From the NCBI GenBank assembly GCA_964468345.1, contig CAYXVZ010000025.1, forward strand, positions 5,328-69,327: 64,000 bases of DNA, read 5' to 3'. A model generated the notes under the pieces. That model worked only from the letters and a program-made list of their open reading frames with translations, was not told the origin of the DNA and made no database searches. Positions within the stretch are counted from its first letter, which is position 1. Every line of letters starts with the position of its first letter. Made by a program: the position numbers and the translations under genes. The DNA comes from an uncultured Heliobacteriaceae bacterium (GTDB taxonomy: Bacteria; Acidobacteriota; Blastocatellia; RBC074). Shown one piece after another: positions 1-64,000 of the stretch.

Positions 1-2357
1 TGACGCGCGTCGACCATTACATCGGCGACAACGATCACTTCTATTTCACGTGGTGGCGGCAATACGCGGCGATCAACATCGCCTCGCTGCTGCCGGCGGA
101 GATCGCGACCGAAAGTCCGACGACGCCGCAGAACTCGCCGATTCCCCGTTTCAACTGGGAGCACACGTTCAGCCCCACGCTGACGCACCATTTCACGGCC
201 GGCTATCTGAACCGCAACGAGGGCTATGGTTCGCTCAATCTCGGCGTCAACCTGCCGAAGGTGCAGGGTGTGGCCAGCCAGACTTATCTGCCGCAGTTCA
301 CCTTCGGCGACGGCTTCACGCAGATCAGCAATAGTTCGGGCGTCAATGCGCGCAATATCACGACGCGCCCGACCTATGTGTTCAACAACCTGCTGACCTG
401 GGTCCGCGGCGATCACACGCTGAAATTCGGCGGCGAATGGCGCAATGCCGGCGGAAACATCCGCGCGGGCAACAATGAATCAGGCTCGTTCTTCTTTGGG
501 CGCGAAACGACGGGCATTCCGCTGGTCAACAGCGGCCACCCGATCGCCAGCTTCCTGTTCGGCGCGGTGTCGAACGGCAACGTCGATTTCCGCACGGTCA
601 GCGCGTGGTATCCGCGGCAGAACGCATATGTCCTTCACGGCGGCGACACCTGGCGCATGACGCCCAAGCTGACGGTGAATTACGGATTGCGATGGGATGT
701 GTTCACGCCGATGCGCGAGAAATTCAATCGCCTGTCGTTCTTCGACCCAACCGGCGCCAATCCTGGCGCGGGCGGCCGTCCGGGCCGGCTTGCGTTTGCA
801 GGCGACGAGTACGGTTCGGCCAGCTTTGGCGCGGACTTCCCTGAAGAGACCTGGAAGAAAGGCTTCGCCCCGCGACTGGGCATCGCCTATTCATGGGATT
901 CCAAGACCGTGGTTCGGACAGGCTATGGCATCTTCTTCGCACAGGCCTTTTATCCGGGCTGGGGCGGCGGTATGTCGCTCGACGGTTTCAACCTGAACCA
1001 GTCGTTCAGCACGACCGGCACGGGCGGCGTTATTCCGGCGTTCTATCTTCAGAACGGCTTCCCGCAGAACTTCACGCGGCCGCCGTTCATCACCTCGGAT
1101 TTCCGCAACGGGCAATCCATTCTCTATCGGCCGGCCGATGCCAATCGCCGTCCGTATTCGCAGCAGTGGAACCTGACGATCGAGCGTGAACTGCCGCAGG
1201 GCATGTTCCTGAGCGTGGCCTATGTCGGCAACAAGGGCACCCGCCTGCCGTCGAACCTGCAGCCGCTCAATCGCCTCGATCCGCGCACCGCGCGCGTACA
1301 GGCGCTCGGTCCCGATCGCCTGTATAGCGAAGTTCCTGAATCCGGCGTGGCTTTTGCCGGCACGGCGAATGAAGTTCGCGAACCGTATACCGGCTGGGCG
1401 AGACAGTTGAAGTCGAAAGGCTGCAACCCGACTGTGGCCCAGGCCCTGATGCCCTTCCCGCAGTATTGTTCGCAGCTTTTCGGCTTGAATGAAAACGTGG
1501 GCAATTCGACGTTCCATTCCTTCCAGGCCAAGCTCGAAAAACGCTTCAGCAAGGGCGTTTTCTTCCTGGTTTCGTACACGAATTCGAAGCTCATCACCGA
1601 TGCGGCGGATTCGACGCAGCGCGAAGCCAGCCAGTGGAACGCGGCGGGCGGCATTCTGTCTCCCTTCGAACGTCGCCGCAATCGCGCGCTGGCGCCGGAT
1701 GACGTGCCACAGGTGCTTTCAGCGGCTTTCGTTTACGAATTGCCGTTCGGCAACAACAAGCGTTTCCTCAACAAGGGCGGCGCGCTCAATAAACTGGTCG
1801 GCGGCTGGCAGGCCAGCACCGTCTATCGTTATTCGCGCGGCATTCCGTTCTTCTTCACTTCCAGCAACTGCCAGGGCGGCGCGTTTGCGCTCGGCTGTTT
1901 CCCCGGCCTCAAGGATGGCGTCAATCCCTTCCTGCAGGACGTGAATAACTTCGATCCCGCCAAGGGACCGTTGTTCAATATCAATGCCTTTGAGTTTTCC
2001 ACGGGGCGGAGGCGCCCGGATGGCACGACCATCTCCGTCTTTGATGCGGATTCGGGCGTCGCGAATGGGTTTTATACCGGCAGCGGCGTCCGCGTCAGCA
2101 ACCTGCGAAGCTCGAATTTCAAAAACTTCGATGCAACGCTGATCAAGAACACACGCCTGAGCGAAAAGGTCAACTTCCAGTTCCGCGCGGAGTTTTTCAA
2201 CGTCGGCAACTTCCATTACTTCGTGAATGGAAGCAACTTCAACATCGGCGGCAACCTGCCGTTCGATACCAATGTCAGCAGTCCGAACTTCGGACAATTC
2301 ACCGGCAACGTCTCGGCGCCGCGCACGATTCAATTCGGCGCGCGCATCGAGTTCTAA
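1..2357 (+). CDS. TonB-dependent-receptor-like outer membrane protein, 5'-partial (enters window in frame from nt 3)
   Basis: Frame 3 is open from nt 3 to TAA at 2355-2357, the same frame as track ORF 261..2357. Composition is Gly/Asn/Tyr/Phe-rich and beta-barrel-like. C-terminus ...FGARIEF ends in a terminal Phe, as in OMP/TBDR barrels. Same style as 29502..32135. Confidence 0.7.
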   Translation, partial: TRVDHYIGDNDHFYFTWWRQYAAINIASLLPAEIATESPTTPQNSPIPRFNWEHTFSPTLTHHFTAGYLNRNEGYGSLNLGVNLPKVQGVASQTYLPQFTFGDGFTQISNSSGVNARNITTRPTYVFNNLLTWVRGDHTLKFGGEWRNAGGNIRAGNNESGSFFFGRETTGIPLVNSGHPIASFLFGAVSNGNVDFRTVSAWYPRQNAYVLHGGDTWRMTPKLTVNYGLRWDVFTPMREKFNRLSFFDPTGANPGAGGRPGRLAFAGDEYGSASFGADFPEETWKKGFAPRLGIAYSWDSKTVVRTGYGIFFAQAFYPGWGGGMSLDGFNLNQSFSTTGTGGVIPAFYLQNGFPQNFTRPPFITSDFRNGQSILYRPADANRRPYSQQWNLTIERELPQGMFLSVAYVGNKGTRLPSNLQPLNRLDPRTARVQALGPDRLYSEVPESGVAFAGTANEVREPYTGWARQLKSKGCNPTVAQALMPFPQYCSQLFGLNENVGNSTFHSFQAKLEKRFSKGVFFLVSYTNSKLITDAADSTQREASQWNAAGGILSPFERRRNRALAPDDVPQVLSAAFVYELPFGNNKRFLNKGGALNKLVGGWQASTVYRYSRGIPFFFTSSNCQGGAFALGCFPGLKDGVNPFLQDVNNFDPAKGPLFNINAFEFSTGRRRPDGTTISVFDADSGVANGFYTGSGVRVSNLRSSNFKNFDATLIKNTRLSEKVNFQFRAEFFNVGNFHYFVNGSNFNIGGNLPFDTNVSSPNFGQFTGNVSAPRTIQFGARIEF

Positions 2358-2374
2358 GCAGGTCTTTTTCCATA

Positions 2375-2596
2375 GCCCGCGGATGCGGGTGGCGGAATGT
2401 AGCCCAGGGTGAAGGCGAAGCCGGAACCCTGGGTAGTGTTAGATAGAAAACAAGCCCGCGGATGCGGGCGACAGTGATTGCCATATTTATCACTGCCGCC
2501 CGCATCCGCGGGCTTGTTTTTCTCGATAGATTGTCCCAGGGCTCGCGCAATAGCGCGTCGCCCTGGGCTACATTCCGCCGCCCGCATCCGCGGGCC
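2375..2596. repeat. 220-bp nested palindrome between convergent genes
   Basis: Outer arms GCCCGCGGATGCGGGtGGCGGAATGTAGCCCAGGG (2375-2410) and its reverse complement at 2561-2596. Each arm contains its own hairpin (CCCAGGG..CCCTGGG). The centre is a near-perfect 33-bp-stem hairpin. Confidence 0.85.
2444..2523. terminator. bidirectional intrinsic-terminator-like hairpin
   Basis: GAAAACAAGCCCGCGGATGCGGGCGACAGTGAT-(10 nt loop)-ATCACTGCCGCCCGCATCCGCGGGCTTGTTTTTC, a 33-bp stem with one mismatch. T-run on + and A-run on the other side. Confidence 0.8.
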
Positions 2597-2634
2597 GAGG
2601 ACACGCACCGATTTCGGAAATTTGATCCTGCTAT

Positions 2635-3693
2635 TTATTTCCCCGGACCGCGCGCGTCCTTCAATTGCTGAAACCTTGCGATGGCTTCTTTCGCCTTCGC
2701 GGAGTCGCCCTGTTTTTGATAGAGGCGGCCGAGAGCGTAATGCGGATCCGCATAAGTCGCGTCGAACTCCGCGGCGCGTTCGAGCGACGCGATGGCTTCC
2801 TTCCCTCGGTTTTGTTTTTCCAGCAATAAGCCCATTTGATAATGAATCTGCGGCAGGCGATTGTCATAACGCAGGGCTTCCTGCAGGGCGCTTTCGGCTT
2901 CGGCGAGTTTGTTCTGCGCCTGCAGGGTGATGCCGAGATTGAGCGGCGGCCATGGCGAAGGCGTCGTTTGTTTCCGATTGAGTTCGATCGCCACGGCGAA
3001 ATGCTTCACGGCTTCGTCGTATTGCCCGAGATAATCGAAGCACAATCCCAGATTGTCATATGCCCTTGTCATCTGCGGCGCGAGCTCGATGACCTTGCGC
3101 AGCTTCTCGACCGCCGGTTGATATTGCTGCGCGTCGTAATCCATCCGGGCGAGCCAATAAAGGTACAGCGCTTCTTTCGGAAACTCCGCGACCAGTTTTT
3201 CCAACTCCGGCCGCGCCCAGTCCGGACGCTTCAGGCGGATGAAGGCCATGCTCATCGTGAAGCGGCTGCGCGCTTCAAGCGGCGCGATGGCCTTCGATTT
3301 CTGATAGGCGACCGCGGCATTCAGGAATTCTCCATTGAGAAAAAACACGCCGCCCGCAAACGCCAGCAAGGACGCGGCCGCCGGCGATTTCGGCGCGCGC
3401 GCCGTCTCTTTGTCGATCTCCGCGACCAGCAGTTTTTCCGCCGCGGTGTACTCCTGCCGTTTCAATAACGCCGCCAGTTCCTCGCGCTGCGCCTGCGTCA
3501 GCGGCAGATTCGCTGGATTGAGCCCCGCGGGCATCGGCATTTCGGGTGTTTGCGCCCGGGCCGTTGAAGCGATAAAAAACAGCAAAACAAAGGTTCGAAG
3601 GATCAAAGGCTCAAAGAAGATTCGTCTGTTTTTCTTTGAACCCTTGATCCTTTGAACCTTTGTGTTGAACGTTTTACACATTTTCATATGCAT
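2635..3693 (-). CDS. secreted TPR-repeat protein
   Basis: Track ORF 2635..4020 is over-extended; it overlaps the next gene. A plausible start is MHMKMCK.. (3681-3693), followed by signal peptide LILRTFVLLFFIASTARAQTP. Repeated 34-aa TPR-like units (..YYQKSKAIAP.., ..AYDNLGLCFDYLGQYDEAVKHF.., ..HYALGRLYQKQGDSAKAKEAI..). Confidence 0.7.
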   Translation of the reverse strand: MHMKMCKTFNTKVQRIKGSKKNRRIFFEPLILRTFVLLFFIASTARAQTPEMPMPAGLNPANLPLTQAQREELAALLKRQEYTAAEKLLVAEIDKETARAPKSPAAASLLAFAGGVFFLNGEFLNAAVAYQKSKAIAPLEARSRFTMSMAFIRLKRPDWARPELEKLVAEFPKEALYLYWLARMDYDAQQYQPAVEKLRKVIELAPQMTRAYDNLGLCFDYLGQYDEAVKHFAVAIELNRKQTTPSPWPPLNLGITLQAQNKLAEAESALQEALRYDNRLPQIHYQMGLLLEKQNRGKEAIASLERAAEFDATYADPHYALGRLYQKQGDSAKAKEAIARFQQLKDARGPGK

Positions 3694-3719
3694 TCGAAGA
3701 AAAAGAAGCGTACAAGCAT

Positions 3720-4547
3720 TCACTGCGAAGCAGCTTTCGCCGCTTCGATCTTCTGTTTCAGATCCAGCGCTTTTCGGCTCTCGGGCGCGAGCTTCAATTC
3801 GAGATCGATCTCGCGGGCCGCGTCCGCATAGCGTTTTTGCTCGAAATAAATCACGGCCAGGCCCAGATGGATTTCCGCCAGCTTCGGATCGACTTCCGCC
3901 GCGCGATTGTATTCCGCGATGGCCAGGTCGAATTTGCCCTGCCCCAGATATTGCTGCGCCAGCGATTGATGCAGCCGCGCCGAGTCGGGATCGATCGCAA
4001 TCATGCGGCGATAGCTCCATTCCGACAGCCGGCCGAGCGCGCGCCCCAGTTGATAGGCATATTCCGGCTCGCGCGCATCGAGTTCCGCCAGCGCCAGATA
4101 TTGCTCGACGGCCGCGGGCAGGTTCTCGGCCGCTTCATAGGCGCGGGCCAGTTGCAGGCGGGCCTGCGGCTCCGCCGGCAGGAGCTTCACGGCCTGTTCC
4201 AGCGATCGCGTGGCCTCCGCGGTTTTGCCCAGCGCCAGCAGGCTCACGCCGAGCAGCAAATGCGACGGGCCGTTGCCCGGCTCCAGCCGAAGCGCTTCGC
4301 GAAACTGCGCGCCAGCCGCCGCGTGATCGCCCCGGCGTTGAAAAATGATGCCCAGATTGTGATGCGCGAAGGCCGATCGTCCGCGCTGCCCGAGCAATTG
4401 CCGAAAGATCGTTTCGGCTTCCGCCAGGCGATTTTCCTTGAGCGCGGCGAGCCCTTCGGCGGAAAGCGTTTCGGCCGGCGTCTGCGCCAGCGCCGCTGTC
4501 ATCGACAGCGCAAGGCACAGTCCGAAAGATCGGAGAAATGCGTTCAT
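3720..4547 (-). CDS. secreted TPR-repeat protein
   Basis: Signal peptide MNAFLRSFGLCLALSMTAALAQTP from the internal Met (cat at 4545-4547). TPR units (..HHNLGIIFQRRGDHAAAGAQFREALRLEP.., ..LQLARAYEAAENLPAAVEQY..). Start could also be 4604. Confidence 0.7.
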   Translation of the reverse strand: MNAFLRSFGLCLALSMTAALAQTPAETLSAEGLAALKENRLAEAETIFRQLLGQRGRSAFAHHNLGIIFQRRGDHAAAGAQFREALRLEPGNGPSHLLLGVSLLALGKTAEATRSLEQAVKLLPAEPQARLQLARAYEAAENLPAAVEQYLALAELDAREPEYAYQLGRALGRLSEWSYRRMIAIDPDSARLHQSLAQQYLGQGKFDLAIAEYNRAAEVDPKLAEIHLGLAVIYFEQKRYADAAREIDLELKLAPESRKALDLKQKIEAAKAASQ

Positions 4548-4639
4548 AATTACGATTCCATTGTGGGATTGTGCGTTGACAGTATACGCCGGATGAGGCT
4601 TCAATAGGCAAATTCAATTACGCAAATTCAGGCGGTCGA

Positions 4640-6277
4640 ATGAAAGGCAAAAGGCAAAAGGCAAATATCAAAAGGCAAAAGTGGGGAATTCGTGTCTGCC
4701 GACAGGAATCTCGATGTATCCTTTTGCCTTTTGCCTTTCTTCTCTTCCTGATTTCGTCGCCGATCATCGCCCAGACCCCGCGCGAACAGGCGATTCTCGC
4801 CGTGCAGGATCTGATGCAGCAAAATCGCGGAGCCGAGGCAAGGCAGGCGCTGGCAGCGGGCTTCAAAAAGTTTCCGGGCGATGCGGGGCTCGAAAATCTG
4901 TTGGGCATTCTGGAGGCGCAGGAAGGGAATCGCGCCGCGGCGGAAGCGGCCTTCAAACGCGCGCTCACGCGATCGCCGGGGCTGCTCGGCGCCTATTTGA
5001 ATCTCGGCCGCCTGTATCTCGAAAGCGCCGCCACCGATCCGCAGGCGGCAGAAAAGGCGCTCGACATCTATCAGCGCGCGCTGCGCCAACAGCCGGCGAA
5101 CCCTGAAGCCAATTATCAGGCCGCTGTTTTATTGCAGCATCGGGGGGAATATCGGCTCGCGCTCGCCCACCTGCAACGCTTGCCCACGGAATACAAACAG
5201 AGCGCGCAATCGCTGGCCGTTCTCTGCGGTGTGCACGCGGGCCTCGGCAATCGGCAGCAGGCACAGGCCACAGTGGAGGCGCTCACCGTCCATCCCGATT
5301 TTTCCGAAGCGGATCTCATTGGCATTCTGCCCACGCTCGAAAAGGCGCAGCGCGAAGACCTGGCCGTGTCCTTGCTGGAATCGCTCGCCTCGCGCGGCGC
5401 GATCGGCGCGGAATTGCAGCACCGGCTGGGCCTGTTTTATGAGCGGCAGGGACACCTGGATCGCGCGCGCGCAGCGGTTGAAAAAGCCGCGGGGCCGCGT
5501 CCTTCGACTGCGCTGCTGGTTGATCTGGCCCGCATCGCGCATCGACAGCGGGACAATCAAGGCGCGCTCGGCTATCTGGCGCACGCCCGCGATCTCGAAC
5601 CGAACAACGCCTCCGTGCATTATTTTTTCGGCATGGTTTGTGTGGATCTGTTTCTCGGAGCGGAGGCCCAGGTTTCGCTCGGCAAGGCCGTCGCGCTCGA
5701 TCCTGAAAACGCGCAATACAATTATGCAATGGGCGTCGTATCGTCGTTTCGACACGATCCGGCCGAGGCGATCCCGTATCTAAAAAAGTTCCTTGCGCTC
5801 AAACCGGGCGATCCGCAGGGCACGCTGATGCTGGGCATCGTCTATTTCAAAAGCAAGGAGTATGACGCCGCGCAGCGGGAATTGCTGCGCGCGAAAGCAG
5901 ACCGGCCAAGCGCGGCGACGGCGGCTTATTATCTCGGCAGTATTGCGCGATTGAACGGCCAGCTTGAAGAAGCGATCCGCCTCGAACAGGAAGCCCTTGC
6001 GATCAATCCCAATCACGTCGATGCGCTGGCCGAACTCGGGCAGGCGCTGTTGCAGCAGAAACAATACGAGCAGGCGGAAAAGCAATTGCAGAAAGCTCTC
6101 GCGATCAATCCCGACCACTATGCGGCGAATTTCAATCTGTTGACGCTCTATAGCCGCACGCGCGATCCGCGACAGGAGCCGCTGGCCAAACGATTCGAGG
6201 AAATCAAAAAGCTTCGCGAAGAGAAGGCGCAGGACTTCCTTCGCGGCGTGGAGGTGCGGCCCTATGCCGTACCGTAG
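4640..6277 (+). CDS. secreted TPR-repeat protein (about 13 TPR units)
   Basis: Hydrophobic signal segment LLPFAFLLFLISSPIIAQTP followed by many TPR units. The ATG at 4640 and the basic N-tail (KGKRQKANIKRQK) lie inside the GCAAAAG repeat element, so the true start is uncertain. Confidence 0.7.
   Translation: MKGKRQKANIKRQKWGIRVCRQESRCILLPFAFLLFLISSPIIAQTPREQAILAVQDLMQQNRGAEARQALAAGFKKFPGDAGLENLLGILEAQEGNRAAAEAAFKRALTRSPGLLGAYLNLGRLYLESAATDPQAAEKALDIYQRALRQQPANPEANYQAAVLLQHRGEYRLALAHLQRLPTEYKQSAQSLAVLCGVHAGLGNRQQAQATVEALTVHPDFSEADLIGILPTLEKAQREDLAVSLLESLASRGAIGAELQHRLGLFYERQGHLDRARAAVEKAAGPRPSTALLVDLARIAHRQRDNQGALGYLAHARDLEPNNASVHYFFGMVCVDLFLGAEAQVSLGKAVALDPENAQYNYAMGVVSSFRHDPAEAIPYLKKFLALKPGDPQGTLMLGIVYFKSKEYDAAQRELLRAKADRPSAATAAYYLGSIARLNGQLEEAIRLEQEALAINPNHVDALAELGQALLQQKQYEQAEKQLQKALAINPDHYAANFNLLTLYSRTRDPRQEPLAKRFEEIKKLREEKAQDFLRGVEVRPYAVP
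4643..4740. repeat. GCAAAAG-heptamer composite palindrome, copy 1
   Basis: Left arm AAAGGCAAAAGGCAAAAGGCAAATATCAAAAGGCAAAAG, 38-nt spacer, right arm CTTTTGCCTTTTGCCTTTC. Arm sequence is shared with 22590-22680 and 42850-42885. Confidence 0.8.
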
Positions 6278-6296
6278 GGAGCATGGAGTTGCTTGG

Positions 6297-6610
6297 TGGT
6301 GGAACAGGTTAGCAACCTTGTCATTCCCCACATTTTTCGTGTTTTCTTGCGGCCCGAATAGACCCAATTTCCTTAAAAAGCGGTGCTTTTCCAGGCTCCA
6401 GAGGAGCCGAATGTTTATAGTTCGCGCGATTGCTTACGCCCCAAGCTCCGTAGGGGCGAAATGTGCCACATTCCGCTCCTGCGGAGCTTGGGGGCATTTT
6501 CGGCCTGATTCTATAAACATTCCGCCCTCCGGGGCGAATCCGCCACTGAACAAGAGATCCGGAAAATGAAAAGATGTGGGTAATGACAAGGTTCATAACC
6601 TGTTCCACCC
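6297..6610. mobile_element. MITE-like element: 36-bp terminal inverted repeats flanking a structured ~240-bp core
   Basis: Left TIR GGTGGAACAGGTTAGCAACCTTGTCATTCCCCACAT (6297-6332). Right TIR 6575-6610 is its reverse complement with 3 mismatches. The core has nested palindromes (GGCTCCAGAGGAGCC; AGCTCCGTAGGGGCG..CGCTCCTGCGGAGCT; AATGTTTATAG..CTATAAACATT). No ORF. Confidence 0.7.
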
Positions 6611-6685
6611 GGGCGCTTGCCATCTTCCCTTGCTCAATGTTTCGAACCACCACTGATGCGGCCGATTGCAAGACGACAAATCAAC

Positions 6686-7630
6686 ATGCTTGACCTATCT
6701 GGCTTCAAATCCCTGTCTCTTTCTTTGCTTCTGGTATTCTTGTCCATTTCACTCTCCGCGCAAACGCCGGAGATTTCGCGCGCGCTTGATCGGGCGGACT
6801 ATCAACGAGCGGAGAAGCTCGCCTCGGCTTCGTTGCGCACGCGGCCGCGCGATGTCTCGCTGCGACTGCTGCTGGCGCGCGCGATTCTGGGGCAGGGCCG
6901 CTTTCGCGAAGCCGTCGCGGCATTGCGCGGCGTGTTGACGTTCGATCCGAAAAACATCGATGCGCTTTATTACCTGGGCCTCTCGGCCAGTGCTTTGTCG
7001 CAAATGGAATTCGAGCGGCTCTATGCCCTCGCGCCGGAATCGTATCGCGTGCATCAACTGTTAGCCGAGGCCGCGCTGGCGCAGGAAAACCCGGCCGAAG
7101 CGGAAACCGAATACCTGGCCGCGCTCAAGCTCGCTCCCGATTCGCCGGAATTGTTGATCGCCCTGGCAGAGTTGAAACGGACGCAGTCGAAATACGACGA
7201 AGCGATTCCGCTCTATTCCCGCGCGGCGGAAGTGAGCGGAATGAACTACGACATCGCGTATGGCCTCGGGGCGAGTTATTCCTATCAACAGGATTACAAG
7301 CGGGCCGCGGATCATTTTCGGCAGGCGGTGAGGTTCGCGCCGGATGCAACGGCTGCTCGCTATGGGCTGGGAAATGCGCTCTTCCAACTCGGCGAGACCG
7401 AAGCCGCCGTGACGGAGTTGCAGGCTGCGGTTCGGTTGCTGGATACACAGAAACAGGCATGGTTTCTGCTCGGGCGCGCCTATCAAAAACTTGGCCGGCA
7501 GGCTGAAGCCAAAGAAGCCTTCGCCAAAATCGAAGCCATCACCGCGCGGGAATTACAGCGGGAGCAGGGAGCGAGTCGGGAAGAAGAGAAAATCAAAAGG
7601 CAAAGGGCAAATGGCAAAAGGCAAAAGTAA
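6686..7630 (+). CDS. secreted TPR-repeat protein
   Basis: Start taken at MLDLSGFKSLSLSLLLVFLSISLSAQTP (signal peptide). Track ORF from 6617 would begin inside the MITE-like element. TPR units follow. The C-terminal tail ..KIKRQRANGKRQK* is encoded by the GCAAAAG repeat. Confidence 0.7.
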   Translation: MLDLSGFKSLSLSLLLVFLSISLSAQTPEISRALDRADYQRAEKLASASLRTRPRDVSLRLLLARAILGQGRFREAVAALRGVLTFDPKNIDALYYLGLSASALSQMEFERLYALAPESYRVHQLLAEAALAQENPAEAETEYLAALKLAPDSPELLIALAELKRTQSKYDEAIPLYSRAAEVSGMNYDIAYGLGASYSYQQDYKRAADHFRQAVRFAPDATAARYGLGNALFQLGETEAAVTELQAAVRLLDTQKQAWFLLGRAYQKLGRQAEAKEAFAKIEAITARELQREQGASREEEKIKRQRANGKRQK

Positions 7631-7662
7631 AGAGAGGGTCTTTACTTTTGCCTTTTGATTTT
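7590..7662. repeat. GCAAAAG-family palindrome, copy 2; probable bidirectional terminator
   Basis: GGCAAAAGTAAAGA-gaggg-TCTTTACTTTTGCC is a perfect 14-bp stem, nested in AAAATCAAAAGG...CCTTTTGATTTT. Lies between convergent genes. Confidence 0.8.
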
Positions 7663-7663
7663 C

Positions 7664-8590
<927 letters not shown>

Positions 8591-8684
8591 TGAGATGCCT
8601 CTTTCGGAAAAAGTATGAGTCTATCCTTAGACTTGCTTGTTAGTGCATACCTTAGCAGAACCGGGGAGGATCTCAAAATCTGCC

Positions 8685-9090
8685 CGGGAAAGTCTGGGGA
8701 AGTCTGGACAAGTCTGGAGAAGTCTCGGGAAGTCTGGAGAAGTCTCGGGAAGTCTGGAGAAGTCTCGGGAAGTCTGGGGAAGTCTGGAGAAGTCTGGAGA
8801 AGTGATTGATTTATTGGTCTCCCATATTTTCCTGGCTCCGGAGGAGCCATATATTTCTAGACATAAGTTCGCTTTCATTCCGCGCTCCGTAGGAGCGCCA
8901 TCTGCCCAGATGGCGCTCCTACGGAGCGCGGAATATGGGGGCGGGCCATGCTATAAATATTCGGCTCCGCTGGAGCCGTTACCATTCGAGGCTTCAGTGG
9001 TCGGTGCTCAAGACTTCTCAAGACTTTTCAAGACTTTTCAAGACTTTTCAAGACTTTTCAAGACTTCCCGAGACTTGCCCCGACTTCCCC
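8685..9090. repeat. composite palindrome: (GRGAAGTCTS)x12 array, structured core (8822-8975, related to the 6297-6610 core), then inverted (AGACTTYTCA)x8 array
   Basis: Direct decamer array 8685-8803. Core has GGCTCCGGAGGAGCC, CCGCGCTCCGTAGGAGCGCC..GGCGCTCCTACGGAGCGCGG, CTATAAATATT, GGCTCCGCTGGAGCC. Inverted decamer array at 9008-9090. Confidence 0.85.
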
Positions 9091-9604
9091 TCTTTATGCA
9101 TCTGCTGATACTTCTCGCGCAGGCGGAGCGTGAATTCCATTTCGGAGCTGACCGATCGCAGGGCGAGCCGCGTTTCGGCGATCAGCATCACGCAGCCATA
9201 AAATAAAATGACGGTGCCGATAATGCCCAATGTATTGGGCAGCCAGAGAATTTTTTGGGCGACCGGCGGCAGAATGGAGATGAATCCCACGGCCACCATC
9301 GCGGCGACAAAGGTGCTCAAGGCGACGTAAAAACTGGTCAGGGCGTTTTGAATCAGGCGGGTGCGGCGGGCATGGATAGAGATCTGGCGCTCGACCTCGA
9401 TGCGGCGCTCTTCCGGAAAATCGAGGGTTTCCTCCGACTTGGCCATCTCTTCGATCACGCGGCGAAGCTCGCGCACGCGATCGACAATCCGCGCCAGGCG
9501 GGCCGAGGTGGAAATAACGAGCGTCCCGCATGCCGAAATCAGCACGGCGGGCGTGATCATCGCGCTCAGGACATTGAGTCCGGTGCTTGTGGCGTCTTGC
9601 ATAT
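9048..9604 (-). CDS. DUF2721-like small membrane protein
   Basis: Start at MQDATSTGLNVL (cat at 9602-9604); track ORF 9048..9785 is over-extended through the GGGGCGAG repeat. The C-terminal tail KEGKSGQVSGSLEKS is encoded by the GAGAAGTCT array. Has a coiled segment plus 2 TM helices (FYVALSTFVAAMVAVGFISIL / LGIIGTVILFYGCVMLIA). Confidence 0.55.
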
Positions 9605-9605
9605 G

Positions 9606-9748
9606 GGAAAGGGGCGAGGGGCGAGGGGCGAGGGGCGAGATGAAAATGCCGAGTGAGGCGTTAAATTCGTTGCTGTTTATCGCACGGGTGTTAACTCTGC
9701 ACTCCACATTTCCTTCTCGCCCCTCGCCCCTCGCCCCTTTCCTCCTGC
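9606..9748. repeat. GGGGCGAG-octamer composite palindrome, copy 1
   Basis: GGGAAAGGGGCGAGGGGCGAGGGGCGAGGGGCGAG ... ~75 bp ... CTCGCCCCTCGCCCCTCGCCCCTTTCC, between the PCD and DUF2721 genes. Confidence 0.85.
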
Positions 9749-9750
9749 AG

Positions 9751-10029
9751 CTACAATATTGAACTGATTTTTTCCGCCAGCCCAAAGTCCCGGTTCGTCA
9801 GGCCGCCCTGATCGTGCGTCATCAATCGCAGGCGGACTTTGTTCCAGCCGTGAACCAGAATATCGGGGTGATGATCCGCGCTTTCGGCCAGATCGGCAAC
9901 CTGATTGACGAAATGCATGGCCTGTTTGAAATTCTCGAACGCGAAATCACGGACGATTTCATCGCCTTCCCGCTTCCATCCCGCCGCGCGTGTCAGACGA
10001 TCCTGGATCTGTTCTTCACTCAGTTTCAT
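9751..10029 (-). CDS. pterin-4a-carbinolamine dehydratase (PCD/DCoH family)
   Basis: MKLSEEQIQDRL..W.....I.R.F.F.NF..A..F...V...AE...HHPDI.V.GWNKV.L.L.THD.GGLT..D matches the PCD signature [EDKH]xHHPDx(6)Wx(9)HDx(2)GL. Start Met at 10027-10029. Confidence 0.75.
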   Translation of the reverse strand: MKLSEEQIQDRLTRAAGWKREGDEIVRDFAFENFKQAMHFVNQVADLAESADHHPDILVHGWNKVRLRLMTHDQGGLTNRDFGLAEKISSIL

Positions 10030-10224
10030 AGTTGTTTTAGATGTCAGTAGGTCTAGCCAACTTGCAAATGTTCTCATAGATATAGCGGCTTGCACAACGT
10101 AGCAACGCTGTATAGACTGGGCCATCATCGGAAAAATGACGGTGCTTAAACCGGCATATTGGGATAGGGGAGACAGAATTTTTAGAGAAGCATCTACCTC
10201 GAGAGAAGGCGCGGCAGAGGACGA

Positions 10225-12369
10225 TTGCGCTCGGGGAGCGAATTTATACTTATGATAAATGAACGTATGCTTGATCGTCGTTTGGGGCTCGATCCGGCGA
10301 CCCTGATTGGTGTCTATCGCACCATGTATACCTCACGGCGACTGGACGACAAGGAGCTGTTGCTCAAACGACAAAACCGCGTTTTCTTCCAGATCAGCGG
10401 CGCCGGCCACGAAGCGGTTCTCGTTGCGGCGGGCCTGTTATTGCGCCCCGGTTACGATTGGTTTTGGGCCTATTATCGGGATCGCGCCCTGGCATTGCAG
10501 TTGGGAATCACGCCGTATGAGCACCTGCTCGGCGCAGTGGCCGCGCAGGAAGATCCGTTCTCGGGGTCGCGGCAGATGCCGTCGCATTGGAACAATCCGA
10601 AGTTGCATGTGTTTCCGCGTTCTTCCTGCACGGGGACGCAGTTTTTGCAGGCCGTGGGCGCGGCCGAAGCGGGCTATCGGTATTCGATGATCAAAGAGAT
10701 CGAAGATCGCGCTTCGCACTTCAAGCAGAATGAAATCGTGTATGTCTCCGCCGGCGACGGCACGACGAGCGAGGGCGAATTCTGGGAATCGCTCAATACG
10801 GCGTGCAATCTGCGCTTGCCGGTGCTTTACCTGATCGAAGACAACGGATACGCAATCTCGACGCCGGTCGAGGTGCAGACTGCGGGCGGCAGCATTTCGC
10901 GCCTCGTCGCGGGCTTTCCTTCGCTTTATATCGAGGAATGCGACGGCACGGATTTTCTGGAAAGCTATGAAACGCTCGGCCGGGCAATCGATTATTGCCG
11001 CGAACGGCGCGGGCCCGCACTTGTGCATGCACATGTGATCCGCCCCTATTCGCATTCGCAGTCGGACGACGAAACGCAGTACCGCCCTGAAGAAGAGCGG
11101 GCGGCCGATGCGGCGCGCGATCCGATTATGCGCTTCGGCAATCTGTTGCTTCGCGAAGAGATTGCAACGCCCGCGGAATTGCAGCGCGTGCGGGATGAGG
11201 TCGATGCGGAAATCAACGAGGCGGCCGATCGGGCGCTGCAGTTGCCGCAGCCGCCGAAATCGTCGGCGACCATGTTTGTGTATTCGCCGGACGTCGATCC
11301 GACATCGCCGACTTTCGATACGGAACGCCAGGTCGAAGTCAGCGGCAACGAAGGCACGATGGTCGATCTGATCAATCGCTGCATTCATGAAGAGATGGAG
11401 CGGAATCCGCGCATCATCGTTCTCGGGCAGGATGTGGCCGATGCCAGCCGCTCGGAGTATCTCAATCGCGTGAAGGGCAAAGGCGGCGTCTTTAAGGTGA
11501 CGGCGAACCTGCAGCGCGATTTCGGCAGCGACCGCGTCTATAACACGCCGCTGGCCGAAGCTAACATTATGGGCCGCTCGCTCGGCATGGCGGCGCGCGG
11601 GTTGAAGCCCGTGGCCGAAGTTCAGTTCTTCGATTACATCTGGCCGGCCTTTATGCAGATGCGCGATGAGGTGGCGTTGCTGCGATGGCGTTCGAACAAC
11701 ACCTGGAAGTGCCCGATGGTCGTGCGCGTTCCCGTGGGCGGCTATCTCAAGGGCGGCGCGATCTATCACAGCCAGTCCGGCGTCTCGACCTTCACGCAGA
11801 TTCCCGGCTGGCGCGTGGTGATGCCCGCGACGGCGCTCGATGCCAACGGCCTGCTGCGCACGGCGATTCGTTCGGACGATCCGGTACTCTTTCTCGAACA
11901 CAAGCATCTGTACCGGCAGGCGTATAATAAGAGCCAGTATCCGGGCCGCGATTTCATGATTCCCTTCGGCAAGGCCAAGGTCGCGCGCGAAGGCACCGAT
12001 CTGACGATCATCACCTTCGGCGCGCTCGTCCAGCGTTCGCTGGTCGCGGCCAAGCAGGCGGCCGAATCGGATATCAGCGTCGAGGTCATCGACCTGCGCA
12101 GCCTGAGCCCGTACGACTGGGCCGCAATCGAGCGCAGCGTTAAAAAGACCAATCGCGTGATTGTCGCGTATGAAGATCCGCTCTCGTGGGGCTATGGCGC
12201 CGAGATCGTTGCGCGCATCGCGGATGAACTCTTCGATCACCTCGATGCGCCCGTTCGCCGCGTCGCCGCGCTCGATTGCTTCGTCGCCTATGCGCCGGAT
12301 GTGGAAGACGCCATCCTGCCGCAGGTGGAAGACGTCGTCCGCGCGATTCGCGAGACCGCTACGTACTGA
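10225..12369 (+). CDS. TPP-dependent 2-oxoacid dehydrogenase E1 component, fused alpha+beta subunits
   Basis: N-half is E1-alpha-like ([14 protein letters not shown].., [36 protein letters not shown]). C-half is transketolase/E1-beta-like ([50 protein letters not shown]). Start could be Met at 10252. Confidence 0.8.
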
Positions 12370-12371
12370 GA

Positions 12372-12468
12372 AGACGGAGAGAAGGAGGGACGGAGAGAAA
12401 GAGGGAAAACGCTAAATCGAAGCTTTTATCCCTCTTTTGCTCCGTCTTTCTTTCTCTCCATTACATTG
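12372..12468. repeat. GA-rich/TC-rich tandem-17-mer palindrome after the E1 gene (terminator-like)
   Basis: GACGGAGAGAAGGAGGGA-CGGAGAGAAAGAGGGAAAA ... TTTTATCCCTCTTTTGCTCCGTCTTTCTTTCTCTCC. Imperfect complementarity between two GA-rich units and two TC-rich units. Confidence 0.6.
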
Positions 12469-12502
12469 CCTTCCAAAACAAAAAGTCTGCATTGCGAGGT
12501 CA

Positions 12503-12652
12503 GCCCCGTGCAACGGGGCTTGCCCGAAGGGCTATTAGCCGGGCGCTTCAGCGCCCGGCTACCGGCGAATCAATCCCAAAGCCCCGTTCACGGGGCTTTC
12601 CCGAAGGGCTACTAGCCGGGCGCTTCAGCGTCCGGCAGCTGGCGAATCGATC
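12503..12652 (+). repeat. tandem direct repeat, 2 x ~73 bp, each unit with three hairpins, ending 9 nt before the MOSC start codon
   Basis: Unit 1 at 12503-12575 and unit 2 at 12580-12652, about 85% identical. Hairpins GCCCCG-tgcaa-CGGGGC, GCCC-gaa-GGGC, AGCCGGGCGC-ttca-GCGCCCGGCT. Differences between units fall mostly in loops. Confidence 0.8.
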
Positions 12653-12660
12653 AGCACGAG

Positions 12661-13143
12661 ATGGCACAACGCGACGGCGGAAAACTCACGGGCATTTTCA
12701 TCGGCCTGGAAAAGGGCGCGGGGAAACAGCCATTGCCCGAAGCTGAGCTGGTCGCCGAGCATGGCCTGCGCGGAGATCGACACGCCGGCAAGAATCCTCA
12801 ACGGCAGGTGAGCCTGTTTTCCGCCGAACGCCTGCGCGAACTGCAATCGGAAGGGTTCGAAGTCTCAGCCGAAGAACTCTCCGCCAATCTGTTCACCGAA
12901 CATATCGACCTCGATGCCCTGAAACCCCGAACCCAGCTACGCATAGGCGAAGCCGTGATTGAAATCGTGGAACGCAGGACGCCCTGCCGTTCGATCACGC
13001 GCATCGATGCGCGCCTGCCGAAGCGGCTCTATGGACGTTGCGGGCAGTTGGGCCGCATACTGATCAGCGGCCGCGTGCGCGCTGGCGATGAGATCGCCGT
13101 ACTGCCCGACGACCGTCAGGGAACGCTGCAATTCGAAAGCTGA
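12661..13143 (+). CDS. MOSC-domain protein
   Basis: About 160 aa with [19 protein letters not shown], then a conserved Cys ([11 protein letters not shown]), then [15 protein letters not shown], matching the MOSC beta-barrel domain. Confidence 0.7.
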
Positions 13144-13161
13144 TCCCGCAATCCGCCTGAC

Positions 13162-14187
13162 ATGCGCAAATTCCTCTTTCAACGATTGCTTGCGATCGTG
13201 CCGCTGCTCTTTGCCGTGGCGCTGGGCGCGTTTCTGCTCGTGAAACTGGCGCCGGGCGATTTTCTTTCCGACTGGAGCCAGAATCCGCAGATTTCGCCGG
13301 AGATCATTGCCCGGGAGCGGATGCGCCGCGGCCTCGATCAACCGTGGCATGTTCAGTTTCTCAGATGGCTGGGGATGATTGCGCGCGGCGATTTCGGGTA
13401 TTCCTTCGCCTATCACCGGCCCGCGTCCGCGTTATTGGTCGAGCGCCTGTGGAACACGATCGTACTGGCCATCGGCGGCCTTGGGACGGCGCTCGCAATC
13501 GCGGTTCCCTCGGCCGTGTATGCCGCGCGTCATCGCGCCGGCTGGTTCGATCGCGCCGCGGCTGTCATCACGGCCTTTTATCTCTCGATGCCGTCCTTTC
13601 TGCTGGCTCTGCTTGCGCTCGTGTTTGCGGCGCGCACCGGTTGGTTTCCGATTGGAAAAAGCAGTTCCCTCGATGCGGGCGGGTTTTCATTTTTCGAAAA
13701 GCTGGCGGATGGCGTTCATCACTTGATCCTGCCCGCCCTGGTGCTGGCCGCGGGACAGGCGCCGGCTTATTTCCGGCAGCTTCGCGCAAGCTTGCTCGAA
13801 ATCATTACGAGCGATTTCATTCTTGCGGCCCGGGCCCGCGGTTTTGGAGAAAAACGCATCTGGATCTCGCATGCGCTTCGCAATGCGATCAATCCCACCA
13901 TCACGATGTTCGGGCAATCGATCGGCGCGCTGCTCTCGGGCGCGTTTATCGTCGAATCCATCATGTCCTGGCCGGGACTGGGCAGCCTCGCCGTGCGTTC
14001 GCTGCTGGAACGCGACCTCTATGTGCTGGTCACTTGCCTTCTGTTCGCGGCGCTTTTGCTGATGCTGGGAAACCTGCTGGCGGATGTTCTGTTGCTGTGG
14101 AGTGATCCGAAAAGCAGGGATGAGGGATTAGGGGCGAGGGGCGAGAAAAACAGGGGGGCGAGGGGCGAGGGGCGAGAAAAGCAGTGA
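13162..14187 (+). CDS. ABC transporter permease (DppB/OppB-like, peptide/nickel type)
   Basis: Six TM segments. EAA-like loop LILAARARGFGEKRIWISHALRNAINPTI. The C-terminal tail GLGARGEKNRGARGEGREKQ is encoded by the GGGGCGAG repeat. Confidence 0.8.
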   Translation: MRKFLFQRLLAIVPLLFAVALGAFLLVKLAPGDFLSDWSQNPQISPEIIARERMRRGLDQPWHVQFLRWLGMIARGDFGYSFAYHRPASALLVERLWNTIVLAIGGLGTALAIAVPSAVYAARHRAGWFDRAAAVITAFYLSMPSFLLALLALVFAARTGWFPIGKSSSLDAGGFSFFEKLADGVHHLILPALVLAAGQAPAYFRQLRASLLEIITSDFILAARARGFGEKRIWISHALRNAINPTITMFGQSIGALLSGAFIVESIMSWPGLGSLAVRSLLERDLYVLVTCLLFAALLLMLGNLLADVLLLWSDPKSRDEGLGARGEKNRGARGEGREKQ

Positions 14188-14319
14188 TGAGGAAAAAGGG
14201 GAGAGTTGAGTCTATGCCACTAAAATCCATTTTCACGAAGGCGCGCTCCCTCGCCCCTCGCCCCTCAACCCTCGCCCCTGCCCTTCTCGCCCCTCGCCCT
14301 TCGCCCCTCGCCCCTTTCC
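14117..14319. repeat. GGGGCGAG-octamer composite palindrome, copy 2, spanning the junction of two permease genes
   Basis: (GGGGCGAG)n with A-rich interruptions at 14117-14185. Inverted (CTCGCCCC)n at 14248-14319. Contains the stop of 13162..14187 and the putative start of the next gene. Confidence 0.85.
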
Positions 14320-15374
14320 GGACTCTGAATCACAACCTCTTCTTCGGCGGCGCACTGCTCGTCGTGTTTGTGCTGTGCGCGGTGCTGGCGGATTTTCTTT
14401 CGCCGTATTCGCCCGCGGCGGAGCATCGAGAGGCGCCGTCCGCGCCGCCGAGCCGGATTCGCTTTCGGGATGCGGCGGGGCAATGGAGCCCGCGGCCCTT
14501 TGTTTATCGCATTCGCAGCGTCGATCTTCTTTCGCGGCAATATGCCGAAGACGTCGATCGCCCGTATCCACTGCGTTTTTTCGTGACGGGAGAGCCTTAT
14601 CGATTGTTGGGGATGGTTTCCTGCCGGCGGCATTTGTTCGGCGTGGACGAGCCCGCGCGCATCTTCCTGTTTGGCGCCGATGCGCTCGGGCGGGATCTCT
14701 TTTCGCGGCTCTGCGCGGGCGCGCGGCTTTCCTTGTGGACGGCGGCCGCGGCTCTGTTGATTTCCTTGCCGCTGGCCCTGTTCATCGGAGGCATCGCGGG
14801 ATATGCCGGCGGGGTGGCCGATTTTTTGAGCCAGCGATTCATCGAGCTTCTGCTCGCGCTGCCCACCCTGTATCTATTGATCGCCCTGCGCAGCACGCTG
14901 CCCCAACAACTGCCGCCGGGGCGCGTCTTTTTCGCTATGGTCGGATTGATGGCGGTCTTCGGCTGGGCGCATCTTGCGCGCATCATCCGCGGCACGGTGC
15001 TTTCGCTGCGCCAGCAGCCGTTTGTGATGGCCGCGCGGGCGCTGGGCGCTTCGGACCGGCGGATTCTCGTTCGTCATATCTTTCCGCATCTGGCCGGCAC
15101 GCTCTTTCCGCAGGCCGCAATTATCGCGCCGGGTTTCATTCTCGCCGAAATCACTCTATCCTATCTCGGCCTCGGCGTTTCGGATCCCTTGCCCAGTCTT
15201 GGCAAAATGCTCGCCATGGAGGGAGGCCTGACGCAACTCACCCGCTACTGGTGGACGCTTGCCCCTTGCGTTGTCATCTTCTTTCTCAGTCTGACTTTTT
15301 ATCTTCTTTCGGAGGGATTGCGAGAATACTTTCATCCGCGCACGCCCCGCGTGGACGTCTCTAATCAGCTCTGA
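14184..15374 (+). CDS. ABC transporter permease (DppC/OppC-like)
   Basis: TM-rich. Motif MAARALGASDRRILVRHIFPHLAGTLF. The N-terminal ~45 aa are encoded by the CTCGCCCC repeat arm, so the true start is uncertain (14184 or Met at 14214). Confidence 0.75.
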   Translation: MMRKKGRVESMPLKSIFTKARSLAPRPSTLAPALLAPRPSPLAPFRTLNHNLFFGGALLVVFVLCAVLADFLSPYSPAAEHREAPSAPPSRIRFRDAAGQWSPRPFVYRIRSVDLLSRQYAEDVDRPYPLRFFVTGEPYRLLGMVSCRRHLFGVDEPARIFLFGADALGRDLFSRLCAGARLSLWTAAAALLISLPLALFIGGIAGYAGGVADFLSQRFIELLLALPTLYLLIALRSTLPQQLPPGRVFFAMVGLMAVFGWAHLARIIRGTVLSLRQQPFVMAARALGASDRRILVRHIFPHLAGTLFPQAAIIAPGFILAEITLSYLGLGVSDPLPSLGKMLAMEGGLTQLTRYWWTLAPCVVIFFLSLTFYLLSEGLREYFHPRTPRVDVSNQL

Positions 15375-15411
15375 TACCATCCGCTTACTTCGGCATGAAA
15401 ACTTCAATAAA

Positions 15412-17154
15412 ATGAAAAGGACTATGGCGAAACAAGACTACAAATCGCTGCAAGCATTTCTCTGTCTGCTTACGCTTCTGGGGCTGGTTCTCGGCCATGC
15501 GGGATGTGGAAAGAACGAAACCAAGCCCGCCGCGCCCAATCGCATCGTGGTTTCAAAGACGGTTGGGCCGCGGACGTTGAACCGATTGTTCGCCGCGGAC
15601 GAAGTGACGGGCAGCATACTGGATTGCATGAATGCCCGGCTGATTCGCATCAATCGGCAGACGCAACAGGCCGAGGGCGAACTCGCCACGCAATGGCAGC
15701 TTTCGCCGGACGGAAAAACGCTTGAATGCGATTTGCGGACCGATGCGAAGTTCTCCGATGGCCAGCCGTTCACGGCCGAAGACGTGCTGTTCACCTTTCA
15801 GGTACTGCAGGATCCGAAAGTGGCTTCGCCGCTGGCCGACACGTTTCAATCCGGCGGCGGGCAGATGAAGGTCGAGAAGCTCGGCGATCACAAGGTGCGT
15901 TTTGCTTTCTCGTCGCCGCTGGCCGCTGTGGAGCGGCTTTTCGACGGCATCGCCATCCTGCCCAAACACTCGCTCGAAGCGGCCTATCGCGAAGGAAAAT
16001 TCGCCGAAGCCTGGAACCTATCGACGCCGCCCGCGCAGATCGTCGGACTTGGCCCTTTCAAATTGAAAGAAGTCGTCGCCGATCAGCGAATCGTGATGGC
16101 GCGCAATGAGCATTACTGGAAAAAAGACGCGAGCGGAACACAATTGCCTTATCTGGATGAACTGATCATCAGCATCGACGCGGACCGCAGCGCGCAGGTG
16201 CTCAAGTTCCAGAACGGCGAAACCGATCTGCTCTATCCGGTCAATGTCGATGATGTCCCCGCGCTGCAGGCCCTGGAACAACAGGGAAAGATCAAGCTGA
16301 TGGATATGGGGCCGAGCCAGATCCGCGAGATCTTCTGGTTCAATCTCAACGACGGAAAATCCAAGGAAGGCAAACCCTTTCTCGATCCCGTCAAGCGCGC
16401 CTGGTTTTCCGATGTTCGCTTTCGACAGGCCATCTCGCACGCCATCGATCGCGATGCGATCGTCTCGGTCGTCTTCGCGGGCAAGGCGGCGCCGCAATAC
16501 GGTTTTCTCTCGGCGGGCGACAAGCTCTGGCACAACGATCAGGTGAAAAAATTTTCCTATGATGTCGAACGGGCGAAAAGTCTCTTGAAACAAGCCGGTT
16601 TCAAATACACCAGCGGCAACGACCTGATCGACTCCGAAGGACATCCCGTGTCCATCACGATGGTCACCAATGCGAGCAATGCCCTGCGGGGGAAAATGAG
16701 CACCATGATCCAATCGGATCTGGCGAAGATCGGCATCCAGGTCAATATCGCTTCGCTCGAATCGCGCGCGCTGCTTTCGACGATCAACGATACCTTCGCC
16801 TATGAAGCCGCGTTGCTGGCCGTGGTCAGCGGCGACGCCGATCCGAATTCGCACGCGAATATCCTGACCAGCGCTGGAGCCGGTCACTGGTGGTATCCGG
16901 GCCAGAAGCGGCCGGCGACGACGTGGGAGGCGCAGATCGATGCCTTGATGGCCAGGCAGCGCGTCGCGCTCGACCCGGCGCAGCGAAAGGAAGCGTTCAA
17001 TCAGGTGCAGGCCCTGATGGCCGAACAGCAGGCGTTCATCTTTCTCGCTTCGCGTCACCTGCTCGTCGCCGCAAAGCCGGACATCGGCAATCTGAAGCCC
17101 GCGCTCTTGCCTGATTTTGCGTTGTGGAATGCCGATGAATTGAAGCGTCAATAG
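15412..17154 (+). CDS. ABC transporter substrate-binding lipoprotein (SBP family 5, peptide/oligosaccharide type)
   Basis: Lipoprotein signal ..LLGLVLGHAGCGKNE. Length (~580 aa) and internal motifs match family-5 SBPs. It follows the two permeases. Confidence 0.8.
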   Translation: MKRTMAKQDYKSLQAFLCLLTLLGLVLGHAGCGKNETKPAAPNRIVVSKTVGPRTLNRLFAADEVTGSILDCMNARLIRINRQTQQAEGELATQWQLSPDGKTLECDLRTDAKFSDGQPFTAEDVLFTFQVLQDPKVASPLADTFQSGGGQMKVEKLGDHKVRFAFSSPLAAVERLFDGIAILPKHSLEAAYREGKFAEAWNLSTPPAQIVGLGPFKLKEVVADQRIVMARNEHYWKKDASGTQLPYLDELIISIDADRSAQVLKFQNGETDLLYPVNVDDVPALQALEQQGKIKLMDMGPSQIREIFWFNLNDGKSKEGKPFLDPVKRAWFSDVRFRQAISHAIDRDAIVSVVFAGKAAPQYGFLSAGDKLWHNDQVKKFSYDVERAKSLLKQAGFKYTSGNDLIDSEGHPVSITMVTNASNALRGKMSTMIQSDLAKIGIQVNIASLESRALLSTINDTFAYEAALLAVVSGDADPNSHANILTSAGAGHWWYPGQKRPATTWEAQIDALMARQRVALDPAQRKEAFNQVQALMAEQQAFIFLASRHLLVAAKPDIGNLKPALLPDFALWNADELKRQ

Positions 17155-17317
17155 AACTCATCCCGGAGGGATGACAGCAACCAAATCAGAACAAAATACT
17201 TTGGGATAGTTTTACCACGGGGACCATGGGGAAATGACAAATAGATTCAACCTCCCTGCGCCCCCAATGTATCTACAGATGTTTGATCGTTGAATTTGTC
17301 CCGAAGGGACAACGGAG

Positions 17318-17502
17318 ATTAGCCGGTGGTGGAGCGAAGCGTAACCACCGGAACAGCGTGAAAAGATTTCGCGTCCCGGCAGGGACGCCGGACCAGTACT
17401 CATTTTCTGAATACCATCGCTTTGGTCCGGCGCCCCTGCCAGGGCGCAATACAATACTTAATCTATCCGGTGGTTACGCTTCGCTCCACCACCGGCTAAT
17501 CT
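17318..17502. mobile_element. MITE-like element: perfect 36-bp inverted repeats flanking a 113-bp core
   Basis: GATTAGCCGGTGGTGGAGCGAAGCGTAACCACCGGA (17318-17353) and its exact reverse complement at 17467-17502. Each arm is internally palindromic (CCGGTGG..CCACCGG). Small hairpins flank it (GTCCCGAAGGGAC at 17299, GCGCCTTTGGCGC at 17510). No ORF. Confidence 0.7.
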
Positions 17503-17559
17503 CCGTTGCGCCTTTGGCGCAAAGAGTTTTGTGACAGGGTGTCACGATTGCTGGCACGC

Positions 17560-17917
17560 AACGGGACGATCAGATGATCATTACGCCGCGCCTTCCCCAC
17601 GACGACGAAACGCACGCAACGATTTTTCCTTCCGATAACTTCTCTCCGCAAAATGTCTTAGCGCCATCGCGCACATGCTGATTTAAAACAAATTTTACGC
17701 CCACGTATTTTTTCAGCCGAGGGTCATCACTCATAGGGCAATTCAGCGACGATCGATTTTCGATTTCCCCGAACCCCCGTACCAAATCGATCAGCGCAAG
17801 AGTAGAGAATCATAACGAAGCAAACCATTCGAAATTTTTCACGCGCGAATCGCCGCGCGGGGAACAGGTCGAGGTGTGTTCGATTGTGCAGGCGCTGGGA
17901 AACATGGACTGACAAGA
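17560..17917 (+). promoter_or_regulatory. low-GC non-coding leader upstream of the glycosyltransferase operon
   Basis: About 360 bp with no credible ORF and an obvious drop in GC (runs such as TTTAAAACAAATTTTACGCCCACGTATTTTTTCAG). Lies immediately 5' of 17918. Confidence 0.4.
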
Positions 17918-19171
17918 ATGAAAAGAATTCTGGTTTATTCGCACGATACCTATGGATTGGGAAACATTCGACGGATGCTGGCGATTTGCGAGCACCTGGT
18001 CGAATCCGATCCGCAGCTTTCAATTCTGCTGATTACGGGTTCGCCGGTGATTCATAACCTGCGGCTGCCGCCGCAACTGGATTACATCAAACTGCCCTGT
18101 CTGACGCGCACGGAGTACGAAGGCTACGAGGTGAAATATCTCGGCACGGGCGTCGAAGAGACGATTCGGCTGCGCTCGGACCTGATTCTTTCCGCCGTCG
18201 CCAATTACAAGCCCGATCTCTTTCTGATCGACAAGAAGCCCTATGGCGTGAAGAACGAATTGCTGGTGGCGCTCAATTATGCGCGGCTGCATCTGCCCGG
18301 CGCGAAATGGGCATTGGTCCTGCGGGATATTCTCGACAGCCCCGAGCGCACGATCGATGTCTGGCGCAAGCACGGGTACAGCGAGGCCATCGAGTATTTT
18401 TATGAGCGGGTATTCGTGATGGGGACGGAGGAGATTTTCGATCTCTGCGGCGAATATCGACTGCCGAAGCCGGCCGCGAACAAGGTGCGGTATTGCGGTT
18501 ATCTCAAGCGGGCGGCCGTGGCGAAATCATGCGGCGAAGTGCGCGCGCAGTACGGCATCGAATCGGAAAAGCAACTGGTTGTCGTCACGCCGGGCGGCGG
18601 GCAGGACGGATTCCATATTCTTTCCACGTATCTCGACACGCTGGCGCTGTTGCCGCAAAGCGCGCCTTTTCACAGCGTGCTGGTCTCAGGCCCGGAAATG
18701 CCCGCCGTGCAAAAAGAATATCTGCAACGCGTCGCCGCGCGGGATGCCCGCGTCGACTTGCTCGAATTCACGAACGATTCGCTTAGCCTGATGAATGCAG
18801 CCGATCTGGTGATCTCGATGAGCGGCTATAACACGATCTGCGAACTGCTTTCTCTGCGAAAGCGGACGATTGTCGTTCCGCGGGCGCGGCCCGCGCAGGA
18901 ACAATTGATTCGTGCCCAGCGAATGCAGGACCGGAATCTGTTCCCGTTTATTCATCCGGATGAATTGAGTCCGATGCGGCTCAAGGCCGCACTGCTTGAA
19001 AGCCTGCGAGGCGGCGAGGAGAAGCCGGAAGCCTTTGCCCGCGCGTTGTCGCGCGTCGAAATGGGAGCGTTGCCCATCATCGGAAACGAAGTCGCCCAGA
19101 TGCTCTCTGCGCCTGAAAACGTTCCCGCCGCGAAGAAACGAACCTTGATTGGCAAAATCGTCTATGCGTGA
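17918..19171 (+). CDS. predicted glycosyltransferase, MurG/GT28-like (COG4671-type)
   Basis: MKRILVYSHDTYGLGNIRRMLAICEHL...LLITGSP, then C-terminal ...VISMSGYNTICELLSLRKRTIVVPR (GT-B fold, MurG-like). Paralog of 25676..26860. Confidence 0.7.
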   Translation: MKRILVYSHDTYGLGNIRRMLAICEHLVESDPQLSILLITGSPVIHNLRLPPQLDYIKLPCLTRTEYEGYEVKYLGTGVEETIRLRSDLILSAVANYKPDLFLIDKKPYGVKNELLVALNYARLHLPGAKWALVLRDILDSPERTIDVWRKHGYSEAIEYFYERVFVMGTEEIFDLCGEYRLPKPAANKVRYCGYLKRAAVAKSCGEVRAQYGIESEKQLVVVTPGGGQDGFHILSTYLDTLALLPQSAPFHSVLVSGPEMPAVQKEYLQRVAARDARVDLLEFTNDSLSLMNAADLVISMSGYNTICELLSLRKRTIVVPRARPAQEQLIRAQRMQDRNLFPFIHPDELSPMRLKAALLESLRGGEEKPEAFARALSRVEMGALPIIGNEVAQMLSAPENVPAAKKRTLIGKIVYA

Positions 19172-19178
19172 GGATTCC

Positions 19179-20573
19179 ATGTTGAACAAGCCGGATATTT
19201 CATCGACATTCGCTCCCGAAATCGCGTACGTGCTCAAGGGTTTCGGCCGCACGTCAGAAACCTTTATCAGTAATGAAATCTTTCTGCTCGAATCGCTCGG
19301 CGCGCGATTGCAGCTTTTTTCCATCAAGAAACTCGAAGGCCAGCGGCTGCATGGCGTCGTCAGCCGCATCCAGTCGCCGGTCGCCTTTTTGCCGGATGCC
19401 TCGCCGGTCAATGAAACCAATTTCCTGTTCTGGTTGCTGCTCACGCTGCCGGGCTTTTTCGGCGCGCACCTGTATCTGTTTCTCTCGCGCCCCGCGCTGT
19501 ACCTGCGCGTTCTGTTCGAATCCCTCGAATACTGCGTCCGGCTCCGGTCGAAACCGTGGATTCCCAAAAAGGTCTTTTTCAAGGAATTCATTCAGGCCGG
19601 GTATGTGGCGCGGGAGGTGCTGCGCCGGCCCTCGATCCGTCACCTGCATGCGCATTTCTGCCACGGCGCGACGACCGTCACGATGTTCGCCAGCCGCCTG
19701 GCCGGCGTGCCCTTCAGCTTCACCGCGCATGCCAAGGATATCTATCTGGAAGAACTCAATCCGCGCGATCTGCTCGACGTCAAGATGCGCCGCGCGGAGT
19801 TCGTCGTGACTTGCACCGAAGCGAATCTGCGGCATTTGAAACAGCGCGATACGGGCACGACGCCGGTTCACGCGATATATCACGGCCTGGATCTCTCGCT
19901 GTTCACGCCCGCGGAAGAGTCGGCCGCCGTTTCGATTCCTCTGCTGCTCTCGGTCGGCCGGATCGTCGAGAAAAAAGGCTTCGATTATCTGATCCGCGCC
20001 TGTCATTTGCTGCGTCGACAGGGACGCGTCTTCAAATGCCTGATCGTGGGCGGGGCCGACAAGCATTCCGAGTTTATCAAGGGGCTGATTCGCGATCTGG
20101 AACTGGAAGACGTCGTCGAGATGCGTTCTTCAGTCACGCAGGAAGAACTGAAACAAATCTATCAACAGGCCACGGTCTTCGCGCTGCCATGTTTGATCGG
20201 CGACAACGGCGACCGGGACGGCATTCCGAACGTGCTGGTCGAGGCGATGGCCATGCAGTTGCCAGTCGTTTCGACTTCGATCTCGGGCATTCCGGAACTT
20301 GTGCAATCGGGCGTGAACGGTTTGCTCGTGGCATCGCGCGATGAAGTGCGGCTCGCCGAGGCTATCCGGGCGCTCTTCGACAATCCGGGACTTCGCCAGC
20401 GCCTTGGGCGGGCCGCGCGAGCGCGCGTGCTCGAATCCTTCGATTCCAGCCGCAATACGCAATTTCTCAAAGCCCTGTTCGATGCCAGGCTGCGCGCGGC
20501 GCTGCCCGCCAGAGATCGCCGGGCGGCGGAACCGGTGCGGGAAAAAGCAGAAAGCGGGGTGCGAATCCGATGA
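19179..20573 (+). CDS. GT4 glycosyltransferase, WcaL/AmsK-like
   Basis: N-terminal ETFISNEIFLLESLGA.., central HAHF..GATTVTMFASRLAGVPFSFTAHAKD, C-terminal GT4 core (LPCLIGDNGDRDGIPNVLVEAMAMQLPVVSTSISGIPELV). GAGGA Shine-Dalgarno before the ATG at 19179. Paralog at 38185. Confidence 0.8.
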   Translation: MLNKPDISSTFAPEIAYVLKGFGRTSETFISNEIFLLESLGARLQLFSIKKLEGQRLHGVVSRIQSPVAFLPDASPVNETNFLFWLLLTLPGFFGAHLYLFLSRPALYLRVLFESLEYCVRLRSKPWIPKKVFFKEFIQAGYVAREVLRRPSIRHLHAHFCHGATTVTMFASRLAGVPFSFTAHAKDIYLEELNPRDLLDVKMRRAEFVVTCTEANLRHLKQRDTGTTPVHAIYHGLDLSLFTPAEESAAVSIPLLLSVGRIVEKKGFDYLIRACHLLRRQGRVFKCLIVGGADKHSEFIKGLIRDLELEDVVEMRSSVTQEELKQIYQQATVFALPCLIGDNGDRDGIPNVLVEAMAMQLPVVSTSISGIPELVQSGVNGLLVASRDEVRLAEAIRALFDNPGLRQRLGRAARARVLESFDSSRNTQFLKALFDARLRAALPARDRRAAEPVREKAESGVRIR

Positions 20574-22549
20574 TTGCAAAAACGGCTCATCCAATTTTTC
20601 AGGGCGTCTGCGGGACGCTTTCGCGCGGGGCTTTGCTGAATTACTTTTCGCGCCGCGAATCGGTTCGGTATTTTCCCGTGATCGATGAAACCCAGACCAG
20701 TCCAACCCGGACCGCCCAGGTCTTGCAGAACATTTTCGAGTTCAACGAAGAAGCGCATCGCCTGCCGCCCGATTTCGATTGGACCCAAAACCCGAGCCCG
20801 GATGTCGAGTGGCTGATCCTGTTGCACAAGTTCTATTACGCGACGGGACTCGGCATTGCGTACGATGAGTCATGGGATGAGCGCTATGCGCGCAAATGGA
20901 TTGAACTGACGCAGCGCTGGATGGATCAGGTCCCGCCGGATTTTCTGCCGAGCGATGTCGCCGGGCGAAGGATTCAGAACTGGATTTCAGCGCATTACTA
21001 TTTCATCAACCAGATGTTGCCGGTCTCGATCGGGCCGGAATTTTATGACCGCTTTCTGGAATCGCTTCACGCGCAGGTGGGGCATTTGCGCAACAATCTC
21101 ACACCGTCGCGCAATCATCGCACGCTCGAACTGTGGGCGATTTTCTATGCCGCGGTCGTTTTTCCCGAATTTCGCGAATCGCGCGCCTGGCGCGAGTTTG
21201 CGATCGAGGAACTGGCCCGAAATGCGGAATCGGATTTTCTGGCGGATGGCGTTCACTGCGAACTGTCGACGGACTATCACCACATCGTCCTGCGAAACTT
21301 CCTGCACGTCGTGCGCCTCGCGCGAATGAATTCGATCTCGCTTCCGCGGGCGCTCGAAAAGAAAGTGAAACTCGCGCTGCAGTTCGCGATGCACGCGCAC
21401 CGGCCGGACGGCGCGATTCCGGCGCTCAGCGATGGGGACAGCATGTCTTATCTGCCGCTGCTGCAATGGGGCGCCGAACTCTACGATGACGAAGCGATGC
21501 TTTATGTCGCGACCCAAGGCAAGCAGGGACGGCCGCCCGCCGATCGTTGCCGCGCTTTTCCGCAGGGCGGCTATTACACGCTGCGCAGCGGTTGGGGAGG
21601 TCGTGAATCGGCCTTCGGCGATGAGCGCGCTCTGATCTTCGACTGCGGTCCGATCGGCGAGGGCAATCACGGCCATCTCGATCTATTGCATTTCGAGGCT
21701 TCCGCCTATGGACAATCGCTGATCGTCGATCCGGGCCGTTACACATATCACGAGCCCAAGGAGGATGGGGAATACAACTGGCGCGTGCATTTTCGCCGGA
21801 CCCGCGCGCATAACACGGTTGTGATCAACGATCAGGATCAGGCGCGCTATGAATTTCGAAAGTCGAAATTCAAGATCTCCGGGCCGCATCCGGGCTATCG
21901 AATGAATCAATTCGTCTCCCTCGCGGGGCTCGATTACCTGCACGGCACGGCCCTCAGCCACGAATATCCGGCCGTGCACGAGCGGAAGATCCTTTTTGCC
22001 GCCGGCGAATACTGGATCGTTCTCGACCGGCTGACGGCCGAAACCCCGCACCAGTATGAACAATTGTTTCATCTGTCCGACGCCGCGCATGGGCGCGTAA
22101 CGGGAGTCATCAATGGGGAAACGCGCATCGTCGATGCTCCGCACCTGCGCATCGCCAGCCTGCGTGAAGACGATTGCGCGATGACGATTGAAAGCGACTG
22201 GGTCTCGCGGGTATATGGATCGAAACATCCCGCCCCTGTGTTGTGCTTCCGGCGCAATGCCGCGACGACGGATTTCACGACGGTCTTGCTCCCCTATCGG
22301 GATCAGCGGCCCGGACTGTCGATCGAGCCCGTGCTCATCGAAGGCGGCGCAAACGAATGCACGGCCTTTCGCGTGAAGATCGAACGCAACGGCGAGCGGA
22401 TCGAAGATCTTTTCGCGATCGTTCATTCGCGCCGCCGGGAATCGTATGCCTGCGACGGCATCGAGTTTTCCGGCACGGCGCTGCACGTTCGGCGAAATGC
22501 GAAAGGGCAGGCGATCACCCGGAACGTGGTTCCTTTCATTGAGTCATAA
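20570..22549 (+). CDS. heparinase II/III-like protein (polysaccharide-lyase-like)
   Basis: ATGA overlap with the upstream gene. N-terminal alpha/alpha toroid region (..WLILLHKFYYATGL.., NHRTLELWAIFYAAV). C-terminal Hepar_II_III region (GNHGHLDLLHFEASAYGQSLIVDPGRYTY, HNTVVINDQDQ). Confidence 0.8.
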   Translation: MIAKTAHPIFQGVCGTLSRGALLNYFSRRESVRYFPVIDETQTSPTRTAQVLQNIFEFNEEAHRLPPDFDWTQNPSPDVEWLILLHKFYYATGLGIAYDESWDERYARKWIELTQRWMDQVPPDFLPSDVAGRRIQNWISAHYYFINQMLPVSIGPEFYDRFLESLHAQVGHLRNNLTPSRNHRTLELWAIFYAAVVFPEFRESRAWREFAIEELARNAESDFLADGVHCELSTDYHHIVLRNFLHVVRLARMNSISLPRALEKKVKLALQFAMHAHRPDGAIPALSDGDSMSYLPLLQWGAELYDDEAMLYVATQGKQGRPPADRCRAFPQGGYYTLRSGWGGRESAFGDERALIFDCGPIGEGNHGHLDLLHFEASAYGQSLIVDPGRYTYHEPKEDGEYNWRVHFRRTRAHNTVVINDQDQARYEFRKSKFKISGPHPGYRMNQFVSLAGLDYLHGTALSHEYPAVHERKILFAAGEYWIVLDRLTAETPHQYEQLFHLSDAAHGRVTGVINGETRIVDAPHLRIASLREDDCAMTIESDWVSRVYGSKHPAPVLCFRRNAATTDFTTVLLPYRDQRPGLSIEPVLIEGGANECTAFRVKIERNGERIEDLFAIVHSRRRESYACDGIEFSGTALHVRRNAKGQAITRNVVPFIES

Positions 22550-22589
22550 GGGCGCTATTTGTGCCTCACCATAACGGAGGAAAGAAAAA

Positions 22590-22680
22590 TTAAAAGGCAA
22601 AAGGCAAATATCAAAAGGCAAAAAGATTGCCGGAAAGTCGATGTGATAAGGCGAGGTTCGCACTTTTGCCTCTTGATTTC
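22590..22680. repeat. GCAAAAG-family palindrome, copy 3
   Basis: TAAAAGGCAAAAGGCAAATATCAAAAGGCAAAAAG ... CACTTTTGCCTCTTGATTTC, after the stop of the heparinase-like gene. Confidence 0.8.
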
Positions 22681-22760
22681 TTTGACAGGGGGCCAATCTT
22701 ATCCTGCTCTGATTTATCGGTCTTGAATTTTTAGATCGGTTTGCAGTTGCGTGTACGGTC

Positions 22761-22844
22761 AGCCACGAATGCACACGAATAAGCACGAATGACGCTACGC
22801 CAGATCATTAAGTTCATTGGTGTTCATTCGTGAATATTCGTGGC
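22761..22844. repeat. CACGAAT-repeat palindrome upstream of the kinase/GT/ABC operon
   Basis: GCCACGAATGCACACGAATAAGCACGAATGAC ... AGTTCATTGGTGTTCATTCGTGAATATTCGTGGC: three direct then three inverted CACGAAT units, 60-150 nt upstream of the 22906 start. Confidence 0.75.
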
Positions 22845-22905
22845 AAATAATTCTCTAAATTTTCATACACTGAGATGAAAATTGCTCTAGGAGTGCCTGA
22901 AACAA

Positions 22906-24372
22906 ATGATTACGCAAGCAGTACCAAATTGCGATTCCATGCTGCCGCAACTCGATTGGGTGTTGAACCCGGCGCGAATGCGGCTGATTTTTGCCGAAGC
23001 CCTTTTTGCGGAATCGGCGCGATACCGGATTGCGGAATGCGAAATTCTGCAAACGCGATACAAGCCAGGCAAAAACTGTCTGGTCAGCTATGGGATAAAA
23101 ATCATCGACGCCGAAACCGGCGAAGGCTTCACGCAAATGCTGTGCGCGCGGATCTATCCGCCCGAAGCCAGCCGCTCCCGCTTTGCGAAGACGTTTCCGC
23201 ATCCGGCGGCACCCGCGCCTTTCAAGGCATCGGTGATTCATCTGCCCGCGCTCGAGATGATCGTCTGGCTGTTTCCCTGCGAGCGAAAATTGACGGGCCT
23301 GCCGCAACTTGCGGACGCGGGGTTGCTCGAACGAGAGATTCTGCCGCCGGTGATCGCCGCGAATTTCGGCGCGGAATGGGGAATTGCCGAGTTGGGCACA
23401 GAGATCGTTCATTACGTTGCCGAGCATACCTGCATGCTGCGAGCGCAGGTTCGATTGCAAAATGAGCGGACCGGCGAACAACGGCATGAAACGCTGTTCG
23501 GGAAAACCTATTACAACGACGATGGCGCGCGAAGCTTTCAAACAATGCGGCAATGCGTGGAGCAGAAAGGGCGTGTCGCCTTTGCCCGGCCGCTCGCCTA
23601 TCAGGCGGAAATTCGCACGCTGTGGCAGCTCGGACTTGCGGGGCATTCCCTGCATGAAGAGCGCAAATCAGGCCGAATAGGAAGGAGCTTCCGGCCGCAA
23701 TTGCGAAAGGCCGGCGCGGCGTTGGCGGCATTTCATCAGATTCCGGTGGATGGGATTCCGCGGCAGTCCGAGGCGGAGTGCCTGGCGCGTCTCGACCGGC
23801 TCGACCAGATGGTTGCGATTGCGCGGCCCGCGCACGCGCAACGCGTGGGGGAATTGATCGAGGCCATCAAATGTGGGCGGCCGGCCTTACGGTCCGTCGC
23901 GACCCTGCATGGCGATCTGCATCTGAAAAATTTTTTCCTGAGCAACGGTGAGATTGCCATGATCGATCTCGATAACGTTCACGTAGGCGATCCGCATCTG
24001 GAGCTCGGCAGCTTTCTGGCCAGTCTCTATTTTCAGGAACTGTTGAACGGAAGGCGCCTCGACGCCGCCCGCGTCGATGGACAGGTCTTTGTGAACGCGT
24101 ATGTGGAATGGATTCCATGGACGATCGAGCAGGGGGCGCTGGAATGGGCCACCGCTTATGCGCTGCTGTCCGAGCGCGTCTATCGGCTGATTACGCGATG
24201 CAAGCATGACGACGCATCAATCCTGGAGCGCCTGCTCGATTGCGCGGAGGAACTGATCGCCCGAACGCTTTTTTCGTCGGAAGCGCCTCAAGACGGTGTC
24301 GCCGAACCCACTTTCATGGAAAGGAACCAGCCGCAATGGAATTTGAGCATCTCGTCCGGCCGCAGGGCGTAA
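22906..24372 (+). CDS. aminoglycoside-phosphotransferase (APH)/protein-kinase-like fold protein
   Basis: GGAG Shine-Dalgarno 12 nt upstream. Catalytic-loop-like HGDLHLKNFFLSNGEIAMIDLDNVHVGDPHLELGSF (Brenner motif HGDxHxxN plus a D-loop). Confidence 0.7.
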   Translation: MITQAVPNCDSMLPQLDWVLNPARMRLIFAEALFAESARYRIAECEILQTRYKPGKNCLVSYGIKIIDAETGEGFTQMLCARIYPPEASRSRFAKTFPHPAAPAPFKASVIHLPALEMIVWLFPCERKLTGLPQLADAGLLEREILPPVIAANFGAEWGIAELGTEIVHYVAEHTCMLRAQVRLQNERTGEQRHETLFGKTYYNDDGARSFQTMRQCVEQKGRVAFARPLAYQAEIRTLWQLGLAGHSLHEERKSGRIGRSFRPQLRKAGAALAAFHQIPVDGIPRQSEAECLARLDRLDQMVAIARPAHAQRVGELIEAIKCGRPALRSVATLHGDLHLKNFFLSNGEIAMIDLDNVHVGDPHLELGSFLASLYFQELLNGRRLDAARVDGQVFVNAYVEWIPWTIEQGALEWATAYALLSERVYRLITRCKHDDASILERLLDCAEELIARTLFSSEAPQDGVAEPTFMERNQPQWNLSISSGRRA

Positions 24373-25679
24373 TCACAAGCCTGCAGCATCGACTGCCGAA
24401 TCTGTCGCAGGGAGACTTCGAAATCGATCAGTGCCGGATTCTGCACCTGAATTACAAGCGGTATCTCAAGCCCGCCTCGCGGGACAAGTCCTGTTTATCG
24501 GCCGCCTATCAACTCGAGATCGAGCGCAGGACGACCGGCGAGCGGAATTCGCAGATCATTTACGCCAAGGCTTTTCTCGGGAACCGCAGCTACGGTGAAT
24601 TGGAGAAAGCCTTGCGCCGCCCCTTGCGCCCCACAAAACTTGGCATTCCGCTGGTTCATCTGAACGATCTCGGGATGGTGATCTGGACCTTTCCGAACGA
24701 TCCGGAAATGACATGGCTCGGGGAATTGACGGATGCCGAAGCGGTTCGAAAGCATCTGCCCATCGAGGCCGATGCCGACCTTGAAATCGAGATCGTCAAT
24801 TATCGTCCTGAAGTGCGATGCACCCTGCGGTATGAATTTGACGGCCGCGCGCTCTATGGCAAAACCTTTTGCGACGATCGCAGTGCGGAGATTTACCGGC
24901 GAATGGAATGGCTCTGGACCTTGCAGCGGCAAGCGCCCGGCGCGTTTCCGATGGCGCAGCCGCTCGGCTATGACAAATCGCTGCGCACGATCTGGCAGGA
25001 GGAATGGACCGGTGAACCGTTGGCGGCGGCGCTCACTTTTGAGAATTACGCTGCCATCGCGGCGCAGATCGCAGCCCGGCTCGCTTTTCTGCATCAGGCC
25101 GCCGTGCCGGCCTCTTTGCCCACCGAATCGCGCCTCGATCCGGAGGCACAGCTCGACGAGGTGAAAAAGAAAATCGATAAGCTTTGCATGGCCTTTCCGC
25201 CGCTTGCGTCCCAGTTGCAGCGGCTCGGGACGGAATTGCTGCTCAAACAACGGCTCCTGCCGGAAGCGCGGCCCTGTCTGCTGCACGGGGATTTTCATTT
25301 GCGGCAGATGCGCATCCGGCGGGACGAGATCGCGCTATTTGACTTCGACGAATTGGCCGCCGGCGATCCGGCCGAGGATCTGGCCAACTTCATTGCGGAC
25401 ATGTATGCGCATACCTCGGGATATGCCGTCGAGGAATATCCGTTGCTTCCTTCGCTCGCCCCCAATGTCGCCTCCGCCCTGCTCGATTCGTACATGCAAT
25501 GCACAACGGCCGCCGTCGCGCCGGATCGCCTGCAATGGCATCTGGCCGTGCAATCGCTGACGCGGGCCTATCGCGCCTGGCTGCAGCAGCCGCCTCGCCT
25601 GGAAGAACAGGTGCAATATTTAATCGACTTCGCGTATCAAACGCTGATGAGTTCGACACTCAACGTCAGCAGGATATGA
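24336..25679 (+). CDS. APH/kinase-like fold protein (second, tandem)
   Basis: LLHGDFHLRQMRIRRDEIALFDFDELAAGDPAEDLANFIADMY. Start at MEFEHLV overlaps the upstream gene by 37 nt; the start could be later. Confidence 0.65.
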   Translation: MEFEHLVRPQGVITSLQHRLPNLSQGDFEIDQCRILHLNYKRYLKPASRDKSCLSAAYQLEIERRTTGERNSQIIYAKAFLGNRSYGELEKALRRPLRPTKLGIPLVHLNDLGMVIWTFPNDPEMTWLGELTDAEAVRKHLPIEADADLEIEIVNYRPEVRCTLRYEFDGRALYGKTFCDDRSAEIYRRMEWLWTLQRQAPGAFPMAQPLGYDKSLRTIWQEEWTGEPLAAALTFENYAAIAAQIAARLAFLHQAAVPASLPTESRLDPEAQLDEVKKKIDKLCMAFPPLASQLQRLGTELLLKQRLLPEARPCLLHGDFHLRQMRIRRDEIALFDFDELAAGDPAEDLANFIADMYAHTSGYAVEEYPLLPSLAPNVASALLDSYMQCTTAAVAPDRLQWHLAVQSLTRAYRAWLQQPPRLEEQVQYLIDFAYQTLMSSTLNVSRI

Positions 25680-26860
25680 ACCGATCGATGAAGAGAAAAG
25701 TTTTATTTTATTGCCAGCACGTTCTTGGCATGGGCCATCTGGTTCGCAGCGCCGAAATCGTTCGCGGCCTGATCGATGAAGGAATGTCGGTTTCGTTTCT
25801 CAACGGAGGCGAACTGGCGCCGGGCACCGCGCTGCCCGTGGGAATGCGCGTCGTCATGCTGCCGGCGCTGGCCTCGGATGCGGATTTCAAGGATCTGCGC
25901 GCGGCCGATTCCTCGCTGGCGGTTGAAGAGATTCTGCAACGGCGCAAGGAAATGATTCTCGCGGAATATCGCCGCTTTCAACCGGACGTTCTGGTGATCG
26001 AACTGTTTCCCTTCGGTCGCAGGAAATTCGCTTTCGAATTGATGCCCCTGCTCGAAGAAGTTCGCGCTCACGGCGGCCGGACGAAAATCGTTTGCAGCTT
26101 GCGCGATATCCTGGTGAGCAAGCGCGATCAAACGCGATTTGAGGACAAGGTGATCGCCGCGATGAACGAATATTTCGATCTGTTGCTCGTTCATTCCGAT
26201 CCGCGGCTGCAAACGCTCGATGAAACTTTTCCGCGGATCGGCGAAATCCGAACGCCGATCCGCTATACCGGCTTTGTCGCGGAGCAGGTGGACGAAACAG
26301 CATCCGCGGAGCCCGTAGCCGCGGGACTGGCGCGAATTCTGGTCAGCATCGGCGGCGGCCGGGTCGGCGCGGAGTTGCTGGAATCCTCGATCGCCGCCAG
26401 CCGCGTGCTCGACGGCCTGTTGCCGCATCGGATGCAGCTTTTCGCCGGACCGTATATGGCCGAAGAGGAATACCGGCGGTTGCGGGAACTCGCGGCGCGC
26501 GCGCCGTCGGTTCGATTCAATCGGCATACGACCCGTTTTCTTTCGCATTTGAAAGTCGCGGACCTGTCGGTGAGCATGGCCGGATACAACACCTGCATGA
26601 ATATTTTGACCACCGGAACGCGATCGCTTGTCGTGCCGTTCACGGGCGGAAACAACCAGGAACAGACGATTCGGGCGCAAAAGCTCGAACAGCTCGGCGC
26701 GCTGCGCATGCTTGCGCCCGGTGAGCTCCAGCCGGATTTGCTGGCGCGCCGAATTCTTCATTCGCTGGAGCAGGATCGCGGGCGACCGAGCCCGCTCGAT
26801 CTGAACGGGCGAAAGACCGCCGCGCGCGAAATCGCGCTCTGCGCGGGAGGCAACGGATGA
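25676..26860 (+). CDS. predicted glycosyltransferase, MurG/GT28-like (COG4671-type), paralog of 17918
   Basis: ATGA overlap with the upstream stop. RKVLFYCQHVLGMGHLVRSAEIVRGL.., C-terminal ..LSVSMAGYNTCMNILTTGTRSLVVPF. Confidence 0.7.
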   Translation: MNRSMKRKVLFYCQHVLGMGHLVRSAEIVRGLIDEGMSVSFLNGGELAPGTALPVGMRVVMLPALASDADFKDLRAADSSLAVEEILQRRKEMILAEYRRFQPDVLVIELFPFGRRKFAFELMPLLEEVRAHGGRTKIVCSLRDILVSKRDQTRFEDKVIAAMNEYFDLLLVHSDPRLQTLDETFPRIGEIRTPIRYTGFVAEQVDETASAEPVAAGLARILVSIGGGRVGAELLESSIAASRVLDGLLPHRMQLFAGPYMAEEEYRRLRELAARAPSVRFNRHTTRFLSHLKVADLSVSMAGYNTCMNILTTGTRSLVVPFTGGNNQEQTIRAQKLEQLGALRMLAPGELQPDLLARRILHSLEQDRGRPSPLDLNGRKTAAREIALCAGGNG

Positions 26861-27618
26861 ATGAGGAACTGAGCCTGCTGCGCCAGGCGCTCGAACAACT
26901 CGAACAGGAAGGGCGCGCCATCGACGTTTTTTTCCGGGATGACGACATCGACTGCAAGGAAGATTCGTTGCGGCGCATGCTGGATGTTTTTTATCTCCAC
27001 GGCGTGCCCGTCAATCTCGAAGTCATACCGGGGGCGCTGAAGGATGAGGCCGTCGGCTGGCTGCGCCAACAACTCGCGGACTTTCCCGGCCTGATCGAAT
27101 TGAATCAGCACGGCTGGATGCACACCAATCACGAACTCGAAGGAAAGAAATGCGAATTCGGTCCGTCGCGCAGCTTCGAGCAGCAGATCGCCGATCTGGC
27201 AAAAGGGAAGCACTGCATGGACCAGGCTTTCCCCGGCGCGTGGATTCCGGTCTTCACGCCGCCCTGGAACCGCTGCACGTCCGATACATACCTTGCGATC
27301 GAGGCGCTCGGCTTTCGCGCGCTTTCCAGGGATCGAGGCGATGTGCCGGTGACGGCCTATAACTTCGCGGAGATCTCGACCTCGATCGACATCATCCGAT
27401 GGAAAGGCGAGACACGGCTCAAAGAGCCCGCCGAGATTCTCGCGGCCGTTCGCGAACAAACCCGCATCGACGAGCCGATCGGCATTTTGCTTCATCACAA
27501 GGTGATGACTTCGGCCGCGCTGAGTTTGTTGTCGCTGTTGATCGAAACGCTGAGCCGGTCTCGCTCCGTGCGGTTTCACCGGTTTCAGGATTTGCTTCGC
27601 GACGAAAGGTCAGAATGA
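26857..27618 (+). CDS. polysaccharide-deacetylase-like (NodB-like) protein, tentative
   Basis: ATGA overlap. FFRDDDI (TFDDG-like motif 1), NQHGWMH (H-x-x-x-H-like motif 2), ..FTPPWNR... The assignment is weak. Confidence 0.45.
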   Translation: MNEELSLLRQALEQLEQEGRAIDVFFRDDDIDCKEDSLRRMLDVFYLHGVPVNLEVIPGALKDEAVGWLRQQLADFPGLIELNQHGWMHTNHELEGKKCEFGPSRSFEQQIADLAKGKHCMDQAFPGAWIPVFTPPWNRCTSDTYLAIEALGFRALSRDRGDVPVTAYNFAEISTSIDIIRWKGETRLKEPAEILAAVREQTRIDEPIGILLHHKVMTSAALSLLSLLIETLSRSRSVRFHRFQDLLRDERSE

Positions 27619-29459
27619 AGAGCAAAATCGGGAATCGATTTCGACATATCGTAAAGGCCCATCTGTTGCGAATGAAAGGGCGCGTGCTGCTGGCCGCGCT
27701 TTGCATGACGGCCTATATCGTGGCGGAGCTGCTGGCGCCCTGGCCGCTGAAGCTGATTTTCGATCATGTGTTGCTCGAACGGCCGCTGCCTGCAAGCCTG
27801 GCTCCGATGAGCGGCCTTTTCGCGGCCGGCAAAACGACGGCGGTGGTCGCGCTGGCGGCATCGATTCTGCTGCTCGCATTGCTGCGGGGCAGCTTTTCCT
27901 ATGCGCAGCTCTACCTGACTTCCTTCATCGGACATCGCCTGGTGTTCACGCTGCGGCAGGAACTGTTCGCCCACGTACAGCGTCTTCCGCTCGGTTTTCA
28001 CCAGCGGACGCGGGCCGGAGAACTGCTCAACAAGCTGACCGGCGACACCCAGACGCTTCGCGATGTCTTTTCGGGAGCGGCTCTCGAATTCGCCACGCAG
28101 GTGCTGATTCTGATTGGAATGTTCTGCATTCTGTTTTTGCTCAACTGGCGGCTGAGCCTGGCGGCGCTGGCGACCTTTCCGTTTCTGGGGTACGCCATCT
28201 TTTCGGTCTATCGCAAGATCAAGATCTCGGCGCGCAAACAACGCGAGAAAGAAGGCCGGGTGGCCGCGCGCGTCAGCGAGGTCTTCGGCGCGGTGCATCT
28301 GGTCAAAGCCTTTGCCCGCGAAAATCACGAACAGAAACTTTTCGATGCCGAAAATTCCGAAACGCTGAACGACACGCTGCGCACCTCGCGGCTGGAAGCG
28401 CGCGCTTCGCGCGCGGTCGAGGTGATCAATTCCTGCGGCATCTGCCTCGTCGTTCTGTTCGGCGCGCTGCTGGTGGTGCGCGGCGAAATGACGCCCGGCG
28501 GCGTGTTGATTTTCACGGCGTATCTCACATCGATGTACAAGCCCCTGCGCAGCATGGCGAAACTCACCACGCAGTTTTCACGCGCGCAGGTGAGCGCCGA
28601 ACGCATTTCAATGCTGCTCGAAACCAAAACCGAAGAACACGGCGACGGCGGCGTCAAAGTGGGCCGGCTGCATGGCGACATCAGATTCGGGCAGGTGTGG
28701 TTCGGTTACGAGCCGTCGCAGATGGTCCTGCGCAGCGTCTCTTTCGCCATCCAACCCGGCCAACTGGTGGCGCTGGTCGGCTCGTCGGGCGCGGGCAAAT
28801 CGACGATCGCAAACCTGTTGATGCGGATGTATTCGCCGCAATCCGGCGCCATCTTTATCGACGGCCGGGACGCGCGCGGCATCGATCGACAGTCGCTTCG
28901 CAATCAGATTGCCGTGGTGCTGCAGGATTCGCTGTTGTTCGGCTTTTCCATTCGCGACAACATCGCCTATGGCAAGCCCGGCGCGACGATGGAAGAGATC
29001 GTGCTTGCGGCCAAACACGCGCACGCGCACGAATTCATTCTCGGGCTTCCCGATGGGTACGACACGATGCTCGGCGAACGGGGTTGCACGCTTTCCGGCG
29101 GACAACGCCAGCGCCTGTGCCTGGCGCGGGCGCTGCTCAAGGAATCCTCCATCGTTCTGCTGGATGAGCCCACGGCCGCGATCGATGCCGAATCGAGCGC
29201 CCTGATCGATCGAACCATTGCCGCGTGGCGGCGGGGCAAGACCACGCTCGTCATCACGCACTCGTTTTCGAATATGCAGAAATACGACAAGATCATCGTC
29301 CTCAAACAGGGAAAGGTTCTCGAAATCGGCACGCATCAGCAACTGCTCGCCGCGCGGGGATATTATTTCGATCTGTACCGATTGCAGGGCCGCGGCGGCG
29401 ACGACTCCCCGGCCCCGGCTCCGCCCCGCTATCGGGAACAGAGCATCATCAATCTATAG
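27615..29459 (+). CDS. ABC exporter, fused TMD-NBD (MsbA/type-I exporter-like)
   Basis: ATGA overlap. Six TM helices, then Walker A GSSGAGKST, Q-loop, signature LSGGQRQRLCLARAL, Walker B IVLLDEPTAAID, H-loop LVITH. Confidence 0.85.
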   Translation: MKSKIGNRFRHIVKAHLLRMKGRVLLAALCMTAYIVAELLAPWPLKLIFDHVLLERPLPASLAPMSGLFAAGKTTAVVALAASILLLALLRGSFSYAQLYLTSFIGHRLVFTLRQELFAHVQRLPLGFHQRTRAGELLNKLTGDTQTLRDVFSGAALEFATQVLILIGMFCILFLLNWRLSLAALATFPFLGYAIFSVYRKIKISARKQREKEGRVAARVSEVFGAVHLVKAFARENHEQKLFDAENSETLNDTLRTSRLEARASRAVEVINSCGICLVVLFGALLVVRGEMTPGGVLIFTAYLTSMYKPLRSMAKLTTQFSRAQVSAERISMLLETKTEEHGDGGVKVGRLHGDIRFGQVWFGYEPSQMVLRSVSFAIQPGQLVALVGSSGAGKSTIANLLMRMYSPQSGAIFIDGRDARGIDRQSLRNQIAVVLQDSLLFGFSIRDNIAYGKPGATMEEIVLAAKHAHAHEFILGLPDGYDTMLGERGCTLSGGQRQRLCLARALLKESSIVLLDEPTAAIDAESSALIDRTIAAWRRGKTTLVITHSFSNMQKYDKIIVLKQGKVLEIGTHQQLLAARGYYFDLYRLQGRGGDDSPAPAPPRYREQSIINL

Positions 29460-29501
29460 GCAGAAGCTTTTCCTCGATAACTTCTCATTCCGGAGAAAAA
29501 C

Positions 29502-32135
29502 ATGTTCAGTCTGAAATCGGCGATGGCTCCGCTGGGGCTCGCAATCGCCTTGCCATTGGTGTGTCTTGCGCAGAATACGGTTGCCGAATTGCCGGGAAAC
29601 TGGCCGATCCGCACGCCCAAATGGACGCAGGAAACGAAGACGTCCGGCCTGACGGGCACGGTGGAAGATCCAACCGGCGCCGTCATTCCGAATGCCGCGG
29701 TGACGCTGACGGGAAAAACGAACGGCCAGGTCAAAAAAGTCGTGGCGGACGCGGCGGGCGGTTTCAGCATTTCGGACGTGCCCGCCGGCGATTACATTCT
29801 CAAGGCAAAGGCGGAAGGCTTCGAATCCGCGGAGCGGGAGCTGAAAGTCGGCGCGGGGCCGATGGCGCCGATTCAACTGCAACTTCGCATTGCAGCCAAG
29901 GGCGAAGAGGTTAATGTGAGCGGCAAGAGCCGCGATGAGGAAGATCGCATCACGCTCGATCGCAACGCCGATCGACTGACGCTCGATGAAGACCTGCTCA
30001 AATCGCTGCCGTCGAACGCCGACAATATTCTCGGCGTTGCGGGCAATTTCGTTTCGCCGGGAGCGCTCGGCGGCGAAGGCCTCACCATCAGCGTCGATGG
30101 CGTCGAATCGGGCGGATTGTCGCTGCCGGCCAATTCGATCAAACGGCTGCGCATCAATCGCAATCCCTATTCGGCCGAATTTCGCCGGCCGGGCAAGGCC
30201 CGCATCGAAGCGCAGACCGATGAAGGCTCGTTGCGGCGTTTTCGGGGAAGGTTCGCAATGTACGCGCGAAACTCCGCGTTCGATGCGCGCAATGCCTTTG
30301 CGCGGACGCGCCCCGACCTCGACCGAAAGCTGTTCGAAGCAAATCTATCCGGCCCGATTCTCGCGAAGCGGATGGCCTTTCTGATCAGCGGCGAACGCCT
30401 GCTCAATGACGAAAGCGCGATCATCAATGCCCGCACCCTCGCCGGCCCGGTCGTGTCGAACGTCGTGACGCCCGAACGGCGAACCGGCTTTCTGGCCCGG
30501 TTGGAATATCGCCCCCGGGACAGCCACACGCTGTCGCTGCTGTACAACTATCGCGATCAGCTTGAAAGCAATCGCGGCATCGGCGGATTGCGCCTGGCCG
30601 AGCAGGCGATCAATACGCGGCAGCGAATCAACCGGCTGCAGTTCACCGATCGGCTGGTTCTTTCGCCCCGGCTGCTGAATGAATTTCGCGTTGTGGCGCA
30701 GCGTGAAAATCTGATTCGCGGCATGGCGGGCGCTTCGCCGGCGATCGTCGTCATCGGCGCCTTCACGGGCGGCCCGGCCGCGACCTTTCGAAAAGTCGAT
30801 GAAACCTCCGTGCGCATTGTGGACATCGCAAGCTATGTGGCCGGCCGGCATTCGCTCAAATTCGGCGGCGAGTTTCGCCCGAATCGCATTGCTGCGACCG
30901 ATCAATCGAATTTCGCGGGGACCTTCGAATTTTCGAGCCTCGATCAATTCGCGTCACAGCGGCCGTTTGTTTATCGCATCAATCGCGGCCTGCCGCAGGT
31001 CCTGTTCTCGCAGAACGAAGTCGCCGGTTTCATTCAGGACGATTGGAAGCTGCGCCGCAATCTGAACGTCGTGTTCGGCGCCCGCTATCAATGGCAACAG
31101 AATCTGGAAGACCGGAACAATATCGCGCCGCGATTGTCTGTGGCCTATCAGCCGGGCGGCGATCAAAAGACCGTGATTCGCGCCGGCATCGGCATGTTTT
31201 ATGAGCGCGTCGCCGAGGAAGTCACACAACGCGCCCGGCTTTATGACGGCGCGCGCATTCGCGAAACGGTGATTGCCAATCCGTCCTTTCCGATTGCGTC
31301 GCAACCCGCGGGATCGCAACCGCCGCCCAGCCTCGTTCGCGTCGCTCCCAACCTGCGCGCGCCCTATCTGTGGCAGGCAGGCGTCAGCGTCGAGCGCGAA
31401 CTGCGCAAGGGAACGCAACTCACCGTCGAATATCAGGCGCTCAACGGGCGCAAGCTGCTTCGCTCGCGCAATATCAACGCGCCGCTGCCGTCGACGGGCC
31501 TTCGTTTCGATCCGGCATTCCTGAATATCAATCAGGTGGAATCCTCGGCGGCTTCGCGCGGGCATTCGCTGGGACTGACCGTTCGCACACAGATCGGCAA
31601 GCGATTGCAGGCCATGGCGCAGTATGTTTATTCGCGGAACCGAAACGACACGAGCGGCCTGTTTTCCCTGCCGGCCAACAACTTCGATTTGCGGCCGGAA
31701 TGGGGCCGCGCCGATTTCGATCAACGACATCGTTTTAATCTGACCGGCACGGCGATGCTGCCCGCCGATTTTCAAATCGGAACGATTGTGAGCTTCGGGT
31801 CGAGCCTGCCCTATGACATCACGACGGGTTTTGACGACAACCGCGATTCAGTGGCGAATGACCGGCCCGCGGGGGGGACGCGCAATCTGGGACGCGGCCC
31901 GAATCTGGCCAGAGTCGATCTGCGGCTGACGCGCGCGTTTCGCATTCCGCGCCTGCTCGACCGGGGCCGGGATTCGACATCGAACAACCTCGAATTCAGC
32001 ATAGACATTTTCAATCTTTTCAATCGGGTCAATTTCAATAATTTCATCGGCGCGCAGAGCTCGCCCTTCTTCGGACGGGCCGCCGCCGCGGCCGAAGCGC
32101 GGGCATTGCAGTTTTCGAGCCGGTATAAGTTTTAA
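29502..32135 (+). CDS. TonB-dependent-receptor-like outer membrane protein with N-terminal CarboxypepD_reg domain
   Basis: Signal peptide. TGTVEDPTGAVIPNAAVTLTG..GQVKKVVADAAGGFSISDVPAGDYILKAKAEGF (CarboxypepD_reg). Long beta-barrel region ending ..FSSRYKF (terminal Phe). Confidence 0.8.
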   Translation: MFSLKSAMAPLGLAIALPLVCLAQNTVAELPGNWPIRTPKWTQETKTSGLTGTVEDPTGAVIPNAAVTLTGKTNGQVKKVVADAAGGFSISDVPAGDYILKAKAEGFESAERELKVGAGPMAPIQLQLRIAAKGEEVNVSGKSRDEEDRITLDRNADRLTLDEDLLKSLPSNADNILGVAGNFVSPGALGGEGLTISVDGVESGGLSLPANSIKRLRINRNPYSAEFRRPGKARIEAQTDEGSLRRFRGRFAMYARNSAFDARNAFARTRPDLDRKLFEANLSGPILAKRMAFLISGERLLNDESAIINARTLAGPVVSNVVTPERRTGFLARLEYRPRDSHTLSLLYNYRDQLESNRGIGGLRLAEQAINTRQRINRLQFTDRLVLSPRLLNEFRVVAQRENLIRGMAGASPAIVVIGAFTGGPAATFRKVDETSVRIVDIASYVAGRHSLKFGGEFRPNRIAATDQSNFAGTFEFSSLDQFASQRPFVYRINRGLPQVLFSQNEVAGFIQDDWKLRRNLNVVFGARYQWQQNLEDRNNIAPRLSVAYQPGGDQKTVIRAGIGMFYERVAEEVTQRARLYDGARIRETVIANPSFPIASQPAGSQPPPSLVRVAPNLRAPYLWQAGVSVERELRKGTQLTVEYQALNGRKLLRSRNINAPLPSTGLRFDPAFLNINQVESSAASRGHSLGLTVRTQIGKRLQAMAQYVYSRNRNDTSGLFSLPANNFDLRPEWGRADFDQRHRFNLTGTAMLPADFQIGTIVSFGSSLPYDITTGFDDNRDSVANDRPAGGTRNLGRGPNLARVDLRLTRAFRIPRLLDRGRDSTSNNLEFSIDIFNLFNRVNFNNFIGAQSSPFFGRAAAAAEARALQFSSRYKF

Positions 32136-32175
32136 CGATTGACATCATGACGCGACCTTACCTATCGTACCGTCC

Positions 32176-32757
32176 ATGACGGACTATATAGGTCTCTCTG
32201 ATGCCGAGTTGATTTCAATGTGCCTCAAGCAGGATGCCGGTGCATGGGAAGCCCTGATTCAGAGATACCACAGGCTCATCACTTCCATCACATTCAAATT
32301 CGCCCTTACGGCCGAAGACGCCGCCGATATTTATCAACTGGTGTGCATGCGGCTCTATCAGCAGATGGCGGGGCTGCGAAAACAGGAAAAGCTCAGTTCC
32401 TGGGTGATCACCGTCACGGTCCGCGAATGCTGGAAGCTGAAGAAACACCCCCTGCTGACGAACTCCCTCGATGCCCAGGCCGAGGCGGTCGGTTTTGAGC
32501 TGGCCGATGAACGAACGGTGCCGTTCGACGAATCGCTGGTCCTGATCGAAAAGCAGCACCAGATTCGGCGCGCGATGGAGCTCTTGCCTGAAAATTGCCG
32601 TCGCATGCTCGAAATGCTGTTCTTCGAAGACGAGCCTGCCTCCTATACCGAAATCAGCCAGCGGCTCGGGACGCCGGTCCCCAGCATTGGGCCGACCCGG
32701 GCCCGGTGCCTGGAAAAAATGAAACAATCCCTCAAGACCGTCGGCTTTTTACGCTGA
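32176..32757 (+). CDS. ECF-family RNA polymerase sigma factor
   Basis: Region 2 (..ALIQRYHRLITSITFKF..AEDAADIYQLVCMRLYQ..) and region 4 HTH (LPENCRRMLEMLFFEDEPASYTEISQRLGTPVPSIGPTRARCLEKMK). Confidence 0.85.
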   Translation: MTDYIGLSDAELISMCLKQDAGAWEALIQRYHRLITSITFKFALTAEDAADIYQLVCMRLYQQMAGLRKQEKLSSWVITVTVRECWKLKKHPLLTNSLDAQAEAVGFELADERTVPFDESLVLIEKQHQIRRAMELLPENCRRMLEMLFFEDEPASYTEISQRLGTPVPSIGPTRARCLEKMKQSLKTVGFLR

Positions 32758-32840
32758 CAATGTATTTTTTTCCCGTACCTGGCTCACTCATATGCCGGCC
32801 GGAAGGAGTGTCTTCGGCTTGCGCCCATGTCCAGCAACCC

Positions 32841-33491
32841 ATGGAGCTTCTGATTATGAAATGTCCTTCGATTGATCGATGGCTGAGCTACACACAAAAT
32901 CTGCTGCCCGAAGCCGATAAAGCTTTAATGTTCACGCACCTGCAGGAAGGGTGCGGAAATTGCAAAGAGAACCTGCAGTGGTTGGATGAGGTCGGGCGGG
33001 TGGCCCGGCAGGATCGATCATTTTTACTCCCCGAAGAAACCGTAAAAGGCATGGTGGCATGGTTCCGGTCGCAACCGGCGCCGGCTGGCGGCAAGCTGCG
33101 CCAACTGGTGGCAAGCCTGCTTTTTGACAGTGTTTTGCCGCTTCGCGAAGCCGCCGTTCGAAACGATTCAGCGGCATCCGTGCAGGCGGCCAGCCGGCAA
33201 ATGTTGTTTCAGACGGAAGGCTACGACATCGATCTTCGGTTCGAGTCCCTCGAAACGAGTCAGCAGGAAGACCTGCTCGGGCAGATTGTGTCTCAGGCGG
33301 AGCCGATTCCGGCTACAGAAACCGTGACAGTGCGCTTGTTGCAGGAAGAAGGGGAGAGCGCGATGGTTGAAGCGGATGCCTCGGGATTTTTCCGATTCGC
33401 GGGGATTTCCTCGGGCGTTTACGATCTGAAAATTGAGATGGCGGACGTCGAGATCCTGCTCAGCGAGATTCCAACCGCGCGGAAGAAATAA
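32841..33491 (+). CDS. putative zinc-finger anti-sigma factor with C-terminal CarboxypepD_reg-like beta-sandwich
   Basis: Directly downstream of the ECF sigma. HLQEGCGNCKENLQW (ZAS-like HxxxCxxC). C-terminal ..VTVRLLQEEGE..ADASGFFRFAGISSGVYDLKIE. Start 32841 or 32856. Confidence 0.55.
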   Translation: MELLIMKCPSIDRWLSYTQNLLPEADKALMFTHLQEGCGNCKENLQWLDEVGRVARQDRSFLLPEETVKGMVAWFRSQPAPAGGKLRQLVASLLFDSVLPLREAAVRNDSAASVQAASRQMLFQTEGYDIDLRFESLETSQQEDLLGQIVSQAEPIPATETVTVRLLQEEGESAMVEADASGFFRFAGISSGVYDLKIEMADVEILLSEIPTARKK

Positions 33492-33516
33492 TTCAGAAGT
33501 TGTTGCTGCATCCCGA

Positions 33517-36375
33517 ATGAAAATGGAAGTGACAAATAAATCGACGATACCCGAACTGGTTCACAGGCTGATCGATGCTTATCTTGGGACCGCGAACCAG
33601 GCGGCGGTCCCGAAGGGGGATATCGATTATCCGCTGATGGAGCAGTTCAAACGGGAAGTCGATCAATGGATTCGATCGGACGCGCGCCGCGCGCTGCAGA
33701 TCGCGGAACTGGCCGAGTCGCTTTCGAAAAAGGCGAGCGACCCGCGCGCCCGCGCGCTGGGAGCGCGGATGCGGGCGATGGCGCTGCACGTGCAGAGCCG
33801 ATATGCCGAAGCATTGGAATCTTATGAACAGGCGCGGTCACTCTATGCCGCCGCCGGTTGCGATGTGGATCGGGCGCGCGTGGAGCGCGCGATGGTGGAT
33901 GCCTGCATTTATCTGGGCGGCTATGATGACGCGCTTCGGCTGGCCGAGCAGGCGCGCGAAGTGTTCACGCGGCATCATGAAACGCTGCTGCTGGCGCAGC
34001 TCGAATCGAATGCCGGCAATATTTATCACCGGCTCGATCGCAATCTGGAGGCGCTGGCCTGTTATGACCGCGCCGACCGCGAATTTGCGGCGCTGGATGA
34101 CCGCGACGGCCTGGCCCGCGTTTCCTTCAATCGCGCGAACGTCTATTGCAATCTCGACGATTATCAGCAGGCCGAAATTCTTTACCAGCGCGCTTACGAT
34201 CTGCATACGGAACTGGAAAATCCGACCGGAGCCATGCAGGCCCGCTATAGTCTCGGGTACCTGCATTTTCTCCGCGGCGCTTATCACCAGGCGATGCGAA
34301 TCCTGGCCGAGGTGCGCATCGAGGCGATTCAACTCGGCGACGAACAGACGGCCGCGCTCTGCATTCTGGATCTGGCAGAAATTTACCTGCAGCTCAACGT
34401 GCTCGATGACGCCGCGACGCTCGCGACGGATGCGCGGCGCCTGTTTGAGCGGCTGGAGATGCGTTATGAAGCCGCCCGCGCGCTGACCTTTTTGGGCATT
34501 GCCAGCCTGCGGCAGGAAAAGCTGGCGGATGCGGAGCGCGCTTTCATCGAGGCGCGAAAGGAATTCGAGGCCGAGGGCAACCAGGTTCACCTGGGAATGA
34601 TCAGCCTTCACCAGGCCGAGATGCATCTGTTTCGCGAAGATTGGCTGCAGGCGAAGGCGCTGGCGGCCGAGGCGCGAGAGATATTCGGCCGGCAGCAGTT
34701 GCGCGCCCGCGCGTGCGCGGCGCAGATCGTGGAAGCCCGCGCCCTGCTCGGCAGCGGCGACCGTTCGCGCGAGCAATGCGAAACCATCGAGGCCTTGTGC
34801 GGCGAACTGGATCTGCACTGGCTCAAGGTGCAGGCGCATGAATTGCTCGGCGATGTCGCGCTGGCGGAAGGTCAGGCGGCGAATGCTTATGAGCAATACG
34901 CAGCGTCGATCGCCTGCATCGAACAGATCCGCAGCAGCATTCGCGTCGACGAGTTCCGCAGCGCCTTTTTCCGCGACAAGCTGCGCGTCTATGAAAAACT
35001 AATCAGTCTTTGCCTCGACGAACAAACGCCGCACCGCCAGGCCGAAGCCTTTTATTATCTGGAAGCTTCCAAATCCCGCACGCTCGTCGATCTTCTGGTC
35101 AATGAGATCGGCATGATGCCCGAGGCCGCCAGCCCGCAGGCCGCCGAACTCCATCGCCGCTGGAAAGAGCTTCGCGAAAAGCTGCACTGGCACTACAACA
35201 AAAGCAATCGCATCGAATCGCAGGGAAAAAGCCGTCTGCTCGGCGCCGATGAACGCGCGCGGCATGAGATTGCCTCGTGCGAGCAGGAGCTGTCTGCCCT
35301 GATGCGACAGTTGCAATACCAGGATCCGCATTTCCAGTGGTTGAAAAAACATTCGGGCATCACGGTCGAGGAACTGCGCGGCCTGCTCGATGAGGATGAA
35401 ATCGTCCTCGAGTATTATTTCGATCGGAACCAACTCGAAATCTTCGTGATCGATTGGCATTCGTTGTGCGTCCGGACAGGACCGGTCGATGTGCAAGCCA
35501 TCGGCGAACTGGTCCAAAAGCTTCGCTTCCAACTGAACCGATTCCAATACGGTTCGACCTATGTCGCGGCGCACGCGGCCCGCATGCTCAGGGAAGCGCG
35601 CGAATGCCTTCATCAATTATGGCAGGCCTTGATAGCGCCCGTGGCGGATTTGCTGCGCGAGAGAAAGCTGATCATCGTCCCTTTCGGCGGACTTCACAAC
35701 GTGCCTTTTCAGGCGCTCTATGACGGCGAACGTTATCTGATCGAAACCAATGAGCTGACGCAGATGCCCAGCGCGCAGCTTTTGAAATCCTGCTCCATCC
35801 CGGCGTCGAGGAATTATGAGCATGCCCTGCTCATCGGAGCGGCCGATGAAATTGCGCCCCAGATCACCCAGGAAACCCAGGCCATTCGCAACATCTTTCC
35901 CGAAGCCCGCTGTTTTCTCGGCGAAGAGGCGACCGGCGAGGCGCTGCTGCGGCACGCCGGTGAAAGCGATATTCTTCATATCGCCAGCCATGCCGTCTTC
36001 CGGCAAGACAATCCGATGTTTTCCGCGTTCAAGCTGGCCGATAAATGGCTCAATTTCTATGACATCTGCGGACTGAAACTGCCTGCCTCGCTGGTCACGC
36101 TCAGCGGTTGCAGCACAGGAACGAGCCGGATCTCCGCCGGCGATGAGCTGTTGGGATTGGCCCGCGGTTTTCTCACCGCCGGCGCGGATTCGCTGGTGGT
36201 CAGCTTGTGGGAAGTCGATGACGTCGCGACGGCCCGGCTGATGACCAGCTTTTACCAGCAATTACGATGCGGAAAAAACGCCGCCGCCGCCCTGCGGCGC
36301 GCCGTCATCGAGATCCAGGGAATTCACGAACACCCGTATTATTGGGCCCCGTTCGTGCTGATTTCCCGAATCTGA
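33517..36375 (+). CDS. TPR-repeat / CHAT-domain protein (caspase-like protease)
   Basis: N-terminal ~600 aa of TPR-like repeats. C-terminal CHAT with His/Cys dyad context ..DILHIASHAVFRQDNPMFSAFKL.. and ..LVTLSGCSTGTS.., ending ..HPYYWAPFVLISRI. Track start 33433 is over-extended. Confidence 0.8.
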   Translation: MKMEVTNKSTIPELVHRLIDAYLGTANQAAVPKGDIDYPLMEQFKREVDQWIRSDARRALQIAELAESLSKKASDPRARALGARMRAMALHVQSRYAEALESYEQARSLYAAAGCDVDRARVERAMVDACIYLGGYDDALRLAEQAREVFTRHHETLLLAQLESNAGNIYHRLDRNLEALACYDRADREFAALDDRDGLARVSFNRANVYCNLDDYQQAEILYQRAYDLHTELENPTGAMQARYSLGYLHFLRGAYHQAMRILAEVRIEAIQLGDEQTAALCILDLAEIYLQLNVLDDAATLATDARRLFERLEMRYEAARALTFLGIASLRQEKLADAERAFIEARKEFEAEGNQVHLGMISLHQAEMHLFREDWLQAKALAAEAREIFGRQQLRARACAAQIVEARALLGSGDRSREQCETIEALCGELDLHWLKVQAHELLGDVALAEGQAANAYEQYAASIACIEQIRSSIRVDEFRSAFFRDKLRVYEKLISLCLDEQTPHRQAEAFYYLEASKSRTLVDLLVNEIGMMPEAASPQAAELHRRWKELREKLHWHYNKSNRIESQGKSRLLGADERARHEIASCEQELSALMRQLQYQDPHFQWLKKHSGITVEELRGLLDEDEIVLEYYFDRNQLEIFVIDWHSLCVRTGPVDVQAIGELVQKLRFQLNRFQYGSTYVAAHAARMLREARECLHQLWQALIAPVADLLRERKLIIVPFGGLHNVPFQALYDGERYLIETNELTQMPSAQLLKSCSIPASRNYEHALLIGAADEIAPQITQETQAIRNIFPEARCFLGEEATGEALLRHAGESDILHIASHAVFRQDNPMFSAFKLADKWLNFYDICGLKLPASLVTLSGCSTGTSRISAGDELLGLARGFLTAGADSLVVSLWEVDDVATARLMTSFYQQLRCGKNAAAALRRAVIEIQGIHEHPYYWAPFVLISRI

Positions 36376-36424
36376 CAAGCAGGCGAAGACTCCCCCGACT
36401 TGCGTTTGCAAAGGAGATCGATTC

Positions 36425-37666
36425 ATGACACAGAGAATGTTACAGACCTGCTTTCTTCTTGCGATATTCCTTTTCTGGGTTGGATTCAACGAAGCCGGCG
36501 TGAAAACGCTCGCCTCGAAAGGCGCCAAAACTCCTGGCGCGCCGGATAGCTATCGCGCCGGCGAAGTGGTTGTGGGCATGGTTGCCGGCGGAGACGTGCA
36601 GGCGCTGGTCGCCCGGCACGATATGACGATCAAGGACCGCATCCCGGGGACCGATCAATGGTTGTTGGCGACGCCCCGGACGGTCGAGGAAACGCTCACA
36701 CGTCTCGCAACCGAAACCAGCGTGCTTTTCGCGGGGCCAAACAACAACTTTCGTCATGCCGAAATTCGCCAGCGCAGCCAGGCATTCATCGATCAGCGCA
36801 GCCAGGCGTTCATCGATGGCCAGTCGCCGGTCGATTTTTACGGCCAGCCCTCGCTTCCTCGATTGCATCTGGCTGAAGCGCATCAGATCAGCATGGGCTC
36901 CGGCGTTCGCGTCGCCGTGATCGATACCGGCATCGACTTTGCGCATCCGGCCTTCGCGGGACGGATTCTCTCGCCATATTACGATTTTCTCGACAACGAT
37001 CCCGATCCGCAGGAAATGTTGGGAGGCGCCGGCTCGGGCCACGGAACTTTCGTCGCCGGCCTGGTCGCGCTAGCCGCGCCGGGCGCGATGATTATGCCCC
37101 TGCGCGCGTTCGGCCCCGACGGCAGCGGAAACACCTTCGACATCGCCCGCGCCATTCGTTACGCCGCCGATAATGGCGCCCAGATCATCAATATGAGCTT
37201 CGGCCTGCTCGGCCGCGATGCGATGATCGAAGATGCGCTTTCCTATGCCTATGAGCGCGTCTATATGGTTGCGGCGGCGGGGAACGACAACCAGTACGCC
37301 ATTCATTTTCCGGGCGCGCGATCGAGCAAGACGCTCAGCGTGACTTCGACCGATCACCTCGACCTTCGGGCGCCCTTTTCGAATTATCATCGCGATATTC
37401 ATGTTTCCGCGCCGGGCGTCGACCTGTTTAGCGCCTATCCCGGAAAACGCTGGGCGCGTTGGAGCGGCACTTCTTTTTCCACCGCTCTCGTCACGGGCGA
37501 AGCTGCCCTCGTGCTGCGCCTGAATCCTTCGCTCGGCCGCAAGGATCTAAATGAGATTCTCACTAATGCCGGCGTCAATATCGATGGCCTGAATCCCGGT
37601 TTTGCCCGAACCCTCGGCGAGGTCCGCATCGACTTCCTCTCGGCGGTTCGAAGGGCGCGGGAATAA
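36425..37666 (+). CDS. secreted S8-family (subtilisin-like) serine peptidase
   Basis: Signal peptide. Catalytic triad motifs VAVIDTGIDFAHPAF (Asp), GHGTFVAGL (His), GTSFSTALVTGEAAL (Ser). Contains an in-frame 24-nt tandem duplication (IRQRSQAFIDQRSQAFID). Confidence 0.85.
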   Translation: MTQRMLQTCFLLAIFLFWVGFNEAGVKTLASKGAKTPGAPDSYRAGEVVVGMVAGGDVQALVARHDMTIKDRIPGTDQWLLATPRTVEETLTRLATETSVLFAGPNNNFRHAEIRQRSQAFIDQRSQAFIDGQSPVDFYGQPSLPRLHLAEAHQISMGSGVRVAVIDTGIDFAHPAFAGRILSPYYDFLDNDPDPQEMLGGAGSGHGTFVAGLVALAAPGAMIMPLRAFGPDGSGNTFDIARAIRYAADNGAQIINMSFGLLGRDAMIEDALSYAYERVYMVAAAGNDNQYAIHFPGARSSKTLSVTSTDHLDLRAPFSNYHRDIHVSAPGVDLFSAYPGKRWARWSGTSFSTALVTGEAALVLRLNPSLGRKDLNEILTNAGVNIDGLNPGFARTLGEVRIDFLSAVRRARE

Positions 37667-38184
37667 GCCGATTTCCCCCCGGATCGCCGGCGGAAATCGG
37701 ATTATGGATCAAAATTTAGAAAATAGGGTCTTGAGCATGACTCCGCCTCTTTAGTATATTGAGACATCACGAACACACACGCAGTATGTGCTCCGACATA
37801 ATGCATCCCGTCAAGATCGTGTAATTTGAAACCTCGAATAATTCAGATTACATCCATCGCTTTTTCAATCAACAGCAACGATCCCGTCTCATTGGTTAGC
37901 ACGGGCTTAGACTGACATGTACCTGTCTGGAATCTGTCCGATCGCGTCTGTGGGGACCGACGATCGGGATCAGGAGATGCGTCTATTGCTGTCGCTTGAT
38001 GCCCGGATACTCGCCGTTGCCACCTGATGTGTTCGAATCTCACCTTCGAGCCTTCCTTCATATATTCATAGACTTTTTGTCGACGCACGTATCAGCTGCC
38101 CCGCCACGATACCTGTTGTGCCCTCTGTACCAATCGTGTTTGAACAATCGAATCGAAAAAAACAACTGAGAAGAAGAGACAATA
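37667..38184 (+). promoter_or_regulatory. ~500-bp low-GC non-coding region upstream of the second WcaL-like GT4 gene
   Basis: No ORF. AT-rich stretches (TTAGAAAATAGGG, TTTAGTATATTGAGACATCACGAACACACACGCAGTATGTG, CAATAATGATGATG). Ends at the GT4 start. Confidence 0.4.
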
Positions 38185-39606
38185 ATGATGATGAGAAATA
38201 CTGAGGGAATGGACCAGGAATCTACTACCGCACGCCGGCCAGAGATCGGATATATCGTTCGAACGTTCGGCCGGAACCCGGAAAACTTTATTACCAACGA
38301 AATCTATATGCTCGAATCGCTCGGCGCGAAGCTGTCGATTTTTTCCATCAATCGACTGCGCAATCCGCCGGCCGAGGGAATTTTCAGCCGCATTCGGTCT
38401 TCGATCACCTACCTGCCGAATGCCGAACAGATGGAAAACGACAGTTATCTGATTTCGCTTTATCTTTCCTTCATTGCCTATGCGAAAGCGCATCTGTGGC
38501 TGCTCAGCGCGTCGCCGCTCACATATGTGAGCACGCTTTTCGAGGCGATTCATTTTTGCTTTCGCTATGCGCCGAGCCGGACAAGCCCCCGCAAGATCTT
38601 TCTGCGGGATTTCATTCGCGCCGGCTATGTCGCGGCGCAGGTCGTGAAGCAGGGAAACATCAAGCACCTGCATGCGCACTTCGCACATAACGCGACGACG
38701 ATCGCGATGTTCGCGAGCCGCCTGTCGGGCGTTCCGTACAGCTTCGCGGCGCATGCGCAGGACACCTTCGTCGATGAAGTCAATCCTGGCGATTTGTTGC
38801 AGATCAAGACCGATCGCGCGCGATTCGTCGTGGCGAGCACGGAAGGCAACTACCGCCACCTCGAAAGCATTTCCGAAGAAGAGACGCCGCTGCACCTGCT
38901 GTATCAAGGACTGGATCCTTCCTACTTCATGCGCACGGGAGAGCTGCCGCAACGTCCGGTGCAAAGCAAGCCGCTGATCGTTTCGGTCGGGCAGATGGTC
39001 GATAAGAACGGCTATGAATACCTGATCAAGGCATGTCATCTGTTGCGCGAACAGGGCAAGCATTTCAAATGCCTGATCGTCGGCCCGCAGGAAGACAATT
39101 TCCATCGCCTGAAAAGAATGATTCAGGAGATGCGGCTGGAAGGCACCGTCTCCCTTCGTCCTTCGATGCAGCCGCAGCAGATGCGCGAACTGTATTCGCA
39201 GGCCACCTTGTTTGCATTGCCCTGCCTGGTCGGTGAAAACGGCGAGCGCGACGGCATTCCGATGCCGATGATCGAGGCTATGGCCATGCGCGTTCCGGTC
39301 GTCTCGACCTACACTTCGGGCATCACCGAATTGATTCAATCGGGCATCGATGGCAAGCTCGTTCCGTCCAAAGATGAAGTCCGGCTGGCCGAGGCCATCG
39401 GGGAATTGCTCGACAATCCGAAACTGCGCCAGCGCCTGGCCGAGGCCGCCCGCGCCCGCGTCGTTCGTCATTTCGACGCGACCCGCAACATCGGCTATCT
39501 GAAAAACCTCTTTATCGAATCGCTTCGCACGCAGATCAAACCGAAGTATGCCCTCGCCGAACTTCCGGTCGAATCGGCAATGAACACCGAAGCGACGATG
39601 TCCTGA
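38185..39606 (+). CDS. GT4 glycosyltransferase, WcaL/AmsK-like (paralog of 19179..20573)
   Basis: ENFITNEIYMLESLGA.., HAHFAHNATTIAMFASRLSGVPYSFAAHAQD, LPCLVGENGERDGIPMPMIEAMAMRVPVVSTYTSGITEL. About 50% identity to the first copy across the full length. Confidence 0.8.
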   Translation: MMMRNTEGMDQESTTARRPEIGYIVRTFGRNPENFITNEIYMLESLGAKLSIFSINRLRNPPAEGIFSRIRSSITYLPNAEQMENDSYLISLYLSFIAYAKAHLWLLSASPLTYVSTLFEAIHFCFRYAPSRTSPRKIFLRDFIRAGYVAAQVVKQGNIKHLHAHFAHNATTIAMFASRLSGVPYSFAAHAQDTFVDEVNPGDLLQIKTDRARFVVASTEGNYRHLESISEEETPLHLLYQGLDPSYFMRTGELPQRPVQSKPLIVSVGQMVDKNGYEYLIKACHLLREQGKHFKCLIVGPQEDNFHRLKRMIQEMRLEGTVSLRPSMQPQQMRELYSQATLFALPCLVGENGERDGIPMPMIEAMAMRVPVVSTYTSGITELIQSGIDGKLVPSKDEVRLAEAIGELLDNPKLRQRLAEAARARVVRHFDATRNIGYLKNLFIESLRTQIKPKYALAELPVESAMNTEATMS

Positions 39607-39892
39607 ACGCGGCGGCATTCAATTCAAAATCCAGAGAGCACGAGGGAACAAGCGTCCTTCGTGCTCTTTATTTTTGCGATCGCGCGCGGAATCGGAGGTT
39701 GTTGAAACCGGCCGCAATTCCGGTGGCGTATATGCACGTGCAATTGCATCGTTGTGGGATAATGTCCGCCGGTCTGTTTTTCACCGATAACTTCTCAATT
39801 CTGTCTGTGTCGCCGGATTTATGGTTCGGCCCGCGCCGGGCCGTTTCTGTCGCTTCGCGCGCCGGTCGAGCCGCGGAAGGAAAGTAACAAGA

Positions 39893-40675
39893 ATGGTTCA
39901 TAACACACCCGAGGCCGCATCAATCCTGTGGCGGCATTGGAACGAATTGACCCGCATTGATGAACTGCCCTCCGCGTGCCGGCCGTCGGATCGCGCGGCG
40001 GGGTATGCGATTCAGGCGGCGTTCGCCGGGCTTTCAGGCCAGGCCGTGGCCGGCTGGAAAATCGCTGCCACCAGCCGCGCGGGCCAGTTGCACATCGGCG
40101 TCGATGGCCCGCTGGCGGGCCGCTTGCTGGCCGATCGCATGCGCAGCCCCGGCGCGACCATTTCGCTTCGGCAAAATCTGATGCGCGTTGCCGAAGCGGA
40201 ATTCGCGTTTCGATTTGCCCGGCCCTTGCCCAAACGAGAGGAAGCTTACACGGTCGACGAAGTCCTCGCCGCGGTCGAGTCGCTGCATCCGGCCATCGAA
40301 GTCCCGGATTCCCGCTATCACGATTTCGCGCGCGTCGGCGCGCCGCAATTGATCGCCGACAATGCCTGCGCTTGCTGGTTTGTGCTCGGCTCCGCGACCA
40401 CGGCGGACTGGCGGTCGATGGACCTGATCGCGCATCGCGTCACCGCCTATTGCAACGATGCGGTTGCCGGCGAAGGCAGCGGCGTCAACGTTCTGGGCGA
40501 TCCGCGCGTGGCGCTCGCCTGGCTGGCCAATGAGGTCTGCCAGTACGCCGACGGCCTGCGGGCCGGCGACGTCGTCACCACCGGCACCTGTGTTCCGCCC
40601 GTCGCCATTCTGCCCGGCGACCGGGTTGCCGTGGATTTCGGTCCCCTCGGTAGCCTGGACGTGAAATTTACTTGA
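39893..40675 (+). CDS. 2-keto-4-pentenoate hydratase / 2-oxohept-3-enedioate hydratase family (MhpD/HpaH-like)
   Basis: ..AAGYAIQAAFAGL..GQAVAGWKIAATSRAGQ.., ..GDVVTTGTCVPPVAILPGDRVAVDFGPLGSLDVKFT, typical of this FAH-fold hydratase family. Confidence 0.7.
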   Translation: MVHNTPEAASILWRHWNELTRIDELPSACRPSDRAAGYAIQAAFAGLSGQAVAGWKIAATSRAGQLHIGVDGPLAGRLLADRMRSPGATISLRQNLMRVAEAEFAFRFARPLPKREEAYTVDEVLAAVESLHPAIEVPDSRYHDFARVGAPQLIADNACACWFVLGSATTADWRSMDLIAHRVTAYCNDAVAGEGSGVNVLGDPRVALAWLANEVCQYADGLRAGDVVTTGTCVPPVAILPGDRVAVDFGPLGSLDVKFT

Positions 40676-40676
40676 T

Positions 40677-40796
40677 CCATTCGTTATTTCCGTCTGTTCC
40701 ATTCTCTCAAGAATTTCTTTGGGTACGGTCCGCACGCTTCGTGCTCTTCGTTTCTTCGTGGTAAAAGCTTTATTCCAAAATTGTTTGCACTGCTTT
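40677..40796. repeat. half-copy of the CACGAAGAR/ACGGAA composite element
   Basis: TTCGTTATTTCCGTCTGTTCC ... CGCTTCGTGCTCTTCGTTTCTTCGTGGTAAAAGCTTTATTCCAAAATTGTTTGCACTG. Collinear with the right half of 50729-50985 and with 55900-55960 (reverse complement). Confidence 0.75.
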
Positions 40797-40851
40797 AGAT
40801 GATAACCCTTTGCGCGCACGCAGTACGCGCGCCTCACCCGAGAGGCAAAAG

Positions 40852-42786
40852 ATGAAAAAGATAACCCGCGTTTTCTCGTCGGTCATGGTGGCTGTGTTGC
40901 TGCTTGGCGCGCTGCAAACGGGGCCGATGCCGTCGGCCGCCGCCCAGGGGCAGGTGCCCGCGCTCGGCGATTTCGACGCGGGAAAAAGCGAACTGCGCCC
41001 GATGATCGAACGCTTCGTGGCCGATCGCGGCAGTCTCACCCGATCCTATCCGGTCCAGATTTCGCAGAACCGGCAGGCTCGCTTCAAACAGTTTTATCAG
41101 GACTGGCTCGCGTTGCTGGGCAAAATGAACTTCGAAACGCTGAGCGCCGAAGGCAAGGTCGATTATGTTCTTTTCCGAAATCACCTGGAGCATGAACTGC
41201 AACAGGTCGATATCGACGGCCGCGCGCTGGCCGAGATTGCGCCGTTTATGCCCTTCGCCGATCAGATCGTCGCCCTGGCCGAAGCGCGCCGCCGGATGGA
41301 AAAGATCGATCCCGCGAAACTCGCCGCGCAGCTCAACGAGATGAACAAACAGGTCGAAGCCTCGCGCCGCGCGCTGGAAACCTCGCTTCGCGCCGAGCCC
41401 GGAAGGCTCAAGCGATCGGTCGCCAATCGCGCGGCGACGACGCTGGGCAGCCTGCGCAACACGCTTCGCACCTGGTACGGCTATTACAGCGGCTACGATC
41501 CGCTCTTCACATGGTGGGTGGAAGAACCCTATAAGACCATCGACCAATCGCTCGCGTCCTATGCGACGTTTGTGAATGAGCGCATCGTGGGCATTCGCAC
41601 CGCGGAGAGCGCGGCAACCATGGCGCAGCAGCAGGGGGCGCAGGGACCGCAGGCCGGCGGACGCGGCGCGGGGCCCGGCGGAGGCGGCTTTGCCGCCGGC
41701 GGGCGGCCGGGCGGCGGTGGATTCGGCGGCGGCCAGGGGCGTCCCGTGACGGCCCGGCCGGGCGATGCCAGCGACATCATCGGCGATCCCATCGGACGCG
41801 ACGCCTTGATGATCGAGCTTGCGGCCGAGATGATTCCGTATACGCCCGAAGAGTTGATCGACATCGGCTATAAGGAACTTGCCTGGTGCGAGAATGAAAT
41901 GAAAAAGGCTTCGCGCGAACTGGGCTTTGGCGACGACTGGCACAAGGCGCTCGAACACGTCAAGAACAAGTACGTGGAGCCCGGCAAACAAACCGAAGTC
42001 ATCAAGGACCTCGCGATGGAAGCCATCGAGTATGTGGAGAAGAACAATCTTGTCACCGTTCCGCCGCTGGCCCGCGAATCATGGCGCATGGAAATGATGT
42101 CGCCCGAGCGGCAACTGGTCAGTCCTTTCTTTCTCGGCGGCGAAGTCATTCAGGTTTCGTATCCGACCAACACCATGGCGCACGAACAGAAGATGATGAG
42201 CATGCGCGGCAACAATCCGCATTTTTCCCGCGCGACGGTGCATCACGAACTGATCCCGGGCCATCACCTGCAGGGCTTTATGACCCAGCGATACAAATCC
42301 TATCGCGGCCTGTTCAGCACGCCGTTCTGGGGCGAGGGCTGGGCGCTGTATTGGGAGCTGCTGCTGTGGGATCGCGGCTTTCCCAAAACGCCCGAGGACC
42401 GCATCGGCTTTCTGTTCTGGCGCAGCCATCGGTGCGCGCGCATCGTCTTTTCCCTGAGCTTTCATATGGAAAAGATGACGCCGCAGGAATGCATCGAACT
42501 GCTGGTCAACAAAGTCGGCCATGAACGCGACAATGCGACGGCCGAAGTGCGGCGCTCCTTTGCCGGCGATTACGGCCCGCTCTATCAGGCGGCCTATCTG
42601 CTCGGCGGATTGCAGATCTATTCGCTGCACAAAGAACTCGTGAAGACGGGCAGGATGACCGATCGCGACTTTCACGACACCATCCTCAAAGAGAATCGCA
42701 TCCCGATCGAAATGGTTCGCGCCATTTTGACCAAGCAGAAACTCACGAAGGATTTCAAAACGCAGTGGCGGTTTTATGGATCGTGA
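40852..42786 (+). CDS. secreted DUF885-family putative metallopeptidase
   Basis: Signal peptide MKKITRVFSSVMVAVLLLGALQTGPMPSAAAQ. HHELIPGHHLQGF...FWGEGWALYWE (DUF885 zinc motif). Contains a Gly-rich low-complexity insert (GGRGAGPGGGGFAAGGRPGGGGFGGGQG). Confidence 0.7.
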   Translation: MKKITRVFSSVMVAVLLLGALQTGPMPSAAAQGQVPALGDFDAGKSELRPMIERFVADRGSLTRSYPVQISQNRQARFKQFYQDWLALLGKMNFETLSAEGKVDYVLFRNHLEHELQQVDIDGRALAEIAPFMPFADQIVALAEARRRMEKIDPAKLAAQLNEMNKQVEASRRALETSLRAEPGRLKRSVANRAATTLGSLRNTLRTWYGYYSGYDPLFTWWVEEPYKTIDQSLASYATFVNERIVGIRTAESAATMAQQQGAQGPQAGGRGAGPGGGGFAAGGRPGGGGFGGGQGRPVTARPGDASDIIGDPIGRDALMIELAAEMIPYTPEELIDIGYKELAWCENEMKKASRELGFGDDWHKALEHVKNKYVEPGKQTEVIKDLAMEAIEYVEKNNLVTVPPLARESWRMEMMSPERQLVSPFFLGGEVIQVSYPTNTMAHEQKMMSMRGNNPHFSRATVHHELIPGHHLQGFMTQRYKSYRGLFSTPFWGEGWALYWELLLWDRGFPKTPEDRIGFLFWRSHRCARIVFSLSFHMEKMTPQECIELLVNKVGHERDNATAEVRRSFAGDYGPLYQAAYLLGGLQIYSLHKELVKTGRMTDRDFHDTILKENRIPIEMVRAILTKQKLTKDFKTQWRFYGS

Positions 42787-42817
42787 TTGCGATCTTGAAG
42801 TGAATCGGTAAAGAAGA

Positions 42818-42888
42818 AAATCAAAAGGCAAAAGTAAGAACGCTCTTTACTTTTGCCTTTTGATATTTGCCTTTTGCCTTTTGATTTC
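42818..42888. repeat. GCAAAAG-family palindrome, copy 4; probable bidirectional terminator
   Basis: GAAAATCAAAAGGCAAAAGTAAGA-acgc-TCTTTACTTTTGCCTTTTGATATTTGCCTTTTGCCTTTTGATTTC, between convergent genes. Confidence 0.8.
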
Positions 42889-42889
42889 T

Positions 42890-43756
42890 TCAGCCGCGCA
42901 GAGTGCGTTCGCTCCACTCCTTTAAGGTCGTCGGCGTGGTCGTTTCCGCCGTTCGCTTCTCCGCCACAGCGCCGGGTTGCTGCAGTGCTTGATACATTTG
43001 CACATAAGCCGCGGCGAATCCTTTGCTCAGGCCGGCGCCGTGAAAAGCTTCATAAGCCTGTTCGGGCGTGATCTGGATGTGGCGCACCGGGCGGCCGATT
43101 GCTTCGCCCAGAATCTGGGCGGCTTCCGCAAAGCTCACATCGGCCGGGCCGTGCACGCCGCGAATATTGCGCCCTTTCCAGCTTCGATGCAGCAGCGCCT
43201 CCGCCGCCACATCGCCGATATCTTGCGTGGCGACCATCGGGTATTTCGTGTCGGCCGGAAATGGATAATAAATCGCGCCCTCATTTTTCATTCCCGCAAG
43301 GCCGTGCAAAAAATTCTCCATAAAAAAGCCTGCCCGCAGGTGCAATGTATTTGGCGCCGCTTCATCCAAAAGTTTTTCGACCAGACCGACCCCAGTGATT
43401 GGACCGGCGTTTTCGAGTTGCGCTCCCGTGCTTGAAATGCTGACGACATGCGGAACCTTGTTTTCCCGAATGGCATTAGCCGCAATGGTCCCGAACTGAC
43501 GGGTATAGCCGATCACATCTTCCTGGGAATAATCCGTCGGCGTGACCCACAGCACGGCTTCCGCGCCGCGAAAGGCTTTCGATACAAGTTCGGAATCGAG
43601 CAACGAGCCCTGATGAATTTCGATTTGCCCGCGAATCTCCGGTGCGAGCTTGTCGGGATTGCGAACGATGACGGAAACCTTCGCGCCGGCTTTTAAGAGC
43701 TGTTGCAGCGCGCGGCTGCCGATATTGCCCGTGGGCGTTGAAATCACGATTGACAT
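42890..43756 (-). CDS. NmrA-like NAD(P)-binding protein (atypical SDR)
   Basis: MSIVISTPTGNIGSRALQQLLKAGAKVSVIVRNPDKL (Rossmann TGxxGxxG). Strong Shine-Dalgarno GGAGGAGG upstream. Divergent from the AraC regulator. Confidence 0.75.
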   Translation of the reverse strand: MSIVISTPTGNIGSRALQQLLKAGAKVSVIVRNPDKLAPEIRGQIEIHQGSLLDSELVSKAFRGAEAVLWVTPTDYSQEDVIGYTRQFGTIAANAIRENKVPHVVSISSTGAQLENAGPITGVGLVEKLLDEAAPNTLHLRAGFFMENFLHGLAGMKNEGAIYYPFPADTKYPMVATQDIGDVAAEALLHRSWKGRNIRGVHGPADVSFAEAAQILGEAIGRPVRHIQITPEQAYEAFHGAGLSKGFAAAYVQMYQALQQPGAVAEKRTAETTTPTTLKEWSERTLRG

Positions 43757-43847
43757 AACCTTCCTCCTCCAGTTGTTGTTGATCTATCCTCGAAAGGCAG
43801 GGTAATCTTGCCGGGCAGGATTTTCTATGTGAGGGAAGCCAGGTTTT

Positions 43848-44828
43848 ATGTCAGATCGTCCACAGTCCGATGCCTTGAACGAAGCGCTCAACACGATTCG
43901 CGTGCGCAGCACGGTGTATTGCCCCATCGAAATCGCCGCGCCATGGGGATTGCAGATTCCCGAGGAAGCGGGCTCGCCTTTTTTCATTTTGACGAAAGGA
44001 CGGGCATGGCTCGAGATCGAATCGTTGCGGATTCGTCGCTGGCTCCATACGGGAGATTTTTTGTTGCTTACGAAAAGCTGCGTGACGCGTATTTCCGATT
44101 CACCGCAGTCGAAGCTCATGGACTTGCCTGAATGGCTGCGCCGCAACCCGCCGCAGGCCGATGGAACGTTCAAGGTCAAAGGCCGCGGCGAAGTTTCGAA
44201 GTTCATCGGCGGTACCTTTCTGATCGAGAATCACGAAAGCCATCCGCTGTTGAAAGTCCTGCCGCCATTTCTGCATTTTTCCGCCACGACGACGGAGCAG
44301 AAAGGCAACGGCAGGCTGGATCACTGGCTGGACACGACCATCGGCTTTCTTCTCTCGGAGGTGAAATCGCGCCGGCCGGGCGCGACGCCCATCATCGCCC
44401 GCCTCTCCGACATCCTGTTCATACAGGCGGTGCGCGCATTCGCGGTCACGAATAGCTGCGGGCAACAGAACTGGTTTGCGGCCGCGGCGGACGCGCAGAT
44501 CGGCGAAGCGCTCGCGCGCATTCACCGCGCGCCGCAGGATGCCTGGACCGTCGAGAAACTCGCCGCCGTCGCGGGGATGTCCCGCTCCGCCTTTGCGGCG
44601 CGCTTTTCCGCATTGGTGGGCGAGCCCCCGCTTCGCTATCTTTCGCGCTGGCGCATGCACCTCGCAATTGAAATGCTTCGCGAAGGCCGCCTCTCGACCG
44701 CCGAAATCTCTTCGCAAATGGGCTATGAAAGCGAAGCCGCTTTCAGCAAGGCCTTTAAAAAATGGAATGGCCGCGGCCCCGGCGCTTATCGGGCTTCAAA
44801 GACGGCGCGGCAATCGATAGCAAGGTGA
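43848..44828 (+). CDS. AraC-family transcriptional regulator (cupin N-domain + AraC HTH)
   Basis: C-terminal ..WTVEKLAAVAGMSRSAFAARFSALVGEPPLRYLSRWRMHLAIEMLREGRLSTAEISSQMGYESEAAFSKAFKK, which is the AraC/XylS HTH signature. Confidence 0.8.
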   Translation: MSDRPQSDALNEALNTIRVRSTVYCPIEIAAPWGLQIPEEAGSPFFILTKGRAWLEIESLRIRRWLHTGDFLLLTKSCVTRISDSPQSKLMDLPEWLRRNPPQADGTFKVKGRGEVSKFIGGTFLIENHESHPLLKVLPPFLHFSATTTEQKGNGRLDHWLDTTIGFLLSEVKSRRPGATPIIARLSDILFIQAVRAFAVTNSCGQQNWFAAAADAQIGEALARIHRAPQDAWTVEKLAAVAGMSRSAFAARFSALVGEPPLRYLSRWRMHLAIEMLREGRLSTAEISSQMGYESEAAFSKAFKKWNGRGPGAYRASKTARQSIAR

Positions 44829-44884
44829 GGTGTTCTCGAGATCCGCGGATTGGCTTTGGTCCTTATTTCCGCGGGGCCGGGTTC

Positions 44885-45310
44885 TTATTGCCCTTTTTCC
44901 GCGCGTTGTTTGAGCGCTGTTGCGAATTCGTCGAAAGCGGGCTGCAAGTCCGGGATGGATTTTTCGATCAGGGGCGAGAGCAGGCCACTGAATACTTCGT
45001 GCATGCGAAACTCGACGCTGCCGTCGTTTTTCGGCGTCAGGGAATAGGTTCGTTCGCCCTTGAAAAGGCCGAGCGGCATCCCGCCGGTCCAGACCATTTT
45101 TTGCCTCGGAACGAACTCCGCGACTTTGACGGGAAAGGCGCGGCCCGGATTGATTCGTGTATGGACGGTGACTTTTTCACCGGGCGCAATGCGGCCCTCA
45201 ATTTTATCGATTGTTGGATTCCATTCCGTCCAACGGGCGGCATCTGTCAAAATATTCCAAATTTTTTCGGCGGACGATTGAATGACGATTGAAGTGGCGA
45301 ACGATTTCAT
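44885..45310 (-). CDS. SRPBCC-superfamily (polyketide-cyclase/Bet v1-like) protein
   Basis: MKSFATSIVIQSSAEKIWNILTDAARWTEWNP.. is a typical SRPBCC N-terminus. Track ORF to 45508 is over-extended. Confidence 0.6.
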   Translation of the reverse strand: MKSFATSIVIQSSAEKIWNILTDAARWTEWNPTIDKIEGRIAPGEKVTVHTRINPGRAFPVKVAEFVPRQKMVWTGGMPLGLFKGERTYSLTPKNDGSVEFRMHEVFSGLLSPLIEKSIPDLQPAFDEFATALKQRAEKGQ

Positions 45311-45587
45311 AAGATTGGCTCCATTGGCTGTAAATCCGCGGTAACAGGTTGATCGTTGCTTGAATACGGAATCATCAATACGGTCAGAATATGGCCACGC
45401 GCGGCGCTCGAAAAGTTTCTTGCGCGCTGATACTACAACGATGTATACGCTGATGGGAATGCCCGACGAATGTGCTGGCCAGTATGTATTACGCAGTGAT
45501 TTCGCCATGGCTTTTTCTTTGCTAGTCCCTTATTTTGTCCCTTCGAGCACGCATGGCGAATTCACCCCAAAGGAATATTTCTCCCGC

Positions 45588-47183
45588 ATGAAAACGATTC
45601 TTGTCTCTTTTCCGAAGACAATTCTATTTGTTGTATTGGCGCTGGCATCCCTTTGCGAAGTCCGCGCGCAGGTCGTTGCGCCGTCGGCCGAACAGCGCGC
45701 CGCGCGCTATCTCGAAGCGATTCGCGCGCAGCCGCTGGACGTCTATGCCTTTCTGCGGGAGATGCCCAAGGGCGGCGATCTGCATATGCATTTGTCGGGC
45801 TCGGTCTATGCGGAATCGTTTATCGAATGGGCGGCGGAAAAGCCCGAGCTTTGCGTCGATCCGGCGACGCTGGCGGCGACGGTGTGCAGCGGCACGACGC
45901 GGCCGACCTTTAAACAGGTGCTTGCGGACGGCGTGCTTTATCGGCGCGTCGTCGATGCATGGTCGATGCGCAACTGGCAGAATTCGGGCCTGAGCGGGCA
46001 CGATCAGTTTTTCGATTCTTTCGGCAAATTCGGCATGGCAACGGGCGGGCGATTGGGCGAGATGGTCGTTGAACTGGCGAATCGAGCCGCCGCGGAGCGC
46101 GTGAGCTATCTCGAAATCATGCTTTCCGCGGATGGCGGCCGCTTTCGCGAAGCCGGCCGCCGGTTGCAATGGCCTTCCGACGAAGAGCTTTTCAAAATGT
46201 CGCCGGCGGATTTGGCGGCCCTTTTCGCGAAAAAGCGCGAAGAACTCCTCGCTGGCGGCATCCTGCAACCGCTGCCCGGCGCGACCGGCACTGCTATTCA
46301 GGAAACCCGGGCGACAATCGACGCGCTCCATCGGACGGTCCGCGATACGCTGCGCTGCAACGATCCCGCCCAGGCCGCGCCGGCCTGTCGCGTGACGATC
46401 CGCTATATCACGCAGGTGACGCGCCTGATTCCGAACCCGGAAGTCTTTGCGCAGATTGTCGGCGCGATGGAATTGATGAAAGCCGATCCGCGCGTTGTCG
46501 GCCTGAACCTCGTCCAGCCCGAAGACGGCCGCGCTGCCATTCGAAACTTCACGCTCCACATGCGGATGCTCGATTCGATGGCCGGCGTGAAAGACTATGA
46601 AAAGAACCGCATCGCGCTGCACGCGGGGGAACTCGCGCCCGGCCTCGTTGCGCCCGAAGCCCTGCGCTTTCACATCCGCGAATCGGTGCAACTCGGTCGC
46701 GCGCGCCGCATTGGCCACGGCGTCGATATCATGTATGAAGACCGGCCGTACGAGTTATTGAAGGAAATGGCCGCCAAACGCATCCTCGTCGAAATCTGCC
46801 TGAGCAGCAACGACGGCATTCTCGGCGTGCGCGGCAAGGAGCATCCGCTGGCGAATTATTTGCGCTTCGGCGTGCCCGTCGCGCTCGCCACCGATGACCT
46901 CGGCGTCGCCCGCTCCGAAATGACGCAGGAATATCTCAAGGCCGTTCGCGAACAGGGACTCGGCTATCTGCAACTGAAAGCCATGGCGCGCAACAGCCTG
47001 GAATATTCGTTTGTAGGTGGTGAGAGTTTTTGGAAGGACGCGAAACAGCGAATCCCGGTCCCTGCCTGTCGGGTTGCGGCTTCTTCGACCTGCCGCCAAT
47101 ATCTCGAGAAGAACGAACGGGCGCGCCTGCAGTCCGATCTTGAAGCGGCCTTCGCGCGCTTCGAAAAAGACTGCTGTCGATAA
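45588..47183 (+). CDS. secreted adenosine/AMP-deaminase-family protein
   Basis: Signal peptide MKTILVSFPKTILFVVLALASLCEVRAQ. PKGGDLHMHLSGS (metal-binding HxH), GHGVDIMYED, ..ATDDLGVARSEMTQEY (deaminase signature). Confidence 0.8.
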   Translation: MKTILVSFPKTILFVVLALASLCEVRAQVVAPSAEQRAARYLEAIRAQPLDVYAFLREMPKGGDLHMHLSGSVYAESFIEWAAEKPELCVDPATLAATVCSGTTRPTFKQVLADGVLYRRVVDAWSMRNWQNSGLSGHDQFFDSFGKFGMATGGRLGEMVVELANRAAAERVSYLEIMLSADGGRFREAGRRLQWPSDEELFKMSPADLAALFAKKREELLAGGILQPLPGATGTAIQETRATIDALHRTVRDTLRCNDPAQAAPACRVTIRYITQVTRLIPNPEVFAQIVGAMELMKADPRVVGLNLVQPEDGRAAIRNFTLHMRMLDSMAGVKDYEKNRIALHAGELAPGLVAPEALRFHIRESVQLGRARRIGHGVDIMYEDRPYELLKEMAAKRILVEICLSSNDGILGVRGKEHPLANYLRFGVPVALATDDLGVARSEMTQEYLKAVREQGLGYLQLKAMARNSLEYSFVGGESFWKDAKQRIPVPACRVAASSTCRQYLEKNERARLQSDLEAAFARFEKDCCR

Positions 47184-47219
47184 GATCTGTAGTGCGGCGC
47201 CAGGTCGCCGCACTACAGA

Positions 47220-47609
47220 TTATTGATCCTTAAACGCCTCATCGACCTCGATTCGATAGCCGTGCGCCAGGCGGTTCGTCTCATTCGCCATTCCGACCAC
47301 GGCCATCAGCTCGCCGAACATCTCATCCGTCATGCCCAGGCTTCGCGCGGCCGCCGTGTGCGAGGCGATGCAGTATTCGCAACCGTTCGTCGCGCTGACC
47401 GCAATGTAAATCATCTGCTTCGTCAAGGGATCGAGCGCGCCGGGGCCCATCGTTTCCTTGATGCTTTCCCAGGTTCGCTTGAGCGTCGCCGGATGATGGG
47501 CCAGCGCCTTCCAGAAATTGTTCACGCTATCGGTCTTTCGCACCGCCATAATGTCGTCATACACGGCGCGTACTTCCGCAGAGGCTTCATCGTATTCGAT
47601 CATTTTCAT
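47220..47609 (-). CDS. carboxymuconolactone-decarboxylase-family (AhpD-like) protein
   Basis: MKMIEYDEA..., ..IAVSATNGCEYCIASHT.. (CxxxH AhpD-core motif). GAGGA Shine-Dalgarno upstream. Confidence 0.75.
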   Translation of the reverse strand: MKMIEYDEASAEVRAVYDDIMAVRKTDSVNNFWKALAHHPATLKRTWESIKETMGPGALDPLTKQMIYIAVSATNGCEYCIASHTAAARSLGMTDEMFGELMAVVGMANETNRLAHGYRIEVDEAFKDQ

Positions 47610-47625
47610 CTGTTGTTCCTCGATA

Positions 47626-47678
47626 CAAAAAATGTGGGACAGAAAAATAACATTTCTTATTTTTCTGTCCCACATTTT
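47626..47678 (-). terminator. intrinsic terminator of the EamA gene
   Basis: AAAAATGTGGGACAGAAAAATAA-catttc-TTATTTTTCTGTCCCACATTTTT is a perfect 23-bp stem. On the minus strand it is followed by a T-run (TTTTTTGTATCG). Confidence 0.75.
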
Positions 47679-47698
47679 TCTGTTGATGGACTGGCCCA

Positions 47699-48652
47699 TC
47701 AACTCAGTGACGGCGCGCACTCTTCGGTTGCTTCAATTCGGCGGGCTTCTTCTTTCTCAGCCTTCGCCGGTTTTTGCCCCGTGATCAGGATGACCGAACT
47801 GACGATCACCGCCGCGCCGAGCAGCATCTTGCCCGTGAACGATTCGCCCGCGAAGGCCCAGCCCAGAATCACCGCGACAACCGGATTCACATAGGCATAG
47901 GTCGCGACCATTGACGGCGTGGCGTTTTTCAGCAGCCAGCTATAAGCCGTGAACCCGATCAGCGAGCCGAAGACATACAGATAAACCAGTCCCAGCCATG
48001 AAGAGGTCGAGACTGCGCTGATGTCGAACCCGTTCCATTCGCCGCGCAGCGCGCCCGCCAGCAGCAGGACCGAGCCGCCCATCAGCATCTGCATGCCCGC
48101 CATCACCAGCGGCGACTTATTCGCCTGCGCGCGCAATCCATAAATCGAGCCGGCCGCCCAGGTGACGGCGCCCACAAGCACGAACAGCGTGCCGCGCAAG
48201 GGATTCGCTCCCTCTGACACCGCGCCGATCCCGCCGTTGCCGATCAGCAGATAAACGCCGAAAAATCCCACCAGAATGCCCAGGATGACTTTCAGACTCG
48301 GGACCGGGCCTTTTAACCACCACCAACTGAGCAGCACGATCCAGAACGGCTCCGTCGCGACCAGCAGCGCCGTGAGGCTCGATGAAATATGGTGCTCCGC
48401 CAACACGACGCCGCCCGTGCCGCCCATAAAGAGCAGCACGCCGACCACGAAAGCAGAGCGCCATTGCGGCCATGTCGGCCGTTCATAGTTGCGCGAAAAA
48501 CGGCCGGCGAGAAACAGCGTCACCCCCGCCAGCAGAAAGCGCGAGCCCGTCATCGTAAAGGCGGGCAGCGTTTCGATCGCGAACTTGATCGCCAGATACG
48601 TCGATCCCCAGAGAACATAGATCGCGGCGAAGGCCGCAATCAGGATCAACAT
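47699..48652 (-). CDS. EamA/DMT-family transporter
   Basis: Ten predicted TM helices in two EamA repeats (..AAFAAIYVLWGSTYLAIKFAIE.., ..FVLVGAVTWAAGSIYG..). Confidence 0.75.
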   Translation of the reverse strand: MLILIAAFAAIYVLWGSTYLAIKFAIETLPAFTMTGSRFLLAGVTLFLAGRFSRNYERPTWPQWRSAFVVGVLLFMGGTGGVVLAEHHISSSLTALLVATEPFWIVLLSWWWLKGPVPSLKVILGILVGFFGVYLLIGNGGIGAVSEGANPLRGTLFVLVGAVTWAAGSIYGLRAQANKSPLVMAGMQMLMGGSVLLLAGALRGEWNGFDISAVSTSSWLGLVYLYVFGSLIGFTAYSWLLKNATPSMVATYAYVNPVVAVILGWAFAGESFTGKMLLGAAVIVSSVILITGQKPAKAEKEEARRIEATEECAPSLS

Positions 48653-48742
48653 GCTCTTTTCCGAATTTTGTTTTACAAGACCTTTCCAACGCATTCCTTC
48701 TCTCCTTCTCCTGCCTGATTCTTTTTGATCAGTTCGTTATTA

Positions 48743-48806
48743 ACCAAGAAGAAACGAAGAACACGAAGCCTTCTCTCCTTCGTGCTCTTCGTTTCTTCGT
48801 GGTTGC
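48743..48806. repeat. CACGAAGAR-nonamer palindrome
   Basis: AACCAAGAAGAAACGAAGAACACGAAG-(12 nt)-CTTCGTGCTCTTCGTTTCTTCGTGGTT. Arms are 3 tandem ~9-mers. Lies between the EamA and Lrp genes. Confidence 0.85.
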
Positions 48807-48815
48807 TTTAAGTAG

Positions 48816-49298
48816 TTACTTTGAAGCGCGTTTCTTTTTATCGGCTTTGTTTTCGCCTTCGATGGGAAGTTCCATCGTTTCCTTGATCGTTTGCAATACG
48901 ACGGTGGTGCGCGTGTTGATGATTTCGGGAATGGGCTTCAGCTTTTCCCGCAGCAACCGCCCCAGATCTTCGGTGTTCTGCGCGCGAACCTTGAGCAGGT
49001 AACAGTCTTCGCCCGCGACGTCGTGCACTTCCAGCACCTCGGGGATGACCGCCAGCAGCGGTTCGATTGCGCCGCAGGAATTCGTTCGAATAAAGACGAA
49101 GGCCGTCAATCCGAACCCCATCACCGCCGGATCGAGATCCGCCGCATAGCCGCGGATCACGCCGCTTTCTTCCAGCTTCCGCACGCGTTCCAGCACGGCG
49201 GACGGCGCAAGGTCGACCTGCCGGGCAAGCTCCGCATTCGACGTGCGCGCATCTTTCTGAAGGATGTTCAGTATTTTTCTGTCAATTGCGTCGATCAT
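48816..49298 (-). CDS. Lrp/AsnC-family transcriptional regulator
   Basis: MIDAIDRKILNILQKDARTSNAELARQVDLAPSAVLERVRKLEESGVI (HTH), then a RAM domain. Confidence 0.85.
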   Translation of the reverse strand: MIDAIDRKILNILQKDARTSNAELARQVDLAPSAVLERVRKLEESGVIRGYAADLDPAVMGFGLTAFVFIRTNSCGAIEPLLAVIPEVLEVHDVAGEDCYLLKVRAQNTEDLGRLLREKLKPIPEIINTRTTVVLQTIKETMELPIEGENKADKKKRASK

Positions 49299-49394
49299 TC
49301 TGTTTATTGACCGAAAACAGAATAATCTGCGGCGATCGGGTTGTCAATGAAATTCTAATTTCAGGCGCAAGCGGACCGAGGTATCCTGCGCGCT

Positions 49395-50036
49395 ATGAAA
49401 AAAGGAACCCCGTCGCTTGCAAAGATTTTGTTCATCGGCAACAGCTTCACCGCGCGGAACGACATGCCCGGACTGATTGCGCAATTGGCTGCGCATCGCG
49501 GTCTGCAATTGCAGCATGCACTGATTTCGGCGGGCGGCGCTTCGCTGCGCATGCATTGGAACAAGGGAGAAGCGCAACAGAGGATCGCGCAGGGCGGCTA
49601 CGATTACGTCGTTCTGCAGGAGCAGAGCACGCTGCCCGTCAAAAATGCCGCACGCATGCATGAAAATATCCGTCTCTTCGATGACGCGATTCGGGCCGCC
49701 GGCGCAAAGACCGCGCTTTATCTCACCTGGGCGCGCGCAAATGCGCCCGACACGCAGGCCGCGATCAATGAAGCCTATGCCTCGATCGCCAAAGAACTCG
49801 GCGCGACGCTCGTCCCCGTCGGCATCGCGTGGCAAAACTTCCTCGCCAAATACGATCAGCCCGCTTTGCATGACAAGGATCAAAGCCATCCCACGCCGGC
49901 CGGCTCCTATCTCGCGGCCTGTGTCTTCCTGAAATCGCTCCTCGGCGAAGATCCACGCGGCATTCCCTGCGATCTGAAAGGACTCGCCGCCCCGGATGCG
50001 GAGAAATTGCAGAAGATTGCATGGGCGGTAAAATGA
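49395..50036 (+). CDS. SGNH/GDSL-like hydrolase family protein, tentative
   Basis: ILFIGNSFTARND (GDS-like block I with Ser), ..GYDYVVLQEQS.., ..DQSHPTPAGSYL (block V D-x-x-H). Confidence 0.5.
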   Translation: MKKGTPSLAKILFIGNSFTARNDMPGLIAQLAAHRGLQLQHALISAGGASLRMHWNKGEAQQRIAQGGYDYVVLQEQSTLPVKNAARMHENIRLFDDAIRAAGAKTALYLTWARANAPDTQAAINEAYASIAKELGATLVPVGIAWQNFLAKYDQPALHDKDQSHPTPAGSYLAACVFLKSLLGEDPRGIPCDLKGLAAPDAEKLQKIAWAVK

Positions 50037-50094
50037 TTGACTATTGGTACCAGGAACAACGGCGCTATAATCGCGGACGGCAGCCAGCGATTTT

Positions 50095-50724
50095 TTGGAG
50101 GTGAGAGTTATGGCCGTAGCTGAAGCTGAATTGAAAGTAACTATTGAGGAATATCTGCGACATGAGCGTGAGGCCGAAGAACGTCATGAATATCTCAATG
50201 GCCTCGTCTACGCGATGGCTGGCGAGAGTCCGGACCATGGCATCATCAGTGTAAATTTGGTCCGAGAACTTAGTGTTCGTTTACGCGGAGGTCCCTGCCA
50301 GCCTTTTACGAAAGACACCAAGGTTCGATGCGGGCCGAATCCACTGCCGCCTCATTCAATGCGCGGGTTGTTCGCCTATCCGGATATTGTTGTTGTCTGC
50401 GGTGAACGGCAATATCACGACAAGTACAAGGATGTTCTGCTCAATCCGACGGTGATCATTGAAATTCTCTCCAAAACAACCAAGGATTTCGATCGGGGAG
50501 AAAAGTTCGAGCATTACCGGACCTGGCTGCCATCGCTGCAGGAATACGTCTTGGTGCATCAAAGCCAGCCGCGCATCGAACATTTCGAGCGGCAGAAAAC
50601 AGGACAATGGTTATTGACCACGATTGACGGGATGGAGGCAGTGCTTCCCTTGCAATCCCTTGATTGCACGCTTGCCTTGCGGGATATTTACGAAGGAATC
50701 GCGTTTTCGGTAGTGCCTGAATAG
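50095..50724 (+). CDS. Uma2-family (DUF820) putative endonuclease
   Basis: ..EYLNGLVYAMAGESPDHGIISVNL.., PDIVVVCGE.., ..IIEILSKTTKDFDRGEKFEHY.., which is the PD-(D/E)xK-like Uma2 pattern. Confidence 0.7.
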   Translation: MEVRVMAVAEAELKVTIEEYLRHEREAEERHEYLNGLVYAMAGESPDHGIISVNLVRELSVRLRGGPCQPFTKDTKVRCGPNPLPPHSMRGLFAYPDIVVVCGERQYHDKYKDVLLNPTVIIEILSKTTKDFDRGEKFEHYRTWLPSLQEYVLVHQSQPRIEHFERQKTGQWLLTTIDGMEAVLPLQSLDCTLALRDIYEGIAFSVVPE

Positions 50725-50728
50725 GAAA

Positions 50729-50985
50729 TTCACCACGAAGACACGAAGAGCACAGAGCAGCGAAGCCGCAACCAAATCAATGAAAGAGAGAAACGGAAAT
50801 AACGGAACAGACGGAATAGACAGCCTTTCTCTTTCGTTTATTCCGTTATTTCCGTTTGTTCCGTACTCTCTCTTCTCACAGCGCAAATTTCTTGCTGAAA
50901 ACAAGAAGTTGCTCTTGTGTTTCACGAAGAAGAAAAGAACCACGAGCGCCTTTTTCTTCGTGCTCTTCGTGTCTTCGTGGTGAAT
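50729..50985. repeat. nested composite palindrome: outer CACGAAGAR arms enclosing an inner (AACGGAANAN)x3 palindrome
   Basis: Outer TTCACCACGAAGACACGAAGAGCAC (50729-) pairs with CTTCGTGCTCTTCGTGTCTTCGTGGTGAA (50955-50985). Inner GAAACGGAAATAACGGAACAGACGGAATAGA pairs with TCGTTTATTCCGTTATTTCCGTTTGTTCCGT. Fills the gap between convergent genes. Confidence 0.8.
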
Positions 50986-50986
50986 C

Positions 50987-51322
50987 TCAACCTTTCTTCT
51001 TGGATTCCGCCAGGAAATCGCCGAGTCGATCCAGACGGCGTTGCCACGTTGTGCGGCGATCGGCGATCCAGCGTTCGGCCACGGAAAGGCCCGCCGGTTC
51101 GAGGCGGCAGGTGCGGACGCGGCCTTCTTTCTCGGTCCGCACCAGGCCGCTTTCTTCCAGCACCTGCAAATGCTGCACAACGGCGGCCAATGTCATATCG
51201 AGCGGCTCGGCCAGCCGCGAAACAGAGATCGGCTCTTCGCTCAGCCGCTCCAGAATGGCCCGCCGCGTCGGATCGGCCAGCGCGCGAAAGACCTGATCCA
51301 GGTTGGCCGCCACGCTACGCAT
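50987..51322 (-). CDS. ArsR/SmtB-family transcriptional regulator
   Basis: ..FRALADPTRRAILERLSEEPISVSRLAEPLDMTLAAVVQHLQVLEESGLV (winged HTH). Confidence 0.8.
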   Translation of the reverse strand: MRSVAANLDQVFRALADPTRRAILERLSEEPISVSRLAEPLDMTLAAVVQHLQVLEESGLVRTEKEGRVRTCRLEPAGLSVAERWIADRRTTWQRRLDRLGDFLAESKKKG

Positions 51323-51794
51323 GACTTTTCAGTTCCTTTGCCAGTGATTCCAGCAACGCCCGCCAGCCTTGCTCGCGCATCTGCGGTCCATCCGCCCCTT
51401 CGAAATAAGCCCCCTGTTCCGTGAAGATCAGTTTCGTTCCGTCGCCATCGGCCACTAATTCCACCGTCGCCAGCGAAGCCGAGAATCGTTTGCCGGCCAT
51501 ATTCATCGTGTAGGCCAGCACAATGCGACGATCTGCCTCGATGTCCAGATAGGTCGTCTCATTCCCGAAAAGCGTCCCCGGAAACGGCGTGCCCTCGCCG
51601 AATTGATAGGTCGCGCGCTCGCTGCCGCCCACTCGAAAGTCCATCTCAAACGATACCACCGTCGAATGCTCCCCTTGCGCAAACCAGCGGCGCTTGCTGT
51701 CCGGTTCCGCAAAGGCCGCAAACACCCGCTCCACCGAAGCCGGATAGCTTCGCTCGATCACAAACGTATTGTGCGTAATGCTTCGTTCACTCAT
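51315..51794 (-). CDS. SRPBCC/AHSA1-like (activator of Hsp90 ATPase homolog) protein
   Basis: MSERSITHNTFVIERSYPASVERVFAAFAEPDSKRRWF... Strong Shine-Dalgarno GGAGGA. Overlaps ArsR by 8 nt, which is the classic ArsR-AHSA1 pair. Confidence 0.7.
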   Translation of the reverse strand: MSERSITHNTFVIERSYPASVERVFAAFAEPDSKRRWFAQGEHSTVVSFEMDFRVGGSERATYQFGEGTPFPGTLFGNETTYLDIEADRRIVLAYTMNMAGKRFSASLATVELVADGDGTKLIFTEQGAYFEGADGPQMREQGWRALLESLAKELKSHA

Positions 51795-51965
51795 TTCTTT
51801 TCCTCCTGGATTCAATAGTTAAGCGATGGCTTTAGTATTGCGCGGCAAGTCTCAATTGTCAAGTGAATACTTAAGTATCGATTCATGACCGAAAATAGGA
51901 ATTGCGATATGATGCCCATCGCAGTCACTCGGTACACTTCAGTCAGAGGCAGAATCCTAGAAGCC

Positions 51966-52532
51966 ATGGATGCCACGGATACGACGCAATTGCTCAATCA
52001 ATTTTCGAATGGGGACGCGGAAGCCGCGGGCCGCCTGATTCCGCTTGTCTATGAAGACCTGCGGCAGATGGCGGAGTGGTATATGAAACAGGAGCGCAAG
52101 GGGCATACATTGCAACCGACGGCGCTGGTCAATGAGGTGTATCTGCGGCTGTTTCAAAAGAAGGTCGAATACGCGAGGCGGGAGCATTTTTTCGCCGTGG
52201 CGTCGCAGGTGATGCGTCATCTGCTGGTCGATTACTCCCGGCGGATTCGTGCCGCGCGTCGCCAGGGCGAGCGGCATAAGATATCGCTCGATGAAATTCC
52301 CGATCCGCAACTGCCGGTGCGCGAGGATCTGGTGCGGCTGCACGAAGCCCTCCAGGATTTCGAGCGGCTGCATCCCCGCGCCGGGCGGGTCGTGGAAATG
52401 CGCTTTTTCGGCGGCTTTCACATCGAAGAGATCGCGCAGGCACTCGACACTTCGCCGGCGACGGTCAAGCGGGACTGGGAATTCGCGCAGGCCTGGCTGC
52501 ATCGGTATCTGGCGAATGGAAATCATTCATAG
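51966..52532 (+). CDS. ECF sigma factor, TIGR02999-like (Ser/Thr-kinase-associated type)
   Basis: MDATDTTQLLNQFSNGDAEAAGRLIPLVYEDLRQMAEWYMKQERKGHTLQPTALVNEVYLRLF is the characteristic N-terminus of this family. C-terminal region-4 HTH. Immediately upstream of the STK. Confidence 0.8.
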   Translation: MDATDTTQLLNQFSNGDAEAAGRLIPLVYEDLRQMAEWYMKQERKGHTLQPTALVNEVYLRLFQKKVEYARREHFFAVASQVMRHLLVDYSRRIRAARRQGERHKISLDEIPDPQLPVREDLVRLHEALQDFERLHPRAGRVVEMRFFGGFHIEEIAQALDTSPATVKRDWEFAQAWLHRYLANGNHS

Positions 52533-52552
52533 TCCTTCACGCCTCTGCCACG

Positions 52553-55500
52553 ATGGACAACAACAGAGAACAACAAATCAGAGAGCTGTTCGACGCGGCG
52601 ATCGAGATGCCCTCGGAAGAGCGCGCAATTTATCTTGCGACGGCAACGATGGAAGAATCCTTGCGCGAAGAGGTCCATCGCCTGATCGCATCGAGCAAAG
52701 TCGCGCCCGACTTCCTGAGCCGGGAACGCTGGCTGGGCGGTTTGTTCGGCGGCCTGGAAACAAAGCCGCCAGCTTTGATGGAGGGGCGCCGGATCGGGCC
52801 GTATCAAGTCATCCGGGAACTCGGCGTGGGCGGCATGGGCACGGTGTATCTAGCGCACCGCGCCGATGAGGTGTATGAAAAGCAGGTGGCCATCAAACTG
52901 GTTCGCCCCGATGCGCTGGCGCGTTTTTATCAGGAGCGCCGCATCCTGGCGCGGCTCGAACATCCGAACATCGCGCGCCTGATCGATGGCGGGCAGACGG
53001 ACGATGGCCTGCAATATCTCGTCATGGAGTATGTCGAGGGGCGAACGATTACCGATTACTGCGCGCATCGCCAGCTTTCCCTGCAACAACGATTGCAGCT
53101 CTTCCGCCAGGTCTGCGACGCCGTTCAACACGCCCACCGGAATCTCGTCATCCACCGCGATCTGAAGCCCACCAATATTCTGGTCGATGAGAGCGGCGCG
53201 CCGAAGCTGCTGGATTTCGGCATCGCGAAGCTGGTCGATCCGGAGGAGCAGAGCGAAACGCTGACCCAGGCGGGCATGCTTGCGCTCACGCCCGAATATG
53301 CCAGCCCCGAACAGGTGCGGGGCGAAACGGTCGCGACGACGACGGATGTGTACAGCCTGGGCGTATTGCTCTATGAGCTTTTGACGGGCAGCCGCCCGTA
53401 TCGCATTCAATCGCGTTTTGCGCCGGAGATCATTCGCGCCGTCTGCGAGGAAGAGCCCGAAAAGCCCGGCCTGCGCGTGCCCGCGCTGCGCGGCGATCTC
53501 GAGAACATCATGCTGATGGCGCTGCGCAAGGACGCGGCAGCGCGCTATCAGTCGGTCGAAGAATTCGGCAATGATCTGCGCCGCTATCTCGAAGGAGAAA
53601 TGGTCGCCGCGCGCCCCGCGACGTTTCGCTATCGGGCGGAAAAATACATCAAGCGCAATCGCGCGCTGGTCGCGGCCGGCACGGTCTTGTTTCTCGCTCT
53701 GCTTGTCGGGCTGGGAATCTTGTTCTGGCAGTTGCGGGCTTCCCGTTCGCGCGAACAGGCGCAGCGCCGCGAGCTGTATTCGATTCGCATGATGCAGGCC
53801 AGCAACGACTGGTTCGGCGACAACCCGCGAAGCTATAACGAAATCCTGCAAAGTCCTCCGATCGTGCCGCAGGCGGGCGAAGAAGATTTGCGCGGTTTGG
53901 AATATCAGTATCTATGGCACCTCGGCCATCGGGAGCGCTTCACCTTCGATTCAGTGGATACTGTCGATTTCTCTTACATGAAGGATGAAAGCGGCTACTT
54001 GCTTTCGGTACGAGACAATCGCGAGTTCACGCTCTGGCAGATCCCCTCGGGGAAGCGGATTCTGGTTCGCAACTTTCCTGCCCCGATAGAATGGCGAAAT
54101 TCCATTCCCGCTTCCGGAAATCCTTGCATCATCTATATCGATGACGGTCACGCGCTTATGCGTATGGATTTGCTCGAAGGCACGAAATGGCAAGTGCTGA
54201 GAGATCAGGAAAGCACGTTCACATATTTTGGGGGAATAGAAGGCAAAGAATGGTTAACGGCGGGTCCAAAGGGACGAATCAAACGCTGGGATTGGCGAAC
54301 GGGGCGGTATCTCGGCGCATTTGAAACCGGGATCGACCGCGTGACATATATGGGGCACACCCCGCAGCAAGGTGACCGGGTACTTGTCTTCGGCAACGCC
54401 GGAGAAATCCAGATCTGGGACCCGCCCCGAAACTCCCTCTTGATGACGCTGCCCGCCGGTTCGTTCGCAATATTTGCCGCAACGGTCCACGGATTGCTGG
54501 TGACTCGCCTCGGGAATGGCTCGCTGATCGTTTATGACCTGAAGACATTACGAAAACTGAATTCGCTTTCGCTCCCTGCCTCAGTGGGGGCTGTTGGACT
54601 TTTGCCCAACAAGCAAGTCGCTGCCGCCATTCCAGACGATAATAGTGTGCGCATTTACGATCTGCCTTCCTTGCGGATTCGGCATACGCTTCGCGGCCAT
54701 ACGGAATGGATTAATGCATTTAACGGTTCCAAAAATGGAAAGTGGATCGCGACTGCCAGCAGTGACCGGACGGTGAAACTATGGGATGCCAAAACCTTTG
54801 AAGAACTGGCGACAATTCGTGGACACCTGGACGATGTTTCTCTCGCGTATTTCATCGATCACGCCGGGCACCTGATTTCAAAGAGTGAAAAGACAATAAA
54901 AGTATGGCCTATGTCCGAGGTTCTCCGTCCTGAAGTTGTGCGCGGTCATGCCGGGAAAGTCTTTTCTGTCGCTTTTTCGCCCGACGGAAAGCTGTTGGCC
55001 AGCGCAAATCAGGACCGGACTATTCGCCTGTGGAATCCGGCCACGGGCGCCCTTGTCAATACGCTGACGGGACACCCGGGCCAGATTTTCTGTGTTTCTT
55101 TTTCTCCCGATGGCAAACATCTGGTTTCATCCGGCGAAGGGTCGAAGACGCAACCGGCGGTCGCGGCGCGCACCTGGGATGTGGCAACGGGGAAGGCGCA
55201 ATTCGAATTATGTTGCCATCGTGAGCAGATCCATTTTGCCTCGTACTCGCCCAATGGCAGGATGATTGCGACGGCCAGCGATGACAGGACAATCAAGCTT
55301 TGGGACGCAGTCAGCGGACGCGAACTTCGCAGCCTGGGCGGAGCGCCGCGCGAACTCTGGTCGTTGGCCTTCACGCCCGACGGACGATCGATCGCGGGTG
55401 GAACGGATCGAGGCGAGGTCTTTTTCTGGGATATAGAAACCGGTCGCCTCGAAAAACGAATGCAGGCGCACCCGGGATCGATCTGGTCCATCGCCTTTTC

Positions 55501-55825
55501 GCCCGATGGCCGCACCTGGGCCACCGCCAGCGGAGATGCCACGGCGCGCCTGTGGGATACCGCGACGCGCACGCTCCTTCGCGAATTCAAGGGCCATGCC
55601 GACGGGCTGTTCGAACTCGCCTTCTCGCCCGACGGCACGCGCCTCGCGACCGCCAGCAACGATAAAACCGTGCGTTTCTGGAATGTCGCCACCGGCCATG
55701 CCGTTCTGAACCTGCAAGGCCACACCGCACAGGTCTGGTCCGTCGCCTTCTCGCCCGACGGCCGAACGCTCGCCACCGGCAGTTGGGATCAAACGATCCG
55801 GCTCTATCGCGCGGCGGAGCGATAA
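52553..55825 (+). CDS. Ser/Thr protein kinase with TM segment and C-terminal WD40 beta-propeller repeats
   Basis: Hanks kinase motifs (GGMGTVYLA, VAIK, HRDLKPTNILV, DFGIAK, SPEQ). One TM helix (LVAAGTVLFLALLVGLGILFW). At least 8 WD40 repeats (..SASNDKTVRFWNVATG.., ..GSWDQTIRLY..). Confidence 0.9.
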   Translation: MDNNREQQIRELFDAAIEMPSEERAIYLATATMEESLREEVHRLIASSKVAPDFLSRERWLGGLFGGLETKPPALMEGRRIGPYQVIRELGVGGMGTVYLAHRADEVYEKQVAIKLVRPDALARFYQERRILARLEHPNIARLIDGGQTDDGLQYLVMEYVEGRTITDYCAHRQLSLQQRLQLFRQVCDAVQHAHRNLVIHRDLKPTNILVDESGAPKLLDFGIAKLVDPEEQSETLTQAGMLALTPEYASPEQVRGETVATTTDVYSLGVLLYELLTGSRPYRIQSRFAPEIIRAVCEEEPEKPGLRVPALRGDLENIMLMALRKDAAARYQSVEEFGNDLRRYLEGEMVAARPATFRYRAEKYIKRNRALVAAGTVLFLALLVGLGILFWQLRASRSREQAQRRELYSIRMMQASNDWFGDNPRSYNEILQSPPIVPQAGEEDLRGLEYQYLWHLGHRERFTFDSVDTVDFSYMKDESGYLLSVRDNREFTLWQIPSGKRILVRNFPAPIEWRNSIPASGNPCIIYIDDGHALMRMDLLEGTKWQVLRDQESTFTYFGGIEGKEWLTAGPKGRIKRWDWRTGRYLGAFETGIDRVTYMGHTPQQGDRVLVFGNAGEIQIWDPPRNSLLMTLPAGSFAIFAATVHGLLVTRLGNGSLIVYDLKTLRKLNSLSLPASVGAVGLLPNKQVAAAIPDDNSVRIYDLPSLRIRHTLRGHTEWINAFNGSKNGKWIATASSDRTVKLWDAKTFEELATIRGHLDDVSLAYFIDHAGHLISKSEKTIKVWPMSEVLRPEVVRGHAGKVFSVAFSPDGKLLASANQDRTIRLWNPATGALVNTLTGHPGQIFCVSFSPDGKHLVSSGEGSKTQPAVAARTWDVATGKAQFELCCHREQIHFASYSPNGRMIATASDDRTIKLWDAVSGRELRSLGGAPRELWSLAFTPDGRSIAGGTDRGEVFFWDIETGRLEKRMQAHPGSIWSIAFSPDGRTWATASGDATARLWDTATRTLLREFKGHADGLFELAFSPDGTRLATASNDKTVRFWNVATGHAVLNLQGHTAQVWSVAFSPDGRTLATGSWDQTIRLYRAAER

Positions 55826-55899
55826 GCGATCCAGTCCCTCTCGCTCTCATTCCGCCGCGTTTCCTCTCGGCTTGTGCCTTCCTTGCATGGCTTGATCTA

Positions 55900-56016
55900 G
55901 ATCAGTGCAAACAACTTTGGGACAAAGCTTTTACCACGAAGAAACGAAGAGCACGAAGAAAGACGAAAGAATAAGCCTTCTCTCTTTCTTCGTGCTCTTC
56001 GTTTCTTCGTGGTTGT
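55900..56016. repeat. CACGAAGAR-nonamer palindrome with conserved 5' flank
   Basis: CAGTGCAAACAACTTTGGGACAAAGCTTTT then ACCACGAAGAAACGAAGAGCACGAAGAAAGA-(19 nt)-TCTTTCTTCGTGCTCTTCGTTTCTTCGTGGT, a perfect 31-bp stem. After the STK gene. Confidence 0.85.
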
Positions 56017-56210
56017 GCCTTTCTTCGTTGTCCTGATTTAGTTGTAAAAAATCCAGTGACTGTCCCGGCCGGAGAGGCAATTCAATTTGCCATTAAAATC
56101 GGGTCGGCTATAATCCCCCCGCTTTCGGCGGTCTTTCTTGGCGGAACCTTTGAACAATACAATTCGATACCGTCGCGTGGCCATTCGTTCCGGCGCTCTG
56201 TGATCGAAGC

Positions 56211-56810
56211 GTGGACATGCGGCGGAGTCTTTCTATCTGGCAGCGGAGAATGGCAGACTGGGATCTTTTTTATTCATGGCTGGACCCCAATCCGGAGCGT
56301 GCCGAGGAGGCATATAAGAAGCTTCGCCAGTCGTTGATCAAGTTTTTCACGAAGATGAAACGGCAGGATTGCGAGACGCTTGCGGATGACACCATCGAGC
56401 GCCTCGTGCAGATTCTCTCCAAATCACCCGCGACGCTTTCTATCGATCCTTTTCGCTATGCCGTGGGCGTTGCGCGTTGCATTTCCCTGGAACATTTTCG
56501 AAATCATGTAAAGCCGCGGGCCGAGTTTTCGGACCAGGTGCTGCAGACGCTTGCGCCCGCAACTTCCTCCGCCGAAGCTGAACTTCTCGACCGCTGCCTG
56601 GCTCGTTGCCTGGGCGAACTCGATCGCTCCCGGCGGGACCTCCTGCTCCGGTATTACCACTTCGAGAGGCAGGACAGCAAAAAAATTCGCGATCGAATCG
56701 CCATCGAAATGGGAATCACGATCAATTCGCTGCGGTTGAAGATCATGCGCATCAAGGATGAACTGCGCGACTGCATTTCAGCTTGCCGCGAAGCCGACAC
56801 TGCCGGCTGA
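56211..56810 (+). CDS. divergent sigma-70/ECF-like factor, tentative
   Basis: Region-2-like AEEAYKKLRQSLIKFFTKM..ADDTIERL. Region-4-like ..RRDLLLRYYHFERQDSKKIRDRIAIEMGITINSLRLKIMRIKDELRDCI. Start uncertain (56211, 56217 or 56250). Confidence 0.5.
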   Translation: MDMRRSLSIWQRRMADWDLFYSWLDPNPERAEEAYKKLRQSLIKFFTKMKRQDCETLADDTIERLVQILSKSPATLSIDPFRYAVGVARCISLEHFRNHVKPRAEFSDQVLQTLAPATSSAEAELLDRCLARCLGELDRSRRDLLLRYYHFERQDSKKIRDRIAIEMGITINSLRLKIMRIKDELRDCISACREADTAG

Positions 56811-56908
56811 AAATATTCTTGCAGTTTTCATGAAATTATCCGCCGCATTTCGGCATTAGTGAGTGAATGAAGAGTGCCTGCAAATCGATTGCCTCGGAGC
56901 CATGAGCT

Positions 56909-57928
56909 ATGAATACGCACTCAAGCGAGGAAAACTTATTGCGCCTGTACCTGCTCGGGGCCACGACTTTCGAGGAAGACGAGGAGATCGAGCGACGCCT
57001 CGACGACATCTCGTTGAAAGAGGAGTTGCGGGAAGCGGAAGAGGATTTGATCGACGATTATGCGCGGGGCGTGCTGCCCGGCGATCAACGAATGTTGTTT
57101 GAAATGAACTTCCTCGTGCGGCCGGAGCGACAACAGAAGGTATCGATTGCGCAGGCGGCGGTGCGATATGCGCAATCGCAGCCGCGGTCCGTTCCGGGGA
57201 CTCCCGCTTCGCCCGCGGAGAAGCCCGAGGTGAATGCAGGGGGATGGCTGCGCCGAATGTTTCGCCCCGCATGGGCAATCCCGATCTTTGCGTTGTTGCT
57301 GGTTGGCGTTGGGGCGATGCTCTGGCGGTCCGGAGGCGACCGTTCAGATATCGGCCTCGCAATCAAAGCGATGAATCAGGCCTATCGCGCGCGCCGCCCG
57401 CTGGAAGTCCGTATCTCGGGCCTGGACTACGCGATCTATCCGAAGACGCTTGGAGGAGAAGAACGGCCGATCGAAGCGCCGGCAATCGATCGCGCGGAAC
57501 GAATCCTGCTGGATGAGATGGCCGAGCGCCCAAGTCCGGCGGCGCAGCACGCGCTCGGCCAGGTATATCTGACACAGAAAAAATTCAAAGAGGCCCAGGA
57601 TTTATTTGTCGCGGCCCTGCAGGCGGAACCCGGCAATGCTCGTTTGCTGAGCGATCTCGGCGCGGCCCTCTTTGAACGATGGCTGCGGGAACGCGGGCCG
57701 GGCCAGCCCGCCGCCACGGAAGAATTACGCAGCCAGAGCCTTGAATACTTTACGAAAGCGTTGACGCTGGATGCCAGGCTGCTCGACGCCCGTTTCAATC
57801 GCGCACTGCTCTATCAATATTCCGGCCAGACGGAGTCGGCGCGCGCCGAATGGCAGCTTTATCTGAAAGAAGACTCGGACTCCCCTTGGTCGAAAGAAGC
57901 TGAAATCAATCTCAGATCCCTGAAGTAG
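56909..57928 (+). CDS. putative membrane anti-sigma factor with TPR sensor domain
   Basis: Acidic N-terminal region (LYLLGATTFEEDEEIERRLDD..), one TM helix (WAIPIFALLLVGVGAMLW), extracytoplasmic TPR region. Directly downstream of the sigma-like gene. Confidence 0.5.
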   Translation: MNTHSSEENLLRLYLLGATTFEEDEEIERRLDDISLKEELREAEEDLIDDYARGVLPGDQRMLFEMNFLVRPERQQKVSIAQAAVRYAQSQPRSVPGTPASPAEKPEVNAGGWLRRMFRPAWAIPIFALLLVGVGAMLWRSGGDRSDIGLAIKAMNQAYRARRPLEVRISGLDYAIYPKTLGGEERPIEAPAIDRAERILLDEMAERPSPAAQHALGQVYLTQKKFKEAQDLFVAALQAEPGNARLLSDLGAALFERWLRERGPGQPAATEELRSQSLEYFTKALTLDARLLDARFNRALLYQYSGQTESARAEWQLYLKEDSDSPWSKEAEINLRSLK

Positions 57929-57963
57929 TTTTTTATCTCGCATCGAAAACGAGGAACGATACC

Positions 57964-60900
57964 GTGGCTGTGAAAGGCGATCGGAAAGCTCGCCGGATTC
58001 GCAGGCAGAAGCTCGTGTTTTTCCCGCGGAGCCGGAAACAACTCGTGCCGCTTATTCTCTTGGCCGTGCCCGCCCTTTTGGCCGCGGGCGCCTGTCATCT
58101 CGGGCGACCCTCGTCCACGGAGGAGGGAATGACGGCGCTTGTGAATGCCTTTCGGTTGCAGCGCCCGCTCGATTCGCGGATCAGCGGTTTCGACTATGCT
58201 CCGCGGCTGGAGACGCGCGGGAATGCCGATGCCGGAGCGGACAAAGCGGCCTGGAACCGGGCGGAACGCCTGTTGCTCGATGCAGAGGCGGAACATCCCG
58301 GCGCGGCCGCTTCGCATGCCCTCGGCCGGATGTATCTCGCAAAAAGGGACTTCGAGACCGCGATCAAACAGTTCGAGATCGCGATGAAGGCCGGGCCCGC
58401 AACGGCTGCGCTGTATTGCGATCTGGGCGTTGCGATGTTGGAGCAAACGCTCGCCCATCCCGCGTGGCGGGAATCCGGGGCGGAGGTCGAACGGCTCTCC
58501 ATGGTTTTGGAACGCTTCGATCAGGCGCTGGCCCTGGCTCCCACCATGCCGGAGGCATTGTTCAATCGCGCGCTTCTCTATGAACATCTGTCGCTGCCGC
58601 AACGCGCCCGCGAAGGCTGGCAATCGTATCTCGCGCTGGATGCCGCTTCGCCGTGGGCGGAGGAAGCCCGCCGAAATTTGCGGCGACTGGAAAGCGCGGA
58701 GCCGCCGGCCCCGGCGCCTTCCACCCAACTGGTCGAGGATCTCGGAAACGCCATGCAGGCCAGAGACGACGAACGCGCATGGCGAATCATCAGTCAAAAT
58801 CGCGATCGGATCGGCAGCGTTGCCGCCGGCACAGTGGTCGAAGCTTTTAAGGAAGCCTGCGACCGCGGGGACGCCGCGCGGGCCGGGCAATTGTTGAACG
58901 CACTGCGCTATGCAGGCGACGTCGAGAACCGGCTTGCGGGCGATCGCTTCATCACGGACCTTGCGGCCTATTACAAACGCTCCGGCGCTCATCCGAAAGC
59001 GTCTTTGGCCAAAGGCCGCGCCGCGCTCAAGGCCGGTTTGGGATGGCTGAAAGCGCTGGATCTCGATCGGGCGAGAGAGTCCTTATTGCAGGCGAAACAG
59101 CTTTTCGCGCAAAGCGGCGATCTCATGGAATCGTTGCAAGCCGATTTCCTGCTGGCGGGCTGTTATCGCAAGCAGGCCGAATTGCCGGCGCGCGCGGCCA
59201 TCTATGACCGCATGGCGCAGGTCTGCCGGAAATCGCAATACAAATGGCTCTTGATGCAGGTCCTGCTCGAACAGGCTTCTCTCGAAGGCGGGCTGGCCAA
59301 TTACTCCAATGTCATCGAGCGCAGCCGCGAAGCGCGCGAGATTGCGAAGGCGATCGACGACCGCAGCGGATGGGCTTCGTCCCTGTTGCAGGGCGCCGAG
59401 GCGCTCTTTTATATGGGGAATCACCATGAATCGCTGCGGCTCTATTACGAAGGGATTTCCATGACCAATCAGCGGCCGGCGAGCCTGTGGGTGCGCTGGG
59501 CGCTCAATATGTGCACCGCCTTTCCGCTGAATGCGCTGGGAAGAACGACCGCGGCCGCCGCGTATCAGCAGGAATCGCTCCGGCTGGCCCGTCTCATCAA
59601 CAGTCCGAAACAGATCGGCCTGTCCCATGTTCATCTGAGCTGGACCCATGCCTTTCAGCGGCGTTTTGACGAAGCGATGCAACAGGCGCAACAGGCGCGC
59701 GATTATGCGCAGAGCATTCCCGAGGGCGATGTGCGCAGGGAATTGCTCGCGCTCGCTTCGCTGCGCCTCGGGCAGCTCTTTGCCCAGCGCGGCGATTTTA
59801 TACGGGCCGGGGAATATTTCGATCAATCCCTGGGTTTATACGACGGACTGAATTCGCAGGAAGCCTTTCGATATAGCGCGCAGAAAGGGAAATTGATCGC
59901 GGCCCTCGCGCGGGGCGAATCCGCCGGCATGGAATCGCAGATTGCCACGGTCGTCGAGCTGTACGAAAAGTTCCGCGGCAAGATTCGCGAGGAATCCTCT
60001 CGAAACAGTTTCTTCGACGGCGAACAGAGCATCTACGATATCGCTATCGACTTCTGGTATGCGCAAAAGCGCGATGAACGGGGAGCGTTTGAATTGTCCG
60101 AACGTTGCCAGGCGCGCTCGCTGCTGGATGCCGTCAGCACGGGTCCGATCGAAATCGAGGAAGCCGGCGCGCCTGATCTGGCCTACAAAGAGGTCGCGGC
60201 TTCGTTGTCGTTGGCCGAGATCGAAGCGCGCCTGCCGCCCAAAGCCCAGATCGTGCAATATGCGGTGCTTAAGGACCGGCTGTTGCTCTATGTGCTCTCG
60301 CCGGGGCGGCGCCTGGTCGTTCGCGAACAAAAAATTTCCGCGCAGGAACTCCATCGACAAATTGCATCTTATTTGGAGCAGCTTACGCGGCGACCGCAGC
60401 CCGGCGAGTCCTTTCAACCGGAGCCCGCGCAGCGCCTCTATCAATCCTTGATCGAACCCGTCGCGGATCTGCTCGACCGGCAGAAACAGCTTTGCATCGT
60501 GCCGGATAAGGCGCTCAATCAGCTTCCCTTCGCCGCGTTGCTTGCGCCAGAGACCGGGCGCTTTCTGATCGAAGATTTCGCCCTGGTTTTCGCCCCCAGC
60601 GCGACCATGTTCATCCTCGGCTCTGAGATCGCCGCGGCAAAAGCCGGCGTTCGCGCCGAACAGTTGTTGAGCGTCGGCAATCCAGCTTTCGATCGAGATC
60701 TGTTTTCGCAGGAGTATCTGGATCCGGCTGAACAGGAGGCCCGCTCCATCGCGGACCTGTACATACGTCCCCGGCGGCTCTTGGGACCGGAAGCCACGCG
60801 CGATCGCTTTGTGCGGGATCTGGATCAGGTCGATGTGTTGCACATGGCCGTTCACGGCCTGGTCGATGAACGATCTCCCATGCGTTCGAAGCTGCTGCTG

Positions 60901-61302
60901 GCCAAAAGCGGGCCGGGGCCTTCCGCCTCCGAGGCGCAGGCGGGCGCTCTGTTCGTGCATGAAATCTATCGTTTGCCGCTCGCGCGCCTGCGGCTGGTCG
61001 TGCTCGCCGCCTGCCGCTCCGGCGTCGAACGTTATTACGGCGGCGAAGGCATGATCGGCATCTCGCGTCCCTTTCTCGCGAAAAAAGTTCCTCTCGTCGT
61101 CGCCGGCCTCTGGGATGCTTTTTCGCCCGCCACCCGGGAATTGATGATCGGCCTTCATCAAGGGAGAAAGACGAATCGACTCGCGACCGCCGATGCGCTC
61201 CGGCAGTCGCAATTGAAAATGCTGCACGATCCGAGCGCGCTTTATCGCCACCCGCATTACTGGGCGGCCTTCGAATGCATCGGCGGTTACGCGGAGTTTT
61301 GA
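57964..61302 (+). CDS. membrane-anchored TPR-repeat / CHAT-domain protein (caspase-like protease)
   Basis: N-terminal basic segment plus a TM helix (LVPLILLAVPALLAAGA). Residues ~60-250 are paralogous to the sensor domain of 56909..57928 (RISGxDYA, NRAERLLLD, HALGxxYL, LFNRALLY, SPWxxEAxxNLR). C-terminal CHAT (..VLHMAVHGLV.., ..LVVLAACRSGVE.., ..HPHYWAAFECIGGY). Confidence 0.8.
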   Translation: MAVKGDRKARRIRRQKLVFFPRSRKQLVPLILLAVPALLAAGACHLGRPSSTEEGMTALVNAFRLQRPLDSRISGFDYAPRLETRGNADAGADKAAWNRAERLLLDAEAEHPGAAASHALGRMYLAKRDFETAIKQFEIAMKAGPATAALYCDLGVAMLEQTLAHPAWRESGAEVERLSMVLERFDQALALAPTMPEALFNRALLYEHLSLPQRAREGWQSYLALDAASPWAEEARRNLRRLESAEPPAPAPSTQLVEDLGNAMQARDDERAWRIISQNRDRIGSVAAGTVVEAFKEACDRGDAARAGQLLNALRYAGDVENRLAGDRFITDLAAYYKRSGAHPKASLAKGRAALKAGLGWLKALDLDRARESLLQAKQLFAQSGDLMESLQADFLLAGCYRKQAELPARAAIYDRMAQVCRKSQYKWLLMQVLLEQASLEGGLANYSNVIERSREAREIAKAIDDRSGWASSLLQGAEALFYMGNHHESLRLYYEGISMTNQRPASLWVRWALNMCTAFPLNALGRTTAAAAYQQESLRLARLINSPKQIGLSHVHLSWTHAFQRRFDEAMQQAQQARDYAQSIPEGDVRRELLALASLRLGQLFAQRGDFIRAGEYFDQSLGLYDGLNSQEAFRYSAQKGKLIAALARGESAGMESQIATVVELYEKFRGKIREESSRNSFFDGEQSIYDIAIDFWYAQKRDERGAFELSERCQARSLLDAVSTGPIEIEEAGAPDLAYKEVAASLSLAEIEARLPPKAQIVQYAVLKDRLLLYVLSPGRRLVVREQKISAQELHRQIASYLEQLTRRPQPGESFQPEPAQRLYQSLIEPVADLLDRQKQLCIVPDKALNQLPFAALLAPETGRFLIEDFALVFAPSATMFILGSEIAAAKAGVRAEQLLSVGNPAFDRDLFSQEYLDPAEQEARSIADLYIRPRRLLGPEATRDRFVRDLDQVDVLHMAVHGLVDERSPMRSKLLLAKSGPGPSASEAQAGALFVHEIYRLPLARLRLVVLAACRSGVERYYGGEGMIGISRPFLAKKVPLVVAGLWDAFSPATRELMIGLHQGRKTNRLATADALRQSQLKMLHDPSALYRHPHYWAAFECIGGYAEF

Positions 61303-61359
61303 GCCATTACAAAACTTCGAATTGATAAGAACACGAAAAACAATGATCTGAGGAAAACT

Positions 61360-62199
61360 ATGAGCAGCTTATTTGAGTTGAAAAAAGAAATAACAGCCAG
61401 TCCACATGTCAGTTTTCACTTTGAAGGAGTCATCGCACTGGGGGTTCGAGATAACAGCAATCGCTTCGATGCGGGAATCATCAAGGATCCAAATAACGAA
61501 GGGGAAGTTGAAAAACATATTCGGTCCATTACTGTTACCAAAGTGCTTAAACAGGAACGCACAGTATTGATCTCAATGAGTGGAATGAGAGGAGATGAGT
61601 TGGTGCTTGATTTCAAAGAGATAAATCCAGGACGAATCAACCTATTTGAGGGCAAGAAGAACCCATTCGATGTAATCAACGCTTTCAAATGGGTGATCGA
61701 TGTCGAAAAGCACATGCATAACAATAATAGAGTTAAGGTCGTAGACTCTGCGCTTCGCACTGTTCTTCGCGTACTAAATACCCCTGACACACTGTTTTAT
61801 GCTGACGATGTGGTTACAGATCCCATCCCTACGGAAGAAGAGAATGGGTCGAAATTGTCTAATATTGATGCTTCTGCTGAATGTATAAAGGCTCTTGTGC
61901 CTTTGAGGCGTACCCTATTTCTCAAGAAAAAAGTGTCTGATGGACGATTTATCGACTTGTGTGAATTGAATGTTGAGGACGATGTTCGGTACGAGATCGT
62001 TTTCAAAAATTCCTGCAATCCGATTGAATGTGAAGATGAAGATATTGATGTGGCTCCGATCTATAACAATTTGATTGGGAAGCCGAGCGGTGCAAGTCTG
62101 CGTCGCATCTTCAAAGTGAAAGCAAGACTTACTCCAGCGTCCCAGTGTGCGCCTATTAACTTCGGTGTATCCGGAGAATTGCCTGATCCGGCAAGTTGA
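61360..62199 (+). CDS. hypothetical protein, compositionally foreign (~43% GC), no recognisable domain
   Basis: Clean 279-codon ORF immediately after the TPR-CHAT gene. Codon usage is AT-biased, unlike all neighbours. No motif I can assign. Confidence 0.6.
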   Translation: MSSLFELKKEITASPHVSFHFEGVIALGVRDNSNRFDAGIIKDPNNEGEVEKHIRSITVTKVLKQERTVLISMSGMRGDELVLDFKEINPGRINLFEGKKNPFDVINAFKWVIDVEKHMHNNNRVKVVDSALRTVLRVLNTPDTLFYADDVVTDPIPTEEENGSKLSNIDASAECIKALVPLRRTLFLKKKVSDGRFIDLCELNVEDDVRYEIVFKNSCNPIECEDEDIDVAPIYNNLIGKPSGASLRRIFKVKARLTPASQCAPINFGVSGELPDPAS

Positions 62200-62579
62200 T
62201 CGCTTATCGAAGGAATCCCCCAATGGGGACTGGTTTTCTACATTCCTCCGTCTCAGCACCCAAACGGTGCTGAGACGGGGTAGCAGCGGCTGAGGACGTT
62301 GATGGAAACTGTGGGGAGCGCCTCTTCCCGCGAAGGCGTCCATTCGCTAGCCGAAGCCCGCCTTCCTCGAAGCATCAAAATTGTTCTGAAAATTTTCTCT
62401 CCCGCCTACATATGATGAGATCGCAAAAAAATTTCAGCCGATCGAAAAAGTTTTTTTGCGCTCCGCCCGCCTGCAAACCGAGCTTTATAAAATTCGTGAC
62501 CATCCGAGAGGCGCAAGAGTCTTACCCATGACTGAAAAATTCGGTTTCGGACAGGGAACTTCAATTGTGGAGAAGAGAG

Positions 62580-63095
62580 ATGAAGGTGCGAAATATATTC
62601 TTCGTTGTCATTGCTGTGTCGATCCTCGGCATCGCAACCCTCTATGCGCAGGAAGGCGGCCGCCGCGGCCGTCCGGGCGGGCCTGAGATGATGCGTCGCT
62701 TTCCCGTGATGGCTGTGCTGGATGCAAACGCCGATGGCGAGATCTCAGCGGAAGAGATCACCGGCGCCTCCGCGGCCTTGCGCAAACTCGATAAAAACGG
62801 CGACGGCAAACTGACGGAAGAGGAAATCCGGCCGAATTTTGAAGGCGGTCCCGGCGGCCGGCGCGGCGAAGGACCCGGCGGCCCCAATCCCGAGGAAATG
62901 GTCAACCGCCTGCTCGAATTCGATAAAAACAGCGACGGCAAACTCAGCAAAGACGAAGTGCCCGAGCGAATGAGCGGCCTCTTTGAACGCGGCGACGCCA
63001 ATAAAGACGGCGTCCTCACCAAAGACGAACTGCGCAAACTCGCCGAAGCGCAATCCGGTGGCAGCCCCCGCCGCGAAGACCACGATCACGAGTGA
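62580..63095 (+). CDS. secreted EF-hand calcium-binding protein (4 EF-hand loops)
   Basis: Signal peptide MKVRNIFFVVIAVSILGIATLYAQ. Loops DANADGEISAEE, DKNGDGKLTEEE, DKNSDGKLSKDE, DANKDGVLTKDE. GGAGAAG Shine-Dalgarno before the start. Confidence 0.75.
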   Translation: MKVRNIFFVVIAVSILGIATLYAQEGGRRGRPGGPEMMRRFPVMAVLDANADGEISAEEITGASAALRKLDKNGDGKLTEEEIRPNFEGGPGGRRGEGPGGPNPEEMVNRLLEFDKNSDGKLSKDEVPERMSGLFERGDANKDGVLTKDELRKLAEAQSGGSPRREDHDHE

Positions 63096-63302
63096 AAGTC
63101 CAGAGAAGTCTAGAGAAGTCTCGGGAAGTCTGGAGAAGTCTCGGGAAGTCTAGAGAAGTCTAGAAAGGTCTAGAAAAGTCCCGAAAAGTTTCGAATCGTC
63201 TGAATGGTAGAACTTAGAACTGTATTGACTTCCCGAGACTTCTCAAGACTTCTCCAGACTTTCCGAGACTTCTCAAGACTTCTCAAGACTTTCCGAGACT
63301 CT
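63096..63302. repeat. GAGAAGTCTN-decamer composite palindrome, copy 2 (no embedded core)
   Basis: (CAGAGAAGTCTAGAGAAGTCTCGGGAAGTCTGGAGAAGTC...)x~10, a ~32-bp centre, then the inverted array (GACTTCCCGAGACTTCTCAAGACTTCTCCAGACTT...). Confidence 0.85.
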
Positions 63303-63323
63303 ACATAGAGGAATCAACATCCC

Positions 63324-64000
63324 ATGAAATTCATGATAGTTCTGGCGGGCCTGCTGCTATTGGCTCTCGGCAGCAGCCCCGCGTCTGAGGCCCGTGCGCC
63401 CTGGCGCGTCTCGCAATATGAAAATGTGCTCGGCACCTCGTTCGAATTGAAGCTGGCGGGCGGATCGAGCGCCGATGCCGCGCGCGCCGAGGGCGCTGCG
63501 CTGGCAGAGATCGAGCGCCTGTCGCACATCCTGAGCGGCTATGAGAAAGACAGCGAGTTCAGTCGCTGGTTGCAAACATCAGGGCAGCCGGTGCAGGTTT
63601 CGCCTGAATTGTACGAAGTGCTGAATCTCTTTCAGCAATGGCGCGCCCGCACCGATGGCGCGCTCGATCCGGCCGCGCAGGTCGTGTCGAAACTTTGGAA
63701 AAATGCCGCGGCCGCGCAGCGCACGCCCAACGCGGATGAATTACAGGCCGCGGTCGCAAAGATCCGCCAACCGCAATACCGACTCGATGAATCCGCGCAC
63801 ACCGCGATGCGAACGGGCGATGCGCCGCTGATTCTCAACTCCTTCGCCAAAAGCTACATCATCCACCGGGCGGCTGATGCCGCGATGAAAACCGCGAAGA
63901 TCAAGGGGCTGGTGCTCAACATTGGCGGCGATCTGGTCGTGCGCGGCGATGTCGCGGAGCCCGTGGCAATTGCCGATCCGAAGGCCGATGCCGAAAACGA
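63324..64000 (+). CDS. FAD:protein FMN transferase (ApbE family), 3'-partial
   Basis: Open frame to the window end. Signal peptide MKFMIVLAGLLLLALGSS. ..APLILNSFAKSYIIHRAAD.. resembles the ApbE ..GIAKGYAVD.. core. Confidence 0.65.
   Translation, partial: MKFMIVLAGLLLLALGSSPASEARAPWRVSQYENVLGTSFELKLAGGSSADAARAEGAALAEIERLSHILSGYEKDSEFSRWLQTSGQPVQVSPELYEVLNLFQQWRARTDGALDPAAQVVSKLWKNAAAAQRTPNADELQAAVAKIRQPQYRLDESAHTAMRTGDAPLILNSFAKSYIIHRAADAAMKTAKIKGLVLNIGGDLVVRGDVAEPVAIADPKADAEN

Follow-up and report, generated by a model that had tools for sequence, protein, structure and literature searches.

Proteolytic control of an ECF sigma factor is an idea with several precedents. According to the summary in PMC8999054, which draws on Huang et al. 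2015 and Casas-Pastor et al. 2021, the sigma factors of group ECF54 have carboxypeptidase-, subtilase- and CHAT-domain proteins as conserved neighbors, on which a proposal of proteolytic regulation was based; the same summary describes the group as actinobacterial and as having no anti-sigma factor. In the ECF pair DdvS/DdvA of Myxococcus xanthus, the anti-sigma factor itself carries a TPR-CHAT domain, cleavage by which is a proposal there as well (PMC11506125). DdvA unites a zinc domain, a membrane helix and a periplasmic TPR-CHAT part, which lacks three active-site helices, in one polypeptide and acts together with RseP. As far as the text of bioRxiv 10.1101/2023.06.23.546230 goes, the cutting of a sigma-binding partner by a sensor protease is a shown case in both the Craspase/Csx30/CASP-sigma and the CalpL/CalpT/CalpS systems.

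We analyzed a 64,000-nucleotide stretch of DNA (the window) from an uncultured bacterium of the Acidobacteriota class Blastocatellia. The original prediction placed an ECF sigma factor, a zinc-finger anti-sigma factor, a TPR-CHAT protease and a secreted subtilase at 32176-37666, and four co-directional ORFs are indeed found there on the + strand. Together with two conserved promoter-like motifs, which are new from the present analysis, they form what we call module 1:

32139..32168, + strand: P1, a sigma70-type promoter, TTGACA-N18-TATCGT (consensus scan)
32176..32757, + strand: ECF (group IV) sigma factor, 193 aa (Sigma70_r2, TIGR02937)
32762..32791, + strand: P2, a bipartite motif, GTATTTT-N16-CACTCAT, in the sigma/anti-sigma spacer (motif scan, conservation)
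32856..33491, + strand: predicted soluble anti-sigma factor, 211 aa, starting with MKCP (metal site, anti-sigma fold)
33517..36375, + strand: predicted cytoplasmic TPR-CHAT caspase-like cysteine protease, 952 aa (Pfam CHAT, TPR_12)
36425..37666, + strand: exported S8 subtilase with signal peptide and prodomain, 413 aa (Peptidase_S8)

The first gene product has the composition of a group IV sigma factor, with regions sigma2 and sigma4 only, a length near 200 residues and a match to the superfamily model. Pfam Sigma70_r2 gives E=1.5e-9 (37.9 bits, cut-off 24) and TIGR02937 (sigma70-ECF) 61.6 bits (cut-off 42.9), while Sigma70_r4_2 at 23.9 bits is slightly under its cut-off of 25.7. Identity to the orthologues is 49-60%. 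In the plasmid collection, the top-scoring relative (lowest E-value) is a sigma factor of the actinomycete Nonomuraea, which is 33% identical and is encoded next to S8 and TPR-CHAT genes. Streptomyces sigma factors (H26, H28) are also among the top plasmid matches and were set aside because they have no CHAT context, which only the Nonomuraea match possesses.

The second gene had been predicted to begin at 32841, but the starts of its homologues and a GGAG sequence 9 nt upstream make 32856 the most likely start. Its product consists of an N-terminal class I anti-sigma domain (ASD), a disordered linker and a C-terminal, CarboxypepD_reg-like beta-sandwich of eight strands, for which the Pfam match of the window sequence is sub-threshold (E=7e-4). 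There is no membrane or signal segment in it. The N-terminal bundle of three to four helices superposes on known ASDs, and the best profile matches in the PDB, which are weak, are RsiW (E=0.21) and the N-terminal part of DdvA (E=1.7). The metal-site motif, C3...H28-x4-C33-x2-C36, is kept across 84 sequences, with H28, C33 and C36 invariant and C3 present in at least 90%. The zinc-finger anti-sigma claim of the original prediction therefore holds as far as an anti-sigma-type protein with C-H-C-C ligands is concerned, but not for the canonical H-x3-C-x2-C spacing with an upstream Cys/His ligand. The zf-HC2 model of Pfam finds no match in the window protein; it matches three of the 17 family members (best E=0.039). 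We treat the protein as ZAS-like, with a variant spacing and a predicted zinc site. The linker (residues ~90-110) carries a conserved FDS...VR motif with invariant residues. The small gene adjoins the sigma gene wherever it is present, and a natural fusion of the two proteins (P0240) occurs on two contigs. An anti-sigma-type assignment is thus supported by predicted fold and ligands, and the protein presumably binds and inhibits the sigma factor.

The third gene product has a TPR array at residues ~90-690 (roughly 600 residues; TPR_12, E=1.2e-17) followed by a CHAT domain at 696-949 (PF12770, 220 bits, E=5e-65). The His/Cys dyad that had been proposed for it corresponds to H825 and C865, both of which are invariant in six orthologues. 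Taken together, the Pfam match and the conserved dyad point to the CHAT fold of clan CD and to a predicted protease. No N-terminal hydrophobic, membrane or signal segment was found in this protein. The only solved sequence relatives of its CHAT part are chains of the Craspase 'CHAT domain protein' (E ~3e-3), and tblastn against plasmids returned only generic CHAT matches of <30% identity. The fourth protein is a secreted subtilase, as anticipated: Peptidase_S8 (PF00082) scores 134.9 bits (E=4.6e-39), a Fervidolysin_NPro-like N-prodomain precedes it (E=1.1e-6), the Asp, His and Ser motifs VIDTG (DTG), GHGT and SGTS are seen in the translation, and the hydrophobic, signal-peptide-like N-terminus is kept in the orthologues. 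Domain models thus bear out the proposed identities of the sigma, TPR-CHAT and S8 proteins, with zf-HC2 as the one expected domain that gives no match.

All four genes, in the order sigma, small protein, CHAT, S8, are present in 17 distinct loci, which belong to Blastocatellia and to one Anaerolineae MAG (CHAT identity 32%). This order recurs in every related locus with enough flanking sequence, the S8 gene being the fourth of the module in all cases. Since the order is identical and the flanks differ, the adjacency is not accidental, and the module is a real one. The gene set is kept in Chloroflexota and Actinomycetota relatives as well, which leaves practically no room for a chance juxtaposition of unrelated genes. 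In Nonomuraea the set is rearranged, with the TPR-CHAT gene divergent from S8-sigma-small. The small protein there lacks the zinc-finger domain and is aligned by hhalign (E=3.9e-5) to residues 81-196. The S8 homologue lacks a signal peptide, and the sigma ORF starts at position 7920, exactly where the S8 gene stops. In locus L026 and in the second pair of locus L029, the CHAT gene follows the sigma gene directly and the small protein is absent.

How does module 1 compare with the described systems? The neighbors reported for ECF54 in PMC8999054 (CarboxypepD_reg-like protein, subtilase and CHAT) all adjoin the sigma gene here, in syntenic arrangement, and we place module 1 with the gene set earlier noted around that group. 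The sigma factor itself may belong to ECF54, in view of its 33% identity to the Nonomuraea sigma, which lies in an ECF54-like context. Set against the group as that summary presents it, module 1 is distinct in the N-terminal anti-sigma domain of the small protein with its C-H-C-C site, in the fixed order sigma/small/CHAT/S8, in the export of the S8 protein and in its lineage. DdvS/DdvA is alike in that a C-H-C-C zinc anti-sigma domain controls an ECF sigma factor and is physically coupled to TPR-CHAT. In module 1, however, these functions are split between two soluble cytoplasmic proteins that have no membrane helix, the metal site has H-x4-C spacing, and a beta-sandwich is added.

Type III-E Craspase (gRAMP/Cas7-11, Csx29, Csx30, Csx31, CASP-sigma/RpoE) likewise has a cytoplasmic TPR-CHAT protein beside an ECF-type sigma factor, and by the preprint account this protease cuts the sigma-binding partner and frees the sigma factor. 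Module 1 differs from it in having no Cas7-11, crRNA or CRISPR array, in that a Cas complex with bound target RNA cannot be the activating signal, and in having a sigma partner with a classical anti-sigma domain, a protein that in our judgement is unrelated to Csx30. With the Csx29 model NF041237, whose cut-off is 300 bits, the score is 42.5 bits. In the type III-B associated CalpL/CalpT/CalpS system, as described in the same preprint, a dedicated soluble sensor protease cuts a soluble anti-sigma factor and thereby frees an ECF sigma factor. CalpL is a Lon-type protease with a SAVED sensor that is activated by cyclic oligoadenylate, whereas module 1 has a caspase-like CHAT domain and a TPR sensor, with no cyclase or CRISPR nearby. 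In view of these systems, the original suggestion that the arrangement is not a described ECF mechanism was too broad, as proteolysis had already been proposed for ECF54. The small protein shares the helical anti-sigma fold and the Cys/His site with the soluble ZAS proteins RsrA and ChrR and the class I ASDs of RsiW and RslA, but departs from the ZAS proteins in its H-x4-C-x2-C motif (theirs is H-x3-C-x2-C), its C-terminal Ig-like domain and its "obligatory" gene linkage to CHAT.

The promoter-like motifs indicate how the genes might be expressed. The end of P1 and the sigma ATG are only 7 nt apart, so that the sigma mRNA would be leaderless, and TTGACA-N17-TATCGT occupies the same place in 12 of the 17 non-redundant loci and occurs nowhere else in them. 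P2, of the general form GTATTTT-N15/16-CACTCAT, is present between the sigma and small-protein genes in each of the 17 Blastocatellia-type loci, exactly or with at most two mismatches, and is a candidate ECF-dependent promoter of the anti-sigma, CHAT and S8 genes. In the window it has two exact matches, with none expected from 100 shuffles, and the second heads a cluster upstream of module 1:

17705..17734, + strand: second exact copy of P2, at the head of a glycosyltransferase/exporter cluster (motif scan)
17876..32135, + strand: candidate regulon cluster with GT28, GT4, heparinase II/III-like, two APH-type kinases, GT28, DUF2334/deacetylase-like, ABC exporter and CarboxypepD_reg outer-membrane barrel genes (Pfam)

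The presence of P2 before the module genes and again before this cluster suggests a local regulon, the ties of the cluster to module 1 being the common motif and adjacency. In L007, L015 and L024, P2 also stands before the orthologue of the GT28-GT4-heparinase-APH cluster, with a two-mismatch copy at the equivalent place in L019, and it precedes DUF5666 genes and Wzz/export genes in related loci. P2 contains a run of T that might simply terminate the sigma transcript, but we rejected this as the only explanation, as the motif with its fixed spacing also heads clusters far from sigma 3' ends. Textbook ECF promoters have an AAC-type -35 and a CGT-type -10 element. As P2 is unlike these, another factor could read it; we infer that the reader is the sigma factor of module 1.

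These findings are in agreement with the following mechanism. The sigma gene would be transcribed constitutively from the housekeeping-type promoter P1 as a leaderless mRNA, and the adjacent soluble anti-sigma factor would keep the sigma factor inactive by clamping it with its zinc-bound helical N-terminal domain. The TPR-CHAT protein may act as sensor and protease at once, its TPR array reading the signal and its His825/Cys865 site cutting the anti-sigma factor, most likely in the disordered FDS...VR linker that joins the sigma-binding domain to the beta-sandwich, the latter serving as a docking handle. The freed sigma factor would drive P2 promoters: that of the anti-sigma, CHAT and S8 genes, giving feedback with the secreted subtilase as an output, and that of the glycosyltransferase/ABC-exporter/outer-membrane-barrel cluster, with a surface glycoconjugate or polysaccharide as the output. 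In this manner module 1 probably turns on cell-envelope sugar genes through proteolysis. The substrate of the CHAT protease and the nature of the signal are what we infer here; gene linkage and the precedents make the anti-sigma factor a plausible substrate. We favor this explanation as a whole tentatively, giving it a little less than an even chance, on the strength of synteny, the anti-sigma fold and ligands, the sigma-small fusion, the invariant dyad, the common compartment, the linker, the recurrence of P2 and the precedents. With similar reserve, module 1 may be regarded as a stand-alone ECF signaling cassette that is wholly cytoplasmic.

The same genes could instead form an ordinary zinc/thiol-switch ECF pair, in which the soluble anti-sigma factor senses redox or metal stress directly, like RsrA and ChrR, and TPR-CHAT and S8 are mere regulon members that turn over proteins or scavenge them outside the cell. 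The small protein combines solubility with an invariant Cys/His metal site, as redox-sensing ZAS proteins do; CHAT and S8 lie downstream of a putative sigma-dependent promoter, P2, and could thus be mere outputs; S8 is exported and cannot meet cytoplasmic partners; and the Opp-type peptide importer that adjoins the module in nine loci fits protein scavenging. However, the CHAT-sigma linkage outlasts gene reshuffling across three phyla, even where the zinc-finger domain or the small protein is absent, and a simple redox switch has no need for the conserved extra beta-sandwich and linker motif. We regard a thiol switch as unlikely, though deserving real weight. The sigma-CHAT pairs of L026 and L029 without a small protein and the zinc-finger-less Nonomuraea protein also raise the question of whether the protease might act on the sigma factor itself or elsewhere, for example in a protease cascade that involves the S8 precursor or some other substrate. 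The small protein would then be an adaptor or inhibitor (cf. PCi, securin) and not the substrate. The Nonomuraea S8 protein, with no signal peptide and a gene abutting that of sigma, would suit such a cascade, and PCaspase cuts a sigma factor in vitro according to the account in bioRxiv 10.1101/2023.06.23.546230. Nevertheless, the window sigma is a minimal 193-aa ECF protein with no extension to remove, the acidobacterial S8 has a signal peptide, and the N-terminus of the small protein has an anti-sigma fold, which makes other substrates improbable.

A role in anti-phage defense or abortive infection on the lines of Craspase or DdvA, in which CHAT senses infection and triggers a transcriptional or proteolytic defense, is more improbable still. 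The DdvA/DdvS regulon and Craspase are defense systems, and the S8 protein matches the PADLOC 'subtilase' model (E=1.4e-25), but the sigma factor and the small protein have no PADLOC match and the CHAT protein matches only the generic 'TPR' model (E=3.6e-5). The window contains no CRISPR-like tandem array, in line with the CRISPR-free setting originally described, and tRNA and Rfam scans of it gave no matches. Neither cas genes, cas-like domains nor CBASS were seen among the window proteins scanned. Moreover, the module sits in a stable chromosomal neighborhood of sugar-metabolism and peptide-transport genes common to the genomes, and not in a variable island.

If the proteolytic switch is true, it would be the first non-CRISPR, non-defense case in which a caspase-like protease receives the signal for an ECF sigma factor. 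One conserved family of TPR-CHAT proteins, which are abundant in bacteria, would thereby be assigned a function, and the control of 'regulator-less' ECF54-type sigma factors would be explained. The switch would also point to a circuit by which Blastocatellia, a little-studied class of soil Acidobacteria, regulate their envelope polysaccharide and exoprotease. A wider reading, possible but speculative, is that TPR-CHAT proteases are ancient, general partners of ECF sigma factors: the acidobacterial cassette would be a caspase-like switch, whose cytoplasmic TPR sensor-protease cuts a new class of soluble anti-sigma factor (variant zinc domain with beta-sandwich handle) and which controls a surface glycoconjugate and a secreted protease. 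CRISPR-linked Craspase and myxobacterial DdvA would be specialized offshoots of such housekeeping signaling, and ECF54, for which no anti-sigma factor is described, would be regulated by the same small protein. Module 1, which comprises four genes and two candidate promoters and has a predicted region of cleavage, would be a compact system that lends itself to experiment.

A second copy of the module had been assigned to 51966..62199, beside a kinase gene. This was a misassignment: the sigma factor at 51885-52532 and the Ser/Thr kinase-WD40 protein at 52553-55825 look like a separate sigma-kinase pair, and the true second sigma/anti-sigma/CHAT trio, which is envelope-located, lies apart from them. 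Upstream of the kinase-linked sigma gene, a sequence at 51766 resembles P2 with one mismatch; as ~0.1 such matches are expected by chance, it is not claimed. The features of module 2 are:

56211..56810, + strand: divergent ECF-like sigma factor (TIGR02989 and TIGR02937, both below cut-off)
56909..57928, + strand: single-pass membrane anti-sigma-like protein with periplasmic TPR domain (helix, TPR matches)
57964..61302, + strand: exported or membrane-anchored TPR-CHAT protein, 1112 aa (CHAT, E=1.3e-57)
61360..62199, + strand: putatively conserved 279-aa protein (position)

The sigma factor matches TIGR02989 at E=1.3e-13 and TIGR02937 at E=2.4e-5, both below cut-off, with a region-4-like HTH visible; its start may be a Met ~14 codons downstream. 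The same position is taken by a conserved protein of ~186-192 aa in L033 and L035 and by one of 235 aa in L034, and the trio is kept in three other contexts. The 279-aa protein has no match in Pfam, NCBIfam or PADLOC; proteins of 292 aa (L035) and 287 aa (L033), also without a Pfam match, follow the CHAT gene elsewhere and are likened to it by size and place only. The TPR-CHAT protein begins with a hydrophobic anchor or lipoprotein-like signal, and the anti-sigma-like protein has its membrane helix near residue 121. Module 2 is hence the closer analogue of DdvA, with a helix and an envelope location, yet divided into two genes. Residues 152-339 of its anti-sigma-like protein are 43% identical to residues 56-243 of its CHAT protein.

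The four plus-strand open reading frames claimed for module 1 (32176-37666) are present in the window, and family searches bear out the predicted ECF sigma domain, CHAT protease and S8 subtilase:

32176-32757, + strand, minimal ECF sigma factor (Sigma70_r2, E = 1.5e-9; TIGR02937, 61.6 bits against a cut-off of 42.9)
32856 (most likely start), + strand, small gene between the sigma and CHAT genes, 211 aa (MKCP...)
33517-36375, + strand, TPR-CHAT protein, 952 aa (CHAT, 220 bits, E = 5e-65)
36425-37666, + strand, S8 subtilase (Peptidase_S8, E = 4.6e-39; fervidolysin-type prodomain)

The expected His/Cys dyad of the CHAT protein (His825/Cys865) is unchanged across six orthologues of 50-62% identity, and the subtilase displays an Asp/His/Ser triad and a signal-peptide-like N-terminus. 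The small gene had been thought to start at 32841, but the start at 32856 is the one found in all homologues and has a GGAG upstream, which makes it more likely. The subtilase gene contains an in-frame 24-bp tandem duplication (36770-36817), so that two copies of the octapeptide QRSQAFID separate its prodomain from its catalytic domain.

Around homologues of the small protein, the sigma/small/TPR-CHAT/S8 order occurs in six different flanking contexts. For a survey of loci, the CHAT alignment was scanned against one genome per species, which gave 18 loci, mostly from Blastocatellia MAGs together with one from Thermoanaerobaculia and one from Anaerolineae, and the gene order was scored with purpose-built HMMs for all four module proteins. 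It was identical in every locus with enough flank (17 distinct full loci), so that adjacency by chance is excluded, and four contig-truncated loci are consistent with it. Three variants were seen: the sigma gene overlaps the CHAT start and the small gene is absent (L026); a DUF5666 gene is inserted between the sigma and small genes (L028); or a sigma-small fusion of 432 aa is followed by TPR-CHAT, a second sigma-CHAT pair without a small protein, and S8 (L029, 1733-9406). In one Blastocatellia MAG (L003/L004/L012; L003 7076-7908) the sigma gene is split across two reading frames, either by a frameshift or by an assembly error; the other module genes are intact. Genes for an Opp-type peptide ABC importer, comprising two permeases and an SBP_bac_5 binding protein, are found at 13162-17154 in the window, 15 kb upstream of the module, and directly adjoin the module, in either orientation, in nine other loci (L003, L005, L007, L008, L014-L016, L019, L024). 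This may reflect ancestral gene order, or the secreted protease may be functionally tied to peptide uptake.

The small protein had been described as a zinc-finger anti-sigma factor with a CarboxypepD_reg-like domain. In Pfam searches the window sequence gave a sub-threshold match to CarboxypepD_reg and none to zf-HC2. H28, C33 and C36 never vary among 84 family members, which were compared down to about 20% identity, and C3 is kept in at least 90% of them; the resulting pattern, C-x24-H-x4-C-x2-C, exceeds the ZAS signature by one residue. The family comprises about 100 full-length clusters at 50% identity. A sequence profile search of the PDB ranked the RsiW anti-sigma domain first, with a weak score (E = 0.21), and also listed the N-terminal domain of DdvA, likewise weakly (E = 1.7). 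The full-length predicted model places a low-confidence linker (residues 92-110) before an eight-strand Ig-like sandwich; despite the low confidence, this linker holds invariant residues (FDS...VR). One family member, P0240, is a natural sigma-small fusion found on two contigs, and therefore provides Rosetta-stone evidence of a physical partnership. From these sequence features we regard the small protein as a candidate anti-sigma factor of an unusual kind, with predicted binding to the sigma factor. No membrane-helix-like segment occurs in any of 83 members, nor an export signal in the CHAT orthologues, so the sigma, anti-sigma and CHAT proteins are all assigned to the cytoplasm; the S8 subtilase is the only protein of module 1 predicted, from its N-terminus, to be exported.

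Two promoter-like motifs, which the original prediction did not contain, accompany these genes. P1 (TTGACA-N17/18-TATCGT; 32139-32168 in the window) is a near-consensus sigma70-type motif whose 3' end lies 6-8 nt upstream of the sigma ATG in 12 of 17 non-redundant loci, and it occurs at no other place in those loci. Its end abuts the start codon, which implies a leaderless sigma transcript, and this transcript is probably constitutive. All 17 Blastocatellia-type loci carry P2 (GTATTTT-N15/16-CACTCAT; 32762-32791 in the window) between their sigma and small genes, exactly or with up to two mismatches, and the -35-like half of this motif (TGTATTTTTT) also follows the sigma gene of the Anaerolineae locus. 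The window contains two exact P2 matches, against none in 100 shuffles, and the second heads a long cluster:

17705-17734, second P2 copy
17876-32135, cluster with all genes in one direction: GT28, GT4, heparinase II/III-like, two APH-type kinases, GT28, DUF2334/deacetylase-like, ABC exporter, CarboxypepD_reg outer-membrane barrel

P2 also precedes the orthologous GT28-GT4-heparinase-APH cluster in L007, L015 and L024, though the position and orientation of the cluster differ, and L019 has a copy with two mismatches before its own cluster. Further copies stand before DUF5666 genes in L001 and L022 and before a Wzz/polysaccharide-export cluster in L005. On the basis of position and conservation, we infer that P2 is the target promoter of the module 1 sigma, and that the genes behind it would form a local regulon.

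The top-scoring (lowest E-value) relative of the window sigma in a plasmid collection comes from Nonomuraea gerenzanensis (33% identity), where an S8-sigma-small operon and a TPR-CHAT gene are divergently oriented. The small protein of this locus (153 aa) aligns to residues 81-196 of the window protein (hhalign probability 71%, E = 3.9e-5). Judging from this comparison, the cassette and the ECF54 context are systems of one kind; Casas-Pastor et al. describe the ECF54 group as actinobacterial and without a clear regulator. The Nonomuraea small protein has no zinc-finger domain and its S8 no signal peptide, whereas in the window cassette the anti-sigma domain is a true one and the subtilase is exported. 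We are highly confident that module 1 is a conserved ECF sigma/soluble anti-sigma/TPR-CHAT/S8 module of the ECF54-context type. DdvA/DdvS of Myxococcus represents a fused, membrane-spanning version, in which a membrane helix joins a C-H-C-C zinc domain to a periplasmic TPR-CHAT and for which self-cleavage has been proposed. Sensor proteases that cut a sigma-binding partner have been demonstrated in Craspase/Csx30/CASP-sigma and CalpL/CalpT/CalpS, and PCaspase cuts a sigma factor. The conserved module and the anti-sigma-type small protein of the original prediction hold; ECF/CHAT proteolysis is not the new principle it was taken to be.

We tentatively favor, at a little under an even chance for the model as a whole, a mechanism in which the sigma would be produced constitutively and held by the zinc anti-sigma, a signal sensed by TPR-CHAT would lead to a cut within the conserved linker of the anti-sigma, and the sigma would then fire P2 promoters, i.e. 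those of the anti-sigma/CHAT/S8 genes and of the glycoconjugate synthesis and export cluster. Its main rival, which we judge rather unlikely, is that the anti-sigma works as a simple zinc/thiol switch and the proteases are cargo. It is improbable that CHAT acts on the sigma itself or within a protease cascade. A defense module is more improbable still. The only solved sequence relatives of the window CHAT domain are Craspase chains (E of about 3e-3), and the Csx29 model gives the CHAT protein 42.5 bits, far under its cut-off of 300. As predicted, the module stands without CRISPR: no array, cas gene or known defense system was detected in the window. Module 1, experimentally uncharacterized and compact, is directly testable now that its anti-sigma domain has been defined, a cleavage region predicted and two promoter candidates located.

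The second copy of the arrangement had been placed beside a kinase. The kinase-linked sigma looks separate, and the real second trio (module 2) occupies 56211-61302:

51885-52532, kinase-linked ECF sigma (Sigma70_ECF, E = 1.3e-51; TIGR02999, E = 1.4e-58)
52553-55825, Ser/Thr kinase directly after it, 1090 aa, seven WD40 repeats
56211-56810, divergent ECF-like sigma of module 2 (TIGR02989, E = 1.3e-13)
56909-57928, single-pass membrane anti-sigma-like protein of module 2 with a periplasmic TPR domain
57964-61302, TPR-CHAT of module 2, exported or anchored, 1112 aa
61360-62199, 279-aa protein adjoining this TPR-CHAT gene, no family match, no signal peptide

The first two genes look like a kinase-regulated ECF pair outside the CHAT modules. 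About 90 nt upstream of this sigma lies a one-mismatch P2 (GTATTGT-N15-CACTCAT, 51766-51794). It might point to a sigma cascade, but chance alone would give about 0.1 matches of this kind. The module 2 trio is kept in three other contexts. Over its whole length (residues 152-339), the periplasmic domain of the membrane protein aligns gap-free with the N-terminal domain of the neighboring TPR-CHAT (residues 56-243) at 43% identity (E = 1e-38), which suggests that the two proteins pair through homologous domains, and such pairing would make a DdvA-like system split over two genes. The window thus holds two sigma/anti-sigma/TPR-CHAT designs, one cytoplasmic and one of the envelope, which strengthens a general link between CHAT proteases and ECF signaling. 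In L033 and L035, too, the CHAT gene is followed by a protein that is similar in size to the 279-aa protein and has no Pfam match.

Downstream of module 1, the longest open reading frame at 38092-39618 is on the minus strand (508 aa, no family match); the real gene is probably the overlapping plus-strand GT4 glycosyltransferase at 38185-39606 (E = 9.6e-34), a paralogue of 19149-20573. A GC-rich, hairpin-forming 77-bp unit (AGCCCCGTGCAACGGGGCT...) is repeated 1.9 times at 12502-12652, between the E1 dehydrogenase and MOSC-domain genes. Two intergenic elements (8685-8803/9007-9090 and 63094-63193/63215-63300) consist of about 8-12 tandem 10-bp units (GAAGTCTNGA) with a reverse-complement array 40-210 bp downstream, the arms being 74-84 nt long and 77-85% complementary; a perfect 28-nt palindrome (8877-8934) occupies the center of the first element. 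L023 has a comparable inverted array, built from another 10-bp unit, inserted between its sigma and anti-sigma genes (~4960-5080), and these arrays may constitute a family of repeat or mobile elements.

Follow-up and report, generated by a model that had tools for sequence, protein, structure and literature searches.

Genes and features of the locus

The window is the whole 64,000-nt stretch of DNA that we have analysed, and at 51885-62199 it carries six open reading frames, every one of them on the + strand (Table 1). The first two encode an ECF43-type sigma factor and a Hanks-type Ser/Thr kinase, here called module 1. The other four make up the cassette: the region 56087-62229 is one four-gene operon, a split DdvA/DdvS-type system.

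Table 1 Positions of the genes, domains and sites at the locus (positions within the window).
Feature	Position	Strand	Remarks
ECF43-type sigma, module 1	51885..52532	+	215 aa; TIGR02999 1.4e-58, PF07638 1.3e-51
Hanks-type Ser/Thr kinase, module 1	52553..55825	+	1090 aa; Pkinase + TM + WD40 propeller(s)
Perfect 31-bp inverted repeat, REP-like	55933..56013	.	between module 1 and cassette
Sigma70-type promoter-like site TTGCCA-16-TATAAT	56087..56114	+	11/12 consensus positions; upstream of cassette
Cassette gene 1, divergent ECF sigma	56211..56810	+	199 aa; DdvS position
Cassette gene 2, anti-sigma	56909-57928	+	cytoplasmic domain + TM + domain X
Anti-sigma domain, residues 1-112	56909..57244	+	cytoplasmic; aligns with fused-protein N-termini
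Anti-sigma TM helix, residues 117-142	57257..57334	+	hydropathy; sole TM helix
Domain X, anti-sigma residues 152-339	57362..57925	+	periplasmic (predicted); 43% identity to X'
Cassette gene 3, X'-scaffold-TPR-CHAT	57964..61302	+	1112 aa, GTG start; membrane-anchored
CHAT-protein membrane anchor, residues 25-48	58036..58107	+	basic cytoplasmic tail precedes; sole TM helix
Domain X', CHAT-protein residues 56-243	58129..58692	+	paralogue of X; AYRxQRPxExRISGFxYAP...TRG
CHAT (caspase-like) domain, residues 820-1107	60421..61284	+	PF12770 1.3e-57
Putative catalytic His964, Cys1017	60853-60855, 61012-61014	+	within CHAT domain
Cassette gene 4, orf6	61360..62199	+	279 aa, beta-rich; signal peptide none evident
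Terminator-like hairpin	62216..62229	+	after orf6

In module 1, the start at 51966 chosen in the initial annotation is Met28 of the longer sigma reading frame. The sigma factor has QPTA at residues 77-80, that is, at the position of the QTTA motif, which is the phospho-Thr acceptor motif of ECF43 sigmas (PMC13147305). The kinase contains a Pkinase domain at residues 84-286 (E = 3.6e-46) and a single TM helix at 369-397, followed by WD40 repeats (combined E = 1.6e-83) whose propeller or propellers are predicted to be extracytoplasmic. In its layout the pair resembles EcfP/PknT and EcfK/PknS, ECF43 sigmas with their activating Hanks-type kinases (PMC8999054, PMC13147305): the window sigma is of the TIGR02999 type, with QPTA replacing the acidic sigma2.2 motif, and a TM Ser/Thr kinase with an extracytoplasmic domain comes directly after it; the window kinase differs in that this domain is a WD40 propeller. 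The initial annotation had called the sigma-kinase pairing a known one, and the TIGR02999 and PF07638 matches together with QPTA agree with that. Overall, the ECF43-type sigma and the kinase are an independent module of an already known kind.

The promoter type found upstream of the cassette is enriched 5' of the sigma gene in related loci (13 of 75, with 0.18 expected), at 60-91 nt from the sigma start codon. An ECF-type promoter and target genes were looked for and were not found, which counts against the mechanism proposed below. The first cassette gene, initially described as a divergent sigma-like gene, does encode an ECF sigma: it matches TIGR02989 (1.3e-13, below the cut-off) and TIGR02937 (2.4e-5), its family profile matches the ECF sigma-E structure 2q1z at 3e-5, and Sigma70_r4_2 and Sigma70_r2 are matched by 22/36 and 6/36 of the family members, respectively.

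The assignment of the second gene as an anti-sigma is likewise upheld, with PF13490 (zf-HC2) matched by 33 of 37 family members (best E = 2e-7) and by the window copy at E = 0.013; zinc ligands are absent from residues 1-112. Its C-terminus coincides with the end of domain X, and its periplasmic domain is ~190 residues long. In the CHAT protein, the putative catalytic residues are invariant in all 45 aligned sequences and in all 85 units having that region. The AlphaFold2 model of this protein has a pLDDT of 88.6 and a pTM of 0.84.

The last gene, orf6, had been taken for a foreign reading frame. Its GC content is indeed low (0.43, against ~0.60 in its neighbours), and in each of the loci examined the GC of the orf6-like gene is below that of the adjacent genes. 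On the other hand, it is a conserved cassette member and not foreign: an orf6-like gene follows 61/61 fused, 10/11 split and 6/7 orphan units, with reverse look-ups in agreement, and the window copy shares 42% identity with its positional counterpart in locus L003 and 32% with that in L001. In the core loci orf6 starts 13-95 nt past the CHAT stop codon with a strong Shine-Dalgarno sequence, and between the CHAT gene and orf6 no terminator-like hairpin is present. Searches of Pfam, NCBIfam, PADLOC and PDB and a fold search returned no match to orf6. It would be co-transcribed with the cassette and may be an output or partner of the system.

Domains X and X' are paralogous

By BLASTP, residues 152-339 of the anti-sigma align with residues 56-243 of the CHAT protein without a gap, 81 of 188 positions being identical (43%, E = 1e-38). 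Since the next-best segment between the two proteins reaches only E = 0.22, the similarity is not generic TPR similarity, and the initial ~45 residues of the block are not TPR-like. The alignment that the initial annotation had called for is thus collinear, and all of the motifs it had listed occur in both proteins: RISGLDYA/RISGFDYA, DRAERILLD/NRAERLLLD, HALGQVYL/HALGRMYL, RFNRALLY/LFNRALLY and SPWSKEAEINLR/SPWAEEARRNLR. In both proteins the more basic side of the TM helix is the N-terminal flank (6 Lys/Arg and 0 acidic residues in the CHAT protein), so both N-termini are predicted to be cytoplasmic and X and X' to share one compartment, the periplasm, as had been supposed.

The paralogy was seen in 6/6 of the loci first examined, at 36-47% identity and often reaching into the TM helix. 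Denoting the anti-sigma copies Xa and the CHAT-protein copies Xc, we have found mean identities of 52% for Xa-Xa and 54% for Xc-Xc, that is, both copies are about equally conserved. A juxtamembrane motif with two invariant arginines is present in X and X', the protease copy included; for a motif kept in both copies, a structural or binding role fits better than a site serving only as a cleavage substrate. X and X' are old paralogues.

Fused relatives indicate gene fission

In 67 of 86 units from Acidobacteriota, a single protein combines the anti-sigma domain, TM helix, X, TPR and CHAT parts (ASD-TM-X-TPR-CHAT), while 11 units in the loci examined are split. These fused TPR-CHAT proteins (~1160-1270 aa; Blastocatellia, Pyrinomonadaceae; e.g., P0026-P0081, L010-L087) are uncharacterised. 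They are homologous to the window proteins over the full length: residues 1-339 of the anti-sigma are collinear with their N-terminal ~340 residues (~29-41% identity, E down to 1e-69), and the CHAT protein is 32-42% identical to them. The same sigma family lies directly upstream (65/67 fused and 10/11 split units), and the orf6-like gene lies downstream. The difference is that their chain is one, with one TM helix and one X, whereas the window has a split gene and TM-X twice.

In the TPR-CHAT tree the split forms are placed among fused forms. Nine split loci, the window's included, form a core clade (support 99/100), and within the X domains the Xa and Xc clades have bootstrap supports of 300/300 and 220/300, respectively. 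The split loci L005 and L076 fall outside the core clade, beside fused sisters, so that at least two further splits look independent of it, though the truncated CHAT gene of L005 makes the placement of that locus weak. As fused forms are the majority and split forms lie among them in the tree, the anti-sigma corresponds to the N-terminal part of a DdvA-like gene, from which it has been split off. The initial annotation had proposed that the protease captured a duplicate of its neighbour's sensor, which does not hold, given the prevalence of fused proteins whose N-termini align with the entire anti-sigma. The gene comparisons indicate instead that the window carries a gene-fission variant, with TM-X retained on both products.

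Comparison with DdvA/DdvS and Craspase

The closest structures to the CHAT-protein model in Foldseek are those of DdvA from Myxococcus xanthus (8rw5 and 8rot_A; E = 1.4e-20 and 9e-20), with TM-scores of 0.64-0.66 over ~1080 alignment columns. The family profile also matches the DdvA sequence (E = 9.1e-19), best at residues 89-287. On the published map of DdvA this stretch runs from the end of the TM helix through a flexible linker (95-143) and the stem helices a5-a11 to the first part of the midrib helix, and the dimer interface is reported to be lined by the stems (PMC11506125). X corresponds to the membrane-proximal linker and stem of the DdvA scaffold. The juxtamembrane motif alone, used as a query, did not retrieve DdvA, so the equivalence of X with the linker is based on position and not on sequence. 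By analogy with the DdvA dimer, X is no less likely to serve in pairing than in the sensing of a ligand.

The window shares with DdvS/DdvA (PMC11506125, PMC6061681) an ECF sigma gene directly upstream, the order of cytoplasmic anti-sigma domain, one TM helix, periplasmic scaffold, TPR and CHAT, the conserved His/Cys dyad, and the proposed logic of CHAT as site-1 protease before RseP. In contrast to DdvA, anti-sigma and protease are two chains in the window, both of which carry a TM helix and an X copy, and the sequence identity is only 17%. The window anti-sigma domain is without the CHCC zinc site of DdvA, while two conserved CxxxC pairs occur in the window sigma; the linker from TM to X is short and highly conserved, whereas that of DdvA is long and flexible; and the cassette has no adjacent CBASS or CRISPR genes, but is followed by the conserved orf6-like gene.

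Type III-E Craspase (8eey; PMC10028731; Csx29, Csx30, RpoE/CASP-sigma) likewise has a TPR-CHAT protease gene beside a sigma and a restraining protein, with protease and substrate as separate chains and cleavage in trans; the window sigma faintly matches the CAS_III-E sigma model (E = 0.0064). However, Craspase is cytoplasmic and RNA-guided (Cas7-11), whereas the system in the window is periplasmic, with membrane anchors, and is without a CRISPR locus, and the structural match to Csx29 (TM-score only 0.39) is far weaker than that to DdvA.

Proposed mechanism and alternatives

We have considered first how the four cassette genes would act together. At rest, the sigma would be held at the membrane by the anti-sigma, whose X would pair with its CHAT-protein counterpart X' in the manner of the stems of the DdvA homodimer. 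An envelope signal would switch on the CHAT protease, which, through His964/Cys1017, would cut the periplasmic part of the anti-sigma in trans (site-1 step), and an RseP-type protease would then cut inside the membrane (site-2 step), by which the sigma is freed. Taken as a whole, the explanation by a split DdvA/DdvS-type operon, X-X' pairing and trans cleavage has, in our judgement, a little better than an even chance of being right. For DdvA, too, a cut made in trans by the CHAT domain has been proposed to come first, but is unproven even there (PMC11506125). The missing CHCC zinc site and the E of only 0.013 for PF13490 in the window copy count against the mechanism.

The step from pairing to cleavage may be questioned, since the CHAT protein, bound via X-X', could instead sterically guard the anti-sigma from a general site-1/site-2 protease, much as DdvA keeps RseP off by its bulky TPR-CHAT part, and dissociate or cut itself upon the signal without its CHAT domain ever cutting the anti-sigma. 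In M. xanthus, loss of the TPR-CHAT part suffices to make DdvA subject to RseP-dependent degradation, a finding that fits the trans-cleavage mechanism as well, and dyad mutants are wild-type-like with no phenotype at rest, the inducing signal being not known (PMC11506125); moreover, the short periplasmic domain of the lone anti-sigma might not block RseP without a partner. We regard such guarding as unlikely. Against it, the invariance of the dyad (85/85) argues for catalysis, even if the catalysis might be directed at the CHAT protein itself. Slightly more doubtful to us is that no contact is involved, X and X' being parallel ligand-binding sensors by which anti-sigma and protease respond to the same periplasmic signal. 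This would agree with the similar purifying selection on both copies, with a conserved non-TPR motif whose two invariant arginines could form a ligand pocket, and with the frequent binding of peptides by TPR-like domains, and the DdvA authors also propose that the periplasmic region senses the signal (PMC11506125). However, the homologous DdvA region is a dimer interface at which a ligand site is not shown, and the 67 fused relatives manage both functions with one X per chain. X has also been kept on both halves in at least 2-3 separate split lineages, which is easier to understand if the halves find each other via X. Of the two readings offered in the initial annotation, a common signal or an interaction of anti-sigma and CHAT protein, the interaction is the best.

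The initial annotation had treated all six genes as a single 10-kb island. On such a reading they would form one pathway, the kinase-WD40 protein phosphorylating the second sigma or the anti-sigma. The genes do lie side by side on one strand, and a kinase gene lies upstream of the cassette in the split locus L071 too; yet among ~83 other loci just 1 has an ECF43-type sigma close to the cassette and just 6 have kinases there, with varying position and strand, and the flanking genes differ from locus to locus with no exception. The 31-bp perfect palindrome, with further copies at 40737, 48745/48778 and 50734/50956 where none is expected by chance, and the separate sigma70-type promoter part the two modules, and the known targets of such Hanks-type kinases are the ECF43 sigmas themselves (PMC8999054, PMC13147305). 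One common pathway is thus very improbable. We give still less credence to the idea that the lone anti-sigma and the CHAT gene lacking an anti-sigma domain are functionally unrelated remnants of a tandem duplication. Adjacent paralogous units are common in the family (L026, L028, L040, L045, L051, L079), but the intact four-gene arrangement, with all reading frames open, recurs in nine or more loci belonging to a single clade and in several others, and the conservation of the X copies within each class (52-54%) and the intact dyad do not suit decay.

DdvA-like anti-sigmas have been reported only from Myxococcota and one Comamonas (PMC11506125), whereas the lineage of the window type is Acidobacteriota. 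As the two halves are split into two proteins here, any protease action on the anti-sigma would be intermolecular.

The anti-sigma factor and the CHAT protein share a domain predicted to be periplasmic

All six open reading frames named in the initial annotation have been found on the forward strand of the window (see the table), and we have compared the anti-sigma factor (339 aa) with the CHAT protein (1112 aa) by BLASTP. Residues 152–339 of the former, referred to as X, match residues 56–243 of the latter, referred to as X', in a single collinear alignment free of gaps (43% identity, E = 1e-38), and the remaining segments of the two proteins give E values of at least 0.22. The sensor-like block that had been claimed for both proteins is thus borne out, and all 5 of the motifs quoted for it occur in both of them. 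Since the first ~45 residues of the shared block are not TPR-like, the likeness is a specific paralogy, not a generic repeat similarity.

Each of the two proteins has one hydrophobic helix, which lies near the N-terminus and has its more basic flank on the N-terminal side, and X and X' are therefore both predicted to be periplasmic. Neither a generic TPR likeness alone nor a predicted location of the two domains in different compartments has been seen. A lipoprotein reading of the "LLAAGAC" in the CHAT protein has been rejected, as orthologues lack the Cys there and carry a TM helix ending in WWW instead.

Features of the window and of one further locus, with nucleotide positions
Feature	Position	Location	Remarks
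Second TPR-CHAT protein beside a subtilase (Peptidase_S8)	33433-36375, 36425-37666, 29502-32135	window	TonB-dependent-receptor-like outer-membrane protein upstream
REP-like family, other copies	40737-40760, 48745-48801, 50734-50979	intergenic	recurrence of the arm sequence
ECF43-type sigma gene	51885-52532	window, + strand	QPTA at residues 77-80
Kinase-WD40 gene	52553-55825	window, + strand	TM helix at residues 369-397
REP-like palindrome	55933-56013	between the kinase gene and the cassette	perfect 31-bp inverted repeat, 19-nt loop
Cassette sigma gene	56211-56810	cassette, + strand	98 nt from its stop to the anti-sigma start
Anti-sigma gene	56909-57928	cassette, + strand	own TM helix; X at residues 152-339
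CHAT protein gene	57964-61302	cassette, + strand	own TM helix; X' at residues 56-243; CHAT domain at residues 820-1107
Loop of X' (residues 86-89)	58219-58230	within the CHAT protein gene	pLDDT < 50 in the model
orf6	61360-62199	cassette, + strand	terminator-like hairpin on the 3' side
IS element (DDE_Tnp_1 transposase)	5845-6885	locus L001 of a Blastocatellia MAG	between the CHAT gene and orf6

The CHAT protein resembles DdvA

The closest known system is DdvA/DdvS of M. xanthus (PMC11506125). DdvA unites in one protein a zinc anti-sigma domain, a TM helix (71–92), a flexible linker (95–143), a scaffold made of stem helices a5–a11, a long midrib helix (267–304) and a tip, TPR repeats (368–701), and a CHAT domain (702–991) (PMC11506125). 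It is a periplasmic homodimer in which the stems are part of the interface and each active site is turned towards the linker of the partner; its authors have proposed that autoproteolysis in trans is the site-1 cleavage before RseP (PMC11506125).

The AlphaFold2 model of the CHAT protein (pLDDT 88.6, pTM 0.84) has DdvA as its top Foldseek matches (8rw5 and 8rot, E ~1e-20, TM 0.64–0.66 over the whole chain), with Craspase Csx29 (TM 0.39) and the separases far behind. In addition, the family profile matches the DdvA sequence at E = 9e-19, and its best-scoring stretch is the X region on DdvA 89–287, so X corresponds to the membrane-proximal linker and stem in the DdvA scaffold. When a profile covered only the first ~85 residues of X, DdvA was not matched, and the juxtamembrane motif in X is equated with the DdvA linker by position only. 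Profiles were needed here, as PDB searches with single sequences found, for the CHAT protein, designed TPR proteins and nothing else, and for the sigma factor no useful match.

Overall, the window system and DdvA have in common the periplasmic scaffold, the TPR and CHAT folds, a conserved His-Cys dyad in the CHAT domain and an ECF sigma gene directly upstream. The putative dyad, His964 and Cys1017, is invariant in 45/45 aligned sequences and in 85/85 units. On the other hand, the anti-sigma domain and the TPR-CHAT part lie in one polypeptide in DdvA and in 67 related fused units, but in two in the window, and the CHCC zinc site of the DdvA anti-sigma domain is absent from the window family. 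By analogy with DdvA, the window system may also dimerise by way of its scaffold stems, and its active site would then be turned towards the linker of the partner.

The window system differs from type III-E Craspase (Csx29/Csx30/RpoE), whose TPR-CHAT protein is cytoplasmic, whereas that of the window is anchored in the membrane at its N-terminus and predicted to be periplasmic. Craspase goes with Cas7-11/gRAMP and a CRISPR array, and no cas genes are found in the conserved neighbourhoods of the cassette. As for a defence-island link of the DdvA type (CBASS/CRISPR), the only conserved neighbour is orf6, which is without a PADLOC match, and the genes flanking the cassette are different in every locus.

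Sigma factor and anti-sigma domain of the cassette

The cassette sigma factor matches TIGR02989 at 1.3e-13 (51 bits, cut-off 124.6) and TIGR02937 at 2.4e-5 (24 bits, cut-off 42.9), and no Pfam sigma match was obtained for it. Among 36 members of its family, Sigma70_r4_2 is matched by 22 and Sigma70_r2 by 6, and the family profile matches the ECF sigma-E 2q1z over its full length (3e-5). The assignment as a putative ECF sigma factor is convincing for the family, although the single window protein falls below the curated thresholds. A sigma gene of this family stands directly upstream in 65/67 fused and 10/11 split units. In their C-terminal half, the sigma factors of this family have two conserved CxxxC pairs, which may form a metal or redox site; C128, C132 and C187 do not vary, and at least 90% of the 36 members have C191.

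The N-terminal ~110 residues of the anti-sigma factor belong to a family that matches PF13490 in 33/37 members (best E 2e-7), and the window copy itself reaches only E = 0.013 (16 bits, cut-off 22.2 bits). A profile of this domain gave no anti-sigma match in the PDB. Neither Cys nor His is conserved across its family, which has no zinc ligands; in residues 1–112 of the window protein there is one His (His4) and zero Cys.

A large acidobacterial family with probably repeated gene fission

Two classes can be told apart among full-length homologues of the CHAT protein, one of about 1082–1113 aa with a TM helix at ~20–45, like the window protein, and one of about 1160–1270 aa with a TM helix at ~100–160. 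The whole window anti-sigma factor (1–339) is collinear with the first ~340 residues of the longer proteins (~29–41% identity, E down to 1e-69). The long proteins are therefore fused units of the DdvA type, with the anti-sigma domain (ASD) included in the order ASD-TM-X-TPR-CHAT.

A scan of species-representative genomes has yielded 333 relatives, and the best 80 of them are all (80/80) from Acidobacteriota, mainly Blastocatellia and Pyrinomonadaceae. With HMMs built for each part we have annotated 86 units, which comprise 67 fused units, 11 split units (two X domains each), 7 orphans, in which TM-X-TPR-CHAT stands without a sigma or anti-sigma domain in the vicinity, and 1 frameshifted unit. 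A library of 1.84 billion representatives (clusters at 50% identity) contains 973 proteins with X at E ≤ 1e-30; 143 of the best 150 were newly retrieved, including 93 full fused proteins, 16 stand-alone ASD-TM-X proteins and 3 TM-X-TPR-CHAT proteins that lack the ASD. The range given in the DdvA paper for DdvA-like anti-sigma factors (N-terminal ZASD plus periplasmic TPR-CHAT) is Myxococcota and one Comamonas only (PMC11506125); contrary to this, there are hundreds of fused DdvA-like homologues in Acidobacteriota, which were probably overlooked owing to their zinc-less, weakly scoring anti-sigma domain.

Two observations concern individual members. The 1574-aa library protein P0146 was considered as an unsplit intermediate with tandem X domains and rejected, for it has one X only; an unrelated cytoplasmic N-terminal region of ~475 residues takes the place of the anti-sigma domain before TM-X-TPR-CHAT, which suggests that the periplasmic module can couple to other cytoplasmic outputs. 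Three MAGs titled "uncultured Heliomicrobium sp." (loci L009, L015 and L061) carry loci that otherwise occur only in Acidobacteriota, Blastocatellia-like and ~50% identical to the window, and their organism labels are probably wrong.

We have further built neighbour-joining trees with bootstrap. On the TPR-CHAT tree, the window and eight other split loci group in one clade (99/100); within it, the X copies of the anti-sigma factors (Xa) form one clade (300/300) and those of the CHAT proteins (Xc) another (220/300). X pairs from the same locus (43% identity) are no closer than pairs across loci (42%), so there was one old duplication with no recent gene conversion. The two copies are about equally conserved (mean identity 52% for Xa and 54% for Xc). 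Two split loci, L005 and L076, lie outside this clade beside fused sisters, which suggests independent fissions, with a weaker placement for L005 as this locus is truncated; further split loci came from other seeds (L088, L090–L092).

As DdvA of Myxococcota is also fused, the simplest history is the fission of a fused gene, e.g., through a tandem duplication whose copies then lost complementary parts. The initial annotation had the protease capture the sensor domain of its neighbour, an account which is less simple.

A partner gene linked to the CHAT protein

The last gene, orf6, had been taken as foreign. Actually, every core locus has an orf6 gene in this position, and in every locus the GC content of orf6 is below that of its neighbours, so this label does not hold. 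The window copy is 42% and 32% identical to the same-position genes in two other loci, L003 and L001. The gene starts 13–95 nt after the CHAT stop with a strong Shine-Dalgarno sequence. An iterated profile places an orf6-like gene immediately after 61/61 fused units with enough sequence, 10/11 split units and 6/7 orphans (the orphans being L021, L027, L043, L047, L058, L061 and L083). Because the orphans have largely kept it, the link of orf6 is to the CHAT protein and not to the sigma factor. Exact look-ups that began with three orf6 homologues led back to this cassette in all three cases; two scans of metagenome contigs starting from orf6 confirmed nothing. This link, which holds even where the sigma factor is missing, is the most robust new association of the analysis.

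The orf6 family is very divergent, with Gly23, His53 and Cys263 invariant. No signal peptide is evident, profile searches gave no match in Pfam, NCBIfam, PADLOC or PDB sequences, and Foldseek against viral structures returned nothing at E ≤ 0.001 with a model of modest confidence (pLDDT 59). Two tandem orf6-like genes follow the fused gene in 11 loci (L020, L029, L042, L049, L051, L059, L060, L065, L078, L081 and L087), and in L001 an IS element has cut orf6 off from the operon.

The upstream sigma-kinase pair and the rest of the window

The sigma factor upstream of the cassette is of the TIGR02999/PF07638 type (197.8 bits against TIGR02999, above the cut-off of 126). In ECF43 factors the Thr-containing consensus motif QTTA, a phospho-acceptor, replaces the acidic sigma2.2 motif (PMC13147305), and the window protein carries QPTA at the corresponding place. 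The gene following 20 nt after the stop of this sigma gene encodes a Hanks-type kinase (Pkinase, 3.6e-46) with WD40 repeats, and the pair has no cognate anti-sigma factor. This agrees with the known sigma-kinase pairing that had been recognised here, namely ECF43 with its kinase (PMC8999054, PMC13147305). The pair and the cassette are two modules rather than the single 10-kb island that had been proposed: among about 83 other loci, an ECF43-type sigma gene lies near the cassette in 1 of them, and kinases in only 6, at varying positions.

A REP-like palindrome separates the kinase gene from the cassette, and its arm, CACGAAGAAACGAAGAGCACGAAG, is found 7 times over the window, where chance would give none. 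After the palindrome and before the cassette there is a near-consensus sigma70-type promoter, and such promoters are enriched upstream of the cassette sigma gene (13/75 loci vs 0.18 expected). A systematic bipartite search gave this sigma70-type motif only and no ECF-type autoregulatory motif; the recurrent k-mers TAACTCA and CATTCGA, considered as an ECF promoter, are coding sequence of the sigma N-terminus.

The window also holds a second, unrelated TPR-CHAT protein (980 aa, CHAT 5e-65, no X domain), whose locus is probably the "first module" of the initial annotation.

Proposed mechanism and its alternatives

What the analysis itself shows is the homology and architecture of the proteins, their predicted topology, the conserved dyad, the structure of the operon and the evolutionary history. 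On the mechanism, we propose that the anti-sigma factor would keep the sigma factor at the membrane and that X would pair with X' like the stems of the DdvA dimer. A signal would then switch on the CHAT protease, which would cut the periplasmic part of the anti-sigma factor in trans, and a site-2 protease would act next, upon which the sigma factor would be freed. The architectural part of this account is nearly certain, and for the trans-cleavage step the chances appear about equal either way; the split DdvA-type account as a whole, architecture and mechanism together, is slightly favoured.

The retention of TM-X on both products at each fission argues that both halves need X. As a caution, the juxtamembrane motif with its two invariant arginines is conserved in X and X' alike, and a structural or binding role fits it better than that of a substrate-only cleavage site, because it is kept in both copies. 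As to where a cut might fall, residues 86–89 of X' form the only low-confidence stretch inside this domain, a loop of variable length directly after the conserved TRG motif. Judged from the model, this loop and its equivalent in the anti-sigma factor (residues ~185–195) would be exposed where DdvA has its linker, and they may, speculatively, be candidate cleavage sites. The CHAT protein might instead merely shield the anti-sigma factor, which we regard as unlikely, or X and X' might sense a ligand in parallel with no contact between them, which seems quite unlikely.

The split DdvA-type account bears on the key proposal for DdvA, namely that regulated proteolysis begins with a cut in trans, made in the partner chain by the caspase-like domain (PMC11506125). 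For DdvA this is still a proposal, since enzyme and substrate are one and the same protein and an inducing signal is not known. Here, they are separate genes, the anti-sigma factor and the CHAT protein, and the trans model is therefore directly testable.

A DdvA-type system as such is already known; what is new is the phylum, the split of substrate from enzyme, the duplicated domain that may serve for pairing, and the conserved partner gene. DdvA-like systems, described from Myxococcota, thereby gain a large family in Acidobacteriota, with a membrane-proximal domain retained on both products of repeated gene fissions, and with an uncharacterised orf6 family accompanying nearly every member, including those without a sigma factor. 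These points are relevant to the fields of ECF sigma factors, regulated proteolysis and bacterial caspase-like proteases. A broader reading, which we offer tentatively and with some doubt, is that the split cassette may be a natural separation-of-function experiment. DdvA-type periplasmic caspase-like proteases would then recognise their anti-sigma factor in trans because the two copies of a duplicated membrane-proximal domain, kept on both halves at repeated splits, pair homotypically, and this large undescribed acidobacterial family (973 clusters, 333 relatives) would have in orf6 an invariable third partner, which would either serve as the effector or regulate the protease.

Follow-up and report, generated by a model that had tools for sequence, protein, structure and literature searches.

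Protein X, a small undescribed family encoded directly downstream of TPR-CHAT proteases in ECF-type sigma/anti-sigma cassettes

Introduction

DdvA is the single studied case of a CHAT-type anti-sigma factor. In the DdvS/DdvA system of Myxococcus, DdvA consists of an anti-sigma domain, a TM helix and a TPR-CHAT part, in that order, and the TPR-CHAT part has been shown structurally to be extracytoplasmic (PMC11506125). Operons that encode bacterial gasdermins (bGSDMs) also encode a protease, which is of the CHAT, the C14 or another type (bioRxiv 10.1101/2021.06.07.447441). The type III-E Craspase module comprises the TPR-CHAT protein Csx29, Csx30, Csx31 and an RpoE-like sigma factor, and its protease cleaves a sigma-binding protein (PMC10028731). 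The ECF54 sigma factors, defined in Actinobacteria, have no obvious anti-sigma factor, and their genes have those for carboxypeptidase-regulatory-domain, subtilase and CHAT proteins in the vicinity (PMC8999054, PMC7826278).

In this study, we analysed a 64-kb stretch of DNA, referred to as the window, in which an ORF of foreign composition had been predicted to encode an effector or substrate of a neighbouring TPR-CHAT protease. We compared the product of this ORF, designated protein X, and its genomic surroundings with those of its relatives and with the systems described above.

Results

As shown in Table 1, the X gene was found at the coordinates, ATG and strand originally predicted. It is a clean ORF of 279 codons whose translation begins with MSSLFELKKEI, and upstream extension is impossible. 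A GAGGA Shine-Dalgarno sequence precedes the ATG at 61350-61354. The ORF adjoins the TPR-CHAT gene on the same strand, also as predicted, with a 57-nt spacer after the CHAT stop at 61302. A second X copy was not found within the 64-kb window.

Table 1. Coordinates of the cassette genes and nearby signals in the window
Feature	Position	Strand	Remarks
Sigma-70-type promoter-like site TTGCCA-16-TATAAT, 11/12	56087..56114	+	5' of sigma gene
Divergent ECF-type sigma factor	56211..56810	+	likely true start ATG 56250, as in L001
Anti-sigma-like protein, 339 aa	56909..57928	+	acidic N-terminal helical domain, one TM helix, periplasmic TPR domain (predicted)
TM-anchored TPR-CHAT protease, 1112 aa	57964..61302	+	Pfam CHAT 1.3e-57, TPRs
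CHAT-X spacer	61303..61359	+	57 nt, AT-rich, GAGGA ribosome-binding site
Protein X gene	61360..62199	+	ATG start, 279 aa + stop, GC 43%
Small GC hairpin TCCCCCAATGGGGA, then T-rich run	62216..62239	+	candidate intrinsic terminator
Perfect 15-bp hairpin, loop CAAAC	62246..62280	+	stem 62246-62260/62266-62280, without T-run

The base composition of the X gene was then compared with that of the window. The original prediction had described an ORF of about 43% GC in a chromosome of about 63% GC; the value for the ORF was exact (0.430, with a GC3 of about 0.425), and the background was overstated, since the mean GC of the window is 0.582 and that of the CHAT gene 0.616. The 34 other long ORFs of the window have a mean GC of 0.591 (sd 0.024) and a mean GC3 of 0.690 (sd 0.050), which places the X gene at z = -6.6 and z = -5.3, respectively. 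Of all 840-nt stretches in the 64 kb, the one beginning at position 61301 has the lowest GC. In codon-usage log-odds against the other window genes, the X gene showed the worst fit (z = -4.7). The predicted GC deviation was reproduced by calculation. Recoding of X with host codon usage gave an expected GC of 51.8% and an expected GC3 of 0.654, well above the GC3 observed. About 7 points of the GC deficit came from the amino-acid composition, which is rich in K, N, I, D and V, and about 9 points from synonymous choice. The same low-GC X gene is present in the approximately 99% identical strain L001, which differs from the window copy by 2 synonymous and 2 non-synonymous substitutions, too few for dN/dS.

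An indexed search of 5.8 billion proteins returned only 3 relatives of X, at 99%, 38% and 29% identity, and 35 were returned when 1.84 billion cluster representatives were searched exhaustively with a profile. Most relatives are 260-320 aa long, with a few shorter fragments and one protein of 367 aa. The named ones come from Pyrinomonadaceae or Acidobacteriota MAGs; a scan of GTDB species genomes with subfamily 2 (defined below) found three Pyrinomonadaceae MAGs, and the same scan with the close subfamily found nothing. No motif had been recognised in the ORF originally, and we likewise obtained no match for window X and 31 members in Pfam, NCBIfam, PADLOC and PHROGs, save the Tat-signal of one member. 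Searches of PDB sequences by phmmer and by the X family profile gave nothing meaningful, IMG/VR scans gave no X homologue, and hhalign of the N-terminal half of X against its C-terminal half gave no internal repeat. Protein X is a real gene product of a very small, undescribed and unannotated family. In an alignment of 31 sequences, His53 and Cys263 (window X numbering) are invariant, and Gly23, Asp114, Phe146, Tyr211 and Tyr235 are near-invariant. This pattern of invariant His and Cys and near-invariant Asp points to a site for catalysis or metal binding. The subfamily that includes window X (subfamily 1) also keeps Cys219, Cys224 and the C-terminal tail C..NFG....LPDPA.

We next examined the genomic position of the X genes. 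Fourteen independent contexts were available: the window (with L001, L012 and L013), L002, L003, L004 (with L005, L006 and L009), L007, L008, L010, L011, L014, L015 (with L016), L017, L018, L019 and the P0051 contig. The X gene lies directly 3' of a TPR-CHAT gene on the same strand in all 14, across a range from 99% to about 20% identity; where complete, the X-linked TPR-CHAT proteins are 1100-1240 aa long. A gene for an ECF sigma factor of about 185-210 aa lies 5' of CHAT in all nine contexts with enough upstream DNA. Between the window and L003, the CHAT proteins are 47% and the X proteins 33% identical; the X proteins of the window and L002 are 42% identical, compared with 71% for the CHAT C-termini. 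Judged from these identities, X co-diverges with the CHAT protein, but faster.

These data bear on the origin of the X gene. Its low GC (0.43 against 0.58-0.62), its codon fit and a cassette flank that differs from that of the relatives would suit an unrelated foreign orphan recently inserted behind CHAT by chance; in subfamily-1 relatives a convergent typA/bipA gene adjoins the cassette, and the window has an EF-hand gene there instead. However, we consider chance insertion scarcely credible, and it is essentially refuted by the conserved synteny, with the same slot occupied in 14/14 contexts down to about 20% identity. The co-divergence with CHAT, the lack of any IMG/VR homologue and the lack of tRNA, integrase or repeats (direct repeats included) flanking X also stand against it. 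The GC of X relative to its CHAT neighbour is lower by 7.5 points in L019, 5.1 in L018, 4.3 in L002 and about 2.5 in L003, L014 and L017, and the difference is about 0 in subfamily 2. The gap of 18.6 GC points and 29 GC3 points in the window, with X the lower, is unique among the contexts compared. Since both the slot and the protein divergence of X are congruent with CHAT, the simplest explanation of the AT-richness of window X is in-situ, like-for-like replacement, the incoming orthologue being derived from a relative of lower GC. No donor was found. Alternatively, the AT-richness may possibly have been selected, for example to damp expression.

The sigma factor of the window matched NCBIfam TIGR02989 (1.3e-13) and sigma70-ECF (2.4e-5), both under the curated cut-offs. 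Among 8 aligned sigma orthologues, TIGR02989 was matched by 8/8 (best 7.6e-14) and sigma70-ECF by 7/8, again all under the curated cut-offs. The 339-aa protein that follows has an N-terminal helical domain with the pattern YLLG...EEDLIDDYARGVL and a TM helix at about residues 121-139. Its match to zf-HC2 is weak (E 0.053), and its N-terminal 90 residues contain one His (residue 4) and no Cys and thus no CHCC pattern. The 339-aa protein aligns over residues 152-339 with CHAT-protein residues 56-243 at 43% identity (E 1e-38). In the window, the CHAT protein has a basic N-terminus and a single TM helix, and it keeps the dyad His (AVHG) and Cys (AACRS). In an alignment of 12 CHAT domains, LH.A.H and AC(R/Q)(S/T)G are kept in all intact X-linked copies; the interrupted CHAT copy of L007 is the exception to dyad conservation. 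The window contains a second CHAT gene (33433-36375), which is not linked to X and has SGCSTG at the Cys site.

The X proteins form two subfamilies that coincide with two architectures of the anti-sigma module. In subfamily 2 (L004, L007, L008, L010 and L011; Pyrinomonadaceae MAGs), the CHAT protein itself carries an acidic helical domain (YLLGxL...ELIDxYxxGxL), one TM helix and the TPR-CHAT part, which is a fused form. In subfamily 1 (the window, L003, L015 and L018, plus L002 by sequence), a second protein, of 339-367 aa, carries the anti-sigma domain with its TM helix, and the CHAT protein has a basic N-terminus and a TM helix of its own; this is a split form. As the anti-sigma domain must be cytoplasmic and is followed by one TM helix, the TPR-CHAT part of the fused form is predicted to be extracytoplasmic. 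Of the first 27 residues of the window CHAT protein, 10 are Lys/Arg; its single TM helix follows, and the protein is therefore expected to have the same orientation, with CHAT outside the cytoplasm.

The original prediction had raised the question whether X homologues are associated with proteases, and this was borne out: besides the CHAT gene 5' of X in 14/14 contexts, a signal-less Peptidase_S8 gene lies 3' of X in L004, L007 and L008. In L004 and L007, a prodomain-like gene comes after S8, with a product of about 185 aa similar to the N-terminal region of S8, and the L008 contig ends inside S8. There is no S8 gene in the window cassette or in the other subfamily-1 loci. Tandem X duplicates with 46-53% identity were found in L007 and L011.

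We then modelled the structure of X. AF2 with an alignment of 3 sequences gave a pLDDT of 31, and this model was discarded; with the 31-sequence alignment, the pLDDT was 93.9 and the pTM 0.91. In this mainly beta model, about 18 strands are accompanied by a few short helices. A Foldseek search against 350,000 PDB chains returned no match at E <= 1e-3 (best TM-scores about 0.1-0.16), and a BFVD fold search returned nothing. The modelled fold is thus confidently predicted and unmatched among solved structures (PDB) and BFVD. A mundane housekeeping fold, which the original prediction had regarded as the outcome that would speak against an effector, was not assigned in these searches, and neither was a gasdermin or pore-former fold. 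The PDB contains gasdermin structures of bacterial and mammalian origin, and none matched the X model. PADLOC includes bGSDM models, and no gasdermin profile match was found among the 31 members in Pfam or PADLOC. The N-terminal Cys that is palmitoylated in bGSDMs (residue 3 or 4) is absent from window X, which starts MSSLFELKKEITASPH; the first ~20 alignment positions have no conserved Cys, and scattered Cys occur from the first strand on in some members. The N-terminus had been described as faintly reminiscent of gasdermins. This likeness did not hold, and we rejected a gasdermin identity of X.

Window X and most relatives lack both a signal peptide and a TM helix. Tat-type leaders were found in two members, P0007 (SRRDFVKATVAASAGLLIVPA; Pfam TAT_signal E 0.004) and P0028 (RRSFLRSALA), and a lipoprotein-like leader in P0036. 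Members of the family can thus act in the periplasmic compartment, which is also the predicted location of the CHAT domain.

These findings allow the substrate reading of the original prediction to be weighed. According to this reading, X would be a protease-activated effector that is cleaved by CHAT, or by the subtilase in subfamily 2, for example at the conserved C-terminal tail, releasing a toxic or pore-forming activity. It draws on the strict X-CHAT adjacency, the S8 and prodomain-like genes behind X in subfamily 2, the C..NFG....LPDPA tail of subfamily 1, the fast evolution and tandem duplication of X, and the precedent of bGSDM-CHAT pairs (bioRxiv 10.1101/2021.06.07.447441); the Tat signals of P0007 and P0028 would place X in the CHAT compartment. 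However, direct cleavage of X by CHAT is topologically disfavoured because the CHAT domain is predicted to be periplasmic and X has no signal peptide, as is the case for most relatives. The missing gasdermin or pore-former fold, the missing N-terminal Cys and the lack of an S8 gene in the subfamily-1 loci also argue against it, and the modelled C-terminal tail, which is packed (pLDDT ~94), speaks neither for nor against cleavage. We regard this reading as quite unlikely. The deviating composition and the CHAT adjacency on which the original prediction relied were upheld, but not the direct relationship of protease and substrate.

The transcription signals around the X genes were also analysed. 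No promoter motif is shared by the 57-nt spacer of the window and the other subfamily-1 spacers (57-99 nt). A CAAAACTT likeness among the spacers of the window, L003 and L007 was rejected as a promoter because it was too weak. Owing to the short spacer and the lack of a conserved promoter motif, the X gene of the window probably shares a transcript with the CHAT and sensor genes. Downstream of X, a hairpin had been predicted at 62247-62276; it is real, with a 15-bp stem, and the predicted position was 1-2 nt off. The 101-nt hairpin region folds with -42.5 kcal/mol (z = -3.45 against shuffles), and in strain L001 a loop base is changed while the stems are kept. The smaller hairpin ahead of it is the better candidate for a terminator, since a T-run is present there and absent from the larger one. 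Rfam gave no relevant match around the X gene.

Housekeeping-type promoters were found 5' of the sigma genes not only in the window but also in L004, L010, L011, L015 and L018, some of them with an extended -10. These near-consensus promoters suggest constitutive expression of the sensor module. The CHAT-X spacers of subfamily 2 are 157-534 nt long, and a motif with ECF-like spacing, G(A/G)C(A/G)C(G/A)TTT-N11/12-GTCATA (also written GACACGTTTT-N11/12-GTCATA, or G(A/G)C(A/G)C-N15-16-GTCATA), is common to 5/5 of them. It lies 13-37 nt after the CHAT stop in four loci and about 370 nt after it in L007. The same motif occurs on the other strand about 230 nt 5' of the sigma gene in L010 and L011, where it faces a divergent operon; in L011, the products of this operon are a small membrane protein and an amidase-caspase-like protein of 628 aa. 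The copies that flank the sigma/anti-sigma genes in L010 and L011 would fit the pattern of a sigma-specific regulon. X of the Pyrinomonadaceae subfamily appears to have its own sigma-dependent promoter, the motif being derived from five related loci only.

Discussion

We tentatively propose that X is a dedicated cytoplasmic output or effector of the ECF sigma/TPR-CHAT pathway, or a component tightly coupled to this pathway; we give this proposal a little less than an even chance. In the window, X would be the fourth gene of the cassette, after the genes for the ECF-type sigma factor, for an anti-sigma protein that spans the membrane once and has a periplasmic TPR domain, and for a paralogous, likewise single-pass TPR-CHAT cysteine protease. 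By analogy with DdvS/DdvA, an extracytoplasmic cue would activate the periplasmic CHAT protease, which would clip the anti-sigma protein, in the window in trans on the paralogous 339-aa protein, and intramembrane proteolysis would next free the sigma factor. X would be the output or a tightly coupled component, not a direct substrate of CHAT. Since the search of PDB chains with the CHAT protein gave no match to DdvA, this mechanism is borrowed by architectural analogy. We counted the tandem X duplicates, the housekeeping promoters of the sigma genes, the motif in the subfamily-2 spacers and its occurrence at the divergent operon toward an output role. Against it we counted the exported variants P0007, P0028 and P0036, as well as subfamily-1 X, which has a short spacer without the motif and would be made constitutively with the sensor; the latter suits a pathway component equally well.

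A role of X as an accessory signalling component should also be considered. In that case, X might be a cytoplasmic Cys/His hydrolase or a metal- or redox-binding protein that processes or stabilises the anti-sigma stub or the sigma factor, or feeds a second, intracellular input into the pathway. Such a stub has been proposed to need removal in DdvA after intramembrane cleavage (PMC11506125). The short subfamily-1 spacers without a separate promoter, through which X and the sensor genes would be expressed together, the co-divergence of X with the CHAT/anti-sigma proteins, and the conservation of His53, Cys263 and Asp114 are consistent with this role. However, tandem duplication, seen in L007 and L011, is unusual for a stoichiometric subunit, the long subfamily-2 spacers carry a promoter-like motif, Tat-exported variants exist, and X has no similarity to any known hydrolase fold. 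We consider the accessory role rather unlikely, though it deserves more weight than cleavage of X by CHAT.

Returning to X as an output of the pathway, a bolder version can be formulated, which we regard as somewhat doubtful. X may found a new-fold family that serves as the dedicated effector of a hitherto unrecognised, Acidobacteria-centred class of split and fused TPR-CHAT anti-sigma cassettes or, in the exported variants, as their own substrate in the periplasm. In this scheme, a His/Cys-dependent X would be switched on, or directly acted on, by a caspase-like protease that senses the envelope, and the whole would constitute a new inducible stress, defence or cell-death module. If this is true, X works with a cytoplasmic subtilase in some lineages, and in L011 possibly with the amidase-caspase fusion of the divergent operon.

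The locus extends CHAT anti-sigma modules to Acidobacteria-like bacteria, in both fused and split forms, and one small unannotated family without a recognisable fold is inseparable from this clade of modules. The split architecture offers a natural test case for cleavage of an anti-sigma protein in trans, and X itself is a concrete experimental handle with the defined residues His53, Asp114 and Cys263. In addition, a tempting but wrong gasdermin annotation has been removed.

Compared with the described systems, the likeness to ECF54 is one of neighbourhood: CHAT, subtilase and CarboxypepD_reg genes recur near the sigma genes in L015, L018, L004 and L007. No X-like gene appears in the ECF54 descriptions (PMC8999054, PMC7826278). 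The second CHAT/S8 cassette of the window shows the same CHAT, subtilase and CarboxypepD_reg surroundings. In the X cassettes as in the Craspase module, genes for an ECF-like sigma factor and for small proteins with no recognised fold are linked to that of a TPR-CHAT protease. However, the Csx29 and III-E sigma models were matched only far under the cut-off (E 0.019 and 0.006), Csx29 is cytoplasmic, and the 64-kb window contains neither a Cas7-11 gene nor a CRISPR array. An identity of X with Csx30 or Csx31 was rejected because no NCBIfam model matched.

Like the bGSDM loci, the cassettes encode a beta-rich protein of about 250-300 aa beside a repeat-domain caspase-like protease; some X relatives have an adjacent subtilase, and X has a short conserved C-terminal tail. 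The toxicity of bGSDMs is released when a short inhibitory peptide is cleaved from their C-terminus. In contrast to bGSDMs, X has neither a gasdermin fold or sequence signal nor a conserved N-terminal palmitoylation Cys, and the protease here is membrane-anchored, with a catalytic domain predicted to be periplasmic, and is part of a sigma/anti-sigma module.

The DdvS/DdvA system also has an ECF-type sigma gene beside a single-pass protein with extracytoplasmic TPR and CHAT domains and a His-Cys dyad, and the genes directly 3' are candidate sigma-dependent outputs; the subfamily-2 relatives share its fused layout. A phmmer search of the window CHAT protein against PDB chains found designed TPR proteins only, in a PDB copy that perhaps lacks DdvA chains. 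The window differs from DdvS/DdvA in that the anti-sigma domain and CHAT are on two paralogous membrane proteins, not one polypeptide, and in that its anti-sigma domain lacks the CHCC zinc motif (ZASD). Moreover, the sigma genes of the cassettes have housekeeping-type rather than self-dependent promoters, the conserved 3' gene is X, with or without a subtilase, instead of CBASS or CRISPR-Cas, and the hosts are Acidobacteria-like, not Myxococcota. What is new here is the undescribed X family within a DdvS/DdvA-like kind of cassette.

Genomic surroundings of the cassette in the window

The studied cassette consists of a sigma gene, an anti-sigma-like gene, a TPR-CHAT gene and the gene for protein X, the low-GC 279-aa ORF directly 3' of the TPR-CHAT gene. 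Just upstream of the cassette is a kinase-linked pair (51885-55825), in which an ECF sigma factor (PF07638) gene is directly followed by one for a Ser/Thr kinase-WD40 protein of 1090 aa. A perfect 31-nt inverted repeat with a 19-nt loop (55933-56013) stands between this kinase gene and the cassette's sigma gene; in Rfam it gave a sub-threshold score as a miRNA-like hairpin. This repeat is probably a terminator or insulator.

On the downstream side, internally repeated DNA at 62565-63095 encodes a small protein bearing four EF-hand motifs. Its gene occupies the slot held by a convergent typA/bipA gene in the subfamily 1 relatives, and the window cassette therefore lies in a different chromosomal neighbourhood. 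At 63096-63300, 3' of the EF-hand gene, about 9 copies of the 10-nt unit AAGTCTNGAG are followed by a complementary array of about 7 copies of GACTTCNCAA, and the two arrays make up an imperfect inverted repeat whose arms are about 79 nt long. The same decamer arrays were also found near 8.7-9.1 kb of the window (8685-8803 and 9007-9086). These results indicate a dispersed repeat element.

The window also carries a second protease cassette (29502-37666), and no X homologue was found beside it. The second most compositionally deviant gene of the window was that of a Uma2-family nuclease (50095-50724; GC 0.506, GC3 0.543).

Features of the second protease cassette and of the subfamily 2 loci
Feature	Location	Position
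CarboxypepD_reg/outer-membrane barrel protein	Second cassette	29502-32135
Unknown ORF, 298 aa	Second cassette	32595-33491
Second TPR-CHAT gene, 980 aa	Second cassette	33433-36375
Peptidase_S8 with fervidolysin-like prodomain	Second cassette	36425-37666
Peptidase_S8 region behind X	L004	11024-13153
Peptidase_S8 region behind X	L007	11094-13259
Peptidase_S8 region behind X	L008	4662-5660
GACACGTTTT-N11/12-(G/A)TCATA	L010	around 5230 (- strand) and 9783
GACACGTTTT-N11/12-(G/A)TCATA	L011	2969 (- strand) and 7474

Genes and motifs of the subfamily 2 loci

In subfamily 2, where the anti-sigma domain is fused to the CHAT protein, X is followed by a Peptidase_S8 without a signal (L004, L007 and L008). 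The next gene in L004 and L007 encodes a protein of about 185 aa similar to the S8 N-terminal region (30% identity, E 4e-10); the L008 sequence stops within the S8 gene. This protein is possibly a free prodomain or an inhibitor. In L007 (8473-8820), the CHAT gene is interrupted, with its C-terminal part as a separate ORF; nevertheless, the two X copies, S8 and the 185-aa gene of this locus are all intact. A second sigma/anti-sigma-like/CHAT group, without X, is present on the L007 contig (13823-16249).

L010 and L011 each contain two copies of the GACACGTTTT motif, which are candidate sigma-dependent promoters. One copy per locus is located upstream of X, and the other faces a divergent operon adjoining the sigma gene. 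The L011 operon codes for a membrane protein of 184 aa and an amidase-caspase-like protein of 628 aa.
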